DNA from: a virus
Taxonomy: Duplodnaviria; Heunggongvirae; Uroviricota; Caudoviricetes
Virus record (IMG/VR): IMGVR_UViG_3300033144_005510
Strand: one strand, 5' to 3'
Length of the DNA stretch: 64,000 nucleotides
Positions 1 through 64,000 of this stretch are shown here, piece by piece. Made by a program: the position numbers and the translations under genes. How positions within the stretch are numbered: position 1 is the first letter of the stretch; each line of letters starts with the position of its first letter. The notes beneath the pieces are model-generated. The model was not told the origin of the DNA. It did not search any database and saw only the letters and a list, made by a program, of their open reading frames with translations.

Positions 1-1
1 G

Positions 2-3000
2 ATTTTATCTGGTGTTATAGACACTGTTGAAGGTGCTGCACAATTACTTAAACCAGAACTTAATCTAAATACTGCTCCTAATATAGATGCTGGATTTTTA
101 AAGAAAATTAATGTTGACCAGATCAGTGGTAATATTTTTGAAGGATTGCTTTTAAAAGCAGGCAATCCTTTTTCAGAAAAAGAATTTTCTAATACTACTT
201 TTGATTTTCCGTCAGGTTTAGGCCCAGGTCTCGGTGCTAAATTTGATTCAAAATTAGCCAATGAAGCAACAGATGCAAAAAATTCATTCACTAGAGATTC
301 GCTCAGATCATTAATCAAAAAAGTAAGAAATCAAACAGTAGACAATCTTCGTCCTGAGTTGAACAAGATTGATGATGATCTTGATAAAGAATTTCAACCT
401 ATTTTACAGTCATTGCAAAAAGACCAACGTGGTAAAAAAAGTCTTTCTTCTAAAGATGTTCAAGAGAGTTTTGGTGTATCCAAAGCAGTTGCTGGTAATC
501 TTAGGAATGCTAACTTTGTTGCTAGGGCAGGCGGCGGTGAAATTGTAGATCTTGCCTTTGATGAAGAAGGCCTTGTTCCTGCGTTAACCATGCCTGGAGA
601 ATTGATTTTTGGTCCAAAGTCAACACGTCAAGCTGGCGAGAACGCATTGCGTAAATTTAATGAGACTGGTGATCCTAGTGCTTTAGGTTCTTTTGATTTA
701 TCTGATGTTAGTCGGGTTCCTGGTAGAGGCAATTCGGATTCATTTAGAACAGATATTCCAGAAGGCAGTTTTGTAATTCGTAAAGCTTTTGCTGAGGATG
801 TTGTCGGTAATTTTAATAATACTAAAAAGTCTTCTGGTTCTGGATCTTCTAGAAGAGCGGCAAATGGCGGATTGATGAGATTTGCTTCTGGCGGAATGGT
901 TAAAAAATTCCAGGGAGGCGGTAGAGCAACTGTTTCACAATTAACCTCTCCCAACGTTGGCGAAACCATTGAAGTTGTAATAGATCCGACTTCAATAGAC
1001 AGAGCAGGTGATAACCTCAGTAGTTCAATTGTAGACGGTATGACGGTAGGATCTAAAAAAGCGGGCAATATAATTGAAGCAGAAATAGCTGGTGAAACAG
1101 CTCAGATAAGAGGTTCAAACAATAGAGCGGCACGTCGACCAAGACCCAATCAGTTTGGTTTTGGAAGAACTCGTGGTGTTAGGGGGCTTGCAGGTCGTGC
1201 TGGAGTAACTGCTGGAAGATCTATCGCTGGCGCTGCGTCTAAACTTGGACCAAAAGCATTATCAATAGGAAGTAAATTAGGAAGTCCAGGCGCATTAATA
1301 GCTACTTCTTTTGCTGCTCCTTTGATTCAGGGCGCTATTGGGGATGAAACCGCAGGACGGGCTGCTACTGGTGCTGGTATCTCTGGTGCTCTTGGTGGTG
1401 CGACAACTGGTGCGGCTATTGGAAGTGCAATAGCTCCTGGCGTGGGAACGGTTGTTGGCGGTGTTCTAGGTGGTTTAACAGGGGCTTTTGCGAGTGCAAC
1501 AGACGCCTTCGATCAAAAAACATCAGATCTAGCAAGAGTTGAGCTTGCAGAAACTGTGCAAGGAGTTGCGGATGCTTTAAAAGGGCTCGATACTGGTATA
1601 ACAACTGGAGAAGACCTAGCCAAAGCAAATATTGAAGCTACTAAAGCTGCTGATTTAGCAAGTCAAGCTCAATTTGATACTGGAACCAGTCTCGCTACTC
1701 TTACTTCTGATGTAACTAAGATAAGCACTGCATTTACTGGCTTGGGTTTTCTTAATAAAATTTTGACGGGAGAAAGTCTTATTAGCGCAGGTGGTGCGTT
1801 TGGTGTTGGTCAAGATACCACTGAAAGAAATTTAGAAAAAGCAATTAGAAATCAAGAAGGCTTTTTCTTAGCGATTACTCGTGATTTTTTAGGTCCAAAT
1901 TTAGGTGCTGATGAGGCTAGAGCTGAAGCAAGGTCTCAGGTTTTGGACCAGTTTGCTAAAGATATTTCTGATAGTTTTAGAGAAAGTGCTAATCAAAGCC
2001 TCAACTTTTTAAATAGAGCTATTGGGACACCAGATGAAAGACGTAATGTTGACGATCTTATTAGAGATTTAGGCGGACTTGAGAATGTAGCAAGACAGCT
2101 TGGCGCTACTCGCGCTGAAAAAGTAAGACAGGAACTTGGCGACGATTTTACTAATGCCACAATAAGAGATGCGGCTCTTAAGTCGGAAGGGCTGGCCATA
2201 TTAAACGAGCAACGGAAAACAATTGATGTTAGGAATAAATTAATAGATGCTGAGATTGCTGCTGCTGAAGCTGCTAGGAAAGCGGGCGTGGAAATAAATT
2301 TATTGAATTTTAGACTTGCTGCTTTGGGAGAGGCCGCTAGTCTTGCTGCTAGTGCTGGTGAAGATGCTAGGTCTACATTAGCAAGTATTCAGGCTGGACC
2401 TCAAGGTGGTGCGGCTACAATTAGTACTCAATTGCCTAAAAATTTAGCGCTTGCAGACGAGAGTCTTCTTAATCAACAGTTGGACCGTATTAGTGGATTT
2501 ATAGGTACGGATCAACAAGGCCAAGAAGCAGCAATTATCAAAGATTTAAGATCTACTATACAAGACGCAAAATTCCTGGCTGATAAAGGTCCACAAATTC
2601 TTGCAGCAGCAGCTGGTGGTTCTGGTATTGAGGGCGCAAGTGCTGAACAGGTTGTAAAAAAATTATTTGAAAAAACTGAATTTCAGGGTCTTGGTCAACA
2701 AGCCCAAAACGCATTTATTACCGCTATAAGTGAGTTAGCGACGGGCAAAGGCGAAAAAGAGGGGCAGAGAAATTTACAGGAATTACTTGAAGGCGCTGAT
2801 CCTACTGAAATTATTGATAAGATTACTAATCAGTTAAGTGCCGTAGGCCTCGAAACATTCCGTGCTAATATTGATGCCATTAATAAAATTACCAACGAGT
2901 TAAATAAAAATTACGCAAATCTTAATAAGGCTTTACTAAAATCAATTTCTGCACAACGAAAAGCCGATCAGTTTGGGGCTAATATAGCTAATAGAGTTAG

Positions 3001-6000
3001 AAGATTCCAAGGGTTGCAAGAAGACTTTCGTGCTCCTCAGAGACAATTTGAGTCTAGTATTGTAGCTAGTGTTGGAACTTTAGACCCAAGACAAATCGCT
3101 AGTACGCTTATTGCAGAAAGAGCAAATGTTCGTGATCTTGAAGCACAACAAAGAGCCGCAACTACTCCTGAAGAATCTAAAAGATTAGCTGAAGAAATTA
3201 GGAAAAGCAATTTAGAACAAATAAAACTTCAACAAGCACTTGATGATCTTTCTAATAATACATTAGAGTTGGCGGCGATTGAAAAAGAATTAGCTCAACT
3301 CCAAAAAAGAAGAGAAGCTGGGAGGGATTTCTCTTCTAGGTTGAGAATAGCTGCTTCAGACCCACAAGAATTGCAAAGACTTGCTGAAGATGTATTATCA
3401 GCTCAAAAAATTATTGGAGGAGGAAAAGTTTCAGCTCAAGAATTTGCTGGAGGTAGCAGTCTTTTAAGACAATTAGGAGAAATTCAAGGCGGAGATGCTC
3501 CTAAACAAGTCGGTGACGCAATTGCAAAAAGTAATACAGATTTTCTGCGAGCCATTGGTTTAGATGCTGGTTTTGCTAAATTCCTTACAGATGCTGAGGG
3601 AAAAGGCCAAGAACGAGATCTTACAAATCAGTTTGGAGACGCTTTAAGAAATCAGAAAGCTGCCTTAGATGCTCAAGCACAAGCATTTCAGGACATTGCC
3701 AATAATGTGCAAACAAATTCAGAAAGAGTTTTTAATGAGCAGAAAACTGCATTTGGAAAGATCCCTGATATTATAGCAGATAAGTTTAAAGACGTAACTG
3801 TAAAAATTCCGACAGACAAGGCTATTCCAGTTGTAATTATAGACGCAAAGTCGCCTTTAGGCGAGGTCGGACCTGTTCCTCCTGCTCTTAGAAGTGGTGG
3901 CTTTATTCCAGGTGCTATACAGGGAAGTAATAAAGATTCTAAATTAATCAATGCGCAACCAGGGGAATTTGTTGTTCGTCGTGAGGCTGTTAGAGGTAAT
4001 CGGGATTTCTTGGAAAATCTGAATAATGGTAACTTTAGGTTTGGTGGAGAAATTCCTGGGTTTAGGAACGGCGGTGGTTTAAGCGCTCAAGCTATTCTAA
4101 ATAGAAGGAGACGGCTGAGAGGACGAAGGCGACAGGAGAGTCAGGAAGCACCGTTTTTTGATCTAACTAAACCAAGACCATCGGCGGAAGAGACAATCGC
4201 AAAACTCCCAGTTGATCTAACTAAACCAAGACCATCAGCGGGAGAGTTACAGGCTGCCGTTCGTTCGGATATTTTTGTAACTGATGGCACTGATAGATTT
4301 AGACCAAAAGTTACATCAGGTTCAAGTGATTTCTTACGCGCAACTGCTCAAAGAAATTTAGAATTAAAAAGACAAGAAAGAGCAGCCCGAGCAAAACAGG
4401 CTGTTGGGTCTGAAGACATTGATACGGATGCTCTTTTTAAAGAAAGTGAAAATATACAAGCTTTTCAAAGAAACAAAGCTAGGTTTTCTAAAATCGGATC
4501 TTTTTTTGGTCGTATAGCTGGTGGCGTCAGAGGAGAATCTGAAAGAATAACGCGAAGAGATGCGGAAGCAGCAGAAGCAGAAAGACTAAAAGAAGAAAAA
4601 AGAGAACAATCTAGAAGAGATTTTTTAATTAGGTCTGGCATTGATCCCAAGTCTAAACTCTTTCGTTTTGGACCAGACAAAGAACCAACTGACAAGGTAA
4701 AATCTTTCCGAGACCGTCTTTTAGATTCAGTAGAAGCAGAAAGACAAGAAAGAGCAGCCCGATCAAAACAGATTGAGGAAATCACTGGTAGATCTGTAGA
4801 AAAGCGAGTACAAGAACGGCGACGAGAAAGAGAAAAAGCCGCACTAGAATTTGGCAAGAAAAATATCCCAGGTTTTGATCCTTTCTTTGACAGAGAAGCG
4901 GAAAAAAGAGAAAACGAACTTAGATTCGGGCCTGGGCCTCGGAAAAAGTCTCTTATTCTGCCAGGGCCAGCTATTGATAAACGACGAAGACTATCCGCCG
5001 ATGATAGACGACGCGCACAATTCGAAATAGGAGTTAGGAGAGCCAAAGAAAGTAGAAATCGCCGAACATTACTAGATGTGCCTTCTCTTCTTTCCAAGAC
5101 AGACCCAAGTAAAGATGTAAGGAATTTTCTCGATCTTGCAGGAACAGGGAAGGCTGGGGATATTATTCCTCCTGGTTCACAGCGTGGTCAAACTGCCGCC
5201 TTTTTAAAGGGAGCCTTTGGTTTTGACGGCGCTACAGCGGTGGATGGTTTGGGTGCAGACGCCCCAGGATTTTTAAAGGTGATACGTGAAGCTGGTCCTG
5301 CCCCCGTCCAATTTAGTCCTAATTTTGATCAGCGACTGAAGTTTAAAGCTAAGGGGCTGGGTCGCTCTCTAAGAAACACTATAAATTCAAGGCCAGAGGA
5401 AATATTAGATAGGTTAGGATTAGGCATTTTGAACAGGCCAAGATTTAGATCTGGTGGCATGTTGGGAGCAGACAACACTTTAATTGCTGTTCAGCCTGGG
5501 GAGTTTGTTGTTAATAAAAGCGCCACACAACAAAATCGTGGATTATTAGAAAGTATTAATGGAAATTTTGCACGTAAACCGTCCACAATAGGGGGTATAC
5601 AAAGATTCCAAAATGGCGGTTTGGTACTAGGGGCAGGAGCAGGCAACACAACATCTGGCGGCTCTGTTACTAATATTGAAGTTAATGGGGGCAAGCCTTT
5701 ACTTGGTGTTGAAGCTATTAGATCATTGGACATGTTTAGTACGTCCAGTCAAGAATTAACATCTGCTTTAAATAGTTTAAATAATTTGGCTCAATTTTCT
5801 ACTAGCCTTAATCAGGCTGCTGAAAGTTTGAAAAATATAGTTATTCCAGAAAGAATTCAAATTGAATCTGCTCCAATACAAGTTAATGTGGTTATTAATG
5901 GAGCTGAGGCTTTAGCAAATATGGAAGAAGGTATTAAAGAAATGGTTGCTGGAAAAATCCAAACAGCTATTAATCAGTCGGTGAACCCAATAACTGGTGA

Positions 6001-6022
6001 AACTAATACATCGTTTGTTTAA
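2..6022 (+). CDS. giant virion-associated protein, 5'-truncated at window edge (tape-measure / internal-virion-protein-like)
   Basis: Frame is open from nt 2 with no stop; track ORF 146..6022 is only the from-Met part. Gly/Ala-rich N-terminal third, long coiled-coil-like middle, internal duplications (SGG-x-PGEFVV twice, ERQERAAR-x-KQ twice, tandem DLTKPRPSA). Followed by further plus-strand structural ORFs. Confidence 0.5.
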   Translation: MLSGVIDTVEGAAQLLKPELNLNTAPNIDAGFLKKINVDQISGNIFEGLLLKAGNPFSEKEFSNTTFDFPSGLGPGLGAKFDSKLANEATDAKNSFTRDSLRSLIKKVRNQTVDNLRPELNKIDDDLDKEFQPILQSLQKDQRGKKSLSSKDVQESFGVSKAVAGNLRNANFVARAGGGEIVDLAFDEEGLVPALTMPGELIFGPKSTRQAGENALRKFNETGDPSALGSFDLSDVSRVPGRGNSDSFRTDIPEGSFVIRKAFAEDVVGNFNNTKKSSGSGSSRRAANGGLMRFASGGMVKKFQGGGRATVSQLTSPNVGETIEVVIDPTSIDRAGDNLSSSIVDGMTVGSKKAGNIIEAEIAGETAQIRGSNNRAARRPRPNQFGFGRTRGVRGLAGRAGVTAGRSIAGAASKLGPKALSIGSKLGSPGALIATSFAAPLIQGAIGDETAGRAATGAGISGALGGATTGAAIGSAIAPGVGTVVGGVLGGLTGAFASATDAFDQKTSDLARVELAETVQGVADALKGLDTGITTGEDLAKANIEATKAADLASQAQFDTGTSLATLTSDVTKISTAFTGLGFLNKILTGESLISAGGAFGVGQDTTERNLEKAIRNQEGFFLAITRDFLGPNLGADEARAEARSQVLDQFAKDISDSFRESANQSLNFLNRAIGTPDERRNVDDLIRDLGGLENVARQLGATRAEKVRQELGDDFTNATIRDAALKSEGLAILNEQRKTIDVRNKLIDAEIAAAEAARKAGVEINLLNFRLAALGEAASLAASAGEDARSTLASIQAGPQGGAATISTQLPKNLALADESLLNQQLDRISGFIGTDQQGQEAAIIKDLRSTIQDAKFLADKGPQILAAAAGGSGIEGASAEQVVKKLFEKTEFQGLGQQAQNAFITAISELATGKGEKEGQRNLQELLEGADPTEIIDKITNQLSAVGLETFRANIDAINKITNELNKNYANLNKALLKSISAQRKADQFGANIANRVRRFQGLQEDFRAPQRQFESSIVASVGTLDPRQIASTLIAERANVRDLEAQQRAATTPEESKRLAEEIRKSNLEQIKLQQALDDLSNNTLELAAIEKELAQLQKRREAGRDFSSRLRIAASDPQELQRLAEDVLSAQKIIGGGKVSAQEFAGGSSLLRQLGEIQGGDAPKQVGDAIAKSNTDFLRAIGLDAGFAKFLTDAEGKGQERDLTNQFGDALRNQKAALDAQAQAFQDIANNVQTNSERVFNEQKTAFGKIPDIIADKFKDVTVKIPTDKAIPVVIIDAKSPLGEVGPVPPALRSGGFIPGAIQGSNKDSKLINAQPGEFVVRREAVRGNRDFLENLNNGNFRFGGEIPGFRNGGGLSAQAILNRRRRLRGRRRQESQEAPFFDLTKPRPSAEETIAKLPVDLTKPRPSAGELQAAVRSDIFVTDGTDRFRPKVTSGSSDFLRATAQRNLELKRQERAARAKQAVGSEDIDTDALFKESENIQAFQRNKARFSKIGSFFGRIAGGVRGESERITRRDAEAAEAERLKEEKREQSRRDFLIRSGIDPKSKLFRFGPDKEPTDKVKSFRDRLLDSVEAERQERAARSKQIEEITGRSVEKRVQERRREREKAALEFGKKNIPGFDPFFDREAEKRENELRFGPGPRKKSLILPGPAIDKRRRLSADDRRRAQFEIGVRRAKESRNRRTLLDVPSLLSKTDPSKDVRNFLDLAGTGKAGDIIPPGSQRGQTAAFLKGAFGFDGATAVDGLGADAPGFLKVIREAGPAPVQFSPNFDQRLKFKAKGLGRSLRNTINSRPEEILDRLGLGILNRPRFRSGGMLGADNTLIAVQPGEFVVNKSATQQNRGLLESINGNFARKPSTIGGIQRFQNGGLVLGAGAGNTTSGGSVTNIEVNGGKPLLGVEAIRSLDMFSTSSQELTSALNSLNNLAQFSTSLNQAAESLKNIVIPERIQIESAPIQVNVVINGAEALANMEEGIKEMVAGKIQTAINQSVNPITGETNTSFV
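4160..4241 (+). repeat. tandem direct repeat inside the giant virion gene (2 x ~28 nt encoding DLTKPRPSA)
   Basis: GATCTAACTAAACCAAGACCATC(G/A)GCGG(A/G)AGA occurs twice, 54 nt apart. Confidence 0.7.
5933..5962 (+). repeat. 30-nt exact repeat, copy 1 (ATTAAAGAAATGGTTGCTGGAAAAATCCAA)
   Basis: Identical 30-mer present in inverted orientation at 28239-28268. Encodes IKEMVAGKIQ in both host ORFs. Confidence 0.8.
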
Positions 6023-6034
6023 AAAGGTAGAATT

Positions 6035-7627
6035 ATGACTCTTCAAAGTACAACTATGACCTATGGTGCTTATACTTTTGATCCAGTCCCGATTATTAAT
6101 ATCACTAGGCGAGCGGTTCAAGCTGATAATAAGTTAAATCCATTTAATTTTCCGTTTACTATGACCTTGAATGGTGTTTTAGTGGCAGATCCAAATGGTT
6201 TGGACAGTCTTTGGACTTTAATGGAAAACTTAAGGTCTGGCTTAAATCAAGACGGAAAATATTTAACTATTCTTTGTGGTGTTACAGAAATTTTTAAAGA
6301 ACGTGCTTGGATCAATGATATAACTTTTAATGAGTCTAATAATAACTGGATTGACACAATCCCGTATACTATTGAAATAGAGTATGATGATTCTGCTGAC
6401 AATCCAAGTGGGGATATTGCAAAAATTGAAAGCTATGAAGAAACATGGGATGTAGAATTTCTAAATGAGACAAAAAGGTATTTTATTTGGGATACCGCCG
6501 ACAATACCAACATCCCTACTGGCAAACAAGATGGAAGTTCAACATATACTGAAGATCAAAACAATCCTTTTGAATGTAAAATTGTTCATAATGTAACTTG
6601 CCAAGGCCGTAGATCATGGACTGGTGTAGCAGAACCTGGAACATTAAAAGAAGCGGCAGAAAATGCTTGGGATTTTATTACTACAGTCGGTGTTGGAAGT
6701 GACTTGGGGTATGATGCCACAAATACAGACGATGGTAAAATGTGGGGACATGCCATTCAACCGTTTTTCAATTTATCAAATAACACGGCTGATTTTATTG
6801 TTTTAGATAATTTTAGATCTAGCAATGTTAATGAAAGCAACGGAACTGCTTCCGCTACTGAATTATTTTATATTATTGGTGCTAATACGGGATTAGCCGC
6901 TATTGAAAGAAATATAACAGAAGATTTTTCTGTAGATATTAGGCAAGGCATAGATCAAAACAATGTAAATGTTTCTATACAGGGAACAATTCAGGGTTTG
7001 CAAGTAAATGATTATTCCACAACGGGATTGAAAACAAATACCGCTACTTCAGCATACGATAATGCGGCATCTGGATGGACAGAAATTCAAGACAGACTTT
7101 TTCCTCGTGCTCAATTTGTTTATTTTAAAGACTATACAAATAATTTAAATCCATCTCCTGCGTCAAAGCAAGTTTCACATTCGCCTTCTCAAGGTACTAT
7201 AAGTTATAGTTATGAGTTTAATGATCGCCCATGTTCATTTTTTACCAATGTTTTAAGTGAAAATGTAACAATTGTGGATAATAATCCTACAGACGTGTTT
7301 GCAACCCTGCAAGTCTTAGGAAGAGGAAGAGGTCCAGTTTTACAAGCAATAGATACCGTTACAGCGCCTAGTAGAGATGTTACGGTAGAATTAGTGGTTC
7401 CTCCTCCTACTGCATGTTCCACATATAATGATTTAGAAGCATTTAATCCTGGCACTCAAGTGGAAACATTTATTTGTAATTATGAGACTGCATTGACTAC
7501 TGCAAATGACCAAGTTTTCAAAACAAATGATATAATAAATTGGAATCCGATTAATGGAAGATATTCTAGATCAGTGTCTTGGACTTATCAAGACTGTGGC
7601 ACAGATTACGACACAACTATTTGCTAA
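6035..7627 (+). CDS. hypothetical virion structural protein (530 aa)
   Basis: Long ORF, RBS-like AAAGGTAG upstream, packed between two giant structural genes on the same strand. No recognisable catalytic motif. Confidence 0.4.
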   Translation: MTLQSTTMTYGAYTFDPVPIINITRRAVQADNKLNPFNFPFTMTLNGVLVADPNGLDSLWTLMENLRSGLNQDGKYLTILCGVTEIFKERAWINDITFNESNNNWIDTIPYTIEIEYDDSADNPSGDIAKIESYEETWDVEFLNETKRYFIWDTADNTNIPTGKQDGSSTYTEDQNNPFECKIVHNVTCQGRRSWTGVAEPGTLKEAAENAWDFITTVGVGSDLGYDATNTDDGKMWGHAIQPFFNLSNNTADFIVLDNFRSSNVNESNGTASATELFYIIGANTGLAAIERNITEDFSVDIRQGIDQNNVNVSIQGTIQGLQVNDYSTTGLKTNTATSAYDNAASGWTEIQDRLFPRAQFVYFKDYTNNLNPSPASKQVSHSPSQGTISYSYEFNDRPCSFFTNVLSENVTIVDNNPTDVFATLQVLGRGRGPVLQAIDTVTAPSRDVTVELVVPPPTACSTYNDLEAFNPGTQVETFICNYETALTTANDQVFKTNDIINWNPINGRYSRSVSWTYQDCGTDYDTTIC

Positions 7628-7660
7628 TTTTTAAAAATTTTATAGGAATTATATAATATA

Positions 7661-10600
7661 ATGGCAGCTCCAGTAAAAAATGATTCTGCGCAGTGCGGAG
7701 GCACTGGTATTGTAGGCGGTTTTGAACAAACGCTATTTTTAGGCTGTAGCATTATGTCTTTTTCTGCTTCAGCTGGCTGGAATGAGCAGCAATCTGAAAT
7801 TACTGTGCAATTAGTGGAAGATAATTGCGAAGGAACAAAATATTATTATGATAATGCATTAGCAAAACAAACGTGGACAGCAGCAGACCCTGGTTTTTAT
7901 GGTTTATTGAGACCTATTATTGGTGCTCCTGTATATTTTAGGGTTGGTGATTTTGAATTTGCTGGTCTTGTGCAGAACTGGGAAGAGAGTTATAGCACAT
8001 CTGGTAATCCAACTTATACTGTAAAAATTGTAGACCCAAGAACTTTATTAGAAAATGCCCAAGTTATTATAAATGATTATGCTGGAGGCGTTGGCAGTCT
8101 TGCAAATATTATTAATCCTTTCGGTTATTTAGAATCATTTTATAATACTGATAATTGCAAAGAAGTTGAGCAAATTAGTCCTGGTGTATATGGTATTCAT
8201 CAGCTATCTCCACCAACTGTTGTTCCTACAGCAGATTCCACTTATCAATCTGCCGATCAGGGTGTTTTCGGTTCTCCTGCTCAAGGATATGGTGCTGATG
8301 TTAATGAAAAAGGTTTTCTATATTTACAGTTAAAGCAAGGCATTCAAACATTATTGGGTCAATGGCCTAATATTAATCAAACAAATGAGTATTTAGGAAG
8401 AGGAAGATTTTCTCCATATGGTAGACTTGTTTTTAAAGCGCCAGAACCTGGAGGTGGTGTAGTAGAAGCACAAGCCATGGGGCTTATGTGGAGAGACCGT
8501 TCTTTTAATTCAATAGGCCAAGCAGAAAATTTAGCTGAGTACGCTCTTGATATTACCGAATTACCAGACGGTTTTGACGATGCTCTTTTAAACTATTGGA
8601 GAATTAATGGTTCGACTGTTTCAGTCATGGATATAGTCAGTGAGGTTTGTGAGAACGCTGGGTATGATTATTATATTGAATTAGTACCAGTTATAAACTT
8701 TGGCGATCTCAATTCCAGTAGTGGTGTTACAAAATTTATCAAAGTTAGAGTTACTGATAGAAACGTTGCTCCAGCTAGTAATGCTATTGAAGGTTTTGTT
8801 AATGAAAGACAAACTTCTGGAGATTTTCCTGGTACTGGACTAGGGTCAAACACTACAGTTATAAATTGGAATAAGGGAAGAGAATTAAGAAATAATCCTA
8901 CACAAACTTTTGTTATAGGTGGAAAGAAAAATTCTTTATATCAGGCTTATCAAACAAATAGCACTGGTAATGTTGTAGATAGAACCATCGCCCCTTATTT
9001 TGGATTAGATTTAAACGAAAATGTAATTATTCCTTCATTAGATGATAATGATGAATGGTACTTTAATGCTAATGCTCTTGATCTTGCTTCCTCTTTATTT
9101 CCTTATGATGTTGAAGTTCCTGGCTTTCAAGTAGAAATAAAAGAGAATGAATTAATCGCAGCTCTTTCTAGTTATGATGTATGGGTAAGTTATGCCTCGG
9201 CTTTGGATACTGCTTTATTTGGCATAGCTACTTCTGGACTTGATGCCGTACAAATAAAAGGGCTTTTTTCTTTTACAGTTCAAGACCTTGACGCTATTAC
9301 AAAATGGATAGCAGATGGAGCAACAGGAGTTCCTGGCGACTGGATAAAAGTTGGAAAAAATACTATTCCTCAAGACAGGGATACTAATCAAACAGAGATA
9401 ATGAATGTTTGTTTTGAATGGATTAGGAAACTGGCCGATGAATACTATGGTAAAAAATTCCAAGTGCGAGTGCCTTTTGTTTGTGGTAAACAGGATGTAC
9501 AATCTGGCCAAGTAATTTTAGATACAAATCCCGTACAGCAAGGTTATACAGACATTTCCGTCCCCACTGTACTTGGAATAACCAATTCATTTACGGATTC
9601 TGCTTTTAGAACAGATGACAATAGACATCAAGCATTTGCTAGGCTTTATTTTGTTGATGATGAAAATAATAGCATAGTAAAAACACAGTCTTTAGATCAA
9701 GACGATCTGATTATTAGAGACATTTCAGACTTTTCCACGGGCAATCAAATAAGATCCGACATACCTTTTGTAGGTGTTTCTGTAGATCCAGAATATGTAT
9801 TTGTTAGTAAAAGTTTGTTGTTCAGTCCAAGAGCTGTAATAACACTTCCAGAAAGAGTATCTTTAGACGAAAAGAAACTTACTGGAGCTGGAGATAGTAT
9901 ACCTGGAGAAAATAAATTTGATCAGCATCATAATGCTGTAAATATGCTCGTACAGATATTAAATAAGTCCGTGGGAGCAGCTTTAAGTGAAGCACAAATA
10001 AAAACCGCAGTAGAAGATGTTGAAAAACTTGTTGGAGGTATTCTTACACAGGAAATATGGATAGACAGACCCGTTATGCCCGATGCGGTTGCTTTAGGCA
10101 TACAGTCAAATATTTTAACTTATGGCCCATGGACTAGCACCGAAATTGATGGTAATACTATAAGTGCTGGTCTAGCTGGAACTGTTAGAGTTATTAATCA
10201 AGAAAGTCTTGTCCCTTGGGAATATAACGGTCATAATCCAGCCACGTTTGGTTATTTAAATGCTGCTGGAACTGCTTTTGCAGAACAGGGTAGATCTGTA
10301 AATCAAGTTTTTGAACAGGGGCAGGTAACTGTTGCGGGTTATCCTGAATTGCCTCTTGGTTCAGAATTGAGGGCGGCTGATATTGGAGGACCATACGCTG
10401 GCGGCGACAAACTTAATTTAGTTGAAGGTAGAGATGCTACCAATGTCTTGACAAGTGTTGTAAATTTAAACGGGACTTTAATAGTCACTTATTATGTTAA
10501 TTATGGTCGATGGGTTGGTACATATGGACCGAATGTTACTGGAATTAATGTCCAAGTTGGCCCACAAGGATTACAAACTACGTATACTCTTAGAACATGG

Positions 10601-13600
10601 ACTCCTAAATGGGGAAATTTTGCAAAATTAAATGCCGATAGAATCAAGCAAGTGTCAGAAACCAGAATGACGGCACAAAGGCAGATTAGAGAACTTATAA
10701 AAGAACAGAATCAACGTTCTAAATTAGCTAACGTTGGAAAAGGTGGTGGCGACCGCTCGCGAAGATTAAAATCTAGAGAATCTCGACTAGAGCAGTCTTC
10801 AAGCCCTCATTATGCTTTTGTTTCTGAATTAGTTCCATGGAGTGGCGTAACAGGCGGAAATAATGCTTATTATAGAAGTCCTGTTTATAGCCTGTCTCCC
10901 ATTGAGATTAATTCTGAAATAAATATTGCTGATGCAGATTATCAGAAAAAAGCTATTATGAGTATGGACGGCTTAGTTAGGCCAGTTTCTATGTCGGACC
11001 TTACTAGCACTTTACCTAGATATGCAACCCCTCTTAATACATCTGATTGTCGAAAGTCTACTGGTAAAGGAACTCATCCTCCAGTCGATGTCCCTGGACA
11101 AGTCGATCAACTGAATCAGTATAATCCAGAAATTAATTTAAATTATTTGCAGCCTTTTCAAAACCCTGCTATAATAGGCAGTTTTAGTGATGTGGCCACC
11201 AATAAATCGAATACAAGTGCTGTTGGTCACGATATAGAAGTTATTGGGCGAGGAACTGGTATTCCCGAAAATATGGGATTAGCAAAGCAGGGAATTCTCA
11301 ACGATGGCGACGTTGGGTCTATGGATTATGCAGCTGACTATAGAGCTTTGGCTTTGCGTGGTCCCTTGCTTATGCAAGGATGGGGTTATGATCTTGATGG
11401 ATTTCCAGTTCCTAATGCGGCAGATACTCAATCGGCTGCTGAAACTGGAACATTTACCGACTCGTCTTTAGAAAATAAATTTCTTGATAATCATTTAAGA
11501 AACCCAAAGACTTGGCCTGTTGGTCCTGTTGATTTAAGATGGGATAGAGATCGGGCTGTTTGGACAATTCCTCAATATAGAAGTGTTGTTGCTACATTAT
11601 CACAAGATATCAACCCTAATGGTAGCGGTAGTGCAGTTGTTGACTTAAATACTGGTGAAACTTTATATGATACAACTGGTTCCCCAATTGGTAGTCCAAC
11701 AATTAATGTTCATGATAAAGTTGGTCAATCAGGACTGAAGGCTGGAAGTAAGGTTATCGCAGAATTTAATCCTTTCTCATGTGAATATAATATTATTGAA
11801 TCAAAAGCTTCTTCGTCAGGAGTATCATCTGTTTTTAGAGATTTATGTGTTTTAAACAGTGTTGAGCCTCTTGTTGCAGATACGGGAAATATTATATCGT
11901 CAGGTCATTATACCGATCTAGAACTTGGCGTTGGTTTGACAATAGTTCCTGGTTCTGGTGGAGCGGCAGAGTCTGGTGCGCAAAGGATTGAAGGTAAATA
12001 TTCTGCTGGCACTTCAGACCTTATTTTTGGAACAGGTTTTTCTGAGACTGCAACTGGAGTGTTGCATAGATTTGAAGCTATAAATTTTGGGGGTGGTTTA
12101 TGGATTGACGTTCATAATAATAACAGTAATTATGCCACTGGCTGTGTTACTGGGTCTAATCCTTTAGATATAGACGGAAAAATACAAAAAGAAGCATTTT
12201 TAGATGTTGTTGGTGGAATAGTTCCTGTTGATAGCGATGTTTGTTGGAGCGGGACTGACAGCCTTACTTCTGACGGATCACGACCTTTTCATAATCTTCA
12301 ATTTGGAACAGGTTTAAAAGCCAGGGATAAAGCTGGCAGACCAGAGGCCATAGAGATTATGGCTGGAATAACTCTTTCTTCTGATAGTACTGTTGTTCCT
12401 GTTGACAATGTTCCAACTACTCTTGTTCAAAATTTAAAATTTGGAAGTGGTTTAAATGTTGAGCCAGATGGAACCGATTGTGGTGCCGTTGTTTCTGTAT
12501 ATAATGTTGGTGGAGGCGGGGCTCTTTGTATACAAACAACTGGTGAGTGCATAGCTCAACCAGGAGAAACTAATAATGGAGTGCGAAGTTATGGGGCGTG
12601 GTATAGTGAACATATTACTTCTTGTTCAGGTGTAGACGAAATTGAATTTGGCAAAGGGATAGGTGTACAAACTATATCAGGGGCTGGGACAGCGGCGGCT
12701 AATAAAGCTAGAATTGTGGCTGGAATAGCCAAGTCGGTTGATAATGATCAATGGATTGACACATCAGTAGGAGGAGCCTTAAACGGAGTAAGGAATGAGA
12801 TAACGTTCGGAGGAGGCGTTTCAGCTGCGGAGTCGGGGATAGGTTGCGATTTAGCAATTGGTGGTTATTTTAAGCCTTCTATATTAGCAGAATGTGTTAC
12901 TAGTAGAGCTGCCGTGGCTTTGACCGCAAGACCATTTAGATTAGACCTGGGAAGTGGTTTGGCTGGCGAGATGGATGGAGATGACACCTTTAAAATGGGT
13001 GCTGGCGTATATACAGACAATAACGGTGGATATGAAACAGGTGACGCAGGAAGTAATCTAAGTCTTTTAAAAAGCACTTTGCAATTTGGGAAGGGTACTT
13101 GGGTCGGGACGGAAAATGCTGGAAGTGATTGCGCAGTACATGTAGGCGCTTTTATGGAGCCTTCAATAGTTGACACTTGTGAAGACAGTACAGCTCCTTT
13201 GGGTGCTAGTAAAAAACCCTGGAAATTACAGTTGGCCAATGGTATGTTTGCCAGTATGCCTGATGATGAAACACTTAGAATAGGTGCTGGCATTGATCTG
13301 CTTGAAAGTGATAGTTGCGTTGCCACTCAAGAAAACGCTGCTGCTGTAAACGGGCTTTTTGTTGGAAAAGGTTTATTGGTTGGCGATGCGGCTAATTGTG
13401 AAGCTACAATTGCATTAGGCTTTGATGCTGGGGTTACTGAGTCCTGTCTAGGCAAGCAAAATAACACAGCTCTTGGAAGTGGGCAATATAGTAGCATTGT
13501 TTTAAGACAAGGAATGATTGGAAGTGGCGAATTAAACTCTCCTGAAAGTGGTTGTGATATATTACATTTAGGGGCTGGATTTAAAATTGGCCTTACAGAT

Positions 13601-14332
13601 GACAATACAATCACAAATGTTGAAACTAGCGCAAGCTCCAGTGATAAAAGTTTTAGTAATATACATCTGAAAGCTGGGCTTGACTATGGTTACGGCGCAG
13701 ATAATTGTGAAATAGAATTAGAATCTTATATACAAGTCAGGAACAGTTCTGGTGTTTGCGTGCAACCAAATGGATCTACTGCGGTTTGGTTGGATGGGAC
13801 GAAAAAACAATCAGATATTGGAATTGGAATGGGTCTTGCTTACAATCAAGATACAAGTGACGATAAGGTTGGGCTTCTTGGAGCGTGGATTCCTCTAAGC
13901 GGACAAAAAGCCGAGCTGAACGATGGGACTAGTGCGGTTGATCCAGATGAAGGCGCTACCGTAGTCATGCATTTTGCTGCATTAGAACTTGGTGATTGTC
14001 TTAATATTCACACATTTGTAGATCCTGTTGCGGATGGCGGCACAACTGATAATGCTGCGAATTGTCATGTAAAAATAGATTTTAGAGATAGGAATAATGG
14101 TAGTCTTACTGCGGGCGGTAATGTTTCTAGTGAGTATTATAATCTGAATTCGACTAAAAATTATACTATTAATGTTGCTAGTGTTACTGGAAGTAATGTT
14201 GGATTCACCTGCGACGGCGACGGCGCGATTCAAAGCTTGAGTCTAAATGTTAGCCAATTACATTTTAGTGAGTGCGGTATTTTATTAGGTTATTCGGAAA
14301 ATATTAATACTACCACTCCTAACTGCGCTTAA
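7661..14332 (+). CDS. giant tail fibre / adhesin-like structural protein (2223 aa) with C-terminal Cys-containing repeat array
   Basis: 2223-aa ORF. C-terminal ~900 aa show periodic motifs (D/S-x-C ... L/F-x-F/L-G-x-G every ~40-60 aa), Gly/Ser/Thr-rich and beta-rich. TATAAT-like sequence and RBS upstream at ~7640. Confidence 0.5.
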   Translation: MAAPVKNDSAQCGGTGIVGGFEQTLFLGCSIMSFSASAGWNEQQSEITVQLVEDNCEGTKYYYDNALAKQTWTAADPGFYGLLRPIIGAPVYFRVGDFEFAGLVQNWEESYSTSGNPTYTVKIVDPRTLLENAQVIINDYAGGVGSLANIINPFGYLESFYNTDNCKEVEQISPGVYGIHQLSPPTVVPTADSTYQSADQGVFGSPAQGYGADVNEKGFLYLQLKQGIQTLLGQWPNINQTNEYLGRGRFSPYGRLVFKAPEPGGGVVEAQAMGLMWRDRSFNSIGQAENLAEYALDITELPDGFDDALLNYWRINGSTVSVMDIVSEVCENAGYDYYIELVPVINFGDLNSSSGVTKFIKVRVTDRNVAPASNAIEGFVNERQTSGDFPGTGLGSNTTVINWNKGRELRNNPTQTFVIGGKKNSLYQAYQTNSTGNVVDRTIAPYFGLDLNENVIIPSLDDNDEWYFNANALDLASSLFPYDVEVPGFQVEIKENELIAALSSYDVWVSYASALDTALFGIATSGLDAVQIKGLFSFTVQDLDAITKWIADGATGVPGDWIKVGKNTIPQDRDTNQTEIMNVCFEWIRKLADEYYGKKFQVRVPFVCGKQDVQSGQVILDTNPVQQGYTDISVPTVLGITNSFTDSAFRTDDNRHQAFARLYFVDDENNSIVKTQSLDQDDLIIRDISDFSTGNQIRSDIPFVGVSVDPEYVFVSKSLLFSPRAVITLPERVSLDEKKLTGAGDSIPGENKFDQHHNAVNMLVQILNKSVGAALSEAQIKTAVEDVEKLVGGILTQEIWIDRPVMPDAVALGIQSNILTYGPWTSTEIDGNTISAGLAGTVRVINQESLVPWEYNGHNPATFGYLNAAGTAFAEQGRSVNQVFEQGQVTVAGYPELPLGSELRAADIGGPYAGGDKLNLVEGRDATNVLTSVVNLNGTLIVTYYVNYGRWVGTYGPNVTGINVQVGPQGLQTTYTLRTWTPKWGNFAKLNADRIKQVSETRMTAQRQIRELIKEQNQRSKLANVGKGGGDRSRRLKSRESRLEQSSSPHYAFVSELVPWSGVTGGNNAYYRSPVYSLSPIEINSEINIADADYQKKAIMSMDGLVRPVSMSDLTSTLPRYATPLNTSDCRKSTGKGTHPPVDVPGQVDQLNQYNPEINLNYLQPFQNPAIIGSFSDVATNKSNTSAVGHDIEVIGRGTGIPENMGLAKQGILNDGDVGSMDYAADYRALALRGPLLMQGWGYDLDGFPVPNAADTQSAAETGTFTDSSLENKFLDNHLRNPKTWPVGPVDLRWDRDRAVWTIPQYRSVVATLSQDINPNGSGSAVVDLNTGETLYDTTGSPIGSPTINVHDKVGQSGLKAGSKVIAEFNPFSCEYNIIESKASSSGVSSVFRDLCVLNSVEPLVADTGNIISSGHYTDLELGVGLTIVPGSGGAAESGAQRIEGKYSAGTSDLIFGTGFSETATGVLHRFEAINFGGGLWIDVHNNNSNYATGCVTGSNPLDIDGKIQKEAFLDVVGGIVPVDSDVCWSGTDSLTSDGSRPFHNLQFGTGLKARDKAGRPEAIEIMAGITLSSDSTVVPVDNVPTTLVQNLKFGSGLNVEPDGTDCGAVVSVYNVGGGGALCIQTTGECIAQPGETNNGVRSYGAWYSEHITSCSGVDEIEFGKGIGVQTISGAGTAAANKARIVAGIAKSVDNDQWIDTSVGGALNGVRNEITFGGGVSAAESGIGCDLAIGGYFKPSILAECVTSRAAVALTARPFRLDLGSGLAGEMDGDDTFKMGAGVYTDNNGGYETGDAGSNLSLLKSTLQFGKGTWVGTENAGSDCAVHVGAFMEPSIVDTCEDSTAPLGASKKPWKLQLANGMFASMPDDETLRIGAGIDLLESDSCVATQENAAAVNGLFVGKGLLVGDAANCEATIALGFDAGVTESCLGKQNNTALGSGQYSSIVLRQGMIGSGELNSPESGCDILHLGAGFKIGLTDDNTITNVETSASSSDKSFSNIHLKAGLDYGYGADNCEIELESYIQVRNSSGVCVQPNGSTAVWLDGTKKQSDIGIGMGLAYNQDTSDDKVGLLGAWIPLSGQKAELNDGTSAVDPDEGATVVMHFAALELGDCLNIHTFVDPVADGGTTDNAANCHVKIDFRDRNNGSLTAGGNVSSEYYNLNSTKNYTINVASVTGSNVGFTCDGDGAIQSLSLNVSQLHFSECGILLGYSENINTTTPNCA

Positions 14333-14345
14333 AAGGATTTAATTT

Positions 14346-14627
14346 ATGGATATCTTTAAATTAGTACAACAATACGAAAAAGAAAAACGTATTTGGAAAA
14401 AAGCTGGAAAACCCATTCGCTCAAAAGAAAGAATGGAGGAGATATATTCTATCTGCGAAAAGTGCCCATTCTTTAATAAAGGGCAGGGGATGGTCCCAGG
14501 AATGGATCAATGTGATATTTGTAAATGCAATCTTAATCCAAGTTCAGAAACATTGAATAAAATAGCCTGGGGTACTACTCATTGTCCAGACGACCCTTCT
14601 CGTTGGGGTGCAGATGTTGAAAACTAG
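14346..14627 (+). CDS. small Cys-rich (zinc-binding?) protein, 93 aa
   Basis: CEKCP...CDICKC...HC cysteine pattern. AAAAGGA RBS upstream. Last plus-strand gene before the terminator. Confidence 0.35.
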   Translation: MDIFKLVQQYEKEKRIWKKAGKPIRSKERMEEIYSICEKCPFFNKGQGMVPGMDQCDICKCNLNPSSETLNKIAWGTTHCPDDPSRWGADVEN

Positions 14628-14658
14628 GGGGCTGGTTGACTCTCTAACGAATTTAAAT

Positions 14659-14697
14659 AAAAAAGGCGGGTGTTTATACCCACCTTTTCTATTTTTA
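14659..14697. terminator. bidirectional hairpin terminator at the strand-switch point
   Basis: AAGGCGGGTG-TTTATA-CCCACCTT hairpin flanked by an A-run on one side and a T-run on the other, between convergent gene ends (14627+ and 14725-). Confidence 0.45.
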
Positions 14698-14724
14698 AAT
14701 CACAGCGATTCCAACGCGATTGGT

Positions 14725-15135
14725 TTAGCTAAAACTCTTTGATTTTGAATCCCACCTAACCCAGCCTTTATTTGGCAGCCAAACCTTTTTACCATCAGCA
14801 TCAACTTTCGGCTTCCATTTTCCATCATCTCCTTTTGTTTGTTCATAACGACGAGGAAATAAATTTCCAAGATCATTATGCCCTAGAGACAATTTTGCTC
14901 CACAAATACCGTTTCCTGTGGGCGTTTCGCAAAGAAGTTCGTAAACATCGTATTTGCCGTCCGCTTTACGGTGAACCATACGAATTTTGTCACCGCCACA
15001 TTTGCCACATTTGGAATTTCCGCCCAATACTTCTTGTAATGGACCGAGTTCTTGAAACATCTCTTGGATGCCTCTTGCTTCTACCTTAATTGTAATTTCG
15101 GCTGAAGGTCTATAGAAAATTTCCATATTAGCCAT
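14725..15135 (-). CDS. zinc-ribbon protein, 136 aa
   Basis: CGKCGG...C...CGAKL pattern, compact ORF. Confidence 0.35.
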   Translation of the reverse strand: MANMEIFYRPSAEITIKVEARGIQEMFQELGPLQEVLGGNSKCGKCGGDKIRMVHRKADGKYDVYELLCETPTGNGICGAKLSLGHNDLGNLFPRRYEQTKGDDGKWKPKVDADGKKVWLPNKGWVRWDSKSKSFS

Positions 15136-15137
15136 TT

Positions 15138-15881
15138 CTAACTCTCTTTCTCAAACGAGTTTCGCCAATCATCTTCATAAGGACCAAATTTGGCGTATTC
15201 CTGGTCCTCTTCTCGCGTCCACTCATCAAGCACTGTATTGACCTGCAAAGCTTCAGCATGACTTAGTTCTCTAATGTTGCCATGTTCCCCACAAATCTCT
15301 GTGATAGACTTTTTCACATCAACATTTAGCTTCTTACACATACGATCAATAAACTTGATCTGGGTATCAGTAATACTACCTTCTGTGCGATCTTCATTAC
15401 TAACTTCAGGTACAGTCAATTCCGCTACCTTAGAAGTCTCTTCGGCAGTGAGAACATTGGTAAGGCCCAGGATTCTCTTAGCTGCTCTACCAATAGCCCG
15501 TGTTTCTGCTGTGGCTAGAGGGTATCTATTATAAGGAGCATCTGTATTATTAACGGTACATTCTGCCGACCCAAAAACTTTTACTCCATTGGGCAGGGTT
15601 GGAGCAACAGTAACGGCAGCGTAGTCTACTCCAACATGATGAACTTCTGGACTTCCCCAGTTAACATCACCAACCAGGACACCACATAGACGAACTAAAC
15701 CATCAGCACGAGGACGTTCATTAATAAATTCGTCCTTTGTTAAAAGACTTAACACATAATCAGTCCATTCTGGTGAAAATTTCTCTGGACTAGATTCAGG
15801 TGCATTTGGAGCATCTTCATCAACGGGGGTAAACTCGTCTAAAAAGTCAGCATCAGCAATAGCGCTTTCTTGATCGCTCAT
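15138..15881 (-). CDS. hypothetical acidic protein, 247 aa
   Basis: Long ORF with acidic N-terminus. No motif recognised. Confidence 0.4.
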   Translation of the reverse strand: MSDQESAIADADFLDEFTPVDEDAPNAPESSPEKFSPEWTDYVLSLLTKDEFINERPRADGLVRLCGVLVGDVNWGSPEVHHVGVDYAAVTVAPTLPNGVKVFGSAECTVNNTDAPYNRYPLATAETRAIGRAAKRILGLTNVLTAEETSKVAELTVPEVSNEDRTEGSITDTQIKFIDRMCKKLNVDVKKSITEICGEHGNIRELSHAEALQVNTVLDEWTREEDQEYAKFGPYEDDWRNSFEKES

Positions 15882-16711
15882 TAATTTTCTCCCAAGATAA
15901 TATGACGTTTTCCCTTTTCGGGCTTTTTACGCTTAATTTGTTCTAAAGTCTCTAACACACTAGCTAATATATCTCTTTTATATTTGTTTGTCAATCCCTT
16001 TTTCTGCCTGACTCTAAGTATAACACAGCCCCTACCTAAAAGCAAGCCAGATTTTTCATTGTCTCTTTGTTTGTTTTTTGCTAAGTTATCTGCACCCCAA
16101 ATATTTTCAAAATGGCTGGGTCCGTCAACTTCTAAAGCAACGTTTAATTCAGGAAGATATAGATCAATTTCAAGATTTTCTCTTCCTACCCACTGTTTTT
16201 TGTGAAATTCTATTTTATACCCAGCAGCAATTAATTCATTTAGCAGAAAATGTTCAAGTGCCGATCCTTCTTTAGACGCTTTGCGAACTCCGTCTCCAGC
16301 AGCCTGTCTAAATTGCCTGATTTCTTCCTCTGATTTTGCGTCCCATCTTTTTTTGGCCTCTTCTCTTTTTTTGTCTCTCTGGTCTTCAGTCATATTTTCC
16401 CAGTCTTTAGCTACTGATTCGCTGATCTTTATTTTAGTTTCTTCAGTATGCTTAGTTCCTTTTGTTGGGTGTGAGTGACGACCTGATTGTAAAGCTGATT
16501 TTTGGGCTTCACTCTTGTCTCTTGACTTTATTTCAAATTTTTTTGCATCTCTTCGTACCTTGTTTGCATAAGTTCCACATAACTTTGCTATTTCTGCCCA
16601 ACTGAATTCATATTCAATATATAATTTCTCTAGTACATTTCTTTTTCCGTTTGCTTCTAATGACGAATAAGCATTAACTTCATTCATTAATGATTTTGGT
16701 AATTTCTTCAT
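15881..16711 (-). CDS. homing-endonuclease-like protein: N-terminal NUMOD3 DNA-binding motif plus C-terminal Vsr/DUF559-like endonuclease domain
   Basis: GRHSHPTKGTKHTEETKIKIS matches the NUMOD3 G-x-KHSEETKxKxS signature. C-terminal ...IDLYLPELNVALEVDGPSHF...CVILRV resembles the Vsr-like endonuclease fold, as does ORF 36801..37196. Confidence 0.5.
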   Translation of the reverse strand: MKKLPKSLMNEVNAYSSLEANGKRNVLEKLYIEYEFSWAEIAKLCGTYANKVRRDAKKFEIKSRDKSEAQKSALQSGRHSHPTKGTKHTEETKIKISESVAKDWENMTEDQRDKKREEAKKRWDAKSEEEIRQFRQAAGDGVRKASKEGSALEHFLLNELIAAGYKIEFHKKQWVGRENLEIDLYLPELNVALEVDGPSHFENIWGADNLAKNKQRDNEKSGLLLGRGCVILRVRQKKGLTNKYKRDILASVLETLEQIKRKKPEKGKRHIILGEN

Positions 16712-17144
16712 AATTAAAATCCTCTATGGTCGCTACTGGTTTTTTCCAACAGGACTCTATAATTTGAGCATGTTCTTCACTTCTAGCTATTAGTTTTACA
16801 AGTGGGTTTAAATATATGCTACACAAATAGTCTAAATCATAATTTTGACCCATCCATTCCAAATCCCACAAGTAAAAATACTTATTTTTTATAGAACTAC
16901 AATTTATCATTGTTAAACAAGTGTCTAAATCGTTTGCAATGCAAGTTCCGTTATAACCCCATAAATGACCTTGATGTAAAAATGTTATATCTTTATTTCC
17001 ACTAATACTTGCGAAACTTCTGTTTTCACAAAAACAAATTATGTCAGAATGATATTCTTGTTTTTTTATTTTAGAAATTTCTTGCAATATCGTATTGCCA
17101 ATTTGATTAGCCTTAAAGTTATTTATAATAATTCCAGCTCGCAT
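16680..17144 (-). CDS. hypothetical protein, 154 aa (in glycan-modification cluster)
   Basis: ORF only. Confidence 0.3.
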   Translation of the reverse strand: MRAGIIINNFKANQIGNTILQEISKIKKQEYHSDIICFCENRSFASISGNKDITFLHQGHLWGYNGTCIANDLDTCLTMINCSSIKNKYFYLWDLEWMGQNYDLDYLCSIYLNPLVKLIARSEEHAQIIESCWKKPVATIEDFNYEEITKIINE

Positions 17145-18043
17145 TTAATTTCCTTTATTTTATTTTTAGATTTTTGTGCAAACTCATTTAATCCTATTTT
17201 ATCCAAGATTGTTGATAGTCGTTGATAAGACGTATCATTTCGAAAAACTTTTTCTTGGGCTTCTTTTGTTATTTTATCTCTTGTTTCTGGATTTTCTAAC
17301 AGTTCTTTAATTTTATCTTTTGCGTCTTTATTTATTTTAATCGTGGGAAATAAGTAATTATCCGTAGTAGATACTGTAAAAATTCCATTAGCGGCTTGAT
17401 TAAATAAATTTCCACCACATATATCAAGAGATATTTTAGAAGATTTTAAAAACGATATAACTCTATCTGGAGGCAAGTATCCTAAATGTTCTGGAACAGG
17501 TAACTTGGACGCACCTGTAATTTTTAACTTGCCAATTTCTGATAAAGATTTTAAATATGCTAATAATGATGAGAATTTCTCAGCCGATGCCGCCATAGAT
17601 TTCTCTACTTGGGCTTTTTCTTCTGCACTAAAATAATATGAAAAATCTGATTTAAACTGTTCTTCTTTTTTCTCATTGGACAAGTTTGAAATATCCGCAT
17701 AGTCACTTAAATAAAATAACGTTGAGCCATTTCTTTCTAAGTTTCTTTTCATTGTTGCGGAAATGGAAGGTTCAGCACAAATCAAATCAGAGCGAAGGGA
17801 GTTTATTGGACGATTAGAAAATAAAACAATTTTTTTCAAATTTGTAAAATTGTTACACGCAGATATAATTGCGTTATTAACATTGTCCACATCGCAAAAT
17901 AAAATGTCTGGCGAAAAAGAATCCAAAGAGTCAAAGAAATTTTGTTTTTCTGGATTCCATAAGAAAGACTGATCAAAAATATTGGTAGCAGATTTTATAA
18001 TTCCCTGGTATCTTAGGGGCAAAGGTGTTGCAAAAAATCTCAT
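17123..18043 (-). CDS. hypothetical protein, possibly GT-B/CgeB-like C-terminal domain, 306 aa
   Basis: Weak resemblance of ICGGNLFNQAANG to the GT1 donor-binding region. Sits in the glyco cluster. Confidence 0.3.
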   Translation of the reverse strand: MRFFATPLPLRYQGIIKSATNIFDQSFLWNPEKQNFFDSLDSFSPDILFCDVDNVNNAIISACNNFTNLKKIVLFSNRPINSLRSDLICAEPSISATMKRNLERNGSTLFYLSDYADISNLSNEKKEEQFKSDFSYYFSAEEKAQVEKSMAASAEKFSSLLAYLKSLSEIGKLKITGASKLPVPEHLGYLPPDRVISFLKSSKISLDICGGNLFNQAANGIFTVSTTDNYLFPTIKINKDAKDKIKELLENPETRDKITKEAQEKVFRNDTSYQRLSTILDKIGLNEFAQKSKNKIKEIKCELELL

Positions 18044-18756
18044 ATAATTTCCTCGACTTGTATTAAATCCCTAGAAGAATCTATGTCTATAATTTTCATT
18101 CTTGGATTTGAATGTGCTATAAATTTACCGCCAGAGCTTATTATCATATTTATGATTTCAAAACCAAAAAACGTATTGTACAAAGGATTTTTTAAAAACC
18201 TTTTCAATAATATTAATTCATGTTTGGTAAAATATGATATCTGAGCCCATTTATAATTTAATCCATACATCATATTCTCTAACATATTTGACTGTACTGT
18301 ACATCCTACTTCTTCTTCTTTCATAAAACCTTTTTTGTCAACCAATACCATGGAGTCATTCCCAAATGGAACTTTTAAAGTCCACGCATTAAAAACCAAG
18401 TCGCCATAAATAATAAGAACATTTTCATGTTTTACAAATTCTAGGCCTTTGGCTATACTGGCAACAACATTTGTATCTTCCCATTCTTCATTTCTAACAA
18501 CTGTAATATTTTTATATTTTTGAACACAAGATTCTACTAATTTTGATTCATATCCAGTTACTAAAATTATTTGAGGTTTGTTTAAGTACTTATAAATAAA
18601 CTTTAATTGATTTTCAATAATACTTAAATTATCTTTGATTTTTACCAAAGACTTTGGGCCATAGGATTTCATTCTACTGCCAAGTCCAGCAGCAGGTATT
18701 ATAACAGAAATTGGTCTATTATCATTCCTAATTGCAGGTGCTATATTACGAGCCAT
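18040..18756 (-). CDS. sugar-phosphate nucleotidyltransferase (IspD/TarI/cytidylyltransferase-like)
   Basis: N-terminal ISVIIPAAGLGSRMK matches the nucleotidyltransferase signature (G-x-G-x-R). Confidence 0.55.
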   Translation of the reverse strand: MARNIAPAIRNDNRPISVIIPAAGLGSRMKSYGPKSLVKIKDNLSIIENQLKFIYKYLNKPQIILVTGYESKLVESCVQKYKNITVVRNEEWEDTNVVASIAKGLEFVKHENVLIIYGDLVFNAWTLKVPFGNDSMVLVDKKGFMKEEEVGCTVQSNMLENMMYGLNYKWAQISYFTKHELILLKRFLKNPLYNTFFGFEIINMIISSGGKFIAHSNPRMKIIDIDSSRDLIQVEEII

Positions 18757-19438
18757 TGCTTTCCGCTTTTATAATTTCATGATCCTTCATGGAAGACGCA
18801 GTAATATGATCATTTTTCCAATTGTTTTTAAATAAGGATTCGGCGATGTGTGTTCCGCATTCTTTATGAGTTTTTTTCAATTCGTTAAATCCGTAATATA
18901 AAACAAGGTCTTGAATCTCACGATTAAATTTTGGCATACATTCCATTTTACATATAAAAGGAGTGTTTACAACTTGGTTACTTAAATTATCTAATATAGA
19001 ATTACGTTGAACATACAGGGTTTCTTGGTTATCGTTTACAGCTAATGTGTCACTAAATGTGAAAACACTGTTTTTTATTTCAAATAAGCCCTTAACCATT
19101 CTTTTTATAGAATTTTCATCTGTTGCAGTTTGGCCTTTTCCGATGAATAAAACAGCCTCATAAAGTGTTTCATACAAAAAATTGTTTAAAAAATCTGAGG
19201 GGTTGTCGAGATTCTCATATTCTGATTGAAAAATAATATCCATATTAGGATAATTTGTAGGAATTTCTCTTTTTTCTCCCAGTACTAATGTTAGTAAACT
19301 AGGACCATCTTCAAGCGATATGGTTTTCGACAAATTTTTTCTGGCTAAAATTTCTACATCACGTCTTTCTGGCAAGTGCTCAAAATATCCTGTATCTCTT
19401 TTATGCTGTATAATACTTTTTGATCCTTGTTCTGACAT
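18746..19438 (-). CDS. hypothetical protein, 230 aa
   Basis: ORF in glyco cluster. Confidence 0.3.
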   Translation of the reverse strand: MSEQGSKSIIQHKRDTGYFEHLPERRDVEILARKNLSKTISLEDGPSLLTLVLGEKREIPTNYPNMDIIFQSEYENLDNPSDFLNNFLYETLYEAVLFIGKGQTATDENSIKRMVKGLFEIKNSVFTFSDTLAVNDNQETLYVQRNSILDNLSNQVVNTPFICKMECMPKFNREIQDLVLYYGFNELKKTHKECGTHIAESLFKNNWKNDHITASSMKDHEIIKAESNGS

Positions 19439-20235
19439 TGGAATTCTCTTAATTTTTCAGGTATTGGGGTGATATTGTCTGGCTCGTTCTTTAGATTTGA
19501 TTCGTTTTCATAAAGCCAAAACTCGTGTACGGAATATGGAACAACTGATCCGTTTTGATATGGCAAATTTTCTTCTTTTTCTTCTGGTTCTATCATAGCA
19601 AATTGAATAGCATGATCTATTACTGCTTTATTAATATTGTTGAAAAAATCCTGTTCGTATTCATAACCAGCTTTACAAACTGAATAATACTGTGCATCAA
19701 AATTCTTCGTAGCTAGATTGACCATTAAATGATCTTTTCTAGAAAATAACAAGTCCATCGTCTTCCATTTAAATGGTATTGTGTCATCTTCTAATTGTTT
19801 TATTAATGAGTATATATTAAAATGCATTTTGCTTTGATCGCAAAAGAAAGTAACATAAGAAGGTGGTCTTATTTGATTTTTTAAAGATTGTAAAGTTTTA
19901 GTAATACCTTCTAAGGAACCATCTTCAACAAAAACCATAACATGAAAAATTAGAGAATTTTCAAAATCCATCATTCTTTCTACGACAGAATTTATATCAT
20001 CATCTTTATGATCTTCGTTATCTTCTAATTTAGACTTTAAATAAGTTAGCCATTTTTGTGGTCTATAGTTTGGGCACTTTCTATTAAAAATTACAAAAAA
20101 TTCTTTATCTTCGTCATATGCTTCTATAACTTGTGTATATTTGTCTAACATATTCTTTTTACAGCTAACTTGGGTAATTCCCTCGTATTCTGCAAATATG
20201 CAATCTTTACACGATGTATTATTATCGGTTTGCAT
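19354..20235 (-). CDS. hypothetical protein, 293 aa (start may be further downstream; overlaps previous ORF by 85 nt)
   Basis: ORF only. Confidence 0.3.
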   Translation of the reverse strand: MQTDNNTSCKDCIFAEYEGITQVSCKKNMLDKYTQVIEAYDEDKEFFVIFNRKCPNYRPQKWLTYLKSKLEDNEDHKDDDINSVVERMMDFENSLIFHVMVFVEDGSLEGITKTLQSLKNQIRPPSYVTFFCDQSKMHFNIYSLIKQLEDDTIPFKWKTMDLLFSRKDHLMVNLATKNFDAQYYSVCKAGYEYEQDFFNNINKAVIDHAIQFAMIEPEEKEENLPYQNGSVVPYSVHEFWLYENESNLKNEPDNITPIPEKLREFQCQNKDQKVLYSIKEIQDILSTCQKDVM

Positions 20236-20650
20236 TTTTTCTTCTCGCCTTTATTGTGTAATGTAAACTATCTACTTTATAACTAATTACTGTCATATTA
20301 TCATTTTTTTCAATATAATTAACAACACTAATCACACTGTCGGCTGAAAGTTTACCATTAAATAAAACATTGTTCAATGTTTCTATGCTTCGAATGCCAG
20401 ATTGTAACGCATGGCTAATTGCAAATATATCTGCTCCATCTATTATTAGATCTCCGCCCTGTCTTAATTTTAAGATTGCGATATCTATTAGACTTGTTCT
20501 CTCATTCAAGGGTATAAAATCCAAGCAGTCTGACAAATAAACAGAAACACAGCTAGAGTTTTGTATATCAGAAAGTTCATTTAATTTAACTGGAACTTCA
20601 TTTGACTGGGGTTTAATTTGTGAATTTGGATGTTGTACGCAAATTTTCAT
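20222..20650 (-). CDS. hypothetical protein, weak SAM-methyltransferase-like segment
   Basis: LKLRQGGDLIIDG resembles the post-I motif of class I MTases. No clear GxGxG. Confidence 0.25.
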   Translation of the reverse strand: MKICVQHPNSQIKPQSNEVPVKLNELSDIQNSSCVSVYLSDCLDFIPLNERTSLIDIAILKLRQGGDLIIDGADIFAISHALQSGIRSIETLNNVLFNGKLSADSVISVVNYIEKNDNMTVISYKVDSLHYTIKARRKNANR

Positions 20651-21702
20651 CGAATATACACCTTGTTAATAACGTTACTTATAAAGGTAATCCATTTTTG
20701 TTGGAAATCTACCATATTATAATTCGACCTCATATTTTGTTTTGCATTATCAGATAAAAAATTAATTAATTCTGAATTAAACATTAGGCCAAAAACCTGT
20801 TCTTGTAATTGGTCTAGGCTTTTAAACAATAATGCATCATGATTATGATTAAAAATAAGGCTAGACCAAACGCAGTCATTTGTTATTATAGCACATCCAT
20901 TAGCAGCTGCCAACATAGGAATAATAGGAGCGTGAGATGCTTCGCTATTAATCGCAATGCATATTTTATTATTATTCATAACCTTTAATAAATCTCTAAA
21001 CGTTGGGCAGAATGTAGGAGTGTTATTTGGATTTACTTCGATGGACAGTGGAGTCGTTGTATAAATATTTAGATTTGGGATTTTTTGATTTACTTTATTT
21101 ATAAAATCTACAGTTTCAGGATTAAGAACATCGCAAATCAGCGCAATGTTTTCTCTTTCGTCAAAATTATTTTGGTTGTTTAAAAACGGTATACCATAAG
21201 GTATGGTTACAGCACGGGGATGGTTTTCTAATCCCCAACGTGATTTTATTACATCATGACCAAAAACAGAATAAACATTTTCATCTTTAATGCAAGTGCT
21301 ATTTATTTTGTCTTCAATCATGTGCGTGTTAATAAGATCCACATCTGCATGAACATTTACAATTAATGGAACATGCCAACCAGTTGAAATCATACTGGAG
21401 TTAGTATTATTTTGTTCCGTTAATATATCATTACAAATAATGCAATCAACATCAACTCTATCTGGAAAACTAGTGGCATAATTTTCTGTACGACCCAATG
21501 CTTCATTAGGCAATTCGTTATAATTGTTAGGAATTGCAATATTAAAAGGGTACTTTTTGAAAAAACTAACAAAATGGTTAATTACAGGAATTGTTCCAAA
21601 TATATTTTCAAACAGGCCATCGAAGGGATAATAAATTGTATTAACCTCTTGGCCAGTTTTTCTTAAAGCGGAATGCATCACCTGATCTACATAATTTTTC
21701 AT
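20647..21702 (-). CDS. putative glycosyltransferase (GT-B-like C-terminal domain)
   Basis: EASHAPIIPMLAAANGCAII resembles the E-x7-E donor-binding motif region. Confidence 0.4.
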   Translation of the reverse strand: MKNYVDQVMHSALRKTGQEVNTIYYPFDGLFENIFGTIPVINHFVSFFKKYPFNIAIPNNYNELPNEALGRTENYATSFPDRVDVDCIICNDILTEQNNTNSSMISTGWHVPLIVNVHADVDLINTHMIEDKINSTCIKDENVYSVFGHDVIKSRWGLENHPRAVTIPYGIPFLNNQNNFDERENIALICDVLNPETVDFINKVNQKIPNLNIYTTTPLSIEVNPNNTPTFCPTFRDLLKVMNNNKICIAINSEASHAPIIPMLAAANGCAIITNDCVWSSLIFNHNHDALLFKSLDQLQEQVFGLMFNSELINFLSDNAKQNMRSNYNMVDFQQKWITFISNVINKVYIR

Positions 21703-22859
21703 AATACTTCCAACATTTCTTTGGCTACGTTTTCGTATGAATAAAGAGGTAAAATATTTTCACGAGAATGTTTTTTTATTTCTTCTGATTCGTCCTTATC
21801 TTTATTTTCTTCATATGCTTCTCTCATTTTTTCTTTTAAATCACAGACGCTTATTTGGTGCCAGTAATTTCTATTATTATAAAAATTATGGAGAGGTACA
21901 TATTCTTCTGGAGAAATCATTGGGGTTTTATAGCTTTTAATTGGTTTAGAATTATGTTCATTTAAAAATTGTGATGATCCAGCATTCTCATTGGCTATAA
22001 CTTTTGATCCGTGCATAATAGCGTCAAAAGCTGGAATACAAAAACCCTCTCCCCTAGATGGAACAACAAGACAATCCAAAACTGAATGTAGTTCGTAAAG
22101 TTTTTTTTGAGGCATGTGTTCAGGTATTATTAATTCTTTTTTATAAGGCATATTCTGGTAGTAATACATCTTTATTTCTTTTTTTATATTAGCTATTTTT
22201 TCTTTAATTATACTTAAGGTTTGTTGTTCTGATTTACCAAAATGATGTGTTTTTATAACTAAAGAAACATTCTCACTTGGATTAAATTCTCCATGGAATG
22301 CTTTGATTAAATCGTCTAGATTTTTTCTCCAAATAGATTCTCCAATAAAATAAAAATTATAAGTGCTTTCTAAAACCTTGAACTGTTCTCCAAATTCTAT
22401 ATTTGTTTTGTGGCCATATTTTTCAATATTACAAGGCAGCTTAATTACAGATATAGATTGTTTAATATCACTTTCTTCTAGCATTCTTTTTTCAAATTCT
22501 GTCGATACCCATATCTCATCCATTAAGCTAAGGGGATAATATAATTCGGTGTGCTTAATTGTATTTTCCAAATGAAGTAGTGATATATTTTTAACACCTC
22601 CATAATGCTTAGTCATATGAGGAAGACAGTGTTGAATGATTATATCATAACTATCATAGCTTTTATTTTCCAAACCTGAAAATTCTTTAGAATCTTCAAA
22701 AGAAGAGATGTCGTCATTATAAAACATATCCCTGTTTGTATATAATGGTCTAGCAGCTATATTATAACCAGTTAGCTTTAAAGCCCTAAGATATTCCTTA
22801 GAAGCATTGCCCCAACCGTCTTTTTGTCTATAAGGACCGCAAAAAAGTATATTTTTCAT
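21699..22859 (-). CDS. glycosyltransferase, GT4-like
   Basis: VPSRGEGFCIPAFDAIMHGSKVI is an E-x7-E-type motif of retaining GT-B enzymes. Confidence 0.55.
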   Translation of the reverse strand: MKNILFCGPYRQKDGWGNASKEYLRALKLTGYNIAARPLYTNRDMFYNDDISSFEDSKEFSGLENKSYDSYDIIIQHCLPHMTKHYGGVKNISLLHLENTIKHTELYYPLSLMDEIWVSTEFEKRMLEESDIKQSISVIKLPCNIEKYGHKTNIEFGEQFKVLESTYNFYFIGESIWRKNLDDLIKAFHGEFNPSENVSLVIKTHHFGKSEQQTLSIIKEKIANIKKEIKMYYYQNMPYKKELIIPEHMPQKKLYELHSVLDCLVVPSRGEGFCIPAFDAIMHGSKVIANENAGSSQFLNEHNSKPIKSYKTPMISPEEYVPLHNFYNNRNYWHQISVCDLKEKMREAYEENKDKDESEEIKKHSRENILPLYSYENVAKEMLEVL

Positions 22860-24616
22860 TAATTATTAACTTTCTGTACATGATCATATAACTTATTAGC
22901 ATAATCTATGTAATCTTGCTGTAACAATGAATTTGGATTTACTCTTCCTGATTCACAATCAATAGAGTTTCTATGTATGGCTGTGCATAGATCAATAAAC
23001 ATTTGCCTTGAAAAGGCAGATCTGTCGGTGATGCGATGTCGATACATAATTCGTAAAGTCATTATTTTTTCAAAATATGTATTTAAAAGCTCTGGCTTTT
23101 GCGCAATATTTACAATAACCCATTTGCAAAACTCAGAATCGGATAAATTATCAGGAACAGTTTCTGGAATTTTTGAAAAAGTTTTTGGAGGAGTCTCTTC
23201 CCATTTTCCTTGAAGGCCAGTTAATTCCGCATTATCAATATAATCTTCCCATACTTTAGCTGTATTATCCCAATTCCAATGTTTTTCAGTTGCTATTCTA
23301 GAAGATATACCCAGATGCCTTTTTGCAGACTGTGGAAGTAATGCAAAGTCATAAAGATTTTTTCCGAAAACTTCATTATCAGGAATCAATCTTTTTGCAT
23401 GAGTCCCGTTGTCCCAAAACATTGTTTTAATAGGTATTTCAATTCCTTTGGAATAATTTAAAATATCTTCCATAGCAGAATAATTAGGAGTCATAACTGG
23501 AATTCCACAGGCAGCAGCTTCTACTTGAGGCATTCCAAATCCTTCGCAAACAGAATATTGAATATACGCATCATACGTATTTATAATACGTGCTAGATTA
23601 GCATCACTTGTTGCCATGCTTGTAGAAGGAAAACTACACATAGATCCGCACTTACATATGGGGAAATTACTAAAAAGCCCCATTGTCGGATTCTTACATT
23701 TTGAACAAACCTGTGTCATCAACACATTATTACTAATACCCATATCTCTAATAAATTGTGGTATGTCCCAACCTGAGTCGGGATAACCACAATGAATATG
23801 TAAATAACTTCTTTTTGCTATTTCTGCGTTACCGTTTTCGTAACACAGGTCTAGGTATTTTTTAAATGCTTCGAAAAGATCTGGATAGAGTTTTCTCATT
23901 TGGTTACGCATAATAGTACCAAAAATGATCATTTCTTTATCAAGACCAAAGTGTTCCCTACATTTGTCCTTCTGTAAAGGCTTAAACTGATTAATATCAA
24001 CGCCTGGAGGAGCTGAAGAAAAAACTTTAATTTTTTCAGACTGTTCTTCAAGAACTCTTTTTCCATATTCAGTATAGACTAAGATTCCATCAGCTGATTC
24101 AAAATCATATATAAACTCTGGTTTTTGTGGTGCAGAATCAACAGTTGGCATTAATACAAGATGAAAAAAATCACGCAGTTGAGAATTTACCACGGCTTTT
24201 ATCATCCAGGGATCTCTTACATCAATAACAAAATCTGGCTTAAAGTCTAAACAAACACGTTCAAATCTCCATCTGCCAAAAGGGGCATCTGCTGTAGTAT
24301 CATATATATCTTTTTGCTTTTTTTGCTCCTCCAGTTTTTTCTGTTCTGCTGTAGTTAGTCTGTTATTAGGCGCTGCTAATTGCGACTTTTTTATCATGGA
24401 GGTATCGGGCATATTTCCATAATATTTCCATTTTAATTCATTTACTGGAAGTCTTGCGTCAGCCATTTCTCCATAACAACCTAGTTCTGCTAACTCATAT
24501 TTTCCAGTAGCAGCTAGTCTTTTAAGAATTTCTTTTCCATATTTAGCAAATCCAGTATATAGAAAATGGGCCTCATTTACTATGAGTATTCTCTTTTTTC
24601 TTTTTTTCATTTCCAT
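22859..24616 (-). CDS. glycosyltransferase, GT4-like, 585 aa
   Basis: YSVCEGFGMPQVEAAACGIPVMT is an E-x7-E motif. Confidence 0.5.
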   Translation of the reverse strand: MEMKKRKKRILIVNEAHFLYTGFAKYGKEILKRLAATGKYELAELGCYGEMADARLPVNELKWKYYGNMPDTSMIKKSQLAAPNNRLTTAEQKKLEEQKKQKDIYDTTADAPFGRWRFERVCLDFKPDFVIDVRDPWMIKAVVNSQLRDFFHLVLMPTVDSAPQKPEFIYDFESADGILVYTEYGKRVLEEQSEKIKVFSSAPPGVDINQFKPLQKDKCREHFGLDKEMIIFGTIMRNQMRKLYPDLFEAFKKYLDLCYENGNAEIAKRSYLHIHCGYPDSGWDIPQFIRDMGISNNVLMTQVCSKCKNPTMGLFSNFPICKCGSMCSFPSTSMATSDANLARIINTYDAYIQYSVCEGFGMPQVEAAACGIPVMTPNYSAMEDILNYSKGIEIPIKTMFWDNGTHAKRLIPDNEVFGKNLYDFALLPQSAKRHLGISSRIATEKHWNWDNTAKVWEDYIDNAELTGLQGKWEETPPKTFSKIPETVPDNLSDSEFCKWVIVNIAQKPELLNTYFEKIMTLRIMYRHRITDRSAFSRQMFIDLCTAIHRNSIDCESGRVNPNSLLQQDYIDYANKLYDHVQKVNN

Positions 24617-25088
24617 TTTTAATCTTGCTTATAGCCGTTTTAAATGTGTTGTTAGCCCAACCTCTAGAATACCCAAGTTCTTTTCCTATTTCAAAAAACG
24701 TATGCCCCTGCAATCTTAAGTTAATAACAGATTTTTCGTTGTATGTTAACTGTTCAGGTAAATATTCCCAAAAATAAGAATCTATAATTAGATTATCCTC
24801 TAAATACAAATTTTCGTCCATTTGTATTTCTTTTTTATTATTTTTTTTAAGATGCCTTAAAATTTCCCACCGCACATAAAGCCAAATTAAAGTAGAAAGT
24901 TTAGCACGAGACGGATCGTATTTTTTAATAGCTTTCCACATACCAATACGCCCCAGTTGAACAAACTCATCCAACTGTTCTTCATTCTGTGGATTAAAAG
25001 ATTTTGCAACTAAAACAACTAGCCCCATATTATTTTCCATGATGGAGTCTAGTTGTTCTGTTGCAGCATTAGTTAGATCACCACCCAT
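24573..25088 (-). CDS. sigma-70-family (ECF-like) RNA polymerase sigma factor
   Basis: Region-2-like LGRIGMWKAIKKYDP...STLIWLYVRWEI and region-4 HTH SVINLRLQGHTFFEIGKELGYSRGWANNTFKTAISK. Confidence 0.6.
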   Translation of the reverse strand: MGGDLTNAATEQLDSIMENNMGLVVLVAKSFNPQNEEQLDEFVQLGRIGMWKAIKKYDPSRAKLSTLIWLYVRWEILRHLKKNNKKEIQMDENLYLEDNLIIDSYFWEYLPEQLTYNEKSVINLRLQGHTFFEIGKELGYSRGWANNTFKTAISKIKNGNEKKKKENTHSK

Positions 25089-25519
25089 TAAAATGGGATG
25101 TCTTCTCCAGCAGCCCCTGAATCCGCCGTAACTGGCGCTGCCTGTGTTGATTTTTGATCACGAAAATTAGATTCGGAATCTTCAGATTCGGGAGCACGAT
25201 AAAGTCGCTCAAAGTTATTTACTCTAACTTTCAACTTAGAACGCTTCTGTCCATCAGTCTCCCAAGTGTCGAGCTTCAATGCTCCTTGCACTAAAATAGG
25301 ATCTCCGCGATGGAAATATTGCCCTAGAGTATTAGCGCCCGTATCCCATGCTTCACAATCTACATAAGTAGTTTCCTTATCGCGAGTTCCATCAGCACGC
25401 TTAAAATGACGATTTACCGCAATCGTAAAATTAGCGACTTGCGTTTCTCGTCCACCAGCATTGATTTGCCGAACTTCAGGATCGCGGGTGAGATTGCCTT
25501 TTAGAACTACAATGTTCAT
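25088..25519 (-). CDS. ssb: single-stranded DNA-binding protein (bacterial type, C-terminal DIPF tail)
   Basis: OB-fold SSB pattern (KGNLTRDPEVR..., FTIAVNR) and acidic C-terminus ending GEDIPF. Confidence 0.85.
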   Translation of the reverse strand: MNIVVLKGNLTRDPEVRQINAGGRETQVANFTIAVNRHFKRADGTRDKETTYVDCEAWDTGANTLGQYFHRGDPILVQGALKLDTWETDGQKRSKLKVRVNNFERLYRAPESEDSESNFRDQKSTQAAPVTADSGAAGEDIPF

Positions 25520-25557
25520 ACCTTTTCCTCCAAAATAAAAAACAAAAATTAAAAAAT

Positions 25558-25629
25558 AAAAAATGACGGTTTTGTCTTCTCTTCCATCTTAGATAAGAAC
25601 CGTCTGAAACTTACTTTTTTTGATAGAAG
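25558..25629 (-). repeat. conserved structured leader element, copy A (more diverged)
   Basis: Shares AAAAATGACGGTTTTG ... CCATCT..AGAACCGTC ... ACT.AC ... GATAGAAG with copies B-E. On the minus strand it is box + hairpin + U-run, 37 nt upstream of the ssb start. Confidence 0.6.
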
Positions 25630-25640
25630 TAGTTTATCAT

Positions 25641-25668
25641 AATATACTCTAAAAACTGAATATGTCAA
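25641..25668 (-). promoter_or_regulatory. sigma-70-like promoter (TTGACA-16-TATATT) reading into element A and ssb
   Basis: Minus-strand TTGACA (plus 25663-25668) and TATATT (plus 25641-25646), 16-nt spacer. Confidence 0.4.
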
Positions 25669-27368
25669 GTCAATTGCCACATTTTTTTAACAATCAAACT
25701 ATCGCTATTTCTTGATCTATCTCCACTAACAAGAACAGTATTTTCCGCAACACAAATTCCTTTACTGCGAATTTCATCCCAGTCATTTGGAAATATTACG
25801 CAGTCCATAGAGCATTCGCCGTCACTAACAGTAACAAAAGCCATTTCCTGTTCATTGTTTCTAGTAATATGGGTTTTTATTTCGTCGATTTGACAAGCAA
25901 TAAAAATTCCGCTAGTTTTTTCCTTATGTTTCTGAAATTCTAAAATAGTGCAATTTGCTTGATCCGCATTTTTGCAACCATCTAGAATTGAAGCAGTAAT
26001 GGAAATTCCGAGTCTGGCTTCTTCTACCCTAGCAATCCAATCGGGAGCATCCCTTAAAGCATAAGGCGGATTTACAACTAAGCTTAAAATGTCTTTCATT
26101 TTCTGTATTCTGTTTTTATTAGCACACGGACCCTTTACTTTTTTATCAGGGTTATCATGTCGTTTTAATGATTCTTCCAATATTTGTTTTAGCGAACTGG
26201 CATTTTTTATATTCTGCTTAATCCACGCATGTTCTTTATTTGTTAATTTGGAATATTGTTCATAATCAAATAACATTTGCGTTCTTGCTGTTTTTAAATA
26301 GTCTAAAGCTCCTGCTTCAATCATACCAGCTACTACAGTGCTACCTACATCTTGCGAAAAATATACAAGAAAATCGGTCCATGACCAATCTTTGCGAGGG
26401 CGATTAATTGCTGTTTCTGCAAGATAAATTGCATTAGCAACTTTTACGACAGCGCTTTTCCCGATTCCTTTAATATTAGAAAGACCGAAATAAATTTTGT
26501 CATCATAAGGATTATATGTTGGTTGTCCTGGTACAGAATTCGAGATACGTTTAAAATGTTCATTGGCGTATCTAAAATCTGGGGGGTAGATATTAATACC
26601 CATGACTCTAGCATTAGCAACTAGTAATTTGATTTCATCAAACTTCTTCTGCTTATCTTTGGCATACCATAGATATGAAGTAAAGAATGATGCTGGAAAA
26701 TGTGCTTTTGCATAAGCAGATAAATAACCATTCATTGCATAAGATACTGAGTGGCTTTTATTAAAAGAATATCGTTGTGATTTTTCGATCTGATCCCACA
26801 GCTCTTGGGCTTCTTCTTTATTTAGAATTCCTTGTTTTTCACACCCTTCAAGAAACTCATTTTCAAGCTTGGCCATAATGTCGGCCTTTTTCTTACCAAT
26901 AGCTTTACGAAGTACATCAGCTTGTTGGAGATCAAAGCCAGCAATATCCTGGGCAATTCTCATTGCCTGCTCCTGGTAAATCATTTCACCAAAGGTTGGC
27001 GAAAGAATAGGTTCTAGAGCAGGATGTGAGATTGTAACTTCTTCTAGACCGTTTTTTCTATCCATGTAATGCTCGGCAATATTCTTACCGTCACGAATAG
27101 ATTGGATACATCCAGGTCTTAGGATTGCAGATAGAGCTGCAAGCTGCTCAATATTTTCTGGTTTGAGCTTTTTAGCGTATTGTTGGCCGAATCGTGTTTC
27201 TAGTTGGAATACGCCTTTGGTATTACCTTCACCAATTAAATCCCAAGTTCTTTGGCAATTAAGAGGAAGATCAAAATCCCACTTTAGCTTGACTGGCGGC
27301 CCTTCTTCCTCAACTTCAAATTTGCAGCCACACTCAAAATATGCATAACCATTCTTAATCTCGATCAT
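25665..27368 (-). CDS. dnaE: DNA polymerase III alpha subunit, C-terminal fragment (fingers / HhH region)
   Basis: KGVFQLETRFGQQYAKKLKPENIEQLAALSAILRPG matches the DnaE finger motif (GVFQLES...ALxRPGP). Confidence 0.8.
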   Translation of the reverse strand: MIEIKNGYAYFECGCKFEVEEEGPPVKLKWDFDLPLNCQRTWDLIGEGNTKGVFQLETRFGQQYAKKLKPENIEQLAALSAILRPGCIQSIRDGKNIAEHYMDRKNGLEEVTISHPALEPILSPTFGEMIYQEQAMRIAQDIAGFDLQQADVLRKAIGKKKADIMAKLENEFLEGCEKQGILNKEEAQELWDQIEKSQRYSFNKSHSVSYAMNGYLSAYAKAHFPASFFTSYLWYAKDKQKKFDEIKLLVANARVMGINIYPPDFRYANEHFKRISNSVPGQPTYNPYDDKIYFGLSNIKGIGKSAVVKVANAIYLAETAINRPRKDWSWTDFLVYFSQDVGSTVVAGMIEAGALDYLKTARTQMLFDYEQYSKLTNKEHAWIKQNIKNASSLKQILEESLKRHDNPDKKVKGPCANKNRIQKMKDILSLVVNPPYALRDAPDWIARVEEARLGISITASILDGCKNADQANCTILEFQKHKEKTSGIFIACQIDEIKTHITRNNEQEMAFVTVSDGECSMDCVIFPNDWDEIRSKGICVAENTVLVSGDRSRNSDSLIVKKMWQLT

Positions 27369-27442
27369 ATTACAAAAGTCCTACAACAAAAAATAACCAA
27401 ATAAAATAAAAGGTATACTTCTATTATACTCTATTTTTCAAA

Positions 27443-28159
27443 TTATGCCATAGCATTTTTGAATTTTACTTTAGAAGATGTTCGTCTATGCAATCTCAAG
27501 AATTTTTGGATTACCAGTGCTTCATCTCGAACATCGTTTAAAGCATCATGAGCGCCATGACCAGACATACCAAAGAATTTTCTCAATTCGTCCATACTGT
27601 ATGATTTAGGCTCTGGCAGATTTTCAAACCAGTAGAAAGCCATTTCCATAATATCAATACAATCTCTTGGATTAAAGATTTTTTGCTCTTCTTCTTTAGT
27701 AATATATCCGAACCGCTCGCAAAGCCGATCTGCAATCACGTTATCGAAGCGTCTAATATTAATGCCTGCTCGAATAGGTGCGGTAAATCGGCTTCTACGA
27801 GACTGGTTCTTATTATAAATTAAAAGGTAATTTGTGAAATCATCCCAGACTTGCTTTTGTTCAGGAGCATCCAACCATGTTTGGTAAATGCCTTGATCAG
27901 CTTTATCGCGATCTTCCTGAGTTAAGTCGTCATAATTCTCTGTGTAGTTCTTGGCGTGCCAACGAATGGTATCACAATGTTTTTCAAAATAATCTTTTTC
28001 ATCTATACCTTGAGGCCTCATCCAAGAACAAAATTCTGAATTGTCAACAATCTCTAAAGTAATTGGATTGATCATGCAAGCCGCAATTTGTACTGGCTCG
28101 CATTTTTTAGGATTACTTCCATCAGTTTCAAAATCGTATACACAAACAAAGTTCTTCAC
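27443..28159 (-). CDS. DEDDh 3'-5' exonuclease (DnaQ/epsilon-like). Likely GTG start at 28159, not the track's ATG at 28282.
   Basis: Exo I VCVYDFETDG and Exo III HGAHDALNDVRDEA. AAGGAA RBS 7 nt before GTG. The track's K-rich N-terminus comes from the antisense frame of a GAAGAAGCT repeat. Confidence 0.65.
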   Translation of the reverse strand: MKNFVCVYDFETDGSNPKKCEPVQIAACMINPITLEIVDNSEFCSWMRPQGIDEKDYFEKHCDTIRWHAKNYTENYDDLTQEDRDKADQGIYQTWLDAPEQKQVWDDFTNYLLIYNKNQSRRSRFTAPIRAGINIRRFDNVIADRLCERFGYITKEEEQKIFNPRDCIDIMEMAFYWFENLPEPKSYSMDELRKFFGMSGHGAHDALNDVRDEALVIQKFLRLHRRTSSKVKFKNAMA

Positions 28160-28178
28160 AATATATTCCTTATTAAAT

Positions 28179-28847
28179 TTATTCTTCTTCTTTTTCTTCC
28201 TCGGTTTCAGCTTCTTCAGCTTCTTCAGCTTCTTCAGCTTGGATTTTTCCAGCAACCATTTCTTTAATTTCTTCTTGCACATCCTTAAAAACGCCTAAAA
28301 AATATTCTTCATCTTTTTCTTCAGGTTCAAGTGTTTCTTCAGTAAGTATATTCACTGATGGTTCGTTTGGCAACATTTCACCAATGTGAGATTCAGAATC
28401 TCCTGATATTACTTTCGTACTCCAATCAAGTGACAATCTATCTTTAGGATCATTTGTATTTTGTGCTACTACAAACAACCCCTGTCTTTTTTTTGTTACT
28501 ACGTACTCAGATAATCCGTTGTTTTCGTAATAAAAAATGCCACCTAATTCAAGGTCGCCAGCAGATGTGTCGTAATTCATTATAATTTCTTTCTTTAATT
28601 TTAAAGGTTCGGATTCAGGTTCAGGCTCTGGATCTTCTTCTACCAAAATTACTTCAGTTGATTCATCCATCATAGTGAAATTTTGCTTTGTCGTAACCCA
28701 TGAGCAATTATATCCAGGTGAACAACAGCTTTTATTACGCTTTTTCAGCTTTGTAAAAACAGTATCCTCTTTAACATCGTTTAATATTAGATTTTTCCAG
28801 TCAACGACATAGAATTCGTCGTTTATATCAAGCTCTTGAAATTTCAT
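28179..28847 (-). CDS. hypothetical acidic protein (222 aa) with AEE-repeat C-terminus; carries the IKEMVAGKIQ motif shared with the giant virion protein
   Basis: ORF between the dnaE halves. C-terminal (AEE)n is encoded by the simple repeat at 28207-28240. Confidence 0.45.
   Translation of the reverse strand: MKFQELDINDEFYVVDWKNLILNDVKEDTVFTKLKKRNKSCCSPGYNCSWVTTKQNFTMMDESTEVILVEEDPEPEPESEPLKLKKEIIMNYDTSAGDLELGGIFYYENNGLSEYVVTKKRQGLFVVAQNTNDPKDRLSLDWSTKVISGDSESHIGEMLPNEPSVNILTEETLEPEEKDEEYFLGVFKDVQEEIKEMVAGKIQAEEAEEAEEAETEEEKEEE
28207..28240. repeat. simple sequence repeat (CTTCTTCAG)n
   Basis: cttcttcagcttcttcagcttcttcagc. Encodes (AEE)n in the minus frame of ORF 28179..28847 and a spurious K-rich N-terminus in another frame. 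Confidence 0.8.
28239..28268 (-). repeat. 30-nt exact repeat, copy 2 (inverted)
   Basis: Reverse complement of 5933-5962. Confidence 0.8.
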
Positions 28848-30744
28848 TTATTTCTCCTAAGCATAAATCTTGTTGAACACCCATAGCTTTATCTAGAGCA
28901 GTAATTCCTAAAACGTCAAATTTAATTCCGCCGACGTTTTCCAAGTCTTCCATTTCTAAACCAGCTATTTGTCTTCCGCTTTCTGTATCTAAAACCATGG
29001 GACACATATTCGCCAATGGTTCTGGAGCAATAACAACCCCAGCAGCATGTTTAGATTGAACTGTTTTAGTACCTTCTAATCTAATGGCTTGTTCAAATCT
29101 AGGTGCTAATGGGCCTGTTAATTTTCCGCTATCTTCAATTCTACACCATTCAGAAAGTTTATCAGGAGTATTTTCCAAACACCATTTAATGATTGAAGAT
29201 TCTCCCTGATCCTCTTTCATCTTCTGTAATTCATCCGCAATCTTTTGTTCTTCAATAATATTTTTAGTGATTTTATTCATTTCTTCAAAAGGAATTCCGC
29301 CATAAGCACGCAAAACATCCTTAATTGCCCCACGTCCCTTCATGGTCGTAAATGTAATCATTTGGCCGACATTCTGCTCTCCATACGTATCTCTCATATA
29401 CTGAATAACGTGTTCGCGAGCATATTTGGGAACATCCATATCTACATCTGGCATAGATACTCTGCCTCCCGTGTTACGACCAGCATTATAAAATCTTTCA
29501 AAAATTAAGTCAAAAGGCATAGGATCAATTGAAGTAATACCCAAAAGATAAGATACTAGACAACCAGCAGCGGAACCTCGTCCAGGTCCAGGCAACCATC
29601 CGCTTTTTCGCACGAAATCTATAATATCTGCAACAATTAAGAAATAACTAGATAGCCCTGCTCCTTGCAGAACCGCCATCTCTTTCTCGATTCTCTGAAC
29701 ATATTCTGGATGCTTCTCTTTGGGTACTACGTTTTGAATCTTCTGCCTCCAACCTTCTCGACACAAATGACGTAAATACTCCTCTGGATTCATCCCGTCT
29801 GGACAGGGGAAATTTGGAAGCATTGGTGGACGTAGAATGTTTTTGTATTCCTCTACCCTGGCTGCAAAAAGATTTGTGTTGTCCAGTTCCTCTGCCGTAT
29901 GCCATTGACGCATCTCCTCATATGATGGAATATGGTATTGATTAGATTTGAAAAATGTTCCAAGTCCAAATTCAGGCCTATTAGCCTGTTGGATAGTGGT
30001 TTTCATATTAGAACATAGTAGAATTCTTTGGTCTTGTGCGTCTTCTTTGCGAGCATAATGAGCATCAGGAGTAGCAACGCATGGAATTCCAGTATCTTTA
30101 CTAATTTCTCGAATACAATCAGCAACAATCTTTTGAGTTGGGTTTAGCACACAATCCATTAACTGAACTTCTAAAAAGAAATTATCTTTACCAAATGTAT
30201 CACTAAACCATCTTGCTAAACGGGTGCCTTCTGTTTTCCAGTGATTGGAAATCTCACCATCTTCATCAAATAGAACGTTGGCCATATTAGATCCTAAATG
30301 ACCACTAAAAGCCATTAAGTTTCCTTTTTGTGCAAATGGTTCTATTTGTTTTAAACTTAGGCGTGGTTTATGATAGAAATGATCCTTTTGGTTAGCCATA
30401 GAGACCATTTGTACTAAATCTCTCCATCCTTGATCATTGCGAGCAATTACGCACAAATGAGCCAATTTCCTGTTACGATCATTCTTCACATCGGCATTTT
30501 CTTTACAGATGTAAAACTCACATCCTAAAAGAGGCTTTTTACCAGACCTATTCATCTGTGATAGAAACTGAATGTGCCCACTCATAGAACCATGGTCTGT
30601 CAGAGCAGAACCTTCAGAACCTATTTCTTCACAACGAGAAGAGATATCTTCTGGTTTGCTAAGACCGTCGAGTAGGCTGTAGTGAGAATGAACGTGTAAC
30701 GGAAAATATTTACTCATTAATAACCACCGTAAATCTAGTATCAA
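28828..30744 (-). CDS. dnaE: DNA polymerase III alpha subunit, N-terminal fragment (PHP + palm)
   Basis: PHP motif LHVHSHYSLLDG and palm GPGRGSAAGCLVSYLLGITSIDPM...PDVDMD, closely matching E. coli DnaE. Confidence 0.85.
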   Translation of the reverse strand: MILDLRWLLMSKYFPLHVHSHYSLLDGLSKPEDISSRCEEIGSEGSALTDHGSMSGHIQFLSQMNRSGKKPLLGCEFYICKENADVKNDRNRKLAHLCVIARNDQGWRDLVQMVSMANQKDHFYHKPRLSLKQIEPFAQKGNLMAFSGHLGSNMANVLFDEDGEISNHWKTEGTRLARWFSDTFGKDNFFLEVQLMDCVLNPTQKIVADCIREISKDTGIPCVATPDAHYARKEDAQDQRILLCSNMKTTIQQANRPEFGLGTFFKSNQYHIPSYEEMRQWHTAEELDNTNLFAARVEEYKNILRPPMLPNFPCPDGMNPEEYLRHLCREGWRQKIQNVVPKEKHPEYVQRIEKEMAVLQGAGLSSYFLIVADIIDFVRKSGWLPGPGRGSAAGCLVSYLLGITSIDPMPFDLIFERFYNAGRNTGGRVSMPDVDMDVPKYAREHVIQYMRDTYGEQNVGQMITFTTMKGRGAIKDVLRAYGGIPFEEMNKITKNIIEEQKIADELQKMKEDQGESSIIKWCLENTPDKLSEWCRIEDSGKLTGPLAPRFEQAIRLEGTKTVQSKHAAGVVIAPEPLANMCPMVLDTESGRQIAGLEMEDLENVGGIKFDVLGITALDKAMGVQQDLCLGEINEISRA

Positions 30745-31219
30745 AATGTTTTACAAAAATAGGCTTAATTTCTTCCCAATCAATATTAGATGGAGCAGAC
30801 ATTAAAACTCTGTCCCAACCCATCGTATCTACAAGTTTTTTCATTACTTCGCAAGACAAAGAAATGGTTTCTTTATCTGGAGTATTTTTAAATTCTTCTC
30901 TAGTTGGAAATGCTGTAATAAATGTTAAATCAACATTTCCTTCAAGTTCCTCTGGCTGATTTTTTCTTTTAAGAAAAGTTGGATTGCACATAACTCCATC
31001 GGCATTTAAACCTGTTACAAGTCTATGTCCCCAGGTTTCACACAATCCTTCAAATCTTTCTTTGAACTCTTGCTCAATACCTGTTTCCATCACCAGCATT
31101 CCATTTCCTCTAACACTTTTAGTGATATCACACACGATTGCATCATAAGGCTCTTCAGCATTACCGTTTTCATTATAAACTTCGTCCCAAAAATTGCAAT
31201 CTTTTTTTTCGATAATCAT
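30710..31219 (-). CDS. hypothetical protein, 169 aa
   Basis: ORF only. Confidence 0.3.
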   Translation of the reverse strand: MIIEKKDCNFWDEVYNENGNAEEPYDAIVCDITKSVRGNGMLVMETGIEQEFKERFEGLCETWGHRLVTGLNADGVMCNPTFLKRKNQPEELEGNVDLTFITAFPTREEFKNTPDKETISLSCEVMKKLVDTMGWDRVLMSAPSNIDWEEIKPIFVKHFDTRFTVVINE

Positions 31220-32319
31220 TTGGTTTCTTCCTTTACTTCACCTGGAGCATCATATTTATTAATATCATGTCCTTTAGCAGACATATTTTTTATAACAGAA
31301 TTCATGGATCTATTCTGTAAACAATATTTGGTTTGTTCACACTTAGTCATACATTGACCTTTTGGGGTCACTTCTCCCTCTCTACGCTCAATAATCGGTT
31401 TGATATGAGTATCTTCAAAAGTCGTTGTTCCATAATGACAAAATTTAGTACATTTCCAAGACTTATTTAACGCTGGCATTTCACTGTTTTTAATATCTTC
31501 AAATTTTTCCTTTAACATATTCTCGATTTTTGGAATATCACTTCTGGAAAAACAGATAGTAAAAGGACCACCATCGTTTATAAAATAAATTACAATCTGA
31601 ATATTTTCAATGTCTGGATAGAGATGTTGAGCAGCGTAGTAGTAAAGCATTAATTGCGGGTCTTTGTTTAATGCCGCATAATCCTTTTCCTCTCCAGTTG
31701 CCCAATTTAATCTTCTTCCAGTTTTCCAATCTAAGATTTGGTATGTCTCGTCATCAATTTTACTAATTTGATCTATCGTACCTTTTAAGGCCAAGAATCC
31801 TTCTACAGTATCTCCATTAGGAAGTTCGTACTCATACATTGCCCAAGGTTTATTTACTTCGAAATCAAAAGCCTGTTCGGCTTTAACCATCTCAGAGTTT
31901 CTAGGATCAAACTCTCCGTCTCGATATTCAAGAGCCTTGTACGTCCATTGAAAACAGTGCTTCCTGTCTATCGGCTTCCATTTATGAATAGAGTAATGGA
32001 CATAGTAGTCATAACATTTACCAATTAGATCATCTACATCATAATCGGAAACGTCTACCGTGCCCACAACATCGTCTTCAAAAGTGTCCGCACCAAGCTG
32101 TTGCTGTAACTTAATTTCACCAAGAATCTCTAGAACCTTATGAACAATAGTGCCTTTCTCGGCTTTAATATTGCTCGGCCCTTTCCAACCTAAATTATAT
32201 TCAAGAAAATATTTCATCGGACACATCTCGTGGGAGCCGTAAGAGCTACTACGAAGATATGTAATAATCATTTTACCTCTATGTTTTCTGGAACCTGTAT
32301 AGCATCCATCCACTCCCAT
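31216..32319 (-). CDS. Cas4/RecB-family PD-(D/E)XK exonuclease with Fe-S cysteines
   Basis: N-terminal LRSSSYGSHEMCP (Cas4-type S-x-S...C), ILDWKTG motif III, C-terminal C-x-x-x-C...C...C cluster. Confidence 0.6.
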   Translation of the reverse strand: MGVDGCYTGSRKHRGKMIITYLRSSSYGSHEMCPMKYFLEYNLGWKGPSNIKAEKGTIVHKVLEILGEIKLQQQLGADTFEDDVVGTVDVSDYDVDDLIGKCYDYYVHYSIHKWKPIDRKHCFQWTYKALEYRDGEFDPRNSEMVKAEQAFDFEVNKPWAMYEYELPNGDTVEGFLALKGTIDQISKIDDETYQILDWKTGRRLNWATGEEKDYAALNKDPQLMLYYYAAQHLYPDIENIQIVIYFINDGGPFTICFSRSDIPKIENMLKEKFEDIKNSEMPALNKSWKCTKFCHYGTTTFEDTHIKPIIERREGEVTPKGQCMTKCEQTKYCLQNRSMNSVIKNMSAKGHDINKYDAPGEVKEETK

Positions 32320-33068
32320 TGGTGGAGTATTTGATACAAGGCTTGGTTTTGATCGGAAATACTCATTTCAGCATTATCAATAATAGCATCAAAGTTATTC
32401 CAATCGTAATTTTCCTTATCCAAGGCCAACTCACTTGCATGAGCATCGCTGGAATGTTGACCACGAGTCAACCTAATTACTTTTCCTCCTCTTTTTTTGA
32501 CTGCTTCAACTTCATTGGGAAATCTACAGTCTGTAATCACAGCCATTTGGCTGCCATGTTCCGTAATTCTATTTAGAGTTCCTTCGGCCCAGACAGGCTC
32601 ATAAATCTTACGAAAGAACTCAGTTCCTACAAACTGCATAACTTCTCTTGCAGTCATAGCTCCTTCTGTTTTTTGACCTTCAACACTTTTAGGCATATCT
32701 TCCCATTTTAAATGGGTTGCTTCATTCTTGTTCTGATCAGTGCCGTAACATTGATCATGAGTTAATCCCAAGAGGTTAATGCACACATCTCGTTTCAGGC
32801 AGTCGGCAAAGCTATAGCTTTTAATAAAAGGCCAAACAAATTCTGCACAAAATTCTCTCACGGTATTGTTATTTCTATCAACGTCAAAAATGCCTTCATA
32901 AGCATCGTCTCCGAAGATATCACTGATCCAAAGTCTTCCATCTGTTCTAACTTCGATTTTTTCTCGGACAACAGCGAGTTTTAGCATTTCAATACCAAGT
33001 AAAAAATTAAAAGATGTGTTTTTACCTGACTGTTTTCTTCCACAAAGTGCTAGAATTTTTTGACTCAT
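32268..33068 (-). CDS. deoxynucleoside monophosphate kinase (T4 gp1-like)
   Basis: P-loop ALCGRKQSGKNT and C-terminal block ITDCRFPNEVEAVKKRGGKVIRLTRGQHSSDAHASE parallel T4 gp1. Confidence 0.6.
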   Translation of the reverse strand: MSQKILALCGRKQSGKNTSFNFLLGIEMLKLAVVREKIEVRTDGRLWISDIFGDDAYEGIFDVDRNNNTVREFCAEFVWPFIKSYSFADCLKRDVCINLLGLTHDQCYGTDQNKNEATHLKWEDMPKSVEGQKTEGAMTAREVMQFVGTEFFRKIYEPVWAEGTLNRITEHGSQMAVITDCRFPNEVEAVKKRGGKVIRLTRGQHSSDAHASELALDKENYDWNNFDAIIDNAEMSISDQNQALYQILHQWEWMDAIQVPENIEVK

Positions 33069-34264
33069 ATCCCTAAATCTTTCTTTACTTGTTTAATAAC
33101 TGGAGATAATTTTGCTTTAATTACTTCCACTTCATTATCAGCAATATCGCCTTGGCCAATTTTTGGTTCGTAGATTTTATAACTATTTCCACAGGACTTA
33201 CGAATACCCTTTGCAGCTATTCTACCCGCTTCATCGGGGTCTGTCAACACAATTAATGATAAAGCACCAGATCTATCTAAGATATGTCTTTGGCCGTCCG
33301 TTAAATGCGCACCAAATGTAGCTAAGGAAGTATGAAAACCAGCTTCTTCTAATCTCCAAACATTACCAGGACTTTCAACAATTATAGCATATCCTTCTTC
33401 GGCGATACGGTCTTTTGCAAACCAATAATTATATAAATAGTCCTCGCCTTTAAACCCGTGATTATGCTTCCATTTACAGAACTTCCATTTAGACCTTGTG
33501 TCTGGGCAGGAGTGAGAGGGATTGTGGTAAGTTTCACACAAAGGACAAGCGTCCCAAATAGATCTACCAGTACAGCCTATTACCATTTCATGGTTATCAT
33601 CATAAATAGGAGCGACTGCCCTCATAGACATTTCTTTGCCAGGGGTTGTACATAACCCGACATCATATTTTTCTAAAATTTCAGAAGAAAAACCTCGGCT
33701 TATAAAGTATTCAGAGGGAATGCTTAATCCTTTAGTAACAGTTTCTCTTGGTAGGTTTAAGCTTTTCTTTGGTTCGTCCCTAGCATAGATATTTTTCATT
33801 TGACTGCTAAATTTTTGTCTTTCGATGGCAGCAAAATCAATTTCAATATCTGAAAAATTATCAGTATTACCAGTAAAAGCTTGTAAAAATTTCACAGCTT
33901 CTGGAAAAGGGCATTCTTTTTCTACATCTTTTTTATCGCCCCAACCATACTTCGTTCTTGATAAATAACCTCTAATAAAACCAATTAATGTTGGATGGAA
34001 ATGCTCATGGCAACCATGAGAAAAACATCTCCAATTACCTATGATTTGATCTCCAGTATGGAAAATATTAAAAGCGCTTTTTCCTCCTCCTCCATGGACA
34101 GGACAAGCCCCAACGTAATACCTAGAAGTTCTACGCATAGATTCTTTTAAACCAAGGTATTCTAAAAGATCTTCTAATTTTTCGCCTGCTGCTTTATCCA
34201 ACACTTGGAGCAGGCCTTGGTTATGAACTCTTTTATTCGAACGGGATTTGGTCATCGTTATCAT
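33065..34264 (-). CDS. DnaG-type DNA primase (zinc-binding domain + TOPRIM)
   Basis: CPVHGGGGKSAFNIF zinc-ribbon region and TOPRIM IIVESPGNVWRLEEAGF...DPDEAG. Confidence 0.7.
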   Translation of the reverse strand: MITMTKSRSNKRVHNQGLLQVLDKAAGEKLEDLLEYLGLKESMRRTSRYYVGACPVHGGGGKSAFNIFHTGDQIIGNWRCFSHGCHEHFHPTLIGFIRGYLSRTKYGWGDKKDVEKECPFPEAVKFLQAFTGNTDNFSDIEIDFAAIERQKFSSQMKNIYARDEPKKSLNLPRETVTKGLSIPSEYFISRGFSSEILEKYDVGLCTTPGKEMSMRAVAPIYDDNHEMVIGCTGRSIWDACPLCETYHNPSHSCPDTRSKWKFCKWKHNHGFKGEDYLYNYWFAKDRIAEEGYAIIVESPGNVWRLEEAGFHTSLATFGAHLTDGQRHILDRSGALSLIVLTDPDEAGRIAAKGIRKSCGNSYKIYEPKIGQGDIADNEVEVIKAKLSPVIKQVKKDLGI

Positions 34265-35687
34265 CTTCTACCACCACAAAGTTATCGCCAATGTTATTTA
34301 GTAAAGCGGGGTCAATCTCAATAAGTTGAGCCTTATATTTATTCATTTGAGCATTCACATACTCTCCAAAATCGTGACCAGGACCATAACGTGACAAAAC
34401 AGTCACCATCTTTCTATTACCTAGTTCTGGCCCATCCTCAGCAATTTCTTCTTCTGACTTATGCTTTAAGATGGAGAAGCTTGTGCAAAACCATGTTAAT
34501 CTATCAGAACCAGATACAACTGCCGACGTTTCATTGTCAATACCATCTCTATTCAACTGCGTAAAAGCTAGAATTGGTACTGCGTACCGTGTTCCAAAAT
34601 TTTGTAATGCGGTCATCATCATTCCAAGCATCTGGAATTCTCGGACTGCATCGTTAACACCCTCCATATCCATCATTTTTAGGTAATCGTAAATAATGAC
34701 ACATTCCTTTGCGGTGCCATCTGGGTTTAAGCCTACAGTAGACTGTACCCATCTACGAATAACATAAAGCTGATCTTCAAATGGCTTTCCAGCAATATCA
34801 ATACGATAAAGAGGAGACTTCGCTATTTGTTCGGCTGCATCGTGAACATTAGCCCTAGCAGCAGGAGAATCAGAAAATGCTCCAGTTTTAATGTCTTTGA
34901 TATCTTGGCCACTAATAGAGGCCAATAATTTATCGGAGATGTCTCGATACCTACCCTTTTCGATCATTTCTGTGTCAACGTAGAGAACTGGAACACCAGA
35001 TTTTGCGATATTGTACGCAACATTAATTGATAACGTTGTTTTACCAACTTTGGGTCTGGCTCCAATCATAGCTACACCAGGATTAAGACCACCACCAATT
35101 GATTCGTCAAACTGAGGGAACCCTGTACTAACACCGATTTGTTGACATGGGTTGTCTTCAAGATATTTAACATACTCTTCAATCCCATCGCCAACTTGAG
35201 TAGGCTTTAATTCGCTCTCACCGTCGAACATTGAAGTAAAGTCGAAGATTGTATTTTCCGCAATGCCTAATAATTCAGACACAGCTTCTGTTCCATCAAT
35301 CTCAGACATCTTCTCTTGAAGAAGAGCACCCTGGTCATGAATAAGTCTAGCAATTTCTAGTCGTCTTAGTTTACCAGCAAATCTACGAACATTTTGAGGA
35401 ACTGTTCTAAGTGCTAGAATACTGCTTAAATGCTTTGCTTCTTCTTTTCGTTCTAAAATATGGTCTAGTTGCAGTTCTTTTGCAGCAGAAAGAATAGAGG
35501 GCAGGTCTACAACTGCACCATCTTCTTTGCATATGTGTTCAAGACATTTAAAGATGACCTTATTAGAATCGACTGCAAATGTATTAACCTTTACCAAATC
35601 TGTAATATCCAAAAATAAATCACCGCCATGTTGGCAAATACCTGCCAATACAGCTCTTTCCGCAGCAACATCTTGAACTACTGACAT
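34233..35687 (-). CDS. dnaB: replicative DNA helicase DnaB
   Basis: N-terminal ERAVLAGI box, Walker A GARPKVGKT, ILAFTQLNRDG. Confidence 0.8.
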   Translation of the reverse strand: MSVVQDVAAERAVLAGICQHGGDLFLDITDLVKVNTFAVDSNKVIFKCLEHICKEDGAVVDLPSILSAAKELQLDHILERKEEAKHLSSILALRTVPQNVRRFAGKLRRLEIARLIHDQGALLQEKMSEIDGTEAVSELLGIAENTIFDFTSMFDGESELKPTQVGDGIEEYVKYLEDNPCQQIGVSTGFPQFDESIGGGLNPGVAMIGARPKVGKTTLSINVAYNIAKSGVPVLYVDTEMIEKGRYRDISDKLLASISGQDIKDIKTGAFSDSPAARANVHDAAEQIAKSPLYRIDIAGKPFEDQLYVIRRWVQSTVGLNPDGTAKECVIIYDYLKMMDMEGVNDAVREFQMLGMMMTALQNFGTRYAVPILAFTQLNRDGIDNETSAVVSGSDRLTWFCTSFSILKHKSEEEIAEDGPELGNRKMVTVLSRYGPGHDFGEYVNAQMNKYKAQLIEIDPALLNNIGDNFVVVEDDNDDQIPFE

Positions 35688-36332
35688 TTATGACTCCTGT
35701 GAACCGTGGGTTCCTCTTCCAGCGCAATCGTTACAAGTCCATTTGGCTCTTCCTGAGTCTGGATCGACATAAACCAAAGATGGGTTTACGTCAAAATACA
35801 GTTGACAGGACTCACATTGAACTTCCGCAAACTTAAATTCTTCTGGTCTTTCTGAAACTTCTCGGCCTCTCCAAAGTGCCTGATCAATCTTTGAGTCTGC
35901 CTTATGAGAATTACGTTCTCTCATTTTATCAAACTTGTTGTTTCCATCAAGCCTAACAGACTCTGTTCTTGCCAATCTTCTTCCTCTACCTTGCTTGGGA
36001 GTTGTTTCAACATTAGCATTACGCCGAGGAGCAGTTCTGCCTCTTCCTCTAGAACGTGCTTCTGTTTGTTGCTCAACTTCGTCAGGCATAACAATTCTTT
36101 GTCTAGGTTGAGAACGACCAGGACCATGGTCAATTATAACCTCTTCAGAGCTATTGTCAACTGAATTTATGTTTTCTTTTCGACTTGTATCTCTTTCTGT
36201 TGGTACTTCGACTTCGCTTTCATCTTGATCATTGGTGATACTGTTGATGATATCGCCAAGTTTAGCCAGTTCTTCTGGAGAAAGCGATTGCAATTGGCTA
36301 ATAATATTACGATCTTCGCTCATTTGAATCAC
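35688..36332 (-). CDS. hypothetical protein with C-terminal C4 zinc finger, 214 aa
   Basis: CESC...CNDC at C-terminus. Confidence 0.35.
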   Translation of the reverse strand: MIQMSEDRNIISQLQSLSPEELAKLGDIINSITNDQDESEVEVPTERDTSRKENINSVDNSSEEVIIDHGPGRSQPRQRIVMPDEVEQQTEARSRGRGRTAPRRNANVETTPKQGRGRRLARTESVRLDGNNKFDKMRERNSHKADSKIDQALWRGREVSERPEEFKFAEVQCESCQLYFDVNPSLVYVDPDSGRAKWTCNDCAGRGTHGSQES

Positions 36333-36819
36333 CTATTTTATTTTTAAATACTAAAGAAATTACATAAGATAAATTCTTGATTCCGCCAGACAGATCATTC
36401 AATCTCTCGATTCTCTGACTAGCATAAATCATAATAGATTGAAGCTCTTTAGCTGCTGAGTTTTCTTTACAAATTAAAGAGGCTCTCATCTCATACTTTG
36501 TATATTTATCATAATCATTAAAATGCGTGGCAATAATCGAATTCAATTCCGAATCTGCCCATGTTTTAATGGCTTTATCTCTATTGAGACATCTCTGTAG
36601 ATAAAATGAATACTGAGAAAGTCTAACAGAGATAGCTATAGCCCGATCTGGGCTCATTGCTTCTACAGTTTGACGATCCATCGACAGGTATTCCTGAAGC
36701 TCATTCTCGTCGCCTGGAGGAACATTAACTGGTAAACCAATCTTATTTTCATATTCATCTAATAATTTATTTCTGTCGGCCAATTTTTGCTTAAATACGC
36801 TCATATCTGATCCGTCCAA
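36307..36819 (-). CDS. hypothetical protein, 170 aa
   Basis: ORF only. Confidence 0.3.
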   Translation of the reverse strand: MDGSDMSVFKQKLADRNKLLDEYENKIGLPVNVPPGDENELQEYLSMDRQTVEAMSPDRAIAISVRLSQYSFYLQRCLNRDKAIKTWADSELNSIIATHFNDYDKYTKYEMRASLICKENSAAKELQSIMIYASQRIERLNDLSGGIKNLSYVISLVFKNKIGDSNERRS

Positions 36820-37196
36820 TCTTCTTCTTCATCGTACTTGAAAACAATCAATTCGATTCCATTGATCTCACACCACTCAGCCTTATCTCTGTCATTCTTA
36901 CACTGCCTCATAAAATCCTGTGTGGTATTATGAAACATTGAGTTGAAAGAGTAATGTTGTTGACCGTGAACCTCTACAGCTAGTTTACGCAAAGGGAAGT
37001 AAAAGTCAATATATAAAGTTTTACCTTTACGAACTTTTACCCTTACTTCTTCAAGCATTTGCAATGTTGGAAATCTAGATCTTAAAACTTCTCTAGCAGC
37101 CTTATGAAGAGAGGAACGTGGGCGAGTATCGGCATGAACTTCTTTACCCCCCATATTCCACTTTGATTCATAACCATCTAAATCATACACTTGCAT
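36801..37196 (-). CDS. Vsr/DUF559-like endonuclease domain protein (stand-alone)
   Basis: LYIDFYFPLRKLAVEVHGQQHY... parallels the nuclease domain of ORF 15881..16711. Confidence 0.45.
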   Translation of the reverse strand: MQVYDLDGYESKWNMGGKEVHADTRPRSSLHKAAREVLRSRFPTLQMLEEVRVKVRKGKTLYIDFYFPLRKLAVEVHGQQHYSFNSMFHNTTQDFMRQCKNDRDKAEWCEINGIELIVFKYDEEEDWTDQI

Positions 37197-38247
37197 CTGA
37201 TAGACCCATCATGTCTCTGAATTTAGTGTTAATTTCATCCATAAGCTCAGGGTTTTCGATAAAATAGTTTCTAACTTTATCTTTTCCTTGAAGTTTCTCT
37301 CCATTTGGAAGAGTAAACCATGCTCCACCCTTTGAAATAATACCAAGGTCTAAAGCAACATCAATTAATTCCATTGCTGCGTCAAGACCATACCCAAACC
37401 TAAACATTGACTGGCAGGTTGTTTCACAAGGACCATTTAGCAATGGAGCACAGAAACATTCCCAATTAACCTTTTTACCAACCTTAACTTGATTGCCATC
37501 AGATCCTTCTTTCCAGTCTTCAGACCAAGCCTTTAGTTTAACGTCCACTTGATATTGGACCTTGTTTCCAGAAGCCTCAGCCCAGGAAGAAAATCCAAAT
37601 CCAGTGTTTGCAATCTGGTGAGTAATTCCAACGACTATAGATTTATTAATCGGTATTACGTTTGAAATTCTTTTGCAAAAAAGAGATAAAAACTTAGGAA
37701 CATTATCTCTGTACTCTTTATCATCCCAATCCTTTTCTCTTCCCTTTTTACTACAAAGCTGAGAAAAAGAATCAAAGATAAAAATTGATCCAGGCTCTTC
37801 GTTAATATAAGCTTCACCCATTTCTAAGTAATTTTCTGCCGTCAGAATCTTACCTGGACTTGAGGTATAGATTTGAACTCTTCCATCTTCAAGGTGCTTT
37901 TTCATATTGTGGATACCAAGCAGATCCCGCTTATTAAGTCTTCCTTCAATATTAAAGAAATGAAGTCTTCTGGGATTATCCCATGTAGTAGGGATATCTA
38001 GAGCATTGGCGGCCATTTGAAGGGCCATGCTTGTTTTACCAACTTTAGGAGCACCAGTTGGGATAACAAAGGAACCAAAGGGGATTCCTCCTCCCAACAT
38101 CGCATCAATCATAGGACTGATTGGAACAACAACTTGAGGCTCATTGACGATATAATTGCCAGTTACGATAACACCATCACCAAACTGTTGTGCAAATTTC
38201 TCGTCTAACGAGCTAATACTTTCAGTCTTCTTCTTTGTCTTCGCCAT
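37183..38247 (-). CDS. RecA/UvsX-family recombinase (start probably MAKTKKK at 38247 rather than 38301)
   Basis: SPMIDAMLGGGIPFGSFVIPTGAPKVGKTSMALQMAANA matches the RecA Walker-A region. C-terminal third parallels RecA. Confidence 0.65.
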   Translation of the reverse strand: MAKTKKKTESISSLDEKFAQQFGDGVIVTGNYIVNEPQVVVPISPMIDAMLGGGIPFGSFVIPTGAPKVGKTSMALQMAANALDIPTTWDNPRRLHFFNIEGRLNKRDLLGIHNMKKHLEDGRVQIYTSSPGKILTAENYLEMGEAYINEEPGSIFIFDSFSQLCSKKGREKDWDDKEYRDNVPKFLSLFCKRISNVIPINKSIVVGITHQIANTGFGFSSWAEASGNKVQYQVDVKLKAWSEDWKEGSDGNQVKVGKKVNWECFCAPLLNGPCETTCQSMFRFGYGLDAAMELIDVALDLGIISKGGAWFTLPNGEKLQGKDKVRNYFIENPELMDEINTKFRDMMGLSDASV

Positions 38248-38707
38248 TTTCTTTTTCCTCAATGTCAAGAGCCAAAAGTTTATCAAGAGCAGAACCACCA
38301 AGACGAGCTGTTCTTCGCTTGGGTACTTCTATTATACGCTCTTTAACAGGTTGTCGCTCTTTCTTTTCCTTTTCTGCTAACGCAACTTTAGCGTCGTATT
38401 CTTTTTGTTCCTGATCAAGAACTTTAATAATCCACTTAGGAATCAATGTTCTTATTTTCTTCTGCTTAATAACTTTTATGATGACCTTTTCGTCATATTT
38501 CTTTAAAAGTCTGTGGGTTGCTCTTAATTGAGCTTTAAAAAAGCTGGCCCATTCATCTAGATTCCAGAATTTCATAGGGAGGTCTTTATTATGAAACCTC
38601 GCATTTTGTTCACAAACTAACTCAATGATGTATTGAGCAGGAGTAACCCATCCACCAGGAGAATATCTTGACGGATATTTAGATTTTTCGCTTCTTTCTT
38701 TAGGCAT
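38222..38707 (-). CDS. hypothetical K/E-rich protein, 161 aa
   Basis: ORF only. Confidence 0.3.
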   Translation of the reverse strand: MPKERSEKSKYPSRYSPGGWVTPAQYIIELVCEQNARFHNKDLPMKFWNLDEWASFFKAQLRATHRLLKKYDEKVIIKVIKQKKIRTLIPKWIIKVLDQEQKEYDAKVALAEKEKKERQPVKERIIEVPKRRTARLGGSALDKLLALDIEEKENGEDKEED

Positions 38708-39140
38708 TCTGAACCAATAAAATATGTACCAATAGTTCCATCTCGTTACGATAAAAAGCCGTTTTATTTGGAACTATAATAAAATCTGAGTACCCTAATG
38801 TATCACAATCATCAAGACTAATCTTTATTTGCTCTATCAATTCTGAAATCATCTCTTCTACTACATCTAGTCGCCCGTCATTAAGATAGGTTAGTTTGAT
38901 AGCAGCAGAAAATGTTTTTTGTTCGATAAAGTGTGGAAATAAAGATAATATATCATCCGAATAATAAGTGAAATCTTTTAAAGCCTCAGATTTTACTATA
39001 GGTTGAATAATCTTAGCAAATTCATTTTGAGCGTCCAAAGCATGGTTCATATCTTTTCTGGAACTTTCAGCCCACCATGTGGTGAACTTATAGCCACACT
39101 GTTTTATAATCGCCAAAAACTCTGGACTTAGATTATTCAT
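38700..39140 (-). CDS. hypothetical protein, 146 aa
   Basis: ORF only. Confidence 0.3.
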   Translation of the reverse strand: MNNLSPEFLAIIKQCGYKFTTWWAESSRKDMNHALDAQNEFAKIIQPIVKSEALKDFTYYSDDILSLFPHFIEQKTFSAAIKLTYLNDGRLDVVEEMISELIEQIKISLDDCDTLGYSDFIIVPNKTAFYRNEMELLVHILLVQNA

Positions 39141-39757
39141 TACATATACTCGTCTCTTGAAGGATTGTAAACATTCCCGCGAGCTGCACGAGAAACGCCT
39201 TCTGTGTTATACGACTTCTTGGCTTCATCCATTCTCTGAGACGCTGCCTGTGACATGATGGCTACGCCTTCATTGCCAGCTTCAGTTTGCTTTTGAATAA
39301 AATGACCAGCGCTCATTCTATTAATACATGCTGCATAAAGCTTAGATTCGGTTTTAAAAACAGCGCCGTTCTGAGCTGCATGTACTAGAGCAGAATGGAT
39401 AATCTTATTAGCATCATGCTCAGTTAATCCCGCATTGCGGAGCTGCTTAAAAGTTGCAACGACAATCTCTCGCTTTGCGACATCTTCAGTTCTGATGGTT
39501 TCTTCTTCGGGCACTGGTTCTACTTCTGATTCTGTCACTGGGGCATAATCGGTTGGAGTTTCAGTACTTTCGGCACGTTCAATTTGAGCGTTAACTACAG
39601 TTTCATGAATTTCGTTCAGCTCTCCGTCTATATATCTTTTAACAGTTTTTGGAGATCTATCAATAGCTTCCGCAATACTTTTTACAGAATCTCCTCGGCT
39701 AAGTCCACCTTGAATTGCCATTTTTTCAACATTTGTTAATCTTCCTGTATTAGCCAT
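39140..39757 (-). CDS. HTH DNA-binding protein (sigma-region-4-like), 205 aa
   Basis: GDSVKSIAEAIDRSPKTVKRYIDGE helix-turn-helix near the N-terminus. Confidence 0.4.
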   Translation of the reverse strand: MANTGRLTNVEKMAIQGGLSRGDSVKSIAEAIDRSPKTVKRYIDGELNEIHETVVNAQIERAESTETPTDYAPVTESEVEPVPEEETIRTEDVAKREIVVATFKQLRNAGLTEHDANKIIHSALVHAAQNGAVFKTESKLYAACINRMSAGHFIQKQTEAGNEGVAIMSQAASQRMDEAKKSYNTEGVSRAARGNVYNPSRDEYM

Positions 39758-39758
39758 T

Positions 39759-40247
39759 TTAAAAAGCCTCTCTTTCAGCGTTACGTAGATGCGCTGGATT
39801 CTTTGATTTTAGAAAATCCTTGTAAAAATTAAATACCCGTTGATTCACTTCATGATATTCAAACTCTCTTTTTCCTGAGTGATGTAGGAATTTATTGTGG
39901 CGTCCTTCATCCATGCCATTAGGATTGAACAATCTGCCGTTTGAAGCTCGCCGAATATAGTAATGAGAATTTCTACCATCGACACTTACTTCTTTGGCAA
40001 ATGCCAAATCTCGATCTTCTGCTAAAACATCATCAGACTCATCGCCCAAAATAGGGAAATCATGACCGTCGAGATAATCATGTTTACCAAAAACAGTGTA
40101 AACCGTTACGTTTCTATTAGGAGCTTTTCCCAAGTGTTTCTCAGCTGATACGATATTTTCTTCTTCTACCACATTATTAGGATGAAAAATTGCATTATCT
40201 ACATCTCTAACCCTAACAGACTGATTTTCTTGTAATTGTTTTTTCAT
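39759..40247 (-). CDS. hypothetical protein, 162 aa
   Basis: ORF only. Confidence 0.3.
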   Translation of the reverse strand: MKKQLQENQSVRVRDVDNAIFHPNNVVEEENIVSAEKHLGKAPNRNVTVYTVFGKHDYLDGHDFPILGDESDDVLAEDRDLAFAKEVSVDGRNSHYYIRRASNGRLFNPNGMDEGRHNKFLHHSGKREFEYHEVNQRVFNFYKDFLKSKNPAHLRNAEREAF

Positions 40248-40468
40248 TAATAAATCCTATCTAAAAAATCTTGTGCTTGTTTTTTGGCTTCTTCAAAATT
40301 ATTCCCAATAAAAGTAAACATTTTACTGGAACTTTCAACAGGAAAATGTACGACTTTTCCAGAAATTTCTTTTTCATGTATATTACAAGTCACTGTAATT
40401 ATTGCCTGATGAGGCGCATTTTCATTAATTTTTGTGTCCTCAATAGGACTTTTACTTACATGTACCAT
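40247..40468 (-). CDS. hypothetical protein, 73 aa
   Basis: ORF only. Confidence 0.25.
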   Translation of the reverse strand: MVHVSKSPIEDTKINENAPHQAIITVTCNIHEKEISGKVVHFPVESSSKMFTFIGNNFEEAKKQAQDFLDRIY

Positions 40469-40482
40469 TTGAATAATTTTCC

Positions 40483-40824
40483 TTATTCTAATTCACTTCT
40501 ATGTACGATTCTATCTCCTACTTGAACCCAGGATGGTTTACCATCGCTTTGCCGATACTCGTAATGCTTAGAATGAATTTCTGCTTTTTCATCTTCGCTC
40601 ATACTAGATGCCTGTTTATCAGCCCAAGACCCCAAGGTATTCGGCATATGGAAAGCTCCATAACCAAATAGTTGGTAAAAAGTTTTTTTCTTCTTACAAT
40701 GTGGGCACGACTTTGGTTCTTTTTCAGATTTCTCTGAAATTAAACAGGTAATGCTGAAGACTTCTCCACAGCCACCGTCTTCTGGATCACACAAGTATTC
40801 ATAGGTTGGCATTTGATTATACAC
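40483..40824 (-). CDS. FmdB-family zinc-ribbon protein
   Basis: MPTYEYLC...GC...CPHC is the FmdB/zinc-ribbon signature. Confidence 0.45.
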   Translation of the reverse strand: MYNQMPTYEYLCDPEDGGCGEVFSITCLISEKSEKEPKSCPHCKKKKTFYQLFGYGAFHMPNTLGSWADKQASSMSEDEKAEIHSKHYEYRQSDGKPSWVQVGDRIVHRSELE

Positions 40825-40850
40825 CGTTTTTTAAGTTAAAAATAAGGGTA

Positions 40851-40921
40851 AAAAATGACGGTTTTGGAGTTACATCCGCATCAGTTGAGAACCGCCAAAA
40901 ACTCACTTTTGTTTGCGGAAG
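40851..40921 (-). repeat. conserved structured leader element, copy B
   Basis: AAAAATGACGGTTTTG-9 nt-CATCCGCATCAGTTGAGAACCGCCAAAAACTCACTTTTGTTTGCGGAAG. Stem partner CCGCA/TGCGG covaries relative to other copies. Confidence 0.65.
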
Positions 40922-41103
40922 TAATTATGTAATTCTTTATTTTGAGCTTGATCGTCCCAAAAATCTTCTTTTTCTATATGACCATTCGTATACGCACAAA
41001 AACAGCACCATCCATTGCCATCAAAATATTCAATATATTCGTCTTCTAATAATCCACAATCGTGACAAGTTATAGGAGATTGACACACTTTTCTATTAAT
41101 CAT
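40903..41103 (-). CDS. small Cys-rich protein, 66 aa
   Basis: CHDCG...CCFC pattern. Confidence 0.3.
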   Translation of the reverse strand: MINRKVCQSPITCHDCGLLEDEYIEYFDGNGWCCFCAYTNGHIEKEDFWDDQAQNKELHNYFRKQK

Positions 41104-41662
41104 TTCTAACGCCCATCATCAATTTATAATGCTTAGGAATATAAGGCAACCATTCTGCCTGTAACATTTGCCAAGGTGCAAGTCCTAGTACGTAACTTCT
41201 TGGGTTTGGTTTTACTGGTTGTTTAAGTAGGACCAAATCCGTATCACTCAAAGGTTTATCTGCTTTTTTATGATTACATGGGTAGCAAGATGTAACAATA
41301 TTTTCCCATTTTGTTGGAGAACCTTTATATCTCCATTTACATTTAGGTATAACGTGATCGAATGTCAATTCTTCTATATTAAATTTAACACCACAATACT
41401 GACATGTCAACCTGTCTCTAATAAAAACATTCTTTTTTGAGAATGCCACATTCTTTTTAGCTGAAGGAACGTATTTTTTCAGTGTTACTACGGCGGGAAC
41501 TGGATGGTGGCTTCCGTCAGCCAGAAGTATATAATCTTCTTTATAATATTCTACCACACTTATGCTATTTTTGTAATGCAGAATCATAGCATCTTGCCAA
41601 GAAATAATTCCTATAGCAGAATAGTCCGCATTTAACACCAAACATCGTCGATGCTTACGCAT
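41096..41662 (-). CDS. HNH endonuclease
   Basis: CQYCG...FDHVIPKCKW...CYPCNHKK. Confidence 0.7.
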   Translation of the reverse strand: MRKHRRCLVLNADYSAIGIISWQDAMILHYKNSISVVEYYKEDYILLADGSHHPVPAVVTLKKYVPSAKKNVAFSKKNVFIRDRLTCQYCGVKFNIEELTFDHVIPKCKWRYKGSPTKWENIVTSCYPCNHKKADKPLSDTDLVLLKQPVKPNPRSYVLGLAPWQMLQAEWLPYIPKHYKLMMGVRND

Positions 41663-42389
41663 ACAGCTTTCCTAAATATTCTAAAAAATTGTCCTTAATG
41701 CCTTTGTATTTCTTTTGCTCGTCAGTCATTCCCATACAGGACTTGTATAAATCTGGAAGAATGGGGTCGACTATATATTGCCGTAAAATAAACAAAAAAC
41801 ACCCTAATTCGGGTAGGGGATAAGTTATTTGTTTTTCTACCTTAACTTTTATAAAAGGTTTCTTTGGATTAAATTCGGCTTTTGGCAGATCTGGATGGAA
41901 ATTAATCTTATCTTCAAAAATCGGCGACCAGACAAATCTTTGAAATGGCCCTTGTTTACTGGCAAGCTCCGCTACTTTGTAACTATTGTCTAAATTGATT
42001 CCAGGGATCGAAGCATGTATCTCACTAAGAGGTTTACCTATTTTTTCTTCTGGTCTCCAACTAGAAGGGAAACAGATATGAGTAGCCTCAAGGCAATCCC
42101 TACCATTAAATGCCGAATGTACAGCAATATCTTCCTGCAATTGCATTGCTATATTGGAAAAGGTATAAGGCTTTTTTACCCAGTCCGCATGTTCTTTTAC
42201 AATATCTTGAAGGCGAGTTAAAACACGACTTAAAAGAAAAGTATTGTTTGATAGATAGACCTGTTGATTCTCACAAGCCTTTTTCTTTTCTGCTATATAA
42301 TGCTCGTAATTTTCATCACGAACAAATGGAGACTGATCCAGCTTCTCCAGCTGTGGTAAAACACTATAACCTTTTTGATATGGATGCAT
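41655..42389 (-). CDS. hypothetical protein, 244 aa
   Basis: ORF only. Confidence 0.35.
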   Translation of the reverse strand: MHPYQKGYSVLPQLEKLDQSPFVRDENYEHYIAEKKKACENQQVYLSNNTFLLSRVLTRLQDIVKEHADWVKKPYTFSNIAMQLQEDIAVHSAFNGRDCLEATHICFPSSWRPEEKIGKPLSEIHASIPGINLDNSYKVAELASKQGPFQRFVWSPIFEDKINFHPDLPKAEFNPKKPFIKVKVEKQITYPLPELGCFLFILRQYIVDPILPDLYKSCMGMTDEQKKYKGIKDNFLEYLGKLYA

Positions 42390-42545
42390 TATTTCCTCTA
42401 GGCAATCCTAACACGATTACTTTAGCTGTTACATTCCTTTTCCTTTTATACCAGTATTAATAAACTTTTTATTAAACTAGCAATAAAAAACATGAACAAG
42501 AGAACCAGTATATTAAATAGTATCTGGAAACAGGCTTCCAAGATT

Positions 42546-43262
42546 TCACTCATTTATTTTACCAGTTTCCTTGAACTTGTAAAGGTTGCTTTTCCATTTA
42601 TCTATAATTTTACCAACCAAAGGATTTCTCTGATTGTCCTTATTGTCCAAGTGTACTACTGAGATTTCATCATCATTCTCGAATAAAGCACAAGCATAGG
42701 CAAATGCACCCTGATTATTCTTTAATAGGTCAGACTGAGAGGCATCACCCGTTAAAACCATTTTCGACTGCATTCCAAATCTAGTCAGCAACATTTCCAT
42801 TTGGTTGAAATCCAGATTCTGACATTCGTCGCAGACAATAAAGGAATCTTTAAAAGTTCTGCCCCTCATAAACCCAATGGGGGCAATTTCTAAAATGCCC
42901 TCATTCTGCCATGCAACAATTTCACTATTAGAAGCATATTCGGATAATTCATCTAGACAAGGGCGAACAAACGGGTTCATTTTCTTTTCAAGTTCCCCTG
43001 GTAAAAACCCAATCTGTTCACCAGCCTCTACAACAGGTCTAGCGATAATAATTCGCTGAACCTCACCTTTTCTTAAACTACTAACAGCCATACCAACTGC
43101 CAAGTGAGTTTTGCCTGTTCCTGCTGGACCTTGACAAATTACAATGTCCTTTGCAAGAATTTCTTTGATATAATGCCTTTGCCCAGGAGTTTTAGCAGAA
43201 GGCGAACGGTGCTTTGGTTGTTTTTCAGTTTTTCTAGACAATGCTGCAAGCTCCCCCTGCAC
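42546..43262 (-). CDS. phoH: PhoH-family ATPase
   Basis: VICQGPAGTGKTHLAVGMAV Walker A and overall PhoH-like layout. Confidence 0.75.
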   Translation of the reverse strand: MQGELAALSRKTEKQPKHRSPSAKTPGQRHYIKEILAKDIVICQGPAGTGKTHLAVGMAVSSLRKGEVQRIIIARPVVEAGEQIGFLPGELEKKMNPFVRPCLDELSEYASNSEIVAWQNEGILEIAPIGFMRGRTFKDSFIVCDECQNLDFNQMEMLLTRFGMQSKMVLTGDASQSDLLKNNQGAFAYACALFENDDEISVVHLDNKDNQRNPLVGKIIDKWKSNLYKFKETGKINE

Positions 43263-45567
43263 ATGAGATTTCTTGTTCTGGAGTTGTATTATCTTCGTAT
43301 TCTACAAGTGAGGTATAGTCCACAGATTCAAACGTTCTTCTAAGATCGTACCATCGTTTATAATTAAATACATCTTTCAAACAGTATGTAAGCCTTTGAT
43401 AATCACTATCAAAATACTTATCGGCAAATCTTCTAGACTTTTCCACAAATTCTTTTCTAGCCGCTGCAATTTTTAGATCATCAGACTTATCCATATTAAT
43501 ATCAAAATCATTTGACGGATTATAGTCTGGATTAGTAATTGCCAAACATGCTGTATACAACTGACCATTGAATGCTCTAATGGCTAATTCAATAAGGCCA
43601 GAAGTCCACAAAGCTGCCTCGCCATATTCTTTAGCGATCTGTCGAGAAGTGTAGACAGAACAGTAAGGAGCTTGAGGATAATCTTTATCACCACTGGTTC
43701 CAAGTAATGTGATACCAGTAAAATACTTTCTATTCTTATAGATAAAGTCAACTACCTCGTCCCACTCTTCTTCTGTGACTGTTACCGTATTTGAAACATT
43801 ATTCTCAATAAACGGCATAACACATTTATCTTTTCTTCTTCCTGCCATCACCCAGTTTTGCTGAGTGCTTTTAACCAATTTCAACATTTCTACTGCTGGC
43901 AATTGATTTTTGGTTTTAGCCCCGTCTGGAACTTCAATTGGGAAGTAGATAACATCATCGGTATTTGTAGCAGAATTTAGTGATGGTTCGCAAGCAGTTG
44001 GGTTTACAGACTTAAAGTATTGATAAACGTTCTCATCTACGTTAGCTTGTACTGTTCTAAGATAACGTACATAGTGATGTGAGTGAATACCAGTAGCCAA
44101 AGTACCCAAAATAAGGCTTCCAGTACCTTCTGGTTTCAAACATGTTCCACGAGCAAACAAGTTAATTCCGATTTTGGATGCGATATCTTTATTAACTTTC
44201 TTTACTAGAGAAGCAGCTTCACGTTGGACATCAGGATCTAGAACAACTTCATAATTATCCATCATTCCAGTCATCGAAACGCCCAGTAGAGCCTCTCGTC
44301 TGAAGATGTTCTCAGAAGTCTCTCCAAGATATTCTAGATTTGTAAAGCCAGCCTGTAGTGTTCCTACAATAGTCGCGGCCTTTACATTGTCCATAAACCA
44401 TGCTACTTTCTCTTCTTTCGTACTACCTCTTAGATTTGCACAATTAGTAGTTGAAAGATTGCAGCCTTGCCATCCAGATTTTAGACCAATCTTTTCGGGA
44501 TCACAGGTAATTGCTTCAGTTGAATGCTTTTCTTTCCATTTGTTGAACTTCTTTTCATCAACAATATCATAAGTAAAGAAGCCGATCTCAACACAAGGAT
44601 TGGGAACCATTTCTGGAGAATCGGACCAGTAAAATCCAGGTTCTCCAAATTGCTTAACACAATCAATTAGTTTTTCAAACTCTTCCTTCGTAGTTTGATT
44701 TCTAACAAGTAAAGCAGAAATATTAGCCCTACTTCTTTGAGGGTTTTCTGTCCACCAACTTCCAGTTTTAGATTGAGCCATTTCCATATCGTCTGCTGAA
44801 AACAAGGCGATGGTTGCAGACCGTCTGACACCACCACTTAAAACTGCGTCAGCAGTATGCATACAAATATCAAAAGCGTCGATTGGTCGAAGTCTTTTTT
44901 GACCACTATGAGTACAACGATTTAAGATATCTCTAATTTTATCCAGGGATTGATTAAGGCCTTCTGGACCAGGAGCTTTACCAGTTCCACTAGAAAGAGG
45001 AGCGCCTTTTGGTCTAATTTCAGAATAATCAAATTCTACTTCAACGTTAAGCCATTCCTCAAACTTTGGATCGGTTGCAACGCCAAGATAAGTTGTAAGC
45101 AAGATTCCAAGCGCGTCTGACCAACCTTCAATACTGTCAGGAATAGTATGTGTTACAACTTCTTTTGGAGAAAAATTCAACTCTGGAAGCTTTGCTACAT
45201 GATGTTTCTGAACTGAAAAACCAGCTCCACAGCCACACAGTAGAAGCCAAAAATATTCTTGGAAGAATCTGGGCCTATCACAATATGAAGCCACACAGTT
45301 GTAGATTCTGGCATTCTTTTTAAATGCAGGCTTACCGCCAAACTGAAGTGCTCGTTGAGAACCTAACATACGCTTCTTCTGCATCATGTCGTAGGCCCAG
45401 TTGATTTCTTCTTCTACGTCCTTGTCTTCATATTGAGTTAGCATCATATCCCTAACTCGATTCACAGCCTCATTCCATGTCTCTCGTCTGTTTTTATCTT
45501 CGATCCATCGTGCATACTTAGAAGTAAAAATATAATCTTGCAAAGCTTTAATTGTTGAAGTTGACAC
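43234..45567 (-). CDS. ribonucleotide reductase large subunit (probably class II/NrdJ-type; no beta subunit seen in window)
   Basis: Active-site NPCVEI and C-terminal redox Cys pair ...SCAGGACSIV. 777 aa. Confidence 0.65.
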   Translation of the reverse strand: MSTSTIKALQDYIFTSKYARWIEDKNRRETWNEAVNRVRDMMLTQYEDKDVEEEINWAYDMMQKKRMLGSQRALQFGGKPAFKKNARIYNCVASYCDRPRFFQEYFWLLLCGCGAGFSVQKHHVAKLPELNFSPKEVVTHTIPDSIEGWSDALGILLTTYLGVATDPKFEEWLNVEVEFDYSEIRPKGAPLSSGTGKAPGPEGLNQSLDKIRDILNRCTHSGQKRLRPIDAFDICMHTADAVLSGGVRRSATIALFSADDMEMAQSKTGSWWTENPQRSRANISALLVRNQTTKEEFEKLIDCVKQFGEPGFYWSDSPEMVPNPCVEIGFFTYDIVDEKKFNKWKEKHSTEAITCDPEKIGLKSGWQGCNLSTTNCANLRGSTKEEKVAWFMDNVKAATIVGTLQAGFTNLEYLGETSENIFRREALLGVSMTGMMDNYEVVLDPDVQREAASLVKKVNKDIASKIGINLFARGTCLKPEGTGSLILGTLATGIHSHHYVRYLRTVQANVDENVYQYFKSVNPTACEPSLNSATNTDDVIYFPIEVPDGAKTKNQLPAVEMLKLVKSTQQNWVMAGRRKDKCVMPFIENNVSNTVTVTEEEWDEVVDFIYKNRKYFTGITLLGTSGDKDYPQAPYCSVYTSRQIAKEYGEAALWTSGLIELAIRAFNGQLYTACLAITNPDYNPSNDFDINMDKSDDLKIAAARKEFVEKSRRFADKYFDSDYQRLTYCLKDVFNYKRWYDLRRTFESVDYTSLVEYEDNTTPEQEISCAGGACSIV

Positions 45568-45578
45568 AGTTTATTTCC

Positions 45579-45884
45579 CTATTCTTTCTCTTTGTCATCA
45601 CCATAGATTTCACGAAGAATCTTCTGGCCCTGTTCATCACTAGGCAAAGATTCTTTCTTTTGATTGTTATAACGCTGTTTCTTATTGTCGACGTTTTGTT
45701 TCTTTTTACGTCGCTTAGGTCGGCCTTGATGCCGATTGTAGAATTCCCACAATTTATGAGGATCGTCTGTTTTAAAAGTCTTCTTTTTGCCCGTGGGATT
45801 TCCTTCAGAATCTCTTACTAAAATCTCAATTTCATAAGGTTTTTCATCTGATGCTAATCTAACAAAATTTAATTCTTCTGACAT
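45579..45884 (-). CDS. hypothetical basic protein, 101 aa
   Basis: AGGAG RBS before ATG at 45884. Confidence 0.35.
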   Translation of the reverse strand: MSEELNFVRLASDEKPYEIEILVRDSEGNPTGKKKTFKTDDPHKLWEFYNRHQGRPKRRKKKQNVDNKKQRYNNQKKESLPSDEQGQKILREIYGDDKEKE

Positions 45885-45906
45885 TTCCTAATTCTCCTAA
45901 AATGGT

Positions 45907-45944
45907 AAAAAAAACCCACTATATACACAGATATACATAGCGGG
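45907..45944 (-). terminator. intrinsic terminator (CCCGCTAT-loop-ATAGTGGG + U8) on minus strand
   Basis: 8-bp stem with one mismatch, 14-nt loop, followed on the minus strand by TTTTTTTT. Lies ~22 nt before the 45884 start. Confidence 0.55.
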
Positions 45945-46150
45945 TATTATTTTTTAAAAGCGACACGGTTGTGTTTCGAAAGGCTAACAAAGGGTTCGTT
46001 TTCAACTGTTTAGTGAGTTTTAAACCGACATCTAGCAGGTTGCTTTATCTATATTGCACCACCAAACGAAACTATAACTGAGCTGGGTTGTGCCGCTTTA
46101 ACTTAACGTAGCTAATTAAGGTTTTAGCTAACTGTTCTTTAAGCCCAACT
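45945..46150 (-). ncRNA. candidate ~200-nt non-coding transcript bracketed by promoter and terminator
   Basis: No ORF longer than 9 codons. Upstream TTTACA-17-TATAAT on the minus strand and terminator at 45907-45944. Internal TTAGCTAA palindromic hairpin. Confidence 0.35.
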
Positions 46151-46157
46151 CATTCAT

Positions 46158-46186
46158 ATTATACACCGATGGGGCCAATCTGTAAA
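46158..46186 (-). promoter_or_regulatory. near-consensus sigma-70 promoter TTTACA-17-TATAAT (contains GGTGTATAAT motif)
   Basis: Minus-strand -35 at plus 46181-46186 and -10 at plus 46158-46163. Starts 8 nt after the dCMP deaminase stop. Confidence 0.5.
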
Positions 46187-46193
46187 GTGGTAT

Positions 46194-46691
46194 TTAGTTA
46201 GATTTTTCAATAATATTTAATGCCCTATCTACAGAGCCTGTATCAATTTTTATTTCTTTTATTTGTATTTTTCCAAATTTCAATAGATCTGAATACACTT
46301 TTCGTTGATGATCGGTGTAGTTTTCCATCATTGTGGCTTTACCTTTTGTTACAACAAAATCAATAACCCCATTTTGATAACAGGCTTTTAGGCATTCTAG
46401 GCACGGATGTCCATTAACATAGCAGGTAGCCCCATGTAGGGGCACCGTAGCATTATAAATAGCGTTAGCTTCGCTGTGGATCATCCAGTCGTATTTTAAA
46501 GGTCTGGTATTAGGCAGAATATCATCTGGCATATTTCTAGGAAAAGAATTATAACCTGTTGATAATATTTTTCTATCCCTAACCATAACACAGCCGCATT
46601 GCCATTGTGCGTCCTGGGATCTGGTGGCTACTAGCATAGCCTGGGTCATAAAATAATCGTCCCAATCGGGTATGTCAATATACTCGTGCAT
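46194..46691 (-). CDS. dCMP deaminase
   Basis: Zinc-binding HSEANAI ... HPCLECLK (H-x-E ... PC-x-x-C). Confidence 0.7.
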   Translation of the reverse strand: MHEYIDIPDWDDYFMTQAMLVATRSQDAQWQCGCVMVRDRKILSTGYNSFPRNMPDDILPNTRPLKYDWMIHSEANAIYNATVPLHGATCYVNGHPCLECLKACYQNGVIDFVVTKGKATMMENYTDHQRKVYSDLLKFGKIQIKEIKIDTGSVDRALNIIEKSN

Positions 46692-48763
46692 TATCTGTTC
46701 CTAATTTTTGATCCACCTAGCCAATTGCTAGAAGAACCGTTTCCTGATTTAACACATGCGAAATAAAATGGTTGATCTAATTTTGGTATTTTTACTGTTC
46801 GGCTATCTCCCAGCAACCAAGTTCCATTACTTGGATTTGAGTCGGAATAAATAGTACATCTTCCTTCAAATGTTTTTTCGCCTTCAAAGATATAAGGTTT
46901 AGAATCTCCGCTAATTTTAACGGTTACATTCTCCCATGTTGTACCTTCCATAATCGTTGGCCCGCAATAAGCAGCAGGAGTTCCTCCTCCATAAATACCA
47001 TATTTTGCATTGGCAATGTAATTGTCTTTTAAAACCATTTCTAAATGGCGGCCACTTTTCTTAATTACGTCTAAATACATTCCACGAATATTTGTCGTAT
47101 GAGCAGTAGGTCCAATCAGTTTATTTCCAATAATATTTGCTTTATTCAAGGAACAATGTAGCATTATCGCAGAGTTGGAAAAGATAACTTTCTCTTCCGA
47201 ACTAATGAGATTATTAGTGAAATTTAAGTTACCGTCCTTGCCTCCTGCGAGGATCACCATTTTGTGGTATCCATAATTATCAATTTCGTTAAGGAAAGAG
47301 TTTCCGTCAATATGAAAACCTCCTTTAGCAAGACCATTAACGAATAAAAATGCTTTTGTGCAATTTTGGACGATATTGCTTGTTATATTGTACTTACCCC
47401 CAGAATTGCCTACTAAAATTCCGTGTCCGTCTACAGTTGTAATAATATTATTATTTACTATTGCAGAACATTTAATATTCTTTGTTTTGGGTGTTGTGCA
47501 TTCTACAATAATTCCAGCATGTTCTTGTCCATTTGTGGCATCTGGACCAACGTCTCTAATAACATTGTTGGCTATGACCAATTGTTGGTGCTGTTGAATA
47601 CAAATACCAGCTCTTTTATTTGCTATTTGATATTTCTTTGTTTCTACACAGGTATTAACAATCGTATTACCAGTAATAGAACCTTTAATTCCACCAGGGT
47701 TATTATCACCATATATTGAATTATTGCAGTATATACCTGACCATCTGCAATTTTTTACTAAATTATTTGCACAGATAGCCTCATTAATATCTCTATTATT
47801 TCCATCAGCATTGCTTACGGCATAGTGGATTTCAATACCTTCTTTTCTATTAATAAGATTTCGGTCTTGAATTTCTACGAGATTTTTGTCGCATGTTACT
47901 ACCGTATTACCTGTGATAATTAACCCAGAATTAGGGCTAGTACATAGAATTCCTCCAAGATTATTTGATAATAACTTATTATTTGTTATTTCAATGTATC
48001 TAGTGACATCGGCTTCATAAGGACTTTGGGATTCTTGTACATAAATATCACATCCGTCCTCACCTCGGCTTACGTTATAATACAAAAGACAATTGTCGAC
48101 TTTTACGCACCAGCAATCTCGGAAAAGAATTGCCTTGTCAGTGGGAAAGCCCCATATATCGCAGTTAGAAACTTTGATATTATCAGATTTAAAACAGCCA
48201 ATAGCATATTCATTTTTAGTAGCTGATTCTGGGACATAACCTTGGGCATTTGTTCCAACTAACTGTAGACTGGAAATCTCAATATTATAGCAAGAATCAA
48301 ATCTAAATAAACCAGGGCGAGTTCCCAGATGCTTTTGAACAACTTTACTGGATTTTCCATCTCCTTTAATAACTATATTATTTGAGGAACTCCATTTCAC
48401 AGAACGGCTGAATTCATAAGTTCCAGCAGGAAAATAAATTCCCTTACCAGTACTAGCCAATTTTTCCAAAATTACCGTATTTTTTTCTAAATCTGCTTCA
48501 CTGATATTTTCGCCTTCTACTATACCTAAGTTACAGGCATTTTCTGGGCAGCATTGTGTTGTAGGAGGAGTGGGCGGAGGAGTCGGGTCTTGCGATTCTT
48601 TCTCTACATGTATGTGAGTAGTACCAGTTTCTATAGTAGTAGCGAAGCCTTGATTTGCTTTTTCTTTAGCGGCATCTAACGCTGACTGATAATTTGAGAA
48701 TTCTGTTACTTGTATATTAGTAGAACCGTACTCAAGACTACTATATTTTAAGAAGTATGACAT
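46691..48763 (-). CDS. right-handed parallel beta-helix repeat protein (candidate tail spike / polysaccharide depolymerase)
   Basis: Many N-x-x-G-x-I/V-T-G-N-type beta-helix repeats. Pro/Thr linker PTPPPTPPTT after an N-terminal ~75-aa domain. Confidence 0.45.
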   Translation of the reverse strand: MSYFLKYSSLEYGSTNIQVTEFSNYQSALDAAKEKANQGFATTIETGTTHIHVEKESQDPTPPPTPPTTQCCPENACNLGIVEGENISEADLEKNTVILEKLASTGKGIYFPAGTYEFSRSVKWSSSNNIVIKGDGKSSKVVQKHLGTRPGLFRFDSCYNIEISSLQLVGTNAQGYVPESATKNEYAIGCFKSDNIKVSNCDIWGFPTDKAILFRDCWCVKVDNCLLYYNVSRGEDGCDIYVQESQSPYEADVTRYIEITNNKLLSNNLGGILCTSPNSGLIITGNTVVTCDKNLVEIQDRNLINRKEGIEIHYAVSNADGNNRDINEAICANNLVKNCRWSGIYCNNSIYGDNNPGGIKGSITGNTIVNTCVETKKYQIANKRAGICIQQHQQLVIANNVIRDVGPDATNGQEHAGIIVECTTPKTKNIKCSAIVNNNIITTVDGHGILVGNSGGKYNITSNIVQNCTKAFLFVNGLAKGGFHIDGNSFLNEIDNYGYHKMVILAGGKDGNLNFTNNLISSEEKVIFSNSAIMLHCSLNKANIIGNKLIGPTAHTTNIRGMYLDVIKKSGRHLEMVLKDNYIANAKYGIYGGGTPAAYCGPTIMEGTTWENVTVKISGDSKPYIFEGEKTFEGRCTIYSDSNPSNGTWLLGDSRTVKIPKLDQPFYFACVKSGNGSSSNWLGGSKIRNR

Positions 48764-48854
48764 AATTATTAACCTTTTATGTGTGAATAATCCATATGGA
48801 TATGTTTTCGCTCTGCTTTACACTATATCATGAAAAGCGACCCTTGTCAACATT

Positions 48855-49289
48855 TTATCGAAATTGGTCGTGCTTAAAGACGCCTTTTATTCTTTCTTTT
48901 CCTTTAAGCAACTTTCTATCTCCAATTTGCCAGTCTCTAGCTTCTCTTTCTGGATCAAACCAAGTATGTGTTTCTCTAACTTGGTCAGCTAAGACAATAT
49001 AGGTTTTGACCACCCCCCCGCTTCTTTTTTTGTGCATCTGTATCATATATTTACCATTTGGTAATTTAGATACTGAGGAACAATCTTTTTTTATGCCCCA
49101 GTCAACAACATTAATATAAACGTGGTCGAATTCCCATAGTATAACCTGTTCCATAATCAGGCTTCCGTCTGTTTTACTATAGAAATGATTAAAAGAAATG
49201 ATATCAACTTCTGTTGTAGTAGGAGTCATATCTATGTTGTGATCAGATGCCCAACAGACAGACATAGCTAAAAGTAGTTTACCTAGCAT
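48855..49289 (-). CDS. secreted hypothetical protein (signal peptide), 144 aa
   Basis: N-terminal MLGKLLLAMSVCWASD hydrophobic signal-like segment. Confidence 0.35.
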   Translation of the reverse strand: MLGKLLLAMSVCWASDHNIDMTPTTTEVDIISFNHFYSKTDGSLIMEQVILWEFDHVYINVVDWGIKKDCSSVSKLPNGKYMIQMHKKRSGGVVKTYIVLADQVRETHTWFDPEREARDWQIGDRKLLKGKERIKGVFKHDQFR

Positions 49290-49318
49290 AATCCAGTCCT
49301 ATCTAATCTTGTGTGACC

Positions 49319-50002
49319 TTATTCATCAGGCCACATCCCCCAAGGCAAAGATTCCCCTGAATCCGCATCCAGGGTAAATAAATAGTGAATTAAAGACGAT
49401 CTTGCTATATCAGACGGTTCCGTCCAGTTTGAAGCCCTGTTGTGTACCAAGTCGTAATCACATCTACTAAATGAATATGCTACAGCAGTACTGCAAACAG
49501 GATAGACAATATCTTGAGGTTTGTCGCTGGCAACAGACTGAATGTCCATGAAAATTCTTAAAAATGGCAATTTGTTAGTTGCCATCCACCATATCCTCCT
49601 CCATCCATATGGCAGTCCAGTTAATCGCCTCATTATATTTGTAACACATTTTCCGTCGAATGCAAATCTATTTTCTTTATATTCCCACTTATCTCCGTGT
49701 TTTTCAAAAACAGATTTTTTTATTTCGCTTTTTGGTCTATATACATCAATAATTGCGTTATGTGTTCTAACATACTGCTCAAGGTTTACTGTTCTGCCAC
49801 CCTTACCTTCTCTGAATTCTACACATTCCCACATTTTATCATCACCACGACCATGCGATGATGCTACCCCTACGTGGCTGTATTTGCCTTCTGAGGCTCT
49901 TTTAATAAAAAAGGAGACTATGCCAGTCCCTCTAAACAATAAAATATCTCCTTCCCGAAGATATTCTTTTGCTTCAGAGAATTTAAGGTGGTTGCGTTTC
50001 AT
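49319..50002 (-). CDS. putative NlpC/P60-like or permuted-papain-fold hydrolase
   Basis: GDILLFRGTG ... YSHVGV ... pattern typical of permuted papain-like amidases. Weak. Confidence 0.25.
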   Translation of the reverse strand: MKRNHLKFSEAKEYLREGDILLFRGTGIVSFFIKRASEGKYSHVGVASSHGRGDDKMWECVEFREGKGGRTVNLEQYVRTHNAIIDVYRPKSEIKKSVFEKHGDKWEYKENRFAFDGKCVTNIMRRLTGLPYGWRRIWWMATNKLPFLRIFMDIQSVASDKPQDIVYPVCSTAVAYSFSRCDYDLVHNRASNWTEPSDIARSSLIHYLFTLDADSGESLPWGMWPDE

Positions 50003-50310
50003 CTTGTTTCTATTCTTTCTAACAAATTAGATAAGCTAGTCATTGCTGATTCTAATTTTGCTAATTCTATTCTTAGGTTATTAATTGAGTTATTATTTTC
50101 ATCAATGCTTCTTTGCAGATCTCTAGAATCTTGTTCAAAATTTTCCATGTTCTCTTTGATTAATTCTAGTCGTGTTTCAGTTATTTTACTAGCTTCTTCT
50201 CTAGTAACAAATTCTCTGCCGATCATCATCCAGAATCCCGTCATGGAGATAACGATAGTAATTAAAACAGTTGCAGCTTGGGATGTGAGATTGGATGTCG
50301 CCTTATTCAT
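49999..50310 (-). CDS. small membrane + coiled-coil protein (holin/spanin-like?)
   Basis: N-terminal TM segment TVLITIVISMTGFWMMIG, then a coiled-coil-like tail. Confidence 0.3.
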   Translation of the reverse strand: MNKATSNLTSQAATVLITIVISMTGFWMMIGREFVTREEASKITETRLELIKENMENFEQDSRDLQRSIDENNNSINNLRIELAKLESAMTSLSNLLERIETR

Positions 50311-50340
50311 TTCTTAACATTTCCTTTTAGATAAAAAAAA

Positions 50341-50372
50341 GAAGCCACCGCTTATCGCTAAACGATGGCTTC
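50341..50372 (-). terminator. strong intrinsic terminator after the 270-aa structural gene
   Basis: Minus strand: GAAGCCA-TCGTTTAGCGATAAGCGG-TGGCTTC followed by TTTTTTTT (plus 50333-50340). Confidence 0.6.
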
Positions 50373-50403
50373 ATAAACTACTGTATTAACCTTTGGTTAA
50401 AAA

Positions 50404-51216
50404 TTAACCATTAGTCTTTGCAGGGTAATCAGCCTGAGTAATACCATTAGTACCGTCAGGTTGACCAGCAACACGGTAGACCAATTCACCAGGAATGGCT
50501 CTGGTCGGAGTTGCTGCTTCGTCAGTTCCAGCGTCACTAATATCGTTAGCAACTGTAGGTTCTGTTGTCCAGCTACCAGAGTAAATGTCCCAGTAACCAG
50601 CACGAATTGCTGTTGCAACTCTTTCGGTTCTGATGGCTTCAACTTTGTGGATACTACGCTTATTAACAGGATTAATACCATAAGCATAGAATGTGCCAGA
50701 GATTTCAGCTGGGGTCATCGTGTAACCCTTGATGATCCAAGTTGCGGCAGTCATCGAAGCGAATCGACCGTCAACGAGTTGGTAATCACCAGCTGTACCA
50801 GAAGCAACATAAGGCTGATCTGTTACAATACTGCTACCATCTGGAACGCTCGTAACTTTTTGAACACCGTCAACATTACCACTGGTTGAACCAGTTACAT
50901 TGATTACATCGCCTACGGATAGGGTGTGACCAACGAGTTCAAAATCACAGAAACCGTTTCCGTCATCTGCAACAGAAGTAAGAGTAACCGCAGCTGCTTG
51001 GAATGCACCAAACACGTCTCTGCGTTGGACAACCTGTGCTCCATAGGAAGCCGAACGGCCACCAAGTTGAAGTTGGGCTGTAAGAACAGTGTCGGATGGA
51101 ACAGCTGTTCCGAGTGCGATTGAAGAACCGCCATCAACTACAGTCGAAGTTGCTGTAATTGCGCTCCCGCTTGTTTGCTTTTTGTCATCATCGGGAAATA
51201 GTGTATAATTCGACAT
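50404..51216 (-). CDS. putative abundant virion protein (270 aa)
   Basis: Ser/Thr/Gly/Ala-rich beta-type sequence. Flanked by GGTGTATAAT promoter-like motif upstream and strong terminator downstream, as expected for a highly expressed structural gene. Confidence 0.35.
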   Translation of the reverse strand: MSNYTLFPDDDKKQTSGSAITATSTVVDGGSSIALGTAVPSDTVLTAQLQLGGRSASYGAQVVQRRDVFGAFQAAAVTLTSVADDGNGFCDFELVGHTLSVGDVINVTGSTSGNVDGVQKVTSVPDGSSIVTDQPYVASGTAGDYQLVDGRFASMTAATWIIKGYTMTPAEISGTFYAYGINPVNKRSIHKVEAIRTERVATAIRAGYWDIYSGSWTTEPTVANDISDAGTDEAATPTRAIPGELVYRVAGQPDGTNGITQADYPAKTNG

Positions 51217-51292
51217 TTTGCTACCTTATCCAAATAGTAGCCTACATATATCCTGTTTGTCCTTCGTTTAAGATCCTTATTTCGTAGTTATA

Positions 51293-51967
51293 TTATACAC
51301 CAACAAGACAGTTTTCCAGTGCTTTGATTTTATGAAATCTTGCACCGAAAAGGCCAGTATCTCTAGTAGCTTTTAAATGGTTAGGCAGAAATAAGCTGGC
51401 ATTTGCTATTGCGTTTACATCAAAATCGTTTTGCGCCATGTTACAAAGTATTAAGTTGTCATGAATGTCGTCAATGTATTGTCCAGTGGCGCAAAATATA
51501 AACTCGACGCCCGTACACTTTACCAACTCCACCATTTGTCGAAACTGTTTTCCGTCCTCCAATTTTCTATGATCAACCATAACTCTAAGTGTAACATTTT
51601 TATCATCTGCTAAACTCTTAATTGAGTTGATGTCTTGCATAAAATCGACTTCGCGCCCATTTCTAAACAGCACACAATTTGCTACTAAATCTAAAGCATT
51701 GGCTCCTTTATGAATTGCTTTAGTGGCGGCGTGAATTCTAAGACTGTTAGACGATCTTCCTTCGGGCCAATCTATTGGACATGATAAAATCATGCCTTCG
51801 GGTATTAAGTCTGCAATAGCTGTTATATGTGCTGCTGGAACAGAAATTCCATGAACACCTAAATCTATTGCTTTAAATACATTAGACTTTATATTTTCAG
51901 TAAGCACCTCATCGTAACAGGCGTATTCTAAGATTGTTGTGCTATTCTTCTTGTTCTGTGTATCCAT
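51293..51967 (-). CDS. hypothetical protein, 224 aa
   Basis: ORF only. Confidence 0.3.
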   Translation of the reverse strand: MDTQNKKNSTTILEYACYDEVLTENIKSNVFKAIDLGVHGISVPAAHITAIADLIPEGMILSCPIDWPEGRSSNSLRIHAATKAIHKGANALDLVANCVLFRNGREVDFMQDINSIKSLADDKNVTLRVMVDHRKLEDGKQFRQMVELVKCTGVEFIFCATGQYIDDIHDNLILCNMAQNDFDVNAIANASLFLPNHLKATRDTGLFGARFHKIKALENCLVGV

Positions 51968-52568
51968 TATTTACCGAAACGTCAAATCCCCAGTGAGCTA
52001 ATACTTTACATTGAGTAAAATCTGTTAATGTACAGCGAACAGTTTTTATACCAAATCTTCTCAATTGTTCTCGCAAAACCTTGGTCAATTCTTTGTCTAA
52101 AGCATCGCTATTTTCTAATAAGTATTGTTTATCGTGTTGTACTATAACTGATTTAATACATGATAGAGCAATATCTCTAATAGTATCCTCATAGTCAAAA
52201 CATTCTGTTAGGAGCTTTTCTACATCTGCAACCTCGTACACAAAGATGCCAGATGCTCCTACAGTCTTATTATCCGCTGTACATAGATATTGTGCAACAA
52301 GATTCGTAGTTTGTCTTTTAATTGGCACTAATTCATATTGCGTAGTCAAAGGCCAATAAAAGTGGATACCACAATTGCGAAAACGAATTGGAAACCATTT
52401 TTTAACCATATAAGGCCACAGGATTCCGTTGTCGTGACGTATTACTTTTACCTGATCTCCAGCCGCAAATTTCACGCCTTCATGAGTTGTCCTACAAATT
52501 ATTGGAGTTGGCAGTAGACTAAATAAGAAGTCAAATATTTGCCCTATCCAAGATAATGCAGCTTCCAT
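51942..52568 (-). CDS. hypothetical protein, 208 aa
   Basis: ORF only. Confidence 0.3.
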   Translation of the reverse strand: MEAALSWIGQIFDFLFSLLPTPIICRTTHEGVKFAAGDQVKVIRHDNGILWPYMVKKWFPIRFRNCGIHFYWPLTTQYELVPIKRQTTNLVAQYLCTADNKTVGASGIFVYEVADVEKLLTECFDYEDTIRDIALSCIKSVIVQHDKQYLLENSDALDKELTKVLREQLRRFGIKTVRCTLTDFTQCKVLAHWGFDVSVNNGYTEQEE

Positions 52569-52577
52569 AATTTTTCT

Positions 52578-53102
52578 CTACGGGACGATTGGTTTTGCTT
52601 GTAAATTCCTCATTACATCATTTTTAACGGTAGAACTATCAAAGACTTTCCCGATAGCAATTCTCCATCTATATGGAGTAAAAAGATCAACGCTTTCAAT
52701 TCCATCTGTTTGGTCCACAATATTTAGAATATTTTGAGTCATTCTAAAATTTGTATGGGCAGTCCAGAAGTTAAAAACTTGTCCAGCAGCTGTATGTTCT
52801 GTAATAGGAATAATTCCCATCGGCGTTGCCATAATTCCCATTTTAACCTGCTTAATATCAATAGGAGATTCTTCTAATTCGTCTTCAATCTCATCATTCC
52901 AGACTTCTTCTTCTTCCATAATCTCTTCTATATCTTTAGGCAATTGTCCGTTTACAGCTTTTCTAATGAGTTCGTCTGTTTCAAATGTTCCAAATGCTCC
53001 AGGCCATTCCGTGTCCATTATGTCTGATCCATACGGATCTCTCCATTTTTCCCAACCGATTTGTCGAGTAAAAACGTTATTTTGATCTTCTTTTTGGTGC
53101 AT
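52578..53102 (-). CDS. hypothetical protein, 174 aa
   Basis: ORF only. Confidence 0.3.
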   Translation of the reverse strand: MHQKEDQNNVFTRQIGWEKWRDPYGSDIMDTEWPGAFGTFETDELIRKAVNGQLPKDIEEIMEEEEVWNDEIEDELEESPIDIKQVKMGIMATPMGIIPITEHTAAGQVFNFWTAHTNFRMTQNILNIVDQTDGIESVDLFTPYRWRIAIGKVFDSSTVKNDVMRNLQAKPIVP

Positions 53103-53114
53103 GGTTTTATACCT

Positions 53115-53591
53115 TTATTGACTTTTATAACCGTGTTGAAATACTCCTCCTGGTTGTTTTCCCATTCCGAATACTTGAGACGGTTTAATCAAAGGGTCTT
53201 GGTCTTTATTAAATCTCCAAGATTCAAAACATTTGATAATAAAGTCTTCTTTGTGAGGGTAATCTTTAGCTACTCCAATTAAAATATCTTTAGCTGTTTC
53301 CTTATATTCACCTTCATTAATAGCAAATAATAACTGTCCTATAGATACTGCTGTAATATCGTCGTCTGTATTCCATTTAATATTTAAGGATATTTCATTA
53401 TTATTGTCTACTGCAAACTCTACAATACATCGCAGATTTTCTTCAATGCCTTGAGGTTTAATAGTTTTCATTAAGCTTGATTCATATTTTTTCTCAATAT
53501 AAGCTACTTGTTCTTCAAATTCATTAATTATTTCTTCTTTTGTTTGTTTTTTATGACCTAAGATTTTGTCGACCCAATTCATGTTAATCAA
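53115..53591 (-). CDS. hypothetical protein, 158 aa
   Basis: ORF only. Confidence 0.3.
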   Translation of the reverse strand: MINMNWVDKILGHKKQTKEEIINEFEEQVAYIEKKYESSLMKTIKPQGIEENLRCIVEFAVDNNNEISLNIKWNTDDDITAVSIGQLLFAINEGEYKETAKDILIGVAKDYPHKEDFIIKCFESWRFNKDQDPLIKPSQVFGMGKQPGGVFQHGYKSQ

Positions 53592-53958
53592 TGCCTCTTA
53601 TACTTTTCATTAGATTTGAAAAATTTTTAAACTGTATTCCTGGTTCATTTACTGATAACCACTTATGTTCTTCGGGAATGTTTGAGTCATTAGGAATAAC
53701 GCAAGAATATGTAATTTCTAAATCTTTGGTTTCTTCGTTTCGGATTGCGGAAACAATATTTAAATCAATCCAATCAGTACTAATTGTGCATATACCTGAG
53801 AAGATCTTTTTTGCTACAAATTCAGGATCTTCATCGTCTGACAGTTCTAGTTCATACGGTAGAAATACGCTATTTTTTAAATTTTCTTGATTAGTTAAAA
53901 CATTGTATTCCGTTGTTTGCCAATCTAAACCAATAATAATTAAATGTATTTTAGTCAT
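53584..53958 (-). CDS. hypothetical protein, 124 aa
   Basis: ORF only. Confidence 0.3.
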   Translation of the reverse strand: MTKIHLIIIGLDWQTTEYNVLTNQENLKNSVFLPYELELSDDEDPEFVAKKIFSGICTISTDWIDLNIVSAIRNEETKDLEITYSCVIPNDSNIPEEHKWLSVNEPGIQFKNFSNLMKSIRGID

Positions 53959-54613
53959 TACTTATTATACTCCGAAAAAAGTCGTCATTCACACCGCTTT
54001 TTCTAATATTTGAAAGGGATCTATCTATCAGAGTGTATATTCCTTGTCTGCTTACGCCATTTTTCTTTGCGATAGAGGCGATTGATTGCCCTTCAAAAAA
54101 GTGCATTTGTATGTATTTTTTAGCATTTTTTGGAATATTAGCTTCTTTTATTAAATTTTTCAGTTTTTCAATTTTTTCTTTCTGAAACATAGTATCTTCA
54201 ACAGTCGGCGATTTGTCAACAAGACGATCTAGAAAAGAAGTTGTTGATTGAGATTTGTCTGAATTTATAAGACGATTTAGTGATAATGTATTTCTTTTAT
54301 TATTTTTACAACTTCTTGTTAAATAACACCTGATAGCAAATAGGATTCTTTCTTTTCTAAATCCGTGTAAATTGCCTTTGCCGTTAAATGCCCAGTCGGC
54401 CATCATTGCAGCATGAGCGATATTAGAGACGGCATCTTCATTTCCTAGCATTTCTTTAGCAAGGTTTGGTCTAAACTTATTAGCATGGCGTGAAATACAT
54501 TTTTTAGCAATGGTGATGTATTCATCTAGTGAAGCAAATTCTTTGTTTGGTTTTTGAGGAAGCTTTATTTTTTTATCATGAATTCCAATAATATCAATAT
54601 TATTTTTTGCCAT
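53951..54613 (-). CDS. sigma-factor-like protein (region-4 HTH), 220 aa
   Basis: C-terminal MHFFEGQSIASIAKKNGVSRQGIYTLIDRSLSNIRK resembles sigma-70 region 4. Confidence 0.45.
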   Translation of the reverse strand: MAKNNIDIIGIHDKKIKLPQKPNKEFASLDEYITIAKKCISRHANKFRPNLAKEMLGNEDAVSNIAHAAMMADWAFNGKGNLHGFRKERILFAIRCYLTRSCKNNKRNTLSLNRLINSDKSQSTTSFLDRLVDKSPTVEDTMFQKEKIEKLKNLIKEANIPKNAKKYIQMHFFEGQSIASIAKKNGVSRQGIYTLIDRSLSNIRKSGVNDDFFRSIISND

Positions 54614-54641
54614 TCAATTCTCCTTGGGTTTTAAAGCGGGT

Positions 54642-54714
54642 AAAAAAATGACGGTTTTGTCTCCTCCTCCATCTCGGTTGAGAACCGTCCCAAACTCACC
54701 TTTGTTAATGGAAG
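54642..54714 (-). repeat. conserved structured leader element, copy C
   Basis: Minus: CTTCCATTAACAAAGGTGAGTTTGGGACGGTTCTCAACCGAGATGGAGGAGGAGACAAAACCGTCATTTTTTT, 28 nt before the ATG at 54613. Confidence 0.7.
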
Positions 54715-54755
54715 TTTTATCGACATTTGTGAATGTCTTCTTTAATCGAAACTCG

Positions 54756-54783
54756 ATTGTATCATTATTTTCAGAAATTGCAA
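54756..54783 (-). promoter_or_regulatory. sigma-70-like promoter TTGCAA-16-TACAAT reading into element C
   Basis: Minus-strand hexamers at plus 54778-54783 and 54756-54761. Confidence 0.35.
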
Positions 54784-55256
54784 TTGCCAAAAACCGCACA
54801 CCAGTAAATTCTTCCGTTTTTAGCTTTGGCAGCTCCAAATCCAACTGTATTATATCCGCCTAGAATATTAGCTCTATGTCCACTGGAATTCATCCAGTCT
54901 CTTGTGACTTCGTTATAACCAGATTGGCCGAATGCGATGTTCTCTCCGATTCCGTTAAAACCAGATCCAACTCGTCGAGACGGGCTTGATCCATTTTTTC
55001 CTGTGTGGCTTAAATTACTATTATTAGCCATCCAATCAGCGTGTTTTTGTGCCGCTGCGGTCAGCCTTTTGTCTAGAATAAAAGGACGACGACCGTTTCG
55101 TTGGCGTTCGCGGTTGTGCGTGTTAAGTAAATTATTATTTAGTTTTCCAATAAGTCTCGATCTTTTTTGTTGGGAGGTTTCCTCGCCCCATACAGAAGGA
55201 GACATTAGTTGGCACCCAATAACAAAAACACCCAATGTTAAAAGTAAACTCTTCAT
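54771..55256 (-). CDS. secreted CAP/SCP/PR-1 (YkwD-like) domain protein
   Basis: Signal peptide, GENIAFG, SSGHRANIL, YWCAVFG CAP motifs. GGAGG RBS. Confidence 0.7.
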   Translation of the reverse strand: MKSLLLTLGVFVIGCQLMSPSVWGEETSQQKRSRLIGKLNNNLLNTHNRERQRNGRRPFILDKRLTAAAQKHADWMANNSNLSHTGKNGSSPSRRVGSGFNGIGENIAFGQSGYNEVTRDWMNSSGHRANILGGYNTVGFGAAKAKNGRIYWCAVFGNCNF

Positions 55257-55306
55257 CTCTTCAGAACCTCCATGTAAAACATGTAAAAAAAGTAAATAAC
55301 TAGGTG

Positions 55307-55378
55307 AAAAAATGACGGTTTTGTGCGTGCCTCCATCTCGGTTGAGAACCGTCTCAAACTCACCTTTGTTAATGGAGG
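55307..55378 (-). repeat. conserved structured leader element, copy D
   Basis: Minus: CCTCCATTAACAAAGGTGAGTTTGAGACGGTTCTCAACCGAGATGGAGGCACGCACAAAACCGTCATTTTTT, ~50 nt before the CAP gene start. Confidence 0.7.
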
Positions 55379-55382
55379 TTTT

Positions 55383-56534
55383 CTAGCTGTTTTTAATTAG
55401 GATTTCTTCCATCTTTTTATAAGTATTATCTAATGTGTATGTTTTAGAAGTTTTAACACCTTCTTCATTTAGAATATATCCATTCTCCTGTTTTTTCTGG
55501 TGGACTTTTTTCATGAGTTCGGCAGCCTGTTCAATTTGATTAAGGCCAATGTCTGCCCAATTGCCTGGAGTCAATAGATTATTAAACCATTTACCGTCAT
55601 ATGCAGTTTCAAGGTTTTCTATATCTATTAAATGAGAATTTGATTCATTACAAAATTCTGTATGCCCAGAATAATTTGTTACAATAACATCTTTTCCTAA
55701 TCCCATTAATTCAAGAACTCCAAGATTCCACGCCTCCCCTCTACTTGGGAATATTCCGCAATCACATTGGTTTAATATTTTAATATGGTCTTCATGAGTG
55801 GTTTCCCATGGGAAAATCTTAATCTTCCCAGCCTTGCCCATTGGACTATCCAAATACATGGATTCCCAGCTTTTGGTTTCCCATACGCCTTCAACATAAG
55901 GATTATGGCCAGTCATCCATAGTTCTACATTATCGTCCACATTGAACGCTTTGTTAAATATTTTATATAAAACATCATGGCCTTTACGCACTTCCCATTT
56001 TCCAGAATTCAAAAAGATTGTGGGTTTTTTTCTTTCTTCTTCTAGATTTAAAAATTTTGGATTAAAAACATGAGAATTTAAATAATTAGAATCTACACCA
56101 AGAGGAACTATATTAATATTAGTGGTGATGCCGTTGTTTTCACAAACGCCCTTTGCCCATTCACATGTGACGCAAAGTTCATCAACATAATTCATAGAAT
56201 GTTTTTCATAAGGGTATAAATGATCTACTTCAAAAAATGTATAAGCAACATTTCTGCCTTTTCCAATACTATTATGTAAGTCCCATTGGTGCCAAATTGT
56301 TAAATTAACAGCATCATAATGGAACATCATTTCTCTTCTAGCTTTTTGTATCAATTCATTTTGAATATCGCCTTCCATTTGAAGGCTGAAAGCACTGCTA
56401 CCTCTTTTGGGAACGTCTAAAAATACATCCCAATCATTAGCCATCAATCGCTTTAATATTTGATAACCTGTCCAACCATACCCACTTGTATTTGGCAGAC
56501 AGAAAAGGTTTACTTTTTTAGTATCGGCTTCCAT
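55383..56534 (-). CDS. glycosyltransferase, GT4-like
   Basis: FPSRGEAWNLGVLELMGLGKDVI is an E-x7-E motif. Confidence 0.55.
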   Translation of the reverse strand: MEADTKKVNLFCLPNTSGYGWTGYQILKRLMANDWDVFLDVPKRGSSAFSLQMEGDIQNELIQKARREMMFHYDAVNLTIWHQWDLHNSIGKGRNVAYTFFEVDHLYPYEKHSMNYVDELCVTCEWAKGVCENNGITTNINIVPLGVDSNYLNSHVFNPKFLNLEEERKKPTIFLNSGKWEVRKGHDVLYKIFNKAFNVDDNVELWMTGHNPYVEGVWETKSWESMYLDSPMGKAGKIKIFPWETTHEDHIKILNQCDCGIFPSRGEAWNLGVLELMGLGKDVIVTNYSGHTEFCNESNSHLIDIENLETAYDGKWFNNLLTPGNWADIGLNQIEQAAELMKKVHQKKQENGYILNEEGVKTSKTYTLDNTYKKMEEILIKNS

Positions 56535-56538
56535 GTTT

Positions 56539-57669
56539 TTATCCTTTAATAGAATTTCTAGATTCTTCTGGGCTTACCCTGTTTTCATAAAATGTATTAT
56601 GTGTTCTATTAACCATTATAAATGTCGTACATTTGTTCATATGCTTTATTTTCTTTGCTCCGATATAAGTACAACAGGAGCGAATACCACCTTCTAACTG
56701 TTGACAAATATATTCAACTGGCCCTTTGTAGTCAACATAAACCGCTTTTCCTTCGCTTGGTCGATAGGTAGATTTTCCACTATATTTATCTTGTGCGGTA
56801 TAAGATGACATCCCATAATATTTTAACCTAGATTTCTCAAAATTGCCTTCTTTATATTCCCATTCTCCTTCACAAGGTTCTGTTCCTGACAACATACTAC
56901 CAAGCATAACAAAATCAGCACCAGCACCGAAAGCCTTACAGACATCGCCGCTATATTTACATCCTCCGTCCGCACAAATGTAACCCTTTTGAGAGCCATG
57001 GGCAGCATCAGCACACTCAATCGTAGCGGAGAGCTGGGGATAACCAACCCCCGTTACGATTCTAGTAGTGCATACGCTTCCAGGTCCAATACCAACCTTG
57101 ACAATATCGGCTTTACCTTGGCGAATTAATCTTTCGACCTGTTCTCCAGTAGCCACATTCCCAGCCATAATAATGGAATCTGGAGAAATAGATCGAATTT
57201 CGGCAACTTTGTCCACAAAGTGATCTGTGTACCCATTTGCCACATCTACACATAAGTTAGGGCAAAAACCAGCATGACTAATAAAAACCCTAAGCTTATT
57301 CAGATCATGATCACTAATACCAATAGATATCCATACGTGGCTTATCTTCTCTTTTACGATTTCAGCTTTTTTGCAAGGGTCTAAATCACCAAAAATTTCA
57401 TCATAATAATCGACCAATTCATTAATGCCGTAATGTTTATGAAGACATGTAATCCAGCCTCTTTTTGTTAACTCATTAGCCATCGCAAACGAACCAGTGG
57501 TATCCATATTTGCAGCAATAATGGGCACACACCTTAAGGTTCTGGGCGAATGTGGAAATTCTTTGAACTTCCTAGAGATATCTACATCTGCCCTACTAGC
57601 AGCCTCAGAGCTTTTTGGCCTGATTAGAACATCGTCAAAGTCTAGTTTTCTTGATCCTAAGATTTTCAC
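56539..57669 (-). CDS. guaC: GMP reductase
   Basis: Near-colinear with E. coli GuaC: KLDFDDVLIRPK, VPIIAANMDT, CVDVANGY, ADIVKVGIGPGSVCTTR, GVGYPQLSA, ECADAAHG, GADFVMLG. Confidence 0.85.
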   Translation of the reverse strand: MKILGSRKLDFDDVLIRPKSSEAASRADVDISRKFKEFPHSPRTLRCVPIIAANMDTTGSFAMANELTKRGWITCLHKHYGINELVDYYDEIFGDLDPCKKAEIVKEKISHVWISIGISDHDLNKLRVFISHAGFCPNLCVDVANGYTDHFVDKVAEIRSISPDSIIMAGNVATGEQVERLIRQGKADIVKVGIGPGSVCTTRIVTGVGYPQLSATIECADAAHGSQKGYICADGGCKYSGDVCKAFGAGADFVMLGSMLSGTEPCEGEWEYKEGNFEKSRLKYYGMSSYTAQDKYSGKSTYRPSEGKAVYVDYKGPVEYICQQLEGGIRSCCTYIGAKKIKHMNKCTTFIMVNRTHNTFYENRVSPEESRNSIKG

Positions 57670-57672
57670 AGA

Positions 57673-58311
57673 CTACCTCCCAGAACTACCAAAACCTTTA
57701 TCATCTCGATCAGTTGACGGTAAATCATCCACCTGCGTAATTGTTGCAGGAATAATAGGGGTTAAAACAGCTTGAGCAATTCTATCTCCAGATCGGAATC
57801 TGTACACATGGGGTCCATGGTTAATCAGATGGATCTTCCATTCTCCCCTATAAGTTCCTTCGATAACTCCAGCAGTATGAGAAATTCCCATAACTCCAAT
57901 GCCAGATCTGTCTCTAATCAAGAATCCGTATCGGTCTGGGGTAGCAACCTGAATGCCAGTGCTAAATGTATACTGATCTCCAGGTTCTAAATCAAAATAT
58001 GTTCCTTCTTCATCAGAATGCCATTTATCATCTGACACACAAGTTACATCCCAGGCGATATCGGAATTTCTCTTTTTACTGAGGTTTCCATCTTCATGAA
58101 CCTTTTTAACAAGAATTGGAACAGGGTTTTGATCCAAATCTTCAAAAAAACGGTTTTCATGCAATCTCCATGTGCTTTTAATACAAAATTCCTCAGTACT
58201 ACTAGACATCATTTCTTTATCTTCCTTGTTACATTTAGGACATAGATTATTTGTAGATTCAAATTCATCGGTGGGTTTACCACATTTATTACAATTCCAC
58301 CATAAAACCAT
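57673..58311 (-). CDS. dut: dUTPase (trimeric family) with N-terminal zinc-ribbon extension
   Basis: Motifs RDRSG, GVIEGTYRGE, RIAQAV, GFGSSGR. N-terminal CNKCGK...CPKC. Confidence 0.7.
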   Translation of the reverse strand: MVLWWNCNKCGKPTDEFESTNNLCPKCNKEDKEMMSSSTEEFCIKSTWRLHENRFFEDLDQNPVPILVKKVHEDGNLSKKRNSDIAWDVTCVSDDKWHSDEEGTYFDLEPGDQYTFSTGIQVATPDRYGFLIRDRSGIGVMGISHTAGVIEGTYRGEWKIHLINHGPHVYRFRSGDRIAQAVLTPIIPATITQVDDLPSTDRDDKGFGSSGR

Positions 58312-58434
58312 TTTTACTTTTCTTAGTGACTAAGAACTCCTTTAAGTAGAAACACAAGTATAACTCTAATAATAATAGAAGTCAAGACTAAAAAAATCAT
58401 TTGGTTGAGAAAGGTACGCATTATTCAAAATCCA

Positions 58435-64000: not shown

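Follow-up and report, generated by a model that had tools for sequence, protein, structure and literature searches.

A DnaE-type polymerase gene split at the palm/fingers boundary, with an exonuclease gene between its halves, in a large family of uncultured phages

The E. coli-type Pol III core consists of the polymerase alpha (DnaE), a DEDDh proofreading exonuclease that is a separate polypeptide, epsilon (DnaQ), and theta, which is helical. In other C-family polymerases the DEDDh exonuclease is physically coupled to the polymerase, as a domain inserted inside the PHP domain in PolC and as a fusion to the N-terminus in Bacteroidetes DnaE1 (PMC3919608). Essential phage enzymes and replicative polymerases may also be encoded in pieces. 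The split-intein dnaE of cyanobacteria and the ‘fractured’ dnaE genes of metagenomes are each two genes, and in the fractured type another gene lies between the halves (PMC2677866). The ‘genes-in-pieces’ nrdA of Aeromonas phage Aeh1 is split by inserted DNA with a homing endonuclease, and the new tails that the NrdA fragments bear at the break, C-terminal on one and N-terminal on the other, are essential for activity (PMC3045599). The B-family polymerase of phiKZ is composed of an N and a C subunit, shown experimentally to form a stable 1:1 complex (PMC13648687), gp43 of some T4-like phages is similarly split, and T4-like jumbo phages encode a ‘minimal’ Pol III alpha as two proteins (PMC7824862).

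The window analysed here, a 64-kb stretch of DNA from an uncultured aquatic tailed phage, carries dnaE as two genes separated by 1.46 kb (Table 1). We suggest, with a probability of roughly 80%, that these genes encode a non-covalently assembled, split C-family replicase of the DnaE type, its gene permanently broken at the palm/fingers boundary. A first-pass annotation had read the locus as a single dnaE whose PHP/palm and fingers parts form two genes, separated by a DEDDh exonuclease, and alignment to DnaE structures supports this. All four of its open reading frames lie on the minus strand where it had placed them, and each motif it had picked out can be found: the N-half contains PDVDMD, the C-half both GVFQLE and RPG, and the exonuclease VYDFETDG and HGAHDALND. 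The literature we searched holds no description of a split dnaE with an intervening exonuclease and small protein.

Table 1. Coordinates of the split dnaE genes and their neighbours in the window.
Feature	Position	Strand	Description
upstream replication module	31216-35687	minus	PD-(D/E)XK nuclease, dNMP kinase, Toprim primase, DnaB helicase; Pfam and PHROG
dnaE-N	28828-30717	minus	629 aa; PHP, palm and thumb; all three catalytic Asp
C-terminal tail of dnaE-N	28828-28893	minus	helix LDKAMGVQQDL plus ~10 extra residues; polypeptide end at the break
acidic 222-aa protein	28179-28847	minus	between dnaE-N and the exonuclease
DEDDh 3'-5' exonuclease	27443-28159	minus	238 aa after start correction; Pfam RNase_T
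dnaE-C	25665-27368	minus	567 aa; fingers (LRKAIGKKK, YSFNKSH), HhH domain, OB fold
split-specific N-terminal extension of dnaE-C	27234-27368	minus	beta-meander with F-x-C-G-C-x-F (C13, C15), plus C38
SSB, conserved downstream neighbour of dnaE-C	25088-25519	minus	Pfam SSB 1.6e-26; syntenic in related loci

Mapped onto solved structures, dnaE-N covers residues 6-625 of Taq DnaE and 5-562 of E. coli DnaE, while dnaE-C covers 637-1091 and 582-852, respectively, with the break at E. coli residues 563-581. The halves are thus complementary and adjacent on DnaE, without overlap or loss, and an origin from two independent polymerases is excluded. They share with E. coli-type alpha the fold, the order PHP, palm, thumb, fingers, HhH, OB and the catalytic aspartate triad, at an identity of just 30-36% to any cellular DnaE. 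The phage enzyme differs from that alpha in being two polypeptides and in lacking both the tau-binding C-terminal domain and a recognisable internal clamp-binding motif; no canonical beta-clamp-binding motif was found where bacterial DnaE carries one.

Both halves appear fully equipped for their part of the polymerase. The N-half matches Pfam PHP (7e-32) and the complete DNA_pol3_alpha profile (1.4e-70, positions 1-260/260). It keeps the catalytic aspartates D433, D435 and D610 (638-aa ORF numbering) and, as in Taq and M. tuberculosis DnaE1 (active PHP site), all nine PHP metal ligands (H17, H19, D26, H51, E76, H96, H149, D227 and H229), and its functional residues are invariant across 23 homologues. 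Its length, first given as 638 aa from a TTG at 30744, is corrected to the 629 aa of its homologues, starting from an ATG at 30717, which gives an 8-nt overlap with the upstream stop. The C-half matches DNA_pol3_finger (1.1e-45, profile 24-166), HHH_6 (3.9e-7) and, weakly, an OB fold; its finger residues R154, K155, G158, K159, K160, F202, N203 and H206 are invariant or nearly so, and its AF2 model (pLDDT 91.4) aligns in Foldseek over ~550 columns to Pol III alpha of Mtb, Taq and E. coli. Selection is strongly purifying, with dN/dS against the closest relative (locus L173) of 0.047 for dnaE-N, 0.055 for dnaE-C and 0.022 for the exonuclease. Retention of the catalytic and dNTP-binding motifs under such selection excludes the decay of either half.

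Frameshift-fragmented dnaE calls are common in draft genomes (PMC3919608), and the split could in principle reflect an error of assembly, sequencing or gene calling, or a recently inactivated pseudogene. However, as the first-pass annotation had argued, two complete genes intervene between the halves; both are conserved, and the strong purifying selection does not fit a pseudogene. The same architecture is found in dozens of independent metagenomes (JGI, ENA, Tara, NCBI, Logan), and the ends of the halves, and with them the break site, are homologous across loci. These comparative data already refute the artefact and pseudogene readings, whose probability we regard as negligible. Among distinct related viral loci with enough flanking sequence, the order N-half, exonuclease, C-half is found in 38/38, a recurrence far beyond chance. 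About 144 of the 150 nearest protein clusters at 50% identity consist of the N-half only, the best 120 N-half matches carry PHP and pol3_alpha only, and the best 120 dnaE-C homologues are all stand-alone C-halves. One N-half (P0241) is fused to an unrelated SLOG domain. The split arrangement is family-wide and ancient, common to a very large phage family known only from metagenomes, whereas the nrdA split of Aeh1 is confined to a single phage and the dnaE split spans >140 clusters at 50% identity.

A broken gene need not yield a broken protein, and two routes to a continuous polymerase have to be weighed. One is protein trans-splicing by a cryptic or atypical split intein, which would make the mature enzyme a single chain. 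Such dnaE genes exist in cyanobacteria and among metagenomic fractured genes (PMC2677866), and inteins are common at other sites in this phage family, one member of which (L171) carries a true split intein within its dnaE, at FNK|SH, and is of the fractured type. The break described here lies at a different site and lacks intein halves. In published split inteins the N part is 88-123 aa long (PMC2677866), whereas at our break the tail of the N-half is ~10-21 aa and the head of the C-half ~20-30 aa; neither half has a Hint or Intein_splicing Pfam match. The residue after the N-extein is not Cys, Ser or Thr, the C-half junction lacks a terminal Asn with a nucleophile behind it, and the conserved CGC is inside a beta-meander that is retained in the confidently folded model of the C-half. 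We consider trans-splicing very improbable, and without intein halves at the break the product must remain two chains.

The other route is repair at the RNA level: excision of the intervening 1.46 kb as an intron with ORFs inside it, or a ribosomal bypass, would restore an uninterrupted dnaE message or protein. Phage polymerase genes are frequent hosts of group I introns, and the dnaE of a cultured Bacillus phage is annotated as two CDS flanking a small ORF. Against this, an Rfam scan (E-value) of positions 25000-31500 found no intron family, and the gap varies from 0.7 to 6.9 kb across loci with unrelated cargo. In our phage it contains the conserved exonuclease gene, which has a start of its own (GTG 28159), preceded at 8 nt by a Shine-Dalgarno sequence (AAGGA), and which occurs as an independent gene at other sites in relatives whose dnaE is intact. 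The likelihood of such repair is vanishingly small.

The exonuclease is presumed to be the proofreading subunit. It matches Pfam RNase_T (2e-7) and phrog_192 (‘DNA polymerase exonuclease subunit’), and its profile matches DEDDh structures including DnaQ and the PolC exonuclease domain. Its catalytic residues D9, E11, D139, H204 and D209 are invariant in 21 diverse homologues, and its C-terminal tail, conserved and basic, follows the pattern ..K.KFK(G/N)(S/A)F. A 279-aa version with a Lys-rich 41-aa extension over the acidic ORF was rejected as an ORF-calling artefact because alignments to homologues begin only at residue ~44 and the gene of the nearest relative encodes 238 aa. The first-pass annotation saw in this gene order an echo of PolC. 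The pairing of a C-family polymerase with a DEDDh exonuclease holds, but the analogy is just superficial: the phage coupling is at the gene level only, at the palm/fingers boundary, and involves a separate polypeptide. Nor is it obligatory, since in syntenic sister phages with intact dnaE the same exonuclease gene is upstream or 3 kb downstream of dnaE.

The acidic protein (pI 4.24; 56 D+E vs 23 K+R) has no Pfam match. It begins with an SH3-like domain (residues 1-70) in which the pair Cys41-Cys42 is invariant, followed by an acidic linker, a second, low-confidence beta region and an acidic helical tail. In most relatives its position is occupied by a ~60-aa SH3-like protein with the invariant Cys-Cys, of which it is a lineage-specific, hypervariable and enlarged version; in phages that share 90-98% identity in the genes on either side, its own identity is just 30%. 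A role as a clamp finds no support, the conserved part being the small SH3-like domain. The small protein is missing from several split lineages and hypervariable here, and therefore is not essential for assembly; it would be an accessory factor rather than a tightly co-evolving core subunit, and its SH3-like beta-barrel sets it apart from the helical theta.

How might such a replicase work? The complementary halves, kept motifs and selection support the proposal of a multi-subunit C-family enzyme assembled from fragments. In our model, dnaE-N would supply PHP, the palm with its three catalytic aspartates and the thumb, dnaE-C would supply the dNTP-binding fingers, the HhH duplex-binding domain and the OB fold, and neither alone would form a complete active site. 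The two polypeptides would be expressed from a single compact block of co-oriented genes with translational coupling signals, although in this phage dnaE-C lies behind a 74-nt spacer that contains a promoter-like site, so that its strict co-translation is not guaranteed. We infer that they reassemble non-covalently into a DnaE-shaped enzyme, probably via the native palm-fingers interface, and that the exonuclease docks as a proofreading partner, as epsilon does for E. coli alpha; the PHP site, too, retains its full metal-ligand set.

Tails found only in split forms probably aid this assembly. The last residue of dnaE-N that aligns to Taq and E. coli DnaE is 617 of 638, and L617, D618, K619 and M621 in the tail are invariant. 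At the start of dnaE-C (predicted strands 2-5, 8-10 and 16-21, pLDDT 83-90), the F-x-C-G-C-x-F motif occurs in 54/56 split loci and in no intact relatives or bacteria. The Cys triad C13, C15, C38 is limited to split forms and does not vary among 49 C-halves; the bacterial IPLDD motif has an Asp where the split forms have C38, which lies just ahead of helix 39-46 in the model. A structural metal site is a plausible role for the triad. Aeh1 NrdA likewise has novel tails at its break, and together with phiKZ PolB it is an experimental precedent for non-covalent reassembly (PMC3045599; PMC13648687). The systems differ in other respects: the dnaE gap holds a proofreading exonuclease and a small protein rather than a homing endonuclease, and the phiKZ polymerase is of family B, with its exonuclease within the N subunit and its genes not adjacent.

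It is also conceivable that the halves no longer cooperate as a polymerase, with dnaE-N serving, for example, as a PHP nuclease or nucleotidyltransferase in its own right and dnaE-C as a factor that binds DNA, and that the host or a gene outside the window provides the replicase. The SLOG fusion of one N-half would fit, and so would T4-like jumbo phages, where the split minimal Pol III alpha accompanies PolB, the probable main replicase (PMC7824862). That enzyme, however, has neither PHP nor the other domains, its break falls within the nucleotidyltransferase core and its two genes lie far apart, while the locus here encodes a full-length DnaE in a replisome gene module. The window is only part of the genome, but within its 64 kb no second polymerase-sized gene with a polymerase domain is present. 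Every polymerase-specific motif is kept in both halves at dN/dS ~0.05, the halves are always adjacent and co-oriented inside a helicase-primase-SSB module, and sister phages hold intact dnaE orthologues in the same slot, behind an upstream replication module of identical order in split and intact relatives. We therefore judge the loss of polymerase function unlikely, and favor the split replicase. Its arrangement would be a third, independent way to associate a C-family polymerase with a DEDDh exonuclease.

Every gene of the window between 14.7 and 64 kb lies on the minus strand, and the region studied here comprises four closely packed genes on that strand. Two DnaE polymerase genes, dnaE-N and dnaE-C, lie 1.46 kb apart and enclose two other genes, one for an acidic protein and one for a DEDDh exonuclease. 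The first-pass annotation had described this layout, which is real once two gene starts are corrected, and the motifs that it quoted are all found in the ORFs. Homologue alignments begin near residue 44 of the mechanical exonuclease ORF, a GTG with a Shine-Dalgarno sequence sits just past the acidic-ORF stop, and the gene in the closest relative (L173) is 238 aa long. We therefore place the exonuclease start at this GTG, without overlap with the acidic ORF. Pfam assigns dnaE-N an uninterrupted PHP domain (7e-32, profile positions 2-162 of 164) and a complete DNA_pol3_alpha domain, and dnaE-C a DNA_pol3_finger domain (1e-45, profile positions 24-166), HHH_6 (4e-7) and a weak OB fold. The exonuclease matches RNase_T in Pfam and phrog_192 in PHROG. 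Scans for promoters and terminators gave signals no higher than shuffled expectation.

Coordinates of the four genes, of compared features in related loci (L-handles) and of other features of the window
Feature	Location	Strand	Details
dnaE-N	30717..28828	-	638-aa ORF 30744..28828; true start ATG 30717, giving 629 aa; 8-nt overlap with the upstream gene's stop
Acidic 222-aa ORF	28847..28179	-	ATG preceded by GGAG; 20-nt overlap with dnaE-N stop
Exonuclease	28159..27443	-	238 aa (mechanical ORF 279 aa); GTG start with AAGGA Shine-Dalgarno
Exonuclease C-terminal tail	27443-27520	-	R..a.K.KFK(G/N)(S/A)F
dnaE-C	27368..25665	-	567 aa; preceded by a 74-nt spacer
Acidic protein of closest relative	L173:4462-5202
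Gap between halves, L054	L054:10929-17134		aldehyde dehydrogenase, DDAH-like (amidinotransferase-like), class-III aminotransferase, UDP-glucose dehydrogenase-like, saccharopine dehydrogenase-like
Gap between halves, L039	L039:11725-14788		DUF1501, DUF1559 (prepilin-type N-methylation motif), ThyX
Gap between halves, L058	L058:11057-13561		834-aa RCC1-repeat protein
Split-intein dnaE, L171	L171:1730-6407		split within YSFNK/SH
Two-CDS polymerase, Bacillus phage Jayan	L172:3480-6887		PQ299153.1; CDS of 410 and 634 aa, 76-aa ORF between
Giant ORF	146-6022	+	1958 aa
Giant ORF	7661-14332	+	2223 aa
TnpB/Cas12f1-like protein	58815-60068	-	417 aa; PHROG transposase; Pfam Cas12f1-like TNB domain
tRNA cluster	60162-60397	-	Arg-TCT, Asp-GTC, Ile-TAT
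HODM_asu-like protein and two HNH/homing-endonuclease-like genes	41655-42389, 41096-41662, 15881-16711	-

The central claim of that annotation, that one DnaE is split over two genes with an exonuclease between them, is supported by the complementarity of the halves, by their family-wide order and by selection. In alignments with solved structures, dnaE-N covers residues 6-625 of Taq Pol III alpha and dnaE-C residues 637-948, the latter reaching weakly as far as about 1091. On E. coli DnaE the halves map to 5-562 and 582-852, so that the break point, which it had been proposed to map in this way, falls at E. coli residues 563-581, and no part of DnaE is duplicated or missing across the two halves. 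The break lies just past the strand with the third catalytic Asp (KFDVLG, D610; numbering of the 638-aa ORF) and the helix that follows, at the palm/fingers boundary as set by the domain limits of the published E. coli structure. It follows from these ranges and the break site that the PHP, palm and thumb, and with them D433, D435 and D610, are in dnaE-N. The dnaE-N motifs MPDVDMD (D433, D435) and KFDVLG match PDFDVD and KFDFLG of E. coli, where the catalytic residues are D401, D403 and D555, and the three Asp are invariant among 23 homologues. All nine PHP metal-binding positions of Taq are filled and family-conserved (H17, H19, D26, H51, E76, H96, H149, D227, H229); several of these ligands are lost in E. 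coli. The finger motifs LRKAIGKKK and YSFNKSH belong to the C-half, as do the HhH domain and the OB fold. The AlphaFold model of this half (AF2; 49-sequence alignment; pLDDT 91.4, pTM 0.84) can be superposed on alpha from M. tuberculosis, Taq and E. coli across about 550 columns.

Together, the halves show the DnaE-type three-Asp palm, N-terminal PHP, and fingers, (HhH)2 and OB fold after the polymerase core; the single polypeptide of DnaE is what they lack, family-wide. The C-terminal tau-binding domain of DnaE1 is also absent. The C-half stops directly after the OB fold, modelled strands reach residue 565 of 567, and the Taq alignment stops near residue 1091 of 1220. Bacterial outgroups carry a beta-clamp motif after the HhH (QADMF, QRSIF, QLGLF); no QxxLF-like motif was found at that aligned position in the viral family, whose segment is longer and different, nor were clamp or clamp-loader genes found among the neighbouring ORFs. 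The likeliest mechanism, to which we give a probability of roughly 80%, is a two-chain, non-covalently assembled DnaE with a separate DEDDh proofreader. The chains of dnaE-N and dnaE-C would pair without a covalent link to form a working DnaE, and the free-standing exonuclease would supply its proofreading.

Selection and spread bear out this arrangement. In comparison with L173, the two halves have dN/dS values of 0.047 (dnaE-N) and 0.055 (dnaE-C), and the exonuclease has one of 0.022. The best 120 matches of dnaE-N among 5.8 billion proteins are 571-659 aa long, carry PHP and pol3_alpha only and share 56-93% identity, and the best 120 matches of dnaE-C are all stand-alone C-halves, some with inteins. 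Among the best 150 representatives in an exhaustive search at 50% identity (36-57% identical to the query), about 144 are N-half only. The search for split dnaE in related phages suggested at first pass returned the order N-half, exonuclease, C-half in 38 of 38 distinct IMG/VR loci with at least 8 kb of downstream sequence, with a median gap of 898 nt and with half ends at the break that are homologous from locus to locus. These viral loci were retrieved with an alignment query; a single-protein query retrieved one locus. Contigs of the family come from JGI, ENA, Tara (including the <0.22 µm fraction), NCBI and Logan; the longest measure 150-240 kb. Among 50,697 phage genomes, megablast with the region gave no match and tblastn gave intact DnaE only, at no more than 34% identity, which leaves the family without a cultured relative. 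It is likewise absent from the genomes of 185,579 prokaryotic species, where the best matches (32-36%) are always intact cellular dnaE and the scan yielded no prophage or host clue. Two related cases deserve mention. One N-half-only DnaE (P0241) is fused C-terminally to a circularly permuted YpsA SLOG domain (Pfam 1.6e-35). In the cultured Herelleviridae Bacillus phage Jayan, a DnaE-like polymerase is annotated as two CDS with an exonuclease gene immediately downstream; its break, near residue 410, is at a different site and may have been left by an intron or a homing endonuclease.

A break of this kind could be mended by splicing, and remnants of inteins or homing endonucleases had been named as something to look for. 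Beyond the alignable positions, dnaE-N has a tail of about 10-21 residues and dnaE-C a head of about 20-30, far below intein size, and neither half has a Pfam match to an intein or Hint domain; the halves are thus not joined by an intein. A split-intein dnaE would have an N fragment of about 88-123 aa starting with Cys or Ser and a C fragment ending in Asn followed by Cys, Ser or Thr, and both are missing. The gap of the window encodes no homing-endonuclease domain, and a permissive Rfam E-value scan of 25000-31500 found no intron, its only hit being a chance miRNA match. A genuine split intein does occur in the dnaE of the related locus L171, at another site within the finger motif: the N piece ends in YSFNK followed by CLDPTT, the C piece reads VAVSN followed by SHGISY, and the gap holds a free-standing 303-aa Vsr/DUF559-like ORF. 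Such 'fractured genes' are known from ocean metagenomes (PMC2677866) and differ from the window in having intein halves at the break. Inteins are apparently frequent in the polymerase family, some with LAGLIDADG domains. In N-halves they were inferred from length (950-1421 aa) and broken alignments, near residue 395 (P0127, P0129, P0132, P0137, P0145, P0175, P0182) and near residue 70 (P0140, P0148, P0167), so that interruptions recur by the GPGRGSAAG motif and within the PHP; in C-halves they lie in the fingers (P0122, P0363, P0377 and others) and are backed by Pfam intein matches. Selfish elements seem to have a hot spot in the family polymerase.

The exonuclease retains Exo I (DxE), Exo II (D) and the epsilon-type Exo III (Hx4D), and the residues D9, E11, D139, H204 and D209 are invariant among 21 diverse members. 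Its profile matches several DEDDh families (a 195-aa exonuclease at 6e-12, the PolC exonuclease domain at 1e-9, DnaQ at 8.5e-5), epsilon not being clearly preferred. A basic C-terminal tail is conserved throughout the exonuclease family and kept in the orthologues of intact-dnaE phages; it is a candidate docking peptide for polymerase or clamp. In two loci with intact dnaE (L167 and L168, polymerases P0124 and P0122) the orthologous exonuclease, 38-43% identical and with the same tail, is found 3 kb downstream with a glycosyltransferase gene on either side, and in L170 and L171 it is immediately upstream of dnaE. The exonuclease is thus part of the lineage's replication module and can occupy several places, of which the one inside dnaE is an example. 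The first-pass annotation had heard in the gene order an echo of PolC. This stands as an analogy only, as the exonuclease of PolC sits inside the PHP and that of some Bacteroidetes DnaE1 is fused at the N-terminus (PMC3919608), positions of which neither fits. We also considered whether the polymerase is itself a PolC, and rejected this: the PHP is unbroken, PolC structures match weakly (1e-15 versus 1e-82 for DnaE), and the OB fold is C-terminal, whereas in PolC it is N-terminal to the PHP.

Split phage polymerases have precedents. They are known in family A, and the split family B polymerase of phiKZ forms a stable 1:1 complex (PMC13648687). Within the C family, T4-like jumbo phages encode a minimal split Pol III alpha (PMC7824862), which lacks a PHP and accessory domains, has its parts in distant genes, is accompanied by PolB and is split inside the nucleotidyltransferase core. 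The window does not conform to it, having the full domain set in adjacent genes and a break after the third catalytic Asp. An inteinless full-length DnaE split at palm/fingers with a proofreader gene inside was undescribed in the literature searched, which was mostly open-access.

The split forms share features that set them apart from their one-piece relatives. The interval between KFDxLG and GVFQLE measures 56-62 residues in bacteria and 49-53 in the rare viral relatives with intact dnaE; in split forms it is 62-105, the added residues being a short dnaE-N tail and an N-terminal dnaE-C extension. These split-specific tails are conserved across split forms. The extension carries the motif F-x-C-G-C-x-F in 54 of 56 split loci, the Asp of bacterial IPLDD is Cys in split forms only, and none of C13, C15 and C38 varies among 49 C-halves. 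AlphaFold predicts the extension as a three-stranded beta-meander (pLDDT 83-90) in which CGC lies between strands and C38 opens the following helix, a placement that would be typical of a structural zinc site. In dnaE-N, D238, N424 and E551 co-vary with split state. The closest conceptual precedent is the NrdA of phage Aeh1, a fragmented enzyme whose activity requires the tails created at its break (PMC3045599); there the gap holds a homing endonuclease, whereas that of the window holds an SH3-like protein and a DEDDh exonuclease.

At first pass it had been asked whether the acidic protein is a clamp/processivity or assembly factor. Most relatives have instead a 57-63-aa ORF between dnaE-N and the exonuclease; these ORFs form one family with an invariant Cys-Cys pair, and its profile matches residues 1-70 of the 222-aa protein. 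Beyond these residues come an acidic linker, a beta region predicted with low confidence, a disordered segment and finally an acidic helix. The acidic proteins of the window and L173 are 30% identical, while the flanking genes are 90-98% identical, and the layout, in which an SH3-like Cys-Cys domain is followed by a second beta region and an acidic tail, is kept despite this divergence, which could stem from diversifying selection or cassette exchange. The same 30% identity between near-identical phages rules out a core co-evolving subunit. Several split lineages lack the small protein, as do those intact-dnaE loci that were examined. Given this variability and these absences, we read the acidic protein as an accessory, fast-evolving factor, and neither as a clamp nor as an obligatory assembly subunit. 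Neither form has a Pfam or PHROG match even at E=10, and a PF26909 tag on two homologues was not reproduced in our own search.

How the split arose can be approached through sister phages that share the replication-module synteny and have dnaE intact. In neighbour-joining trees (N-half, 143 taxa; concatenated halves, 74 taxa) the viral sequences form a single clade apart from 13 bacterial DnaE (100% bootstrap), with a weak internal backbone. Split forms are monophyletic in 2% of bootstraps, and the intact pair P0122/P0124 is nested within the split radiation in 76%; the intact viral forms have a short, bacterial-like, ancestral-looking junction. The data fit both one ancient split with later re-fusions and several independent splits, with trees and junction lengths pointing opposite ways. 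In other loci the gap carries cargo genes, and the DUF1501/DUF1559 pair among them hints at Planctomycetota or Verrucomicrobiota hosts for some members. A more elaborate reading, which we judge unlikely as a whole, is that a large, global clade of aquatic phages uses an unrecognised four-part C-family core of alpha-N, alpha-C, DEDDh proofreader and SH3-like Cys-Cys protein. The palm-fingers link would be replaced by a C13/C15/C38 metal clasp with a partner ligand (for example D238 of alpha-N or the small-protein Cys-Cys), split and intact states would have toggled more than once, and the gap would serve as a landing pad for cargo.

Elsewhere in the window, the strand switches near 14.4 kb, and neither of the two giant plus-strand ORFs matches Pfam or PHROG. 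The TnpB-like gene adjoins a cluster of three tRNAs, and the HODM_asu-like protein (haem-dependent oxidative N-demethylase alpha-like) is a possible auxiliary metabolic gene.

C-family polymerases are bacterial replicases and drug targets. To our knowledge, their catalytic subunits have so far been regarded as single-chain unless an intein rejoins the pieces. The split DnaE described here is a widespread arrangement, undescribed in the literature searched and directly testable. Split and intact orthologues in syntenic genomes constitute a ready comparative experiment, and a natural two-piece DnaE provides material for studying fingers-palm communication and exonuclease hand-off, together with a candidate metal-stabilised docking module. 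There are also consequences for annotation: pipelines either give the two halves the same label, 'DNA polymerase III subunit alpha', or drop them as fragments, and this hides a marker of a major uncultured phage group found in Tara Oceans, freshwater and other metagenomes. Hundreds of divergent phage lineages show that a DnaE can withstand being permanently broken directly behind its third catalytic Asp.

Follow-up and report, generated by a model that had tools for sequence, protein, structure and literature searches.

RNR is the gate to DNA precursors, and its genes are among the commonest auxiliary genes of marine phages, while, to our knowledge, little is known about the timing and fine adjustment of its expression by phages. 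Irrespective of their class, RNR operons are regulated by NrdR, a protein that binds tandem 16-bp DNA palindromes and responds to ATP/dATP. RNA leaders have been linked to the same genes: the 2′-deoxyguanosine (2′-dG-I and 2′-dG-II) riboswitches are reportedly located before RNR genes in Mesoplasma florum and in metagenomes, and cobalamin riboswitches are likewise said to occur upstream of nrd genes. The 2′-dG riboswitches adopt the fold of purine riboswitches, in which a three-way junction is combined with kissing loops. The preQ1-II, SAM-II and SAM-V riboswitches, of 50–80 nt, are H-type pseudoknots with an embedded hairpin. As for structured RNA sites of phages, HK022 put consists of two simple, adjacent stem-loops that associate with RNA polymerase and suppress terminators lying further downstream, and lambda nut is a 15-nt hairpin, neither of them known to be pseudoknotted or RNR-linked; in lambda, the nut RNA site is followed by the gene of a small basic protein.

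Here we describe a gap in front of the RNR operon of a large phage, which almost certainly holds a real, conserved and structured RNA element. Judging from sequence comparison, the element is probably a cis-regulatory leader of RNR operons, and, more tentatively, it could be a metabolite-sensing riboswitch. Similar to NrdR, it would be devoted to the control of RNR operons, irrespective of their class, although it shows RNA-type covariation and a variable spacing of its arms. In common with HK022 put (compared by description only) and the lambda nut-N system, it appears as a structured RNA just past a phage promoter and before terminators, but it differs from both in its predicted pseudoknot, its linkage to RNR and the absence of the small protein from many of its members.

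Genomic context of the gap

The window, i.e., the whole 64,000-nt stretch of DNA that was analyzed, belongs to a large phage genome and encodes a split family-A DNA polymerase, a DnaB-like helicase, a primase, a UvsX-like recombinase, PhoH, three tRNAs and two giant ORFs. As an earlier note on this sequence had indicated, a 309-nt non-coding gap (45885–46193) separates the dCMP deaminase ORF (46194–46691, minus strand; Pfam dCMP_cyt_deam_1, E = 5e-18) from the ORF of a 101-aa basic protein (45579–45884, minus strand; Pfam, PHROGs). The latter is the first gene of the RNR operon and is followed on the same strand by a 777-aa class II-type RNR of the monomeric type (43234–45567; RNR_Alpha and RNR-II insertion domain; Pfam, PHROGs) and PhoH (42546–43262; Pfam, PHROGs), the three genes forming a putative controlled operon (42546–45884). 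This gene order, small protein-RNR-PhoH, is shared by the homologous loci L001, L002, L025, L032 and L077. Translation of the operon’s first gene would start from a Shine-Dalgarno sequence AGGAG (45898–45894) and an ATG codon (45884–45882), which together span 45882–45898 on the minus strand.

The gap was said to contain no ORF longer than nine codons, which proved too strict. With alternative starts, it includes a 28-aa TTG ORF on the minus strand (45919–46005) and a 36-aa GTG ORF on the plus strand (45971–46081), and a 13-codon ATG ORF lies within the terminator. No conserved ORF was found in the gap among the relatives, and in the closest of them, L026, the 28-aa ORF is shortened to 19 aa. 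The description of the gap as the longest non-coding stretch is valid for ORF-free sequence on the coding strand, with the exception of the tRNA cluster at 60.1–60.5 kb. Folding of the window RNA gave a z of −2.8 relative to shuffles. A 13-nt inverted repeat is present on both flanks of the gap (45856–45868 and 46192–46204). On reading, it is absent from L026, and since it is not retained there, the repeat was taken as a chance occurrence and rejected as an element.

Search for homologs

Homologs were reached by nhmmer, by DNA patterns and through the neighboring small protein, and identical cores were merged. IMG/VR contigs were accessed via the RNR protein; nhmmer aligned the gap to L001 and L003 (E = 1e-11), and the element of L002 was recognized by eye. 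The deaminase proteins of the window and L001 are only 39% identical; nonetheless, the blocks within the gap are identical at the DNA level. Patterns made from the shared blocks were then scanned over viral and metagenome collections, with chance matches in coding DNA removed (L016/L024, L018, L019, L046–48, L062/69, L066, L075, L089 and L090 were discarded in this way). Independently, homologs of the 101-aa protein were collected and their contigs fetched, which resulted in the protein-anchored set L026–L045. Overall, the element was found in 37 loci including the window, which give 29 distinct cores; the 36 further loci are from viral and metagenome contigs. According to their record names, several loci originate from TARA and other marine samples. 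Most members were retrieved by patterns requiring the two strands of the long-range helix described below (LRa and LRb), so the apparent conservation of both blocks is inflated; the protein-anchored set, free of this pattern bias, shows the same LRa and LRb blocks.

Several searches were negative. A blastn comparison of the region with 50,697 records of cultured phages yielded no match, and IMG/VR contained none to the 101-aa protein or to an exact 25-mer taken from the RNA. When 185,579 genomes of bacteria and archaea were scanned, the three-block pattern produced only chance matches in GC-rich coding DNA, thus giving no host clue and no bacterial copy. An Rfam scan of the gap, suggested in the earlier note, matched no family: Rfam 15 detected only the three tRNAs in the whole window at the gathering threshold, only microRNA- and snoRNA-model noise of 15–19 bits in the region 45500–46600 at E ≤ 10, and only tRNAs located elsewhere in twelve member loci at the gathering threshold. 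Full-text literature searches and checks of three large catalogues of candidate structured RNAs revealed no description of an RNR-associated phage RNA motif.

Promoter

A near-consensus promoter TTTACA-17-TATAAT, previously noticed on the minus strand at the start of the gap, is indeed present; its −35 hexamer TTTACA (46181–46186, consensus scan) begins 7 nt past the deaminase stop codon. In a consensus scan of 12 kb, this predicted promoter scored 11/12 with its 17-nt spacer, the joint best value on this strand, and its −35 and −10 hexamers conform to the sigma-70 type with 16–18-nt spacing. The extended −10 box GGTGTATAAT (46158–46167, minus strand, with TATAAT at 46163–46158) stands out by its recurrence: exactly four exact copies are present on the coding strand of the window, every one preceding a gene, so it looks like a genuine promoter type of this phage.

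Among the homologous loci, a GTAT-type −10 box was recognized in 34 of 37, its end being located 4–9 nt upstream of P1, the first helix of the RNA, and a TTTAC(A/G) −35 hexamer was also found in L021, L025, L026 and L027. Two loci deviate from this arrangement. L039 does not have the RNA; there, the cluster begins with the small-protein gene, and a GTGTATAAT box is placed 3 nt upstream of its start codon. This position suggests that the promoter is a part of the operon and that the RNA has been inserted downstream of it, ahead of the first gene. In L049, the RNA has no recognizable promoter, and its P1 begins within the stop codon of a thioredoxin-like gene located upstream.

Conserved structure of the RNA core

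The order of parts on the transcript is constant in the members: the P1 5′ strand, the junction J1/2, the P2 hairpin, LRa, the P1 3′ strand, a middle hairpin domain and LRb. In the window, all of them are encoded on the minus strand. The P1 5′ strand UGAGUUGGG (46144–46152) is located at the predicted 5′ end of the transcript and pairs with the 3′ strand CCCAGCUCA (46087–46079), which begins 2 nt past LRa; across the family, this distance varies from 1 to 4 nt. J1/2 (46137–46143) is an A-rich single strand, CUUAAAG, semi-conserved in most members with the family consensus AUAAAG. The P2 hairpin (46105–46136) has as its core the perfect palindromic hairpin that had already been spotted inside the gap (TTAGCTAA-N8-TTAGCTA, 46131–46109). 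A hairpin occupies the P2 position in all members, with variable sequence and a length of about 15–85 nt, and its last base abuts the LRa block. The UAAAG motif recurs ahead of three helices.

The long-range helix is formed by LRa AAAGCGGCAC (46090–46099), present as a single copy in the window, and LRb GUGUCGCUUU (45957–45966), with 46099–46090 facing 45957–45966. The family LRa is a nearly invariant UAAAGCGRCAC, and the family LRb, GUGUCGCUU, is complementary to it; the helix has 9–10 bp and the spacing between the arms is about 38–129 nt. Between the P1 3′ strand and LRb lies the middle domain (45967–46078), a long irregular hairpin within pseudoknot loop 3, in which the conserved AUAAAGCAAC (46048–46039) pairs as CAAC:GUUG with GUUGAAAAC (46006–45998). 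These blocks are conserved in the window-type relatives, and the outer helix was read by eye in most members. The domain is 85–118 nt long in most members and is reduced to a 30–50-nt hairpin in L030, L031 and L049 and is thus dispensable for the core.

P1 has no conserved sequence. It is represented, for example, by GAGUUGGG/CCCAGCUC, GCUGGGA/UCUCAGC, GUGGGGCA/UGCUCCGC and GGCUAGAC/GUCUGGCU in different members. All eight of the counted pairs changed on both sides, and 100% of the cells were paired in 29 distinct sequences, with the registers of P1 and P2 fitted by hand and the cell counts overstating the number of independent events because the sequences are related. The comparative alignment of the gap that the earlier note suggested as a check does reveal structural covariation. 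A position-constrained shuffle test covered nucleotides 1–24 of the transcript together with the 14 nt that follow the LRa block; in 35 of 37 sequences, at most 16 of 300 shuffles were as good as the natural P1 (mean z = −3.2), the exceptions being L028 with a broken P1 and L025 with a weak P1. The closing pairs of P2, in the hand-fitted register, alternate between A-U, G-C and G-U.

In comparison, the long-range helix has nine robust pairs, one of them with a compensatory change and another alternating between A-U and G-U. The compensatory change, from C-G to A-U, occurs in L031, where LRa AAGAGACAC pairs with LRb GUGUCUCUU; since this locus comes from the protein-anchored set, it was not selected for the LRa and LRb blocks. 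The two strands being almost invariant, the case for this helix consists mostly of complementarity and this single compensatory event. For the structure as a whole, covariation reached 0.555 against 0.17 in shuffles, none of 500 shuffles attaining the score, and slid registers were only about 40% paired; the pairs were counted on excised helix segments joined by constant spacers (alignment A4), that is, on an alignment fitted to the structure. RNAalifold on a MAFFT alignment of the natural 5′ domains predicted no pairs and no consensus structure because the helices are too variable for sequence alignment. It was this result, together with the misalignment of several members in the full-length MAFFT alignment A2, that made it necessary to excise the helix segments for counting.

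LRa is located inside the loop that P1 closes and LRb beyond it, so that P1 crosses the long-range helix. Provided that both form together, the crossing helices would make an H-type pseudoknot, with P1 as stem 1, the long-range helix as stem 2 and a hairpin in each loop. Alternatively, P1 and the long-range helix might be two mutually exclusive states.

These data bear on the idea that the gap has no RNA function and represents a decayed gene, a replication origin, the remnant of a group I intron or a set of DNA operator sites, some of which had been raised in the earlier note. LRa and LRb are a conserved inverted repeat at the DNA level as well and could, in principle, be two half-sites of an operator. 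However, the spacing of its arms varies from 38 to 129 nt, and P1 retains its complementarity despite a complete turnover of its sequence, as is characteristic of RNA. A decayed gene is contradicted by the relatives, none of which encodes a protein in the gap. An origin fits poorly with the absence of iterons (only short two-copy repeats are present) and of a skew change, the cumulative GC skew falling monotonically across the region. Neither does an intron remnant find support: the Rfam model Intron_gpI gave no match at E ≤ 10, and the element is intergenic with its own predicted promoter. Readings of this type are already largely refuted by the covariation, and we consider them highly improbable.

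Terminator and 3′ end

Downstream of LRb follows an A-rich linker (45946–45956, minus strand) that connects the long-range helix with the terminator; its length is near-constant and its sequence semi-conserved (AAAAUUAC or AAUAAUA). The intrinsic terminator (45906–45945, minus strand) is composed of a 14-bp stem-loop (45945–45914) and a U-tract of U7–8, with a folding energy of −17.8 kcal/mol, features typical of Rho-independent termination. The strong hairpin and T-run previously assigned to this position are thus present, but they had been placed about 22 nt before the ribosome-binding site, whereas AGGAG is found only 8 nt past the U-tract; the distance of about 22 nt applies to the start codon of the 101-aa ORF.

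In nearly all members, the terminator stem begins 18–22 nt past the start of LRb, and in those that were read, the next gene has its ribosome-binding site about 10–30 nt further on. Of 35 distinct 3′ tails, 29 carry a G+C-rich hairpin and a U-tract. The tail of L070 has the hairpin with a weak U-tract. In the remaining five (L017, L060 and L072–74), there is no separate terminator, and LRb runs directly into U6–7. In these members, the long-range helix takes the shape of a terminator stem and, together with the U-run, replaces the terminator, from which we infer that formation of the helix goes together with termination. There is no room for a further promoter between the terminator and the ribosome-binding site, so transcription of RNR must pass the element.

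The search for an antiterminator revealed no consistent partner of the terminator 5′ half between members, and a mini-hairpin of LRb with the terminator was no more stable than in shuffles. Of 29 tails, which are not phylogenetically independent, 13 have an LRa-like 4-mer (CGAC or ACAC) where the terminator stem starts on its 5′ side, compared to an expectation of 9%. As a weak lead, free LRb could pair there and weaken the terminator base.

Linkage to RNR genes

For 32 members, the sequence extends at least 437 nt downstream, and in every one of them an RNR gene starts 60–750 nt past LRb. The enzymes encoded there are of three architectures: the monomeric class II type, as in the window; an NrdJ-like type with a TSCPD domain (L057 and L049); and a class I alpha subunit that carries an ATP-cone, with the class I small subunit encoded next (L056, L063 and L073). 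The gene upstream of the element differs and may encode a dCMP deaminase, a Cys-rich protein of 62–80 aa, a 57-aa membrane protein, a 224-aa protein or a thioredoxin-like protein. The element thus shows two general hallmarks of riboswitches, a conserved, covarying structure in a predicted 5′ leader and a consistent association with the genes of one pathway.

The earlier note had proposed a candidate sRNA. Its core statement, a discrete structured RNA of about 250 nt between a promoter and a terminator, agrees with the present results, while free-standing action in trans is disfavored by the RNR linkage. A trans-acting sRNA should be positioned independently of any one downstream gene, and what was found is a strict linkage with RNR and, in L049, an element without a promoter of its own. 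In its full form, this proposal would see a stable, stand-alone non-coding RNA of about 250 nt acting in trans, for instance, with a host protein, a phage protein or another RNA as its binding partner, and RNR expressed only by leaky read-through. The near-consensus promoter, the strong terminator (14 bp, U7–8), the compact conserved fold expected of a stable RNA and the lack of a conserved antiterminator would all suit it. It does not explain why the element stands directly before RNR of three types in 32 of 32 testable members while the upstream neighbor changes, or why five members have no separate terminator; moreover, the 22 nt before the start codon leave the RNR operon without another promoter. 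Altogether, an independent RNA of this kind seems unlikely.

Another question is whether the same cis element might be read by a protein or might act directly on RNA polymerase in a put-like manner. The protein could be the small basic protein, in a lambda N/nut-like or ribosomal-protein-leader-like autoregulation, RNR itself or a host factor. A protein of 65–110 aa with a K/R-rich tail is indeed encoded between the RNA and RNR in some lineages, and it is the first downstream gene in the window and many of its relatives; the UAAAG motifs ahead of three helices could serve as repeated binding sites, and the put-like variant needs no antiterminator helix, in line with the null result of the antiterminator search. 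However, many members have no small basic protein before RNR (L056, L057, L061, L063, L068, L083 and L085), which makes this protein an unlikely universal effector. Conversely, L039 and L004 keep the small protein without the RNA. Its AlphaFold model (pLDDT 73) had no significant fold match, and the only constant protein partner of the element is RNR, which comes in three unrelated architectures. A leader of this protein-dependent kind is considered improbable as well.

Proposed mechanism

The reading that we prefer, with moderate confidence and on the basis of sequence features, is a cis-acting, riboswitch-like attenuator leader of the phage RNR operon. Because the element has no Rfam match, no counterpart among motifs in the literature searched and, by the Rfam models, no membership in the riboswitch classes compared below, it is filed as an undescribed class of a known kind, the riboswitch-like transcription attenuator.

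Transcription of the element would start at the phage promoter with the GGTGTATAAT box. The nascent RNA may then fold into the H-type pseudoknot, with P1 built from the first nucleotides of the transcript, P2 embedded in it and the long-range helix between LRa, within the P1 loop, and LRb. The polymerase would reach the intrinsic terminator about 10 nt past the closure of the pseudoknot and just ahead of the ribosome-binding site, so that conditional read-through could decide whether the small protein, RNR and PhoH are expressed. Termination would be favored once the long-range helix forms, and a putative effector that stabilizes or destabilizes the pseudoknot would set the level of read-through. 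Both the existence and the identity of such a ligand are presumptive, and the favored candidate is a small molecule tied to the deoxynucleotide supply. A signal from the deoxynucleotide pool is preferred because RNR of any class, including the B12-independent class I, is the sole constant partner of the element. By analogy with preQ1-II and SAM-II, the near-invariant nucleotides of LRa, LRb and J1/2 might form the binding pocket. In its most specific version, which we regard as possible though doubtful, the element would be a phage-specific new riboswitch class that senses a metabolite of the deoxyribonucleotide pool (for example, dATP or another dNTP, a dNDP or a deoxynucleoside) and switches the transcription of any RNR class (class I, dimeric class II or monomeric class II) off or on via a ligand-stabilized pseudoknot and the terminator.

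That one element tracks RNR in numerous phage lineages and with all three classes of the enzyme suggests a common signal, which the phage would read directly on the mRNA. If this signal is a deoxynucleotide, the element would be a natural dNTP- or dNDP-sensing RNA and the RNA counterpart of NrdR. Such an RNA would be of interest for riboswitch biology, for the takeover of host metabolism by phages and for the design of biosensors. Even with a protein effector, it would provide a compact and testable model of pseudoknot-coupled termination. Apart from its mode of action, the element is useful as a marker for the annotation of RNR operons in viromes.

Comparison with known riboswitches

The 2′-dG riboswitches are similar to the element in being cis leaders before RNR that end in an intrinsic terminator, with a feedback by a deoxynucleotide metabolite being plausible in both. 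They differ in architecture: the element is a predicted pseudoknot with other conserved nucleotides, its P1 crosses the long-range helix, and no purine or 2′-dG model of Rfam matched it at E ≤ 10, all of which places it outside the purine/2′-dG class. The cobalamin riboswitches, marked by a B12 box and a core with a four-way junction, are likewise RNA leaders of RNR genes, and the RNR of the window is of the B12-dependent type. In contrast to them, the element has no B12 box and no match to the cobalamin models of Rfam and does not belong to this class; its presence before class I (B12-independent) RNR operons also argues against B12 as the signal.

With preQ1-II, SAM-II and SAM-V, the element shares the order of strands, namely stem 1 5′, loop 1, stem 2 5′, stem 1 3′, loop 3 with a hairpin and stem 2 3′. 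Moreover, an A-rich strand is placed so that it could enter a helix groove, and the conserved nucleotides are mainly in stem 2. The element is, however, larger (150–250 nt), has hairpins in both loops and is proposed to control a terminator and not to sequester the Shine-Dalgarno sequence; there is neither sequence similarity nor an Rfam match to these classes. Judged by analogy, the closest functional relatives of the element would thus be the 2′-dG and the nrd cobalamin riboswitches, and its closest topological relatives would be the H-type pseudoknot riboswitches with embedded hairpins.

Promoter box and proposed leader RNA

The promoter box GGTGTATAAT recurs in the window, where it is positioned ahead of genes, with minus-strand copies at 40816-40825, 51292-51301, 53964-53973 and 63680-63689. 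At several of these copies an ATG lies just 3-5 nt past the box, and so short a distance suggests that the mRNAs are leaderless. The same box with a near ATG precedes the gene of the small basic protein in L039 (around 1990-2003), a related locus that does not have the conserved RNA, a proposed pseudoknotted leader, found upstream of the ribonucleotide reductase (RNR) genes. Several lineages (L055, L057, L063 and L085) share a palindrome, AAAAGTTGnnnnnCAACTTTT, immediately ahead of this RNA's promoter and about 25 nt before the -10 box, where it may serve as an upstream terminator or as an operator.

In the region of this RNA and its promoter, an 11-nt direct repeat (91% identical) links window positions 45922-45932 and 46160-46170. 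Here, the terminator's 3' half (minus strand ATCTGTGTATA) repeats the -10 region of the promoter (ATCGGTGTATA), an arrangement found only in the window and its closest relative, L026. Sequence variation was also seen in the 5' domain of the RNA, where a cluster of G-residue substitutions separates the near-identical contigs L028 and L029. The substitutions destroy P1, the helix at the predicted 5' end, in L028 only, and this copy is either decaying or affected by a low-coverage assembly error.

Proteins of the RNR cluster

Small proteins of 65-110 aa, represented in the window by the ORF at 45579-45884 (minus) and elsewhere by the homologues P0001-P0023, are often encoded before phage RNR genes. 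A motif conserved among them, FEIxLxVRDxxGxPTG, leads into a K/R-rich tail, and the family has no match in Pfam or PHROGs. The AlphaFold model (pLDDT 73) predicts a beta-hairpin with helices, for which no significant fold match was found in the PDB. A second small protein, Cys-rich, 62-80 aa long and with the motif CKxCxGRGY, is repeatedly encoded shortly before the cluster of dCMP deaminase, the RNA and RNR, being located ahead of either the deaminase or the RNA (L002, 3320-3508; also L055, L056, L057, L063, L070 and L085); it gave no match in Pfam.

In L077, the RNR ORF that follows the element (3343-6876) encodes 1177 aa, approximately 400 aa beyond the length of its relatives, and comparably long RNR ORFs occur in L011 (1111 aa) and L012 (1061 aa). 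The extra length in all three is consistent with an intein or another insertion.

Other features of the window

The DNA polymerase gene is split, spanning 25665-30744 (minus): the N-terminal part (28828-30744) covers positions 41-605 of the phrog_405 profile and the C-terminal part (25665-27368) positions 625-1053, with minus-strand ORFs of 279 aa (27443-28282) and 222 aa (28179-28847) between them. On the same strand, a transposase-like ORF (phrog_506, 58815-60068) adjoins three clustered tRNA genes for Arg-TCT, Asp-GTC and Ile-TAT (together 58815-60397), and three glycosyltransferase-like ORFs are located at 21699-24616 and 55383-56534. Two giant ORFs of 1958 aa (146-6022) and 2223 aa (7661-14332) occupy the plus strand, opposite to the RNR operon. 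The GC skew changes sign once in the window, coinciding with the strand switch near 14.5 kb.
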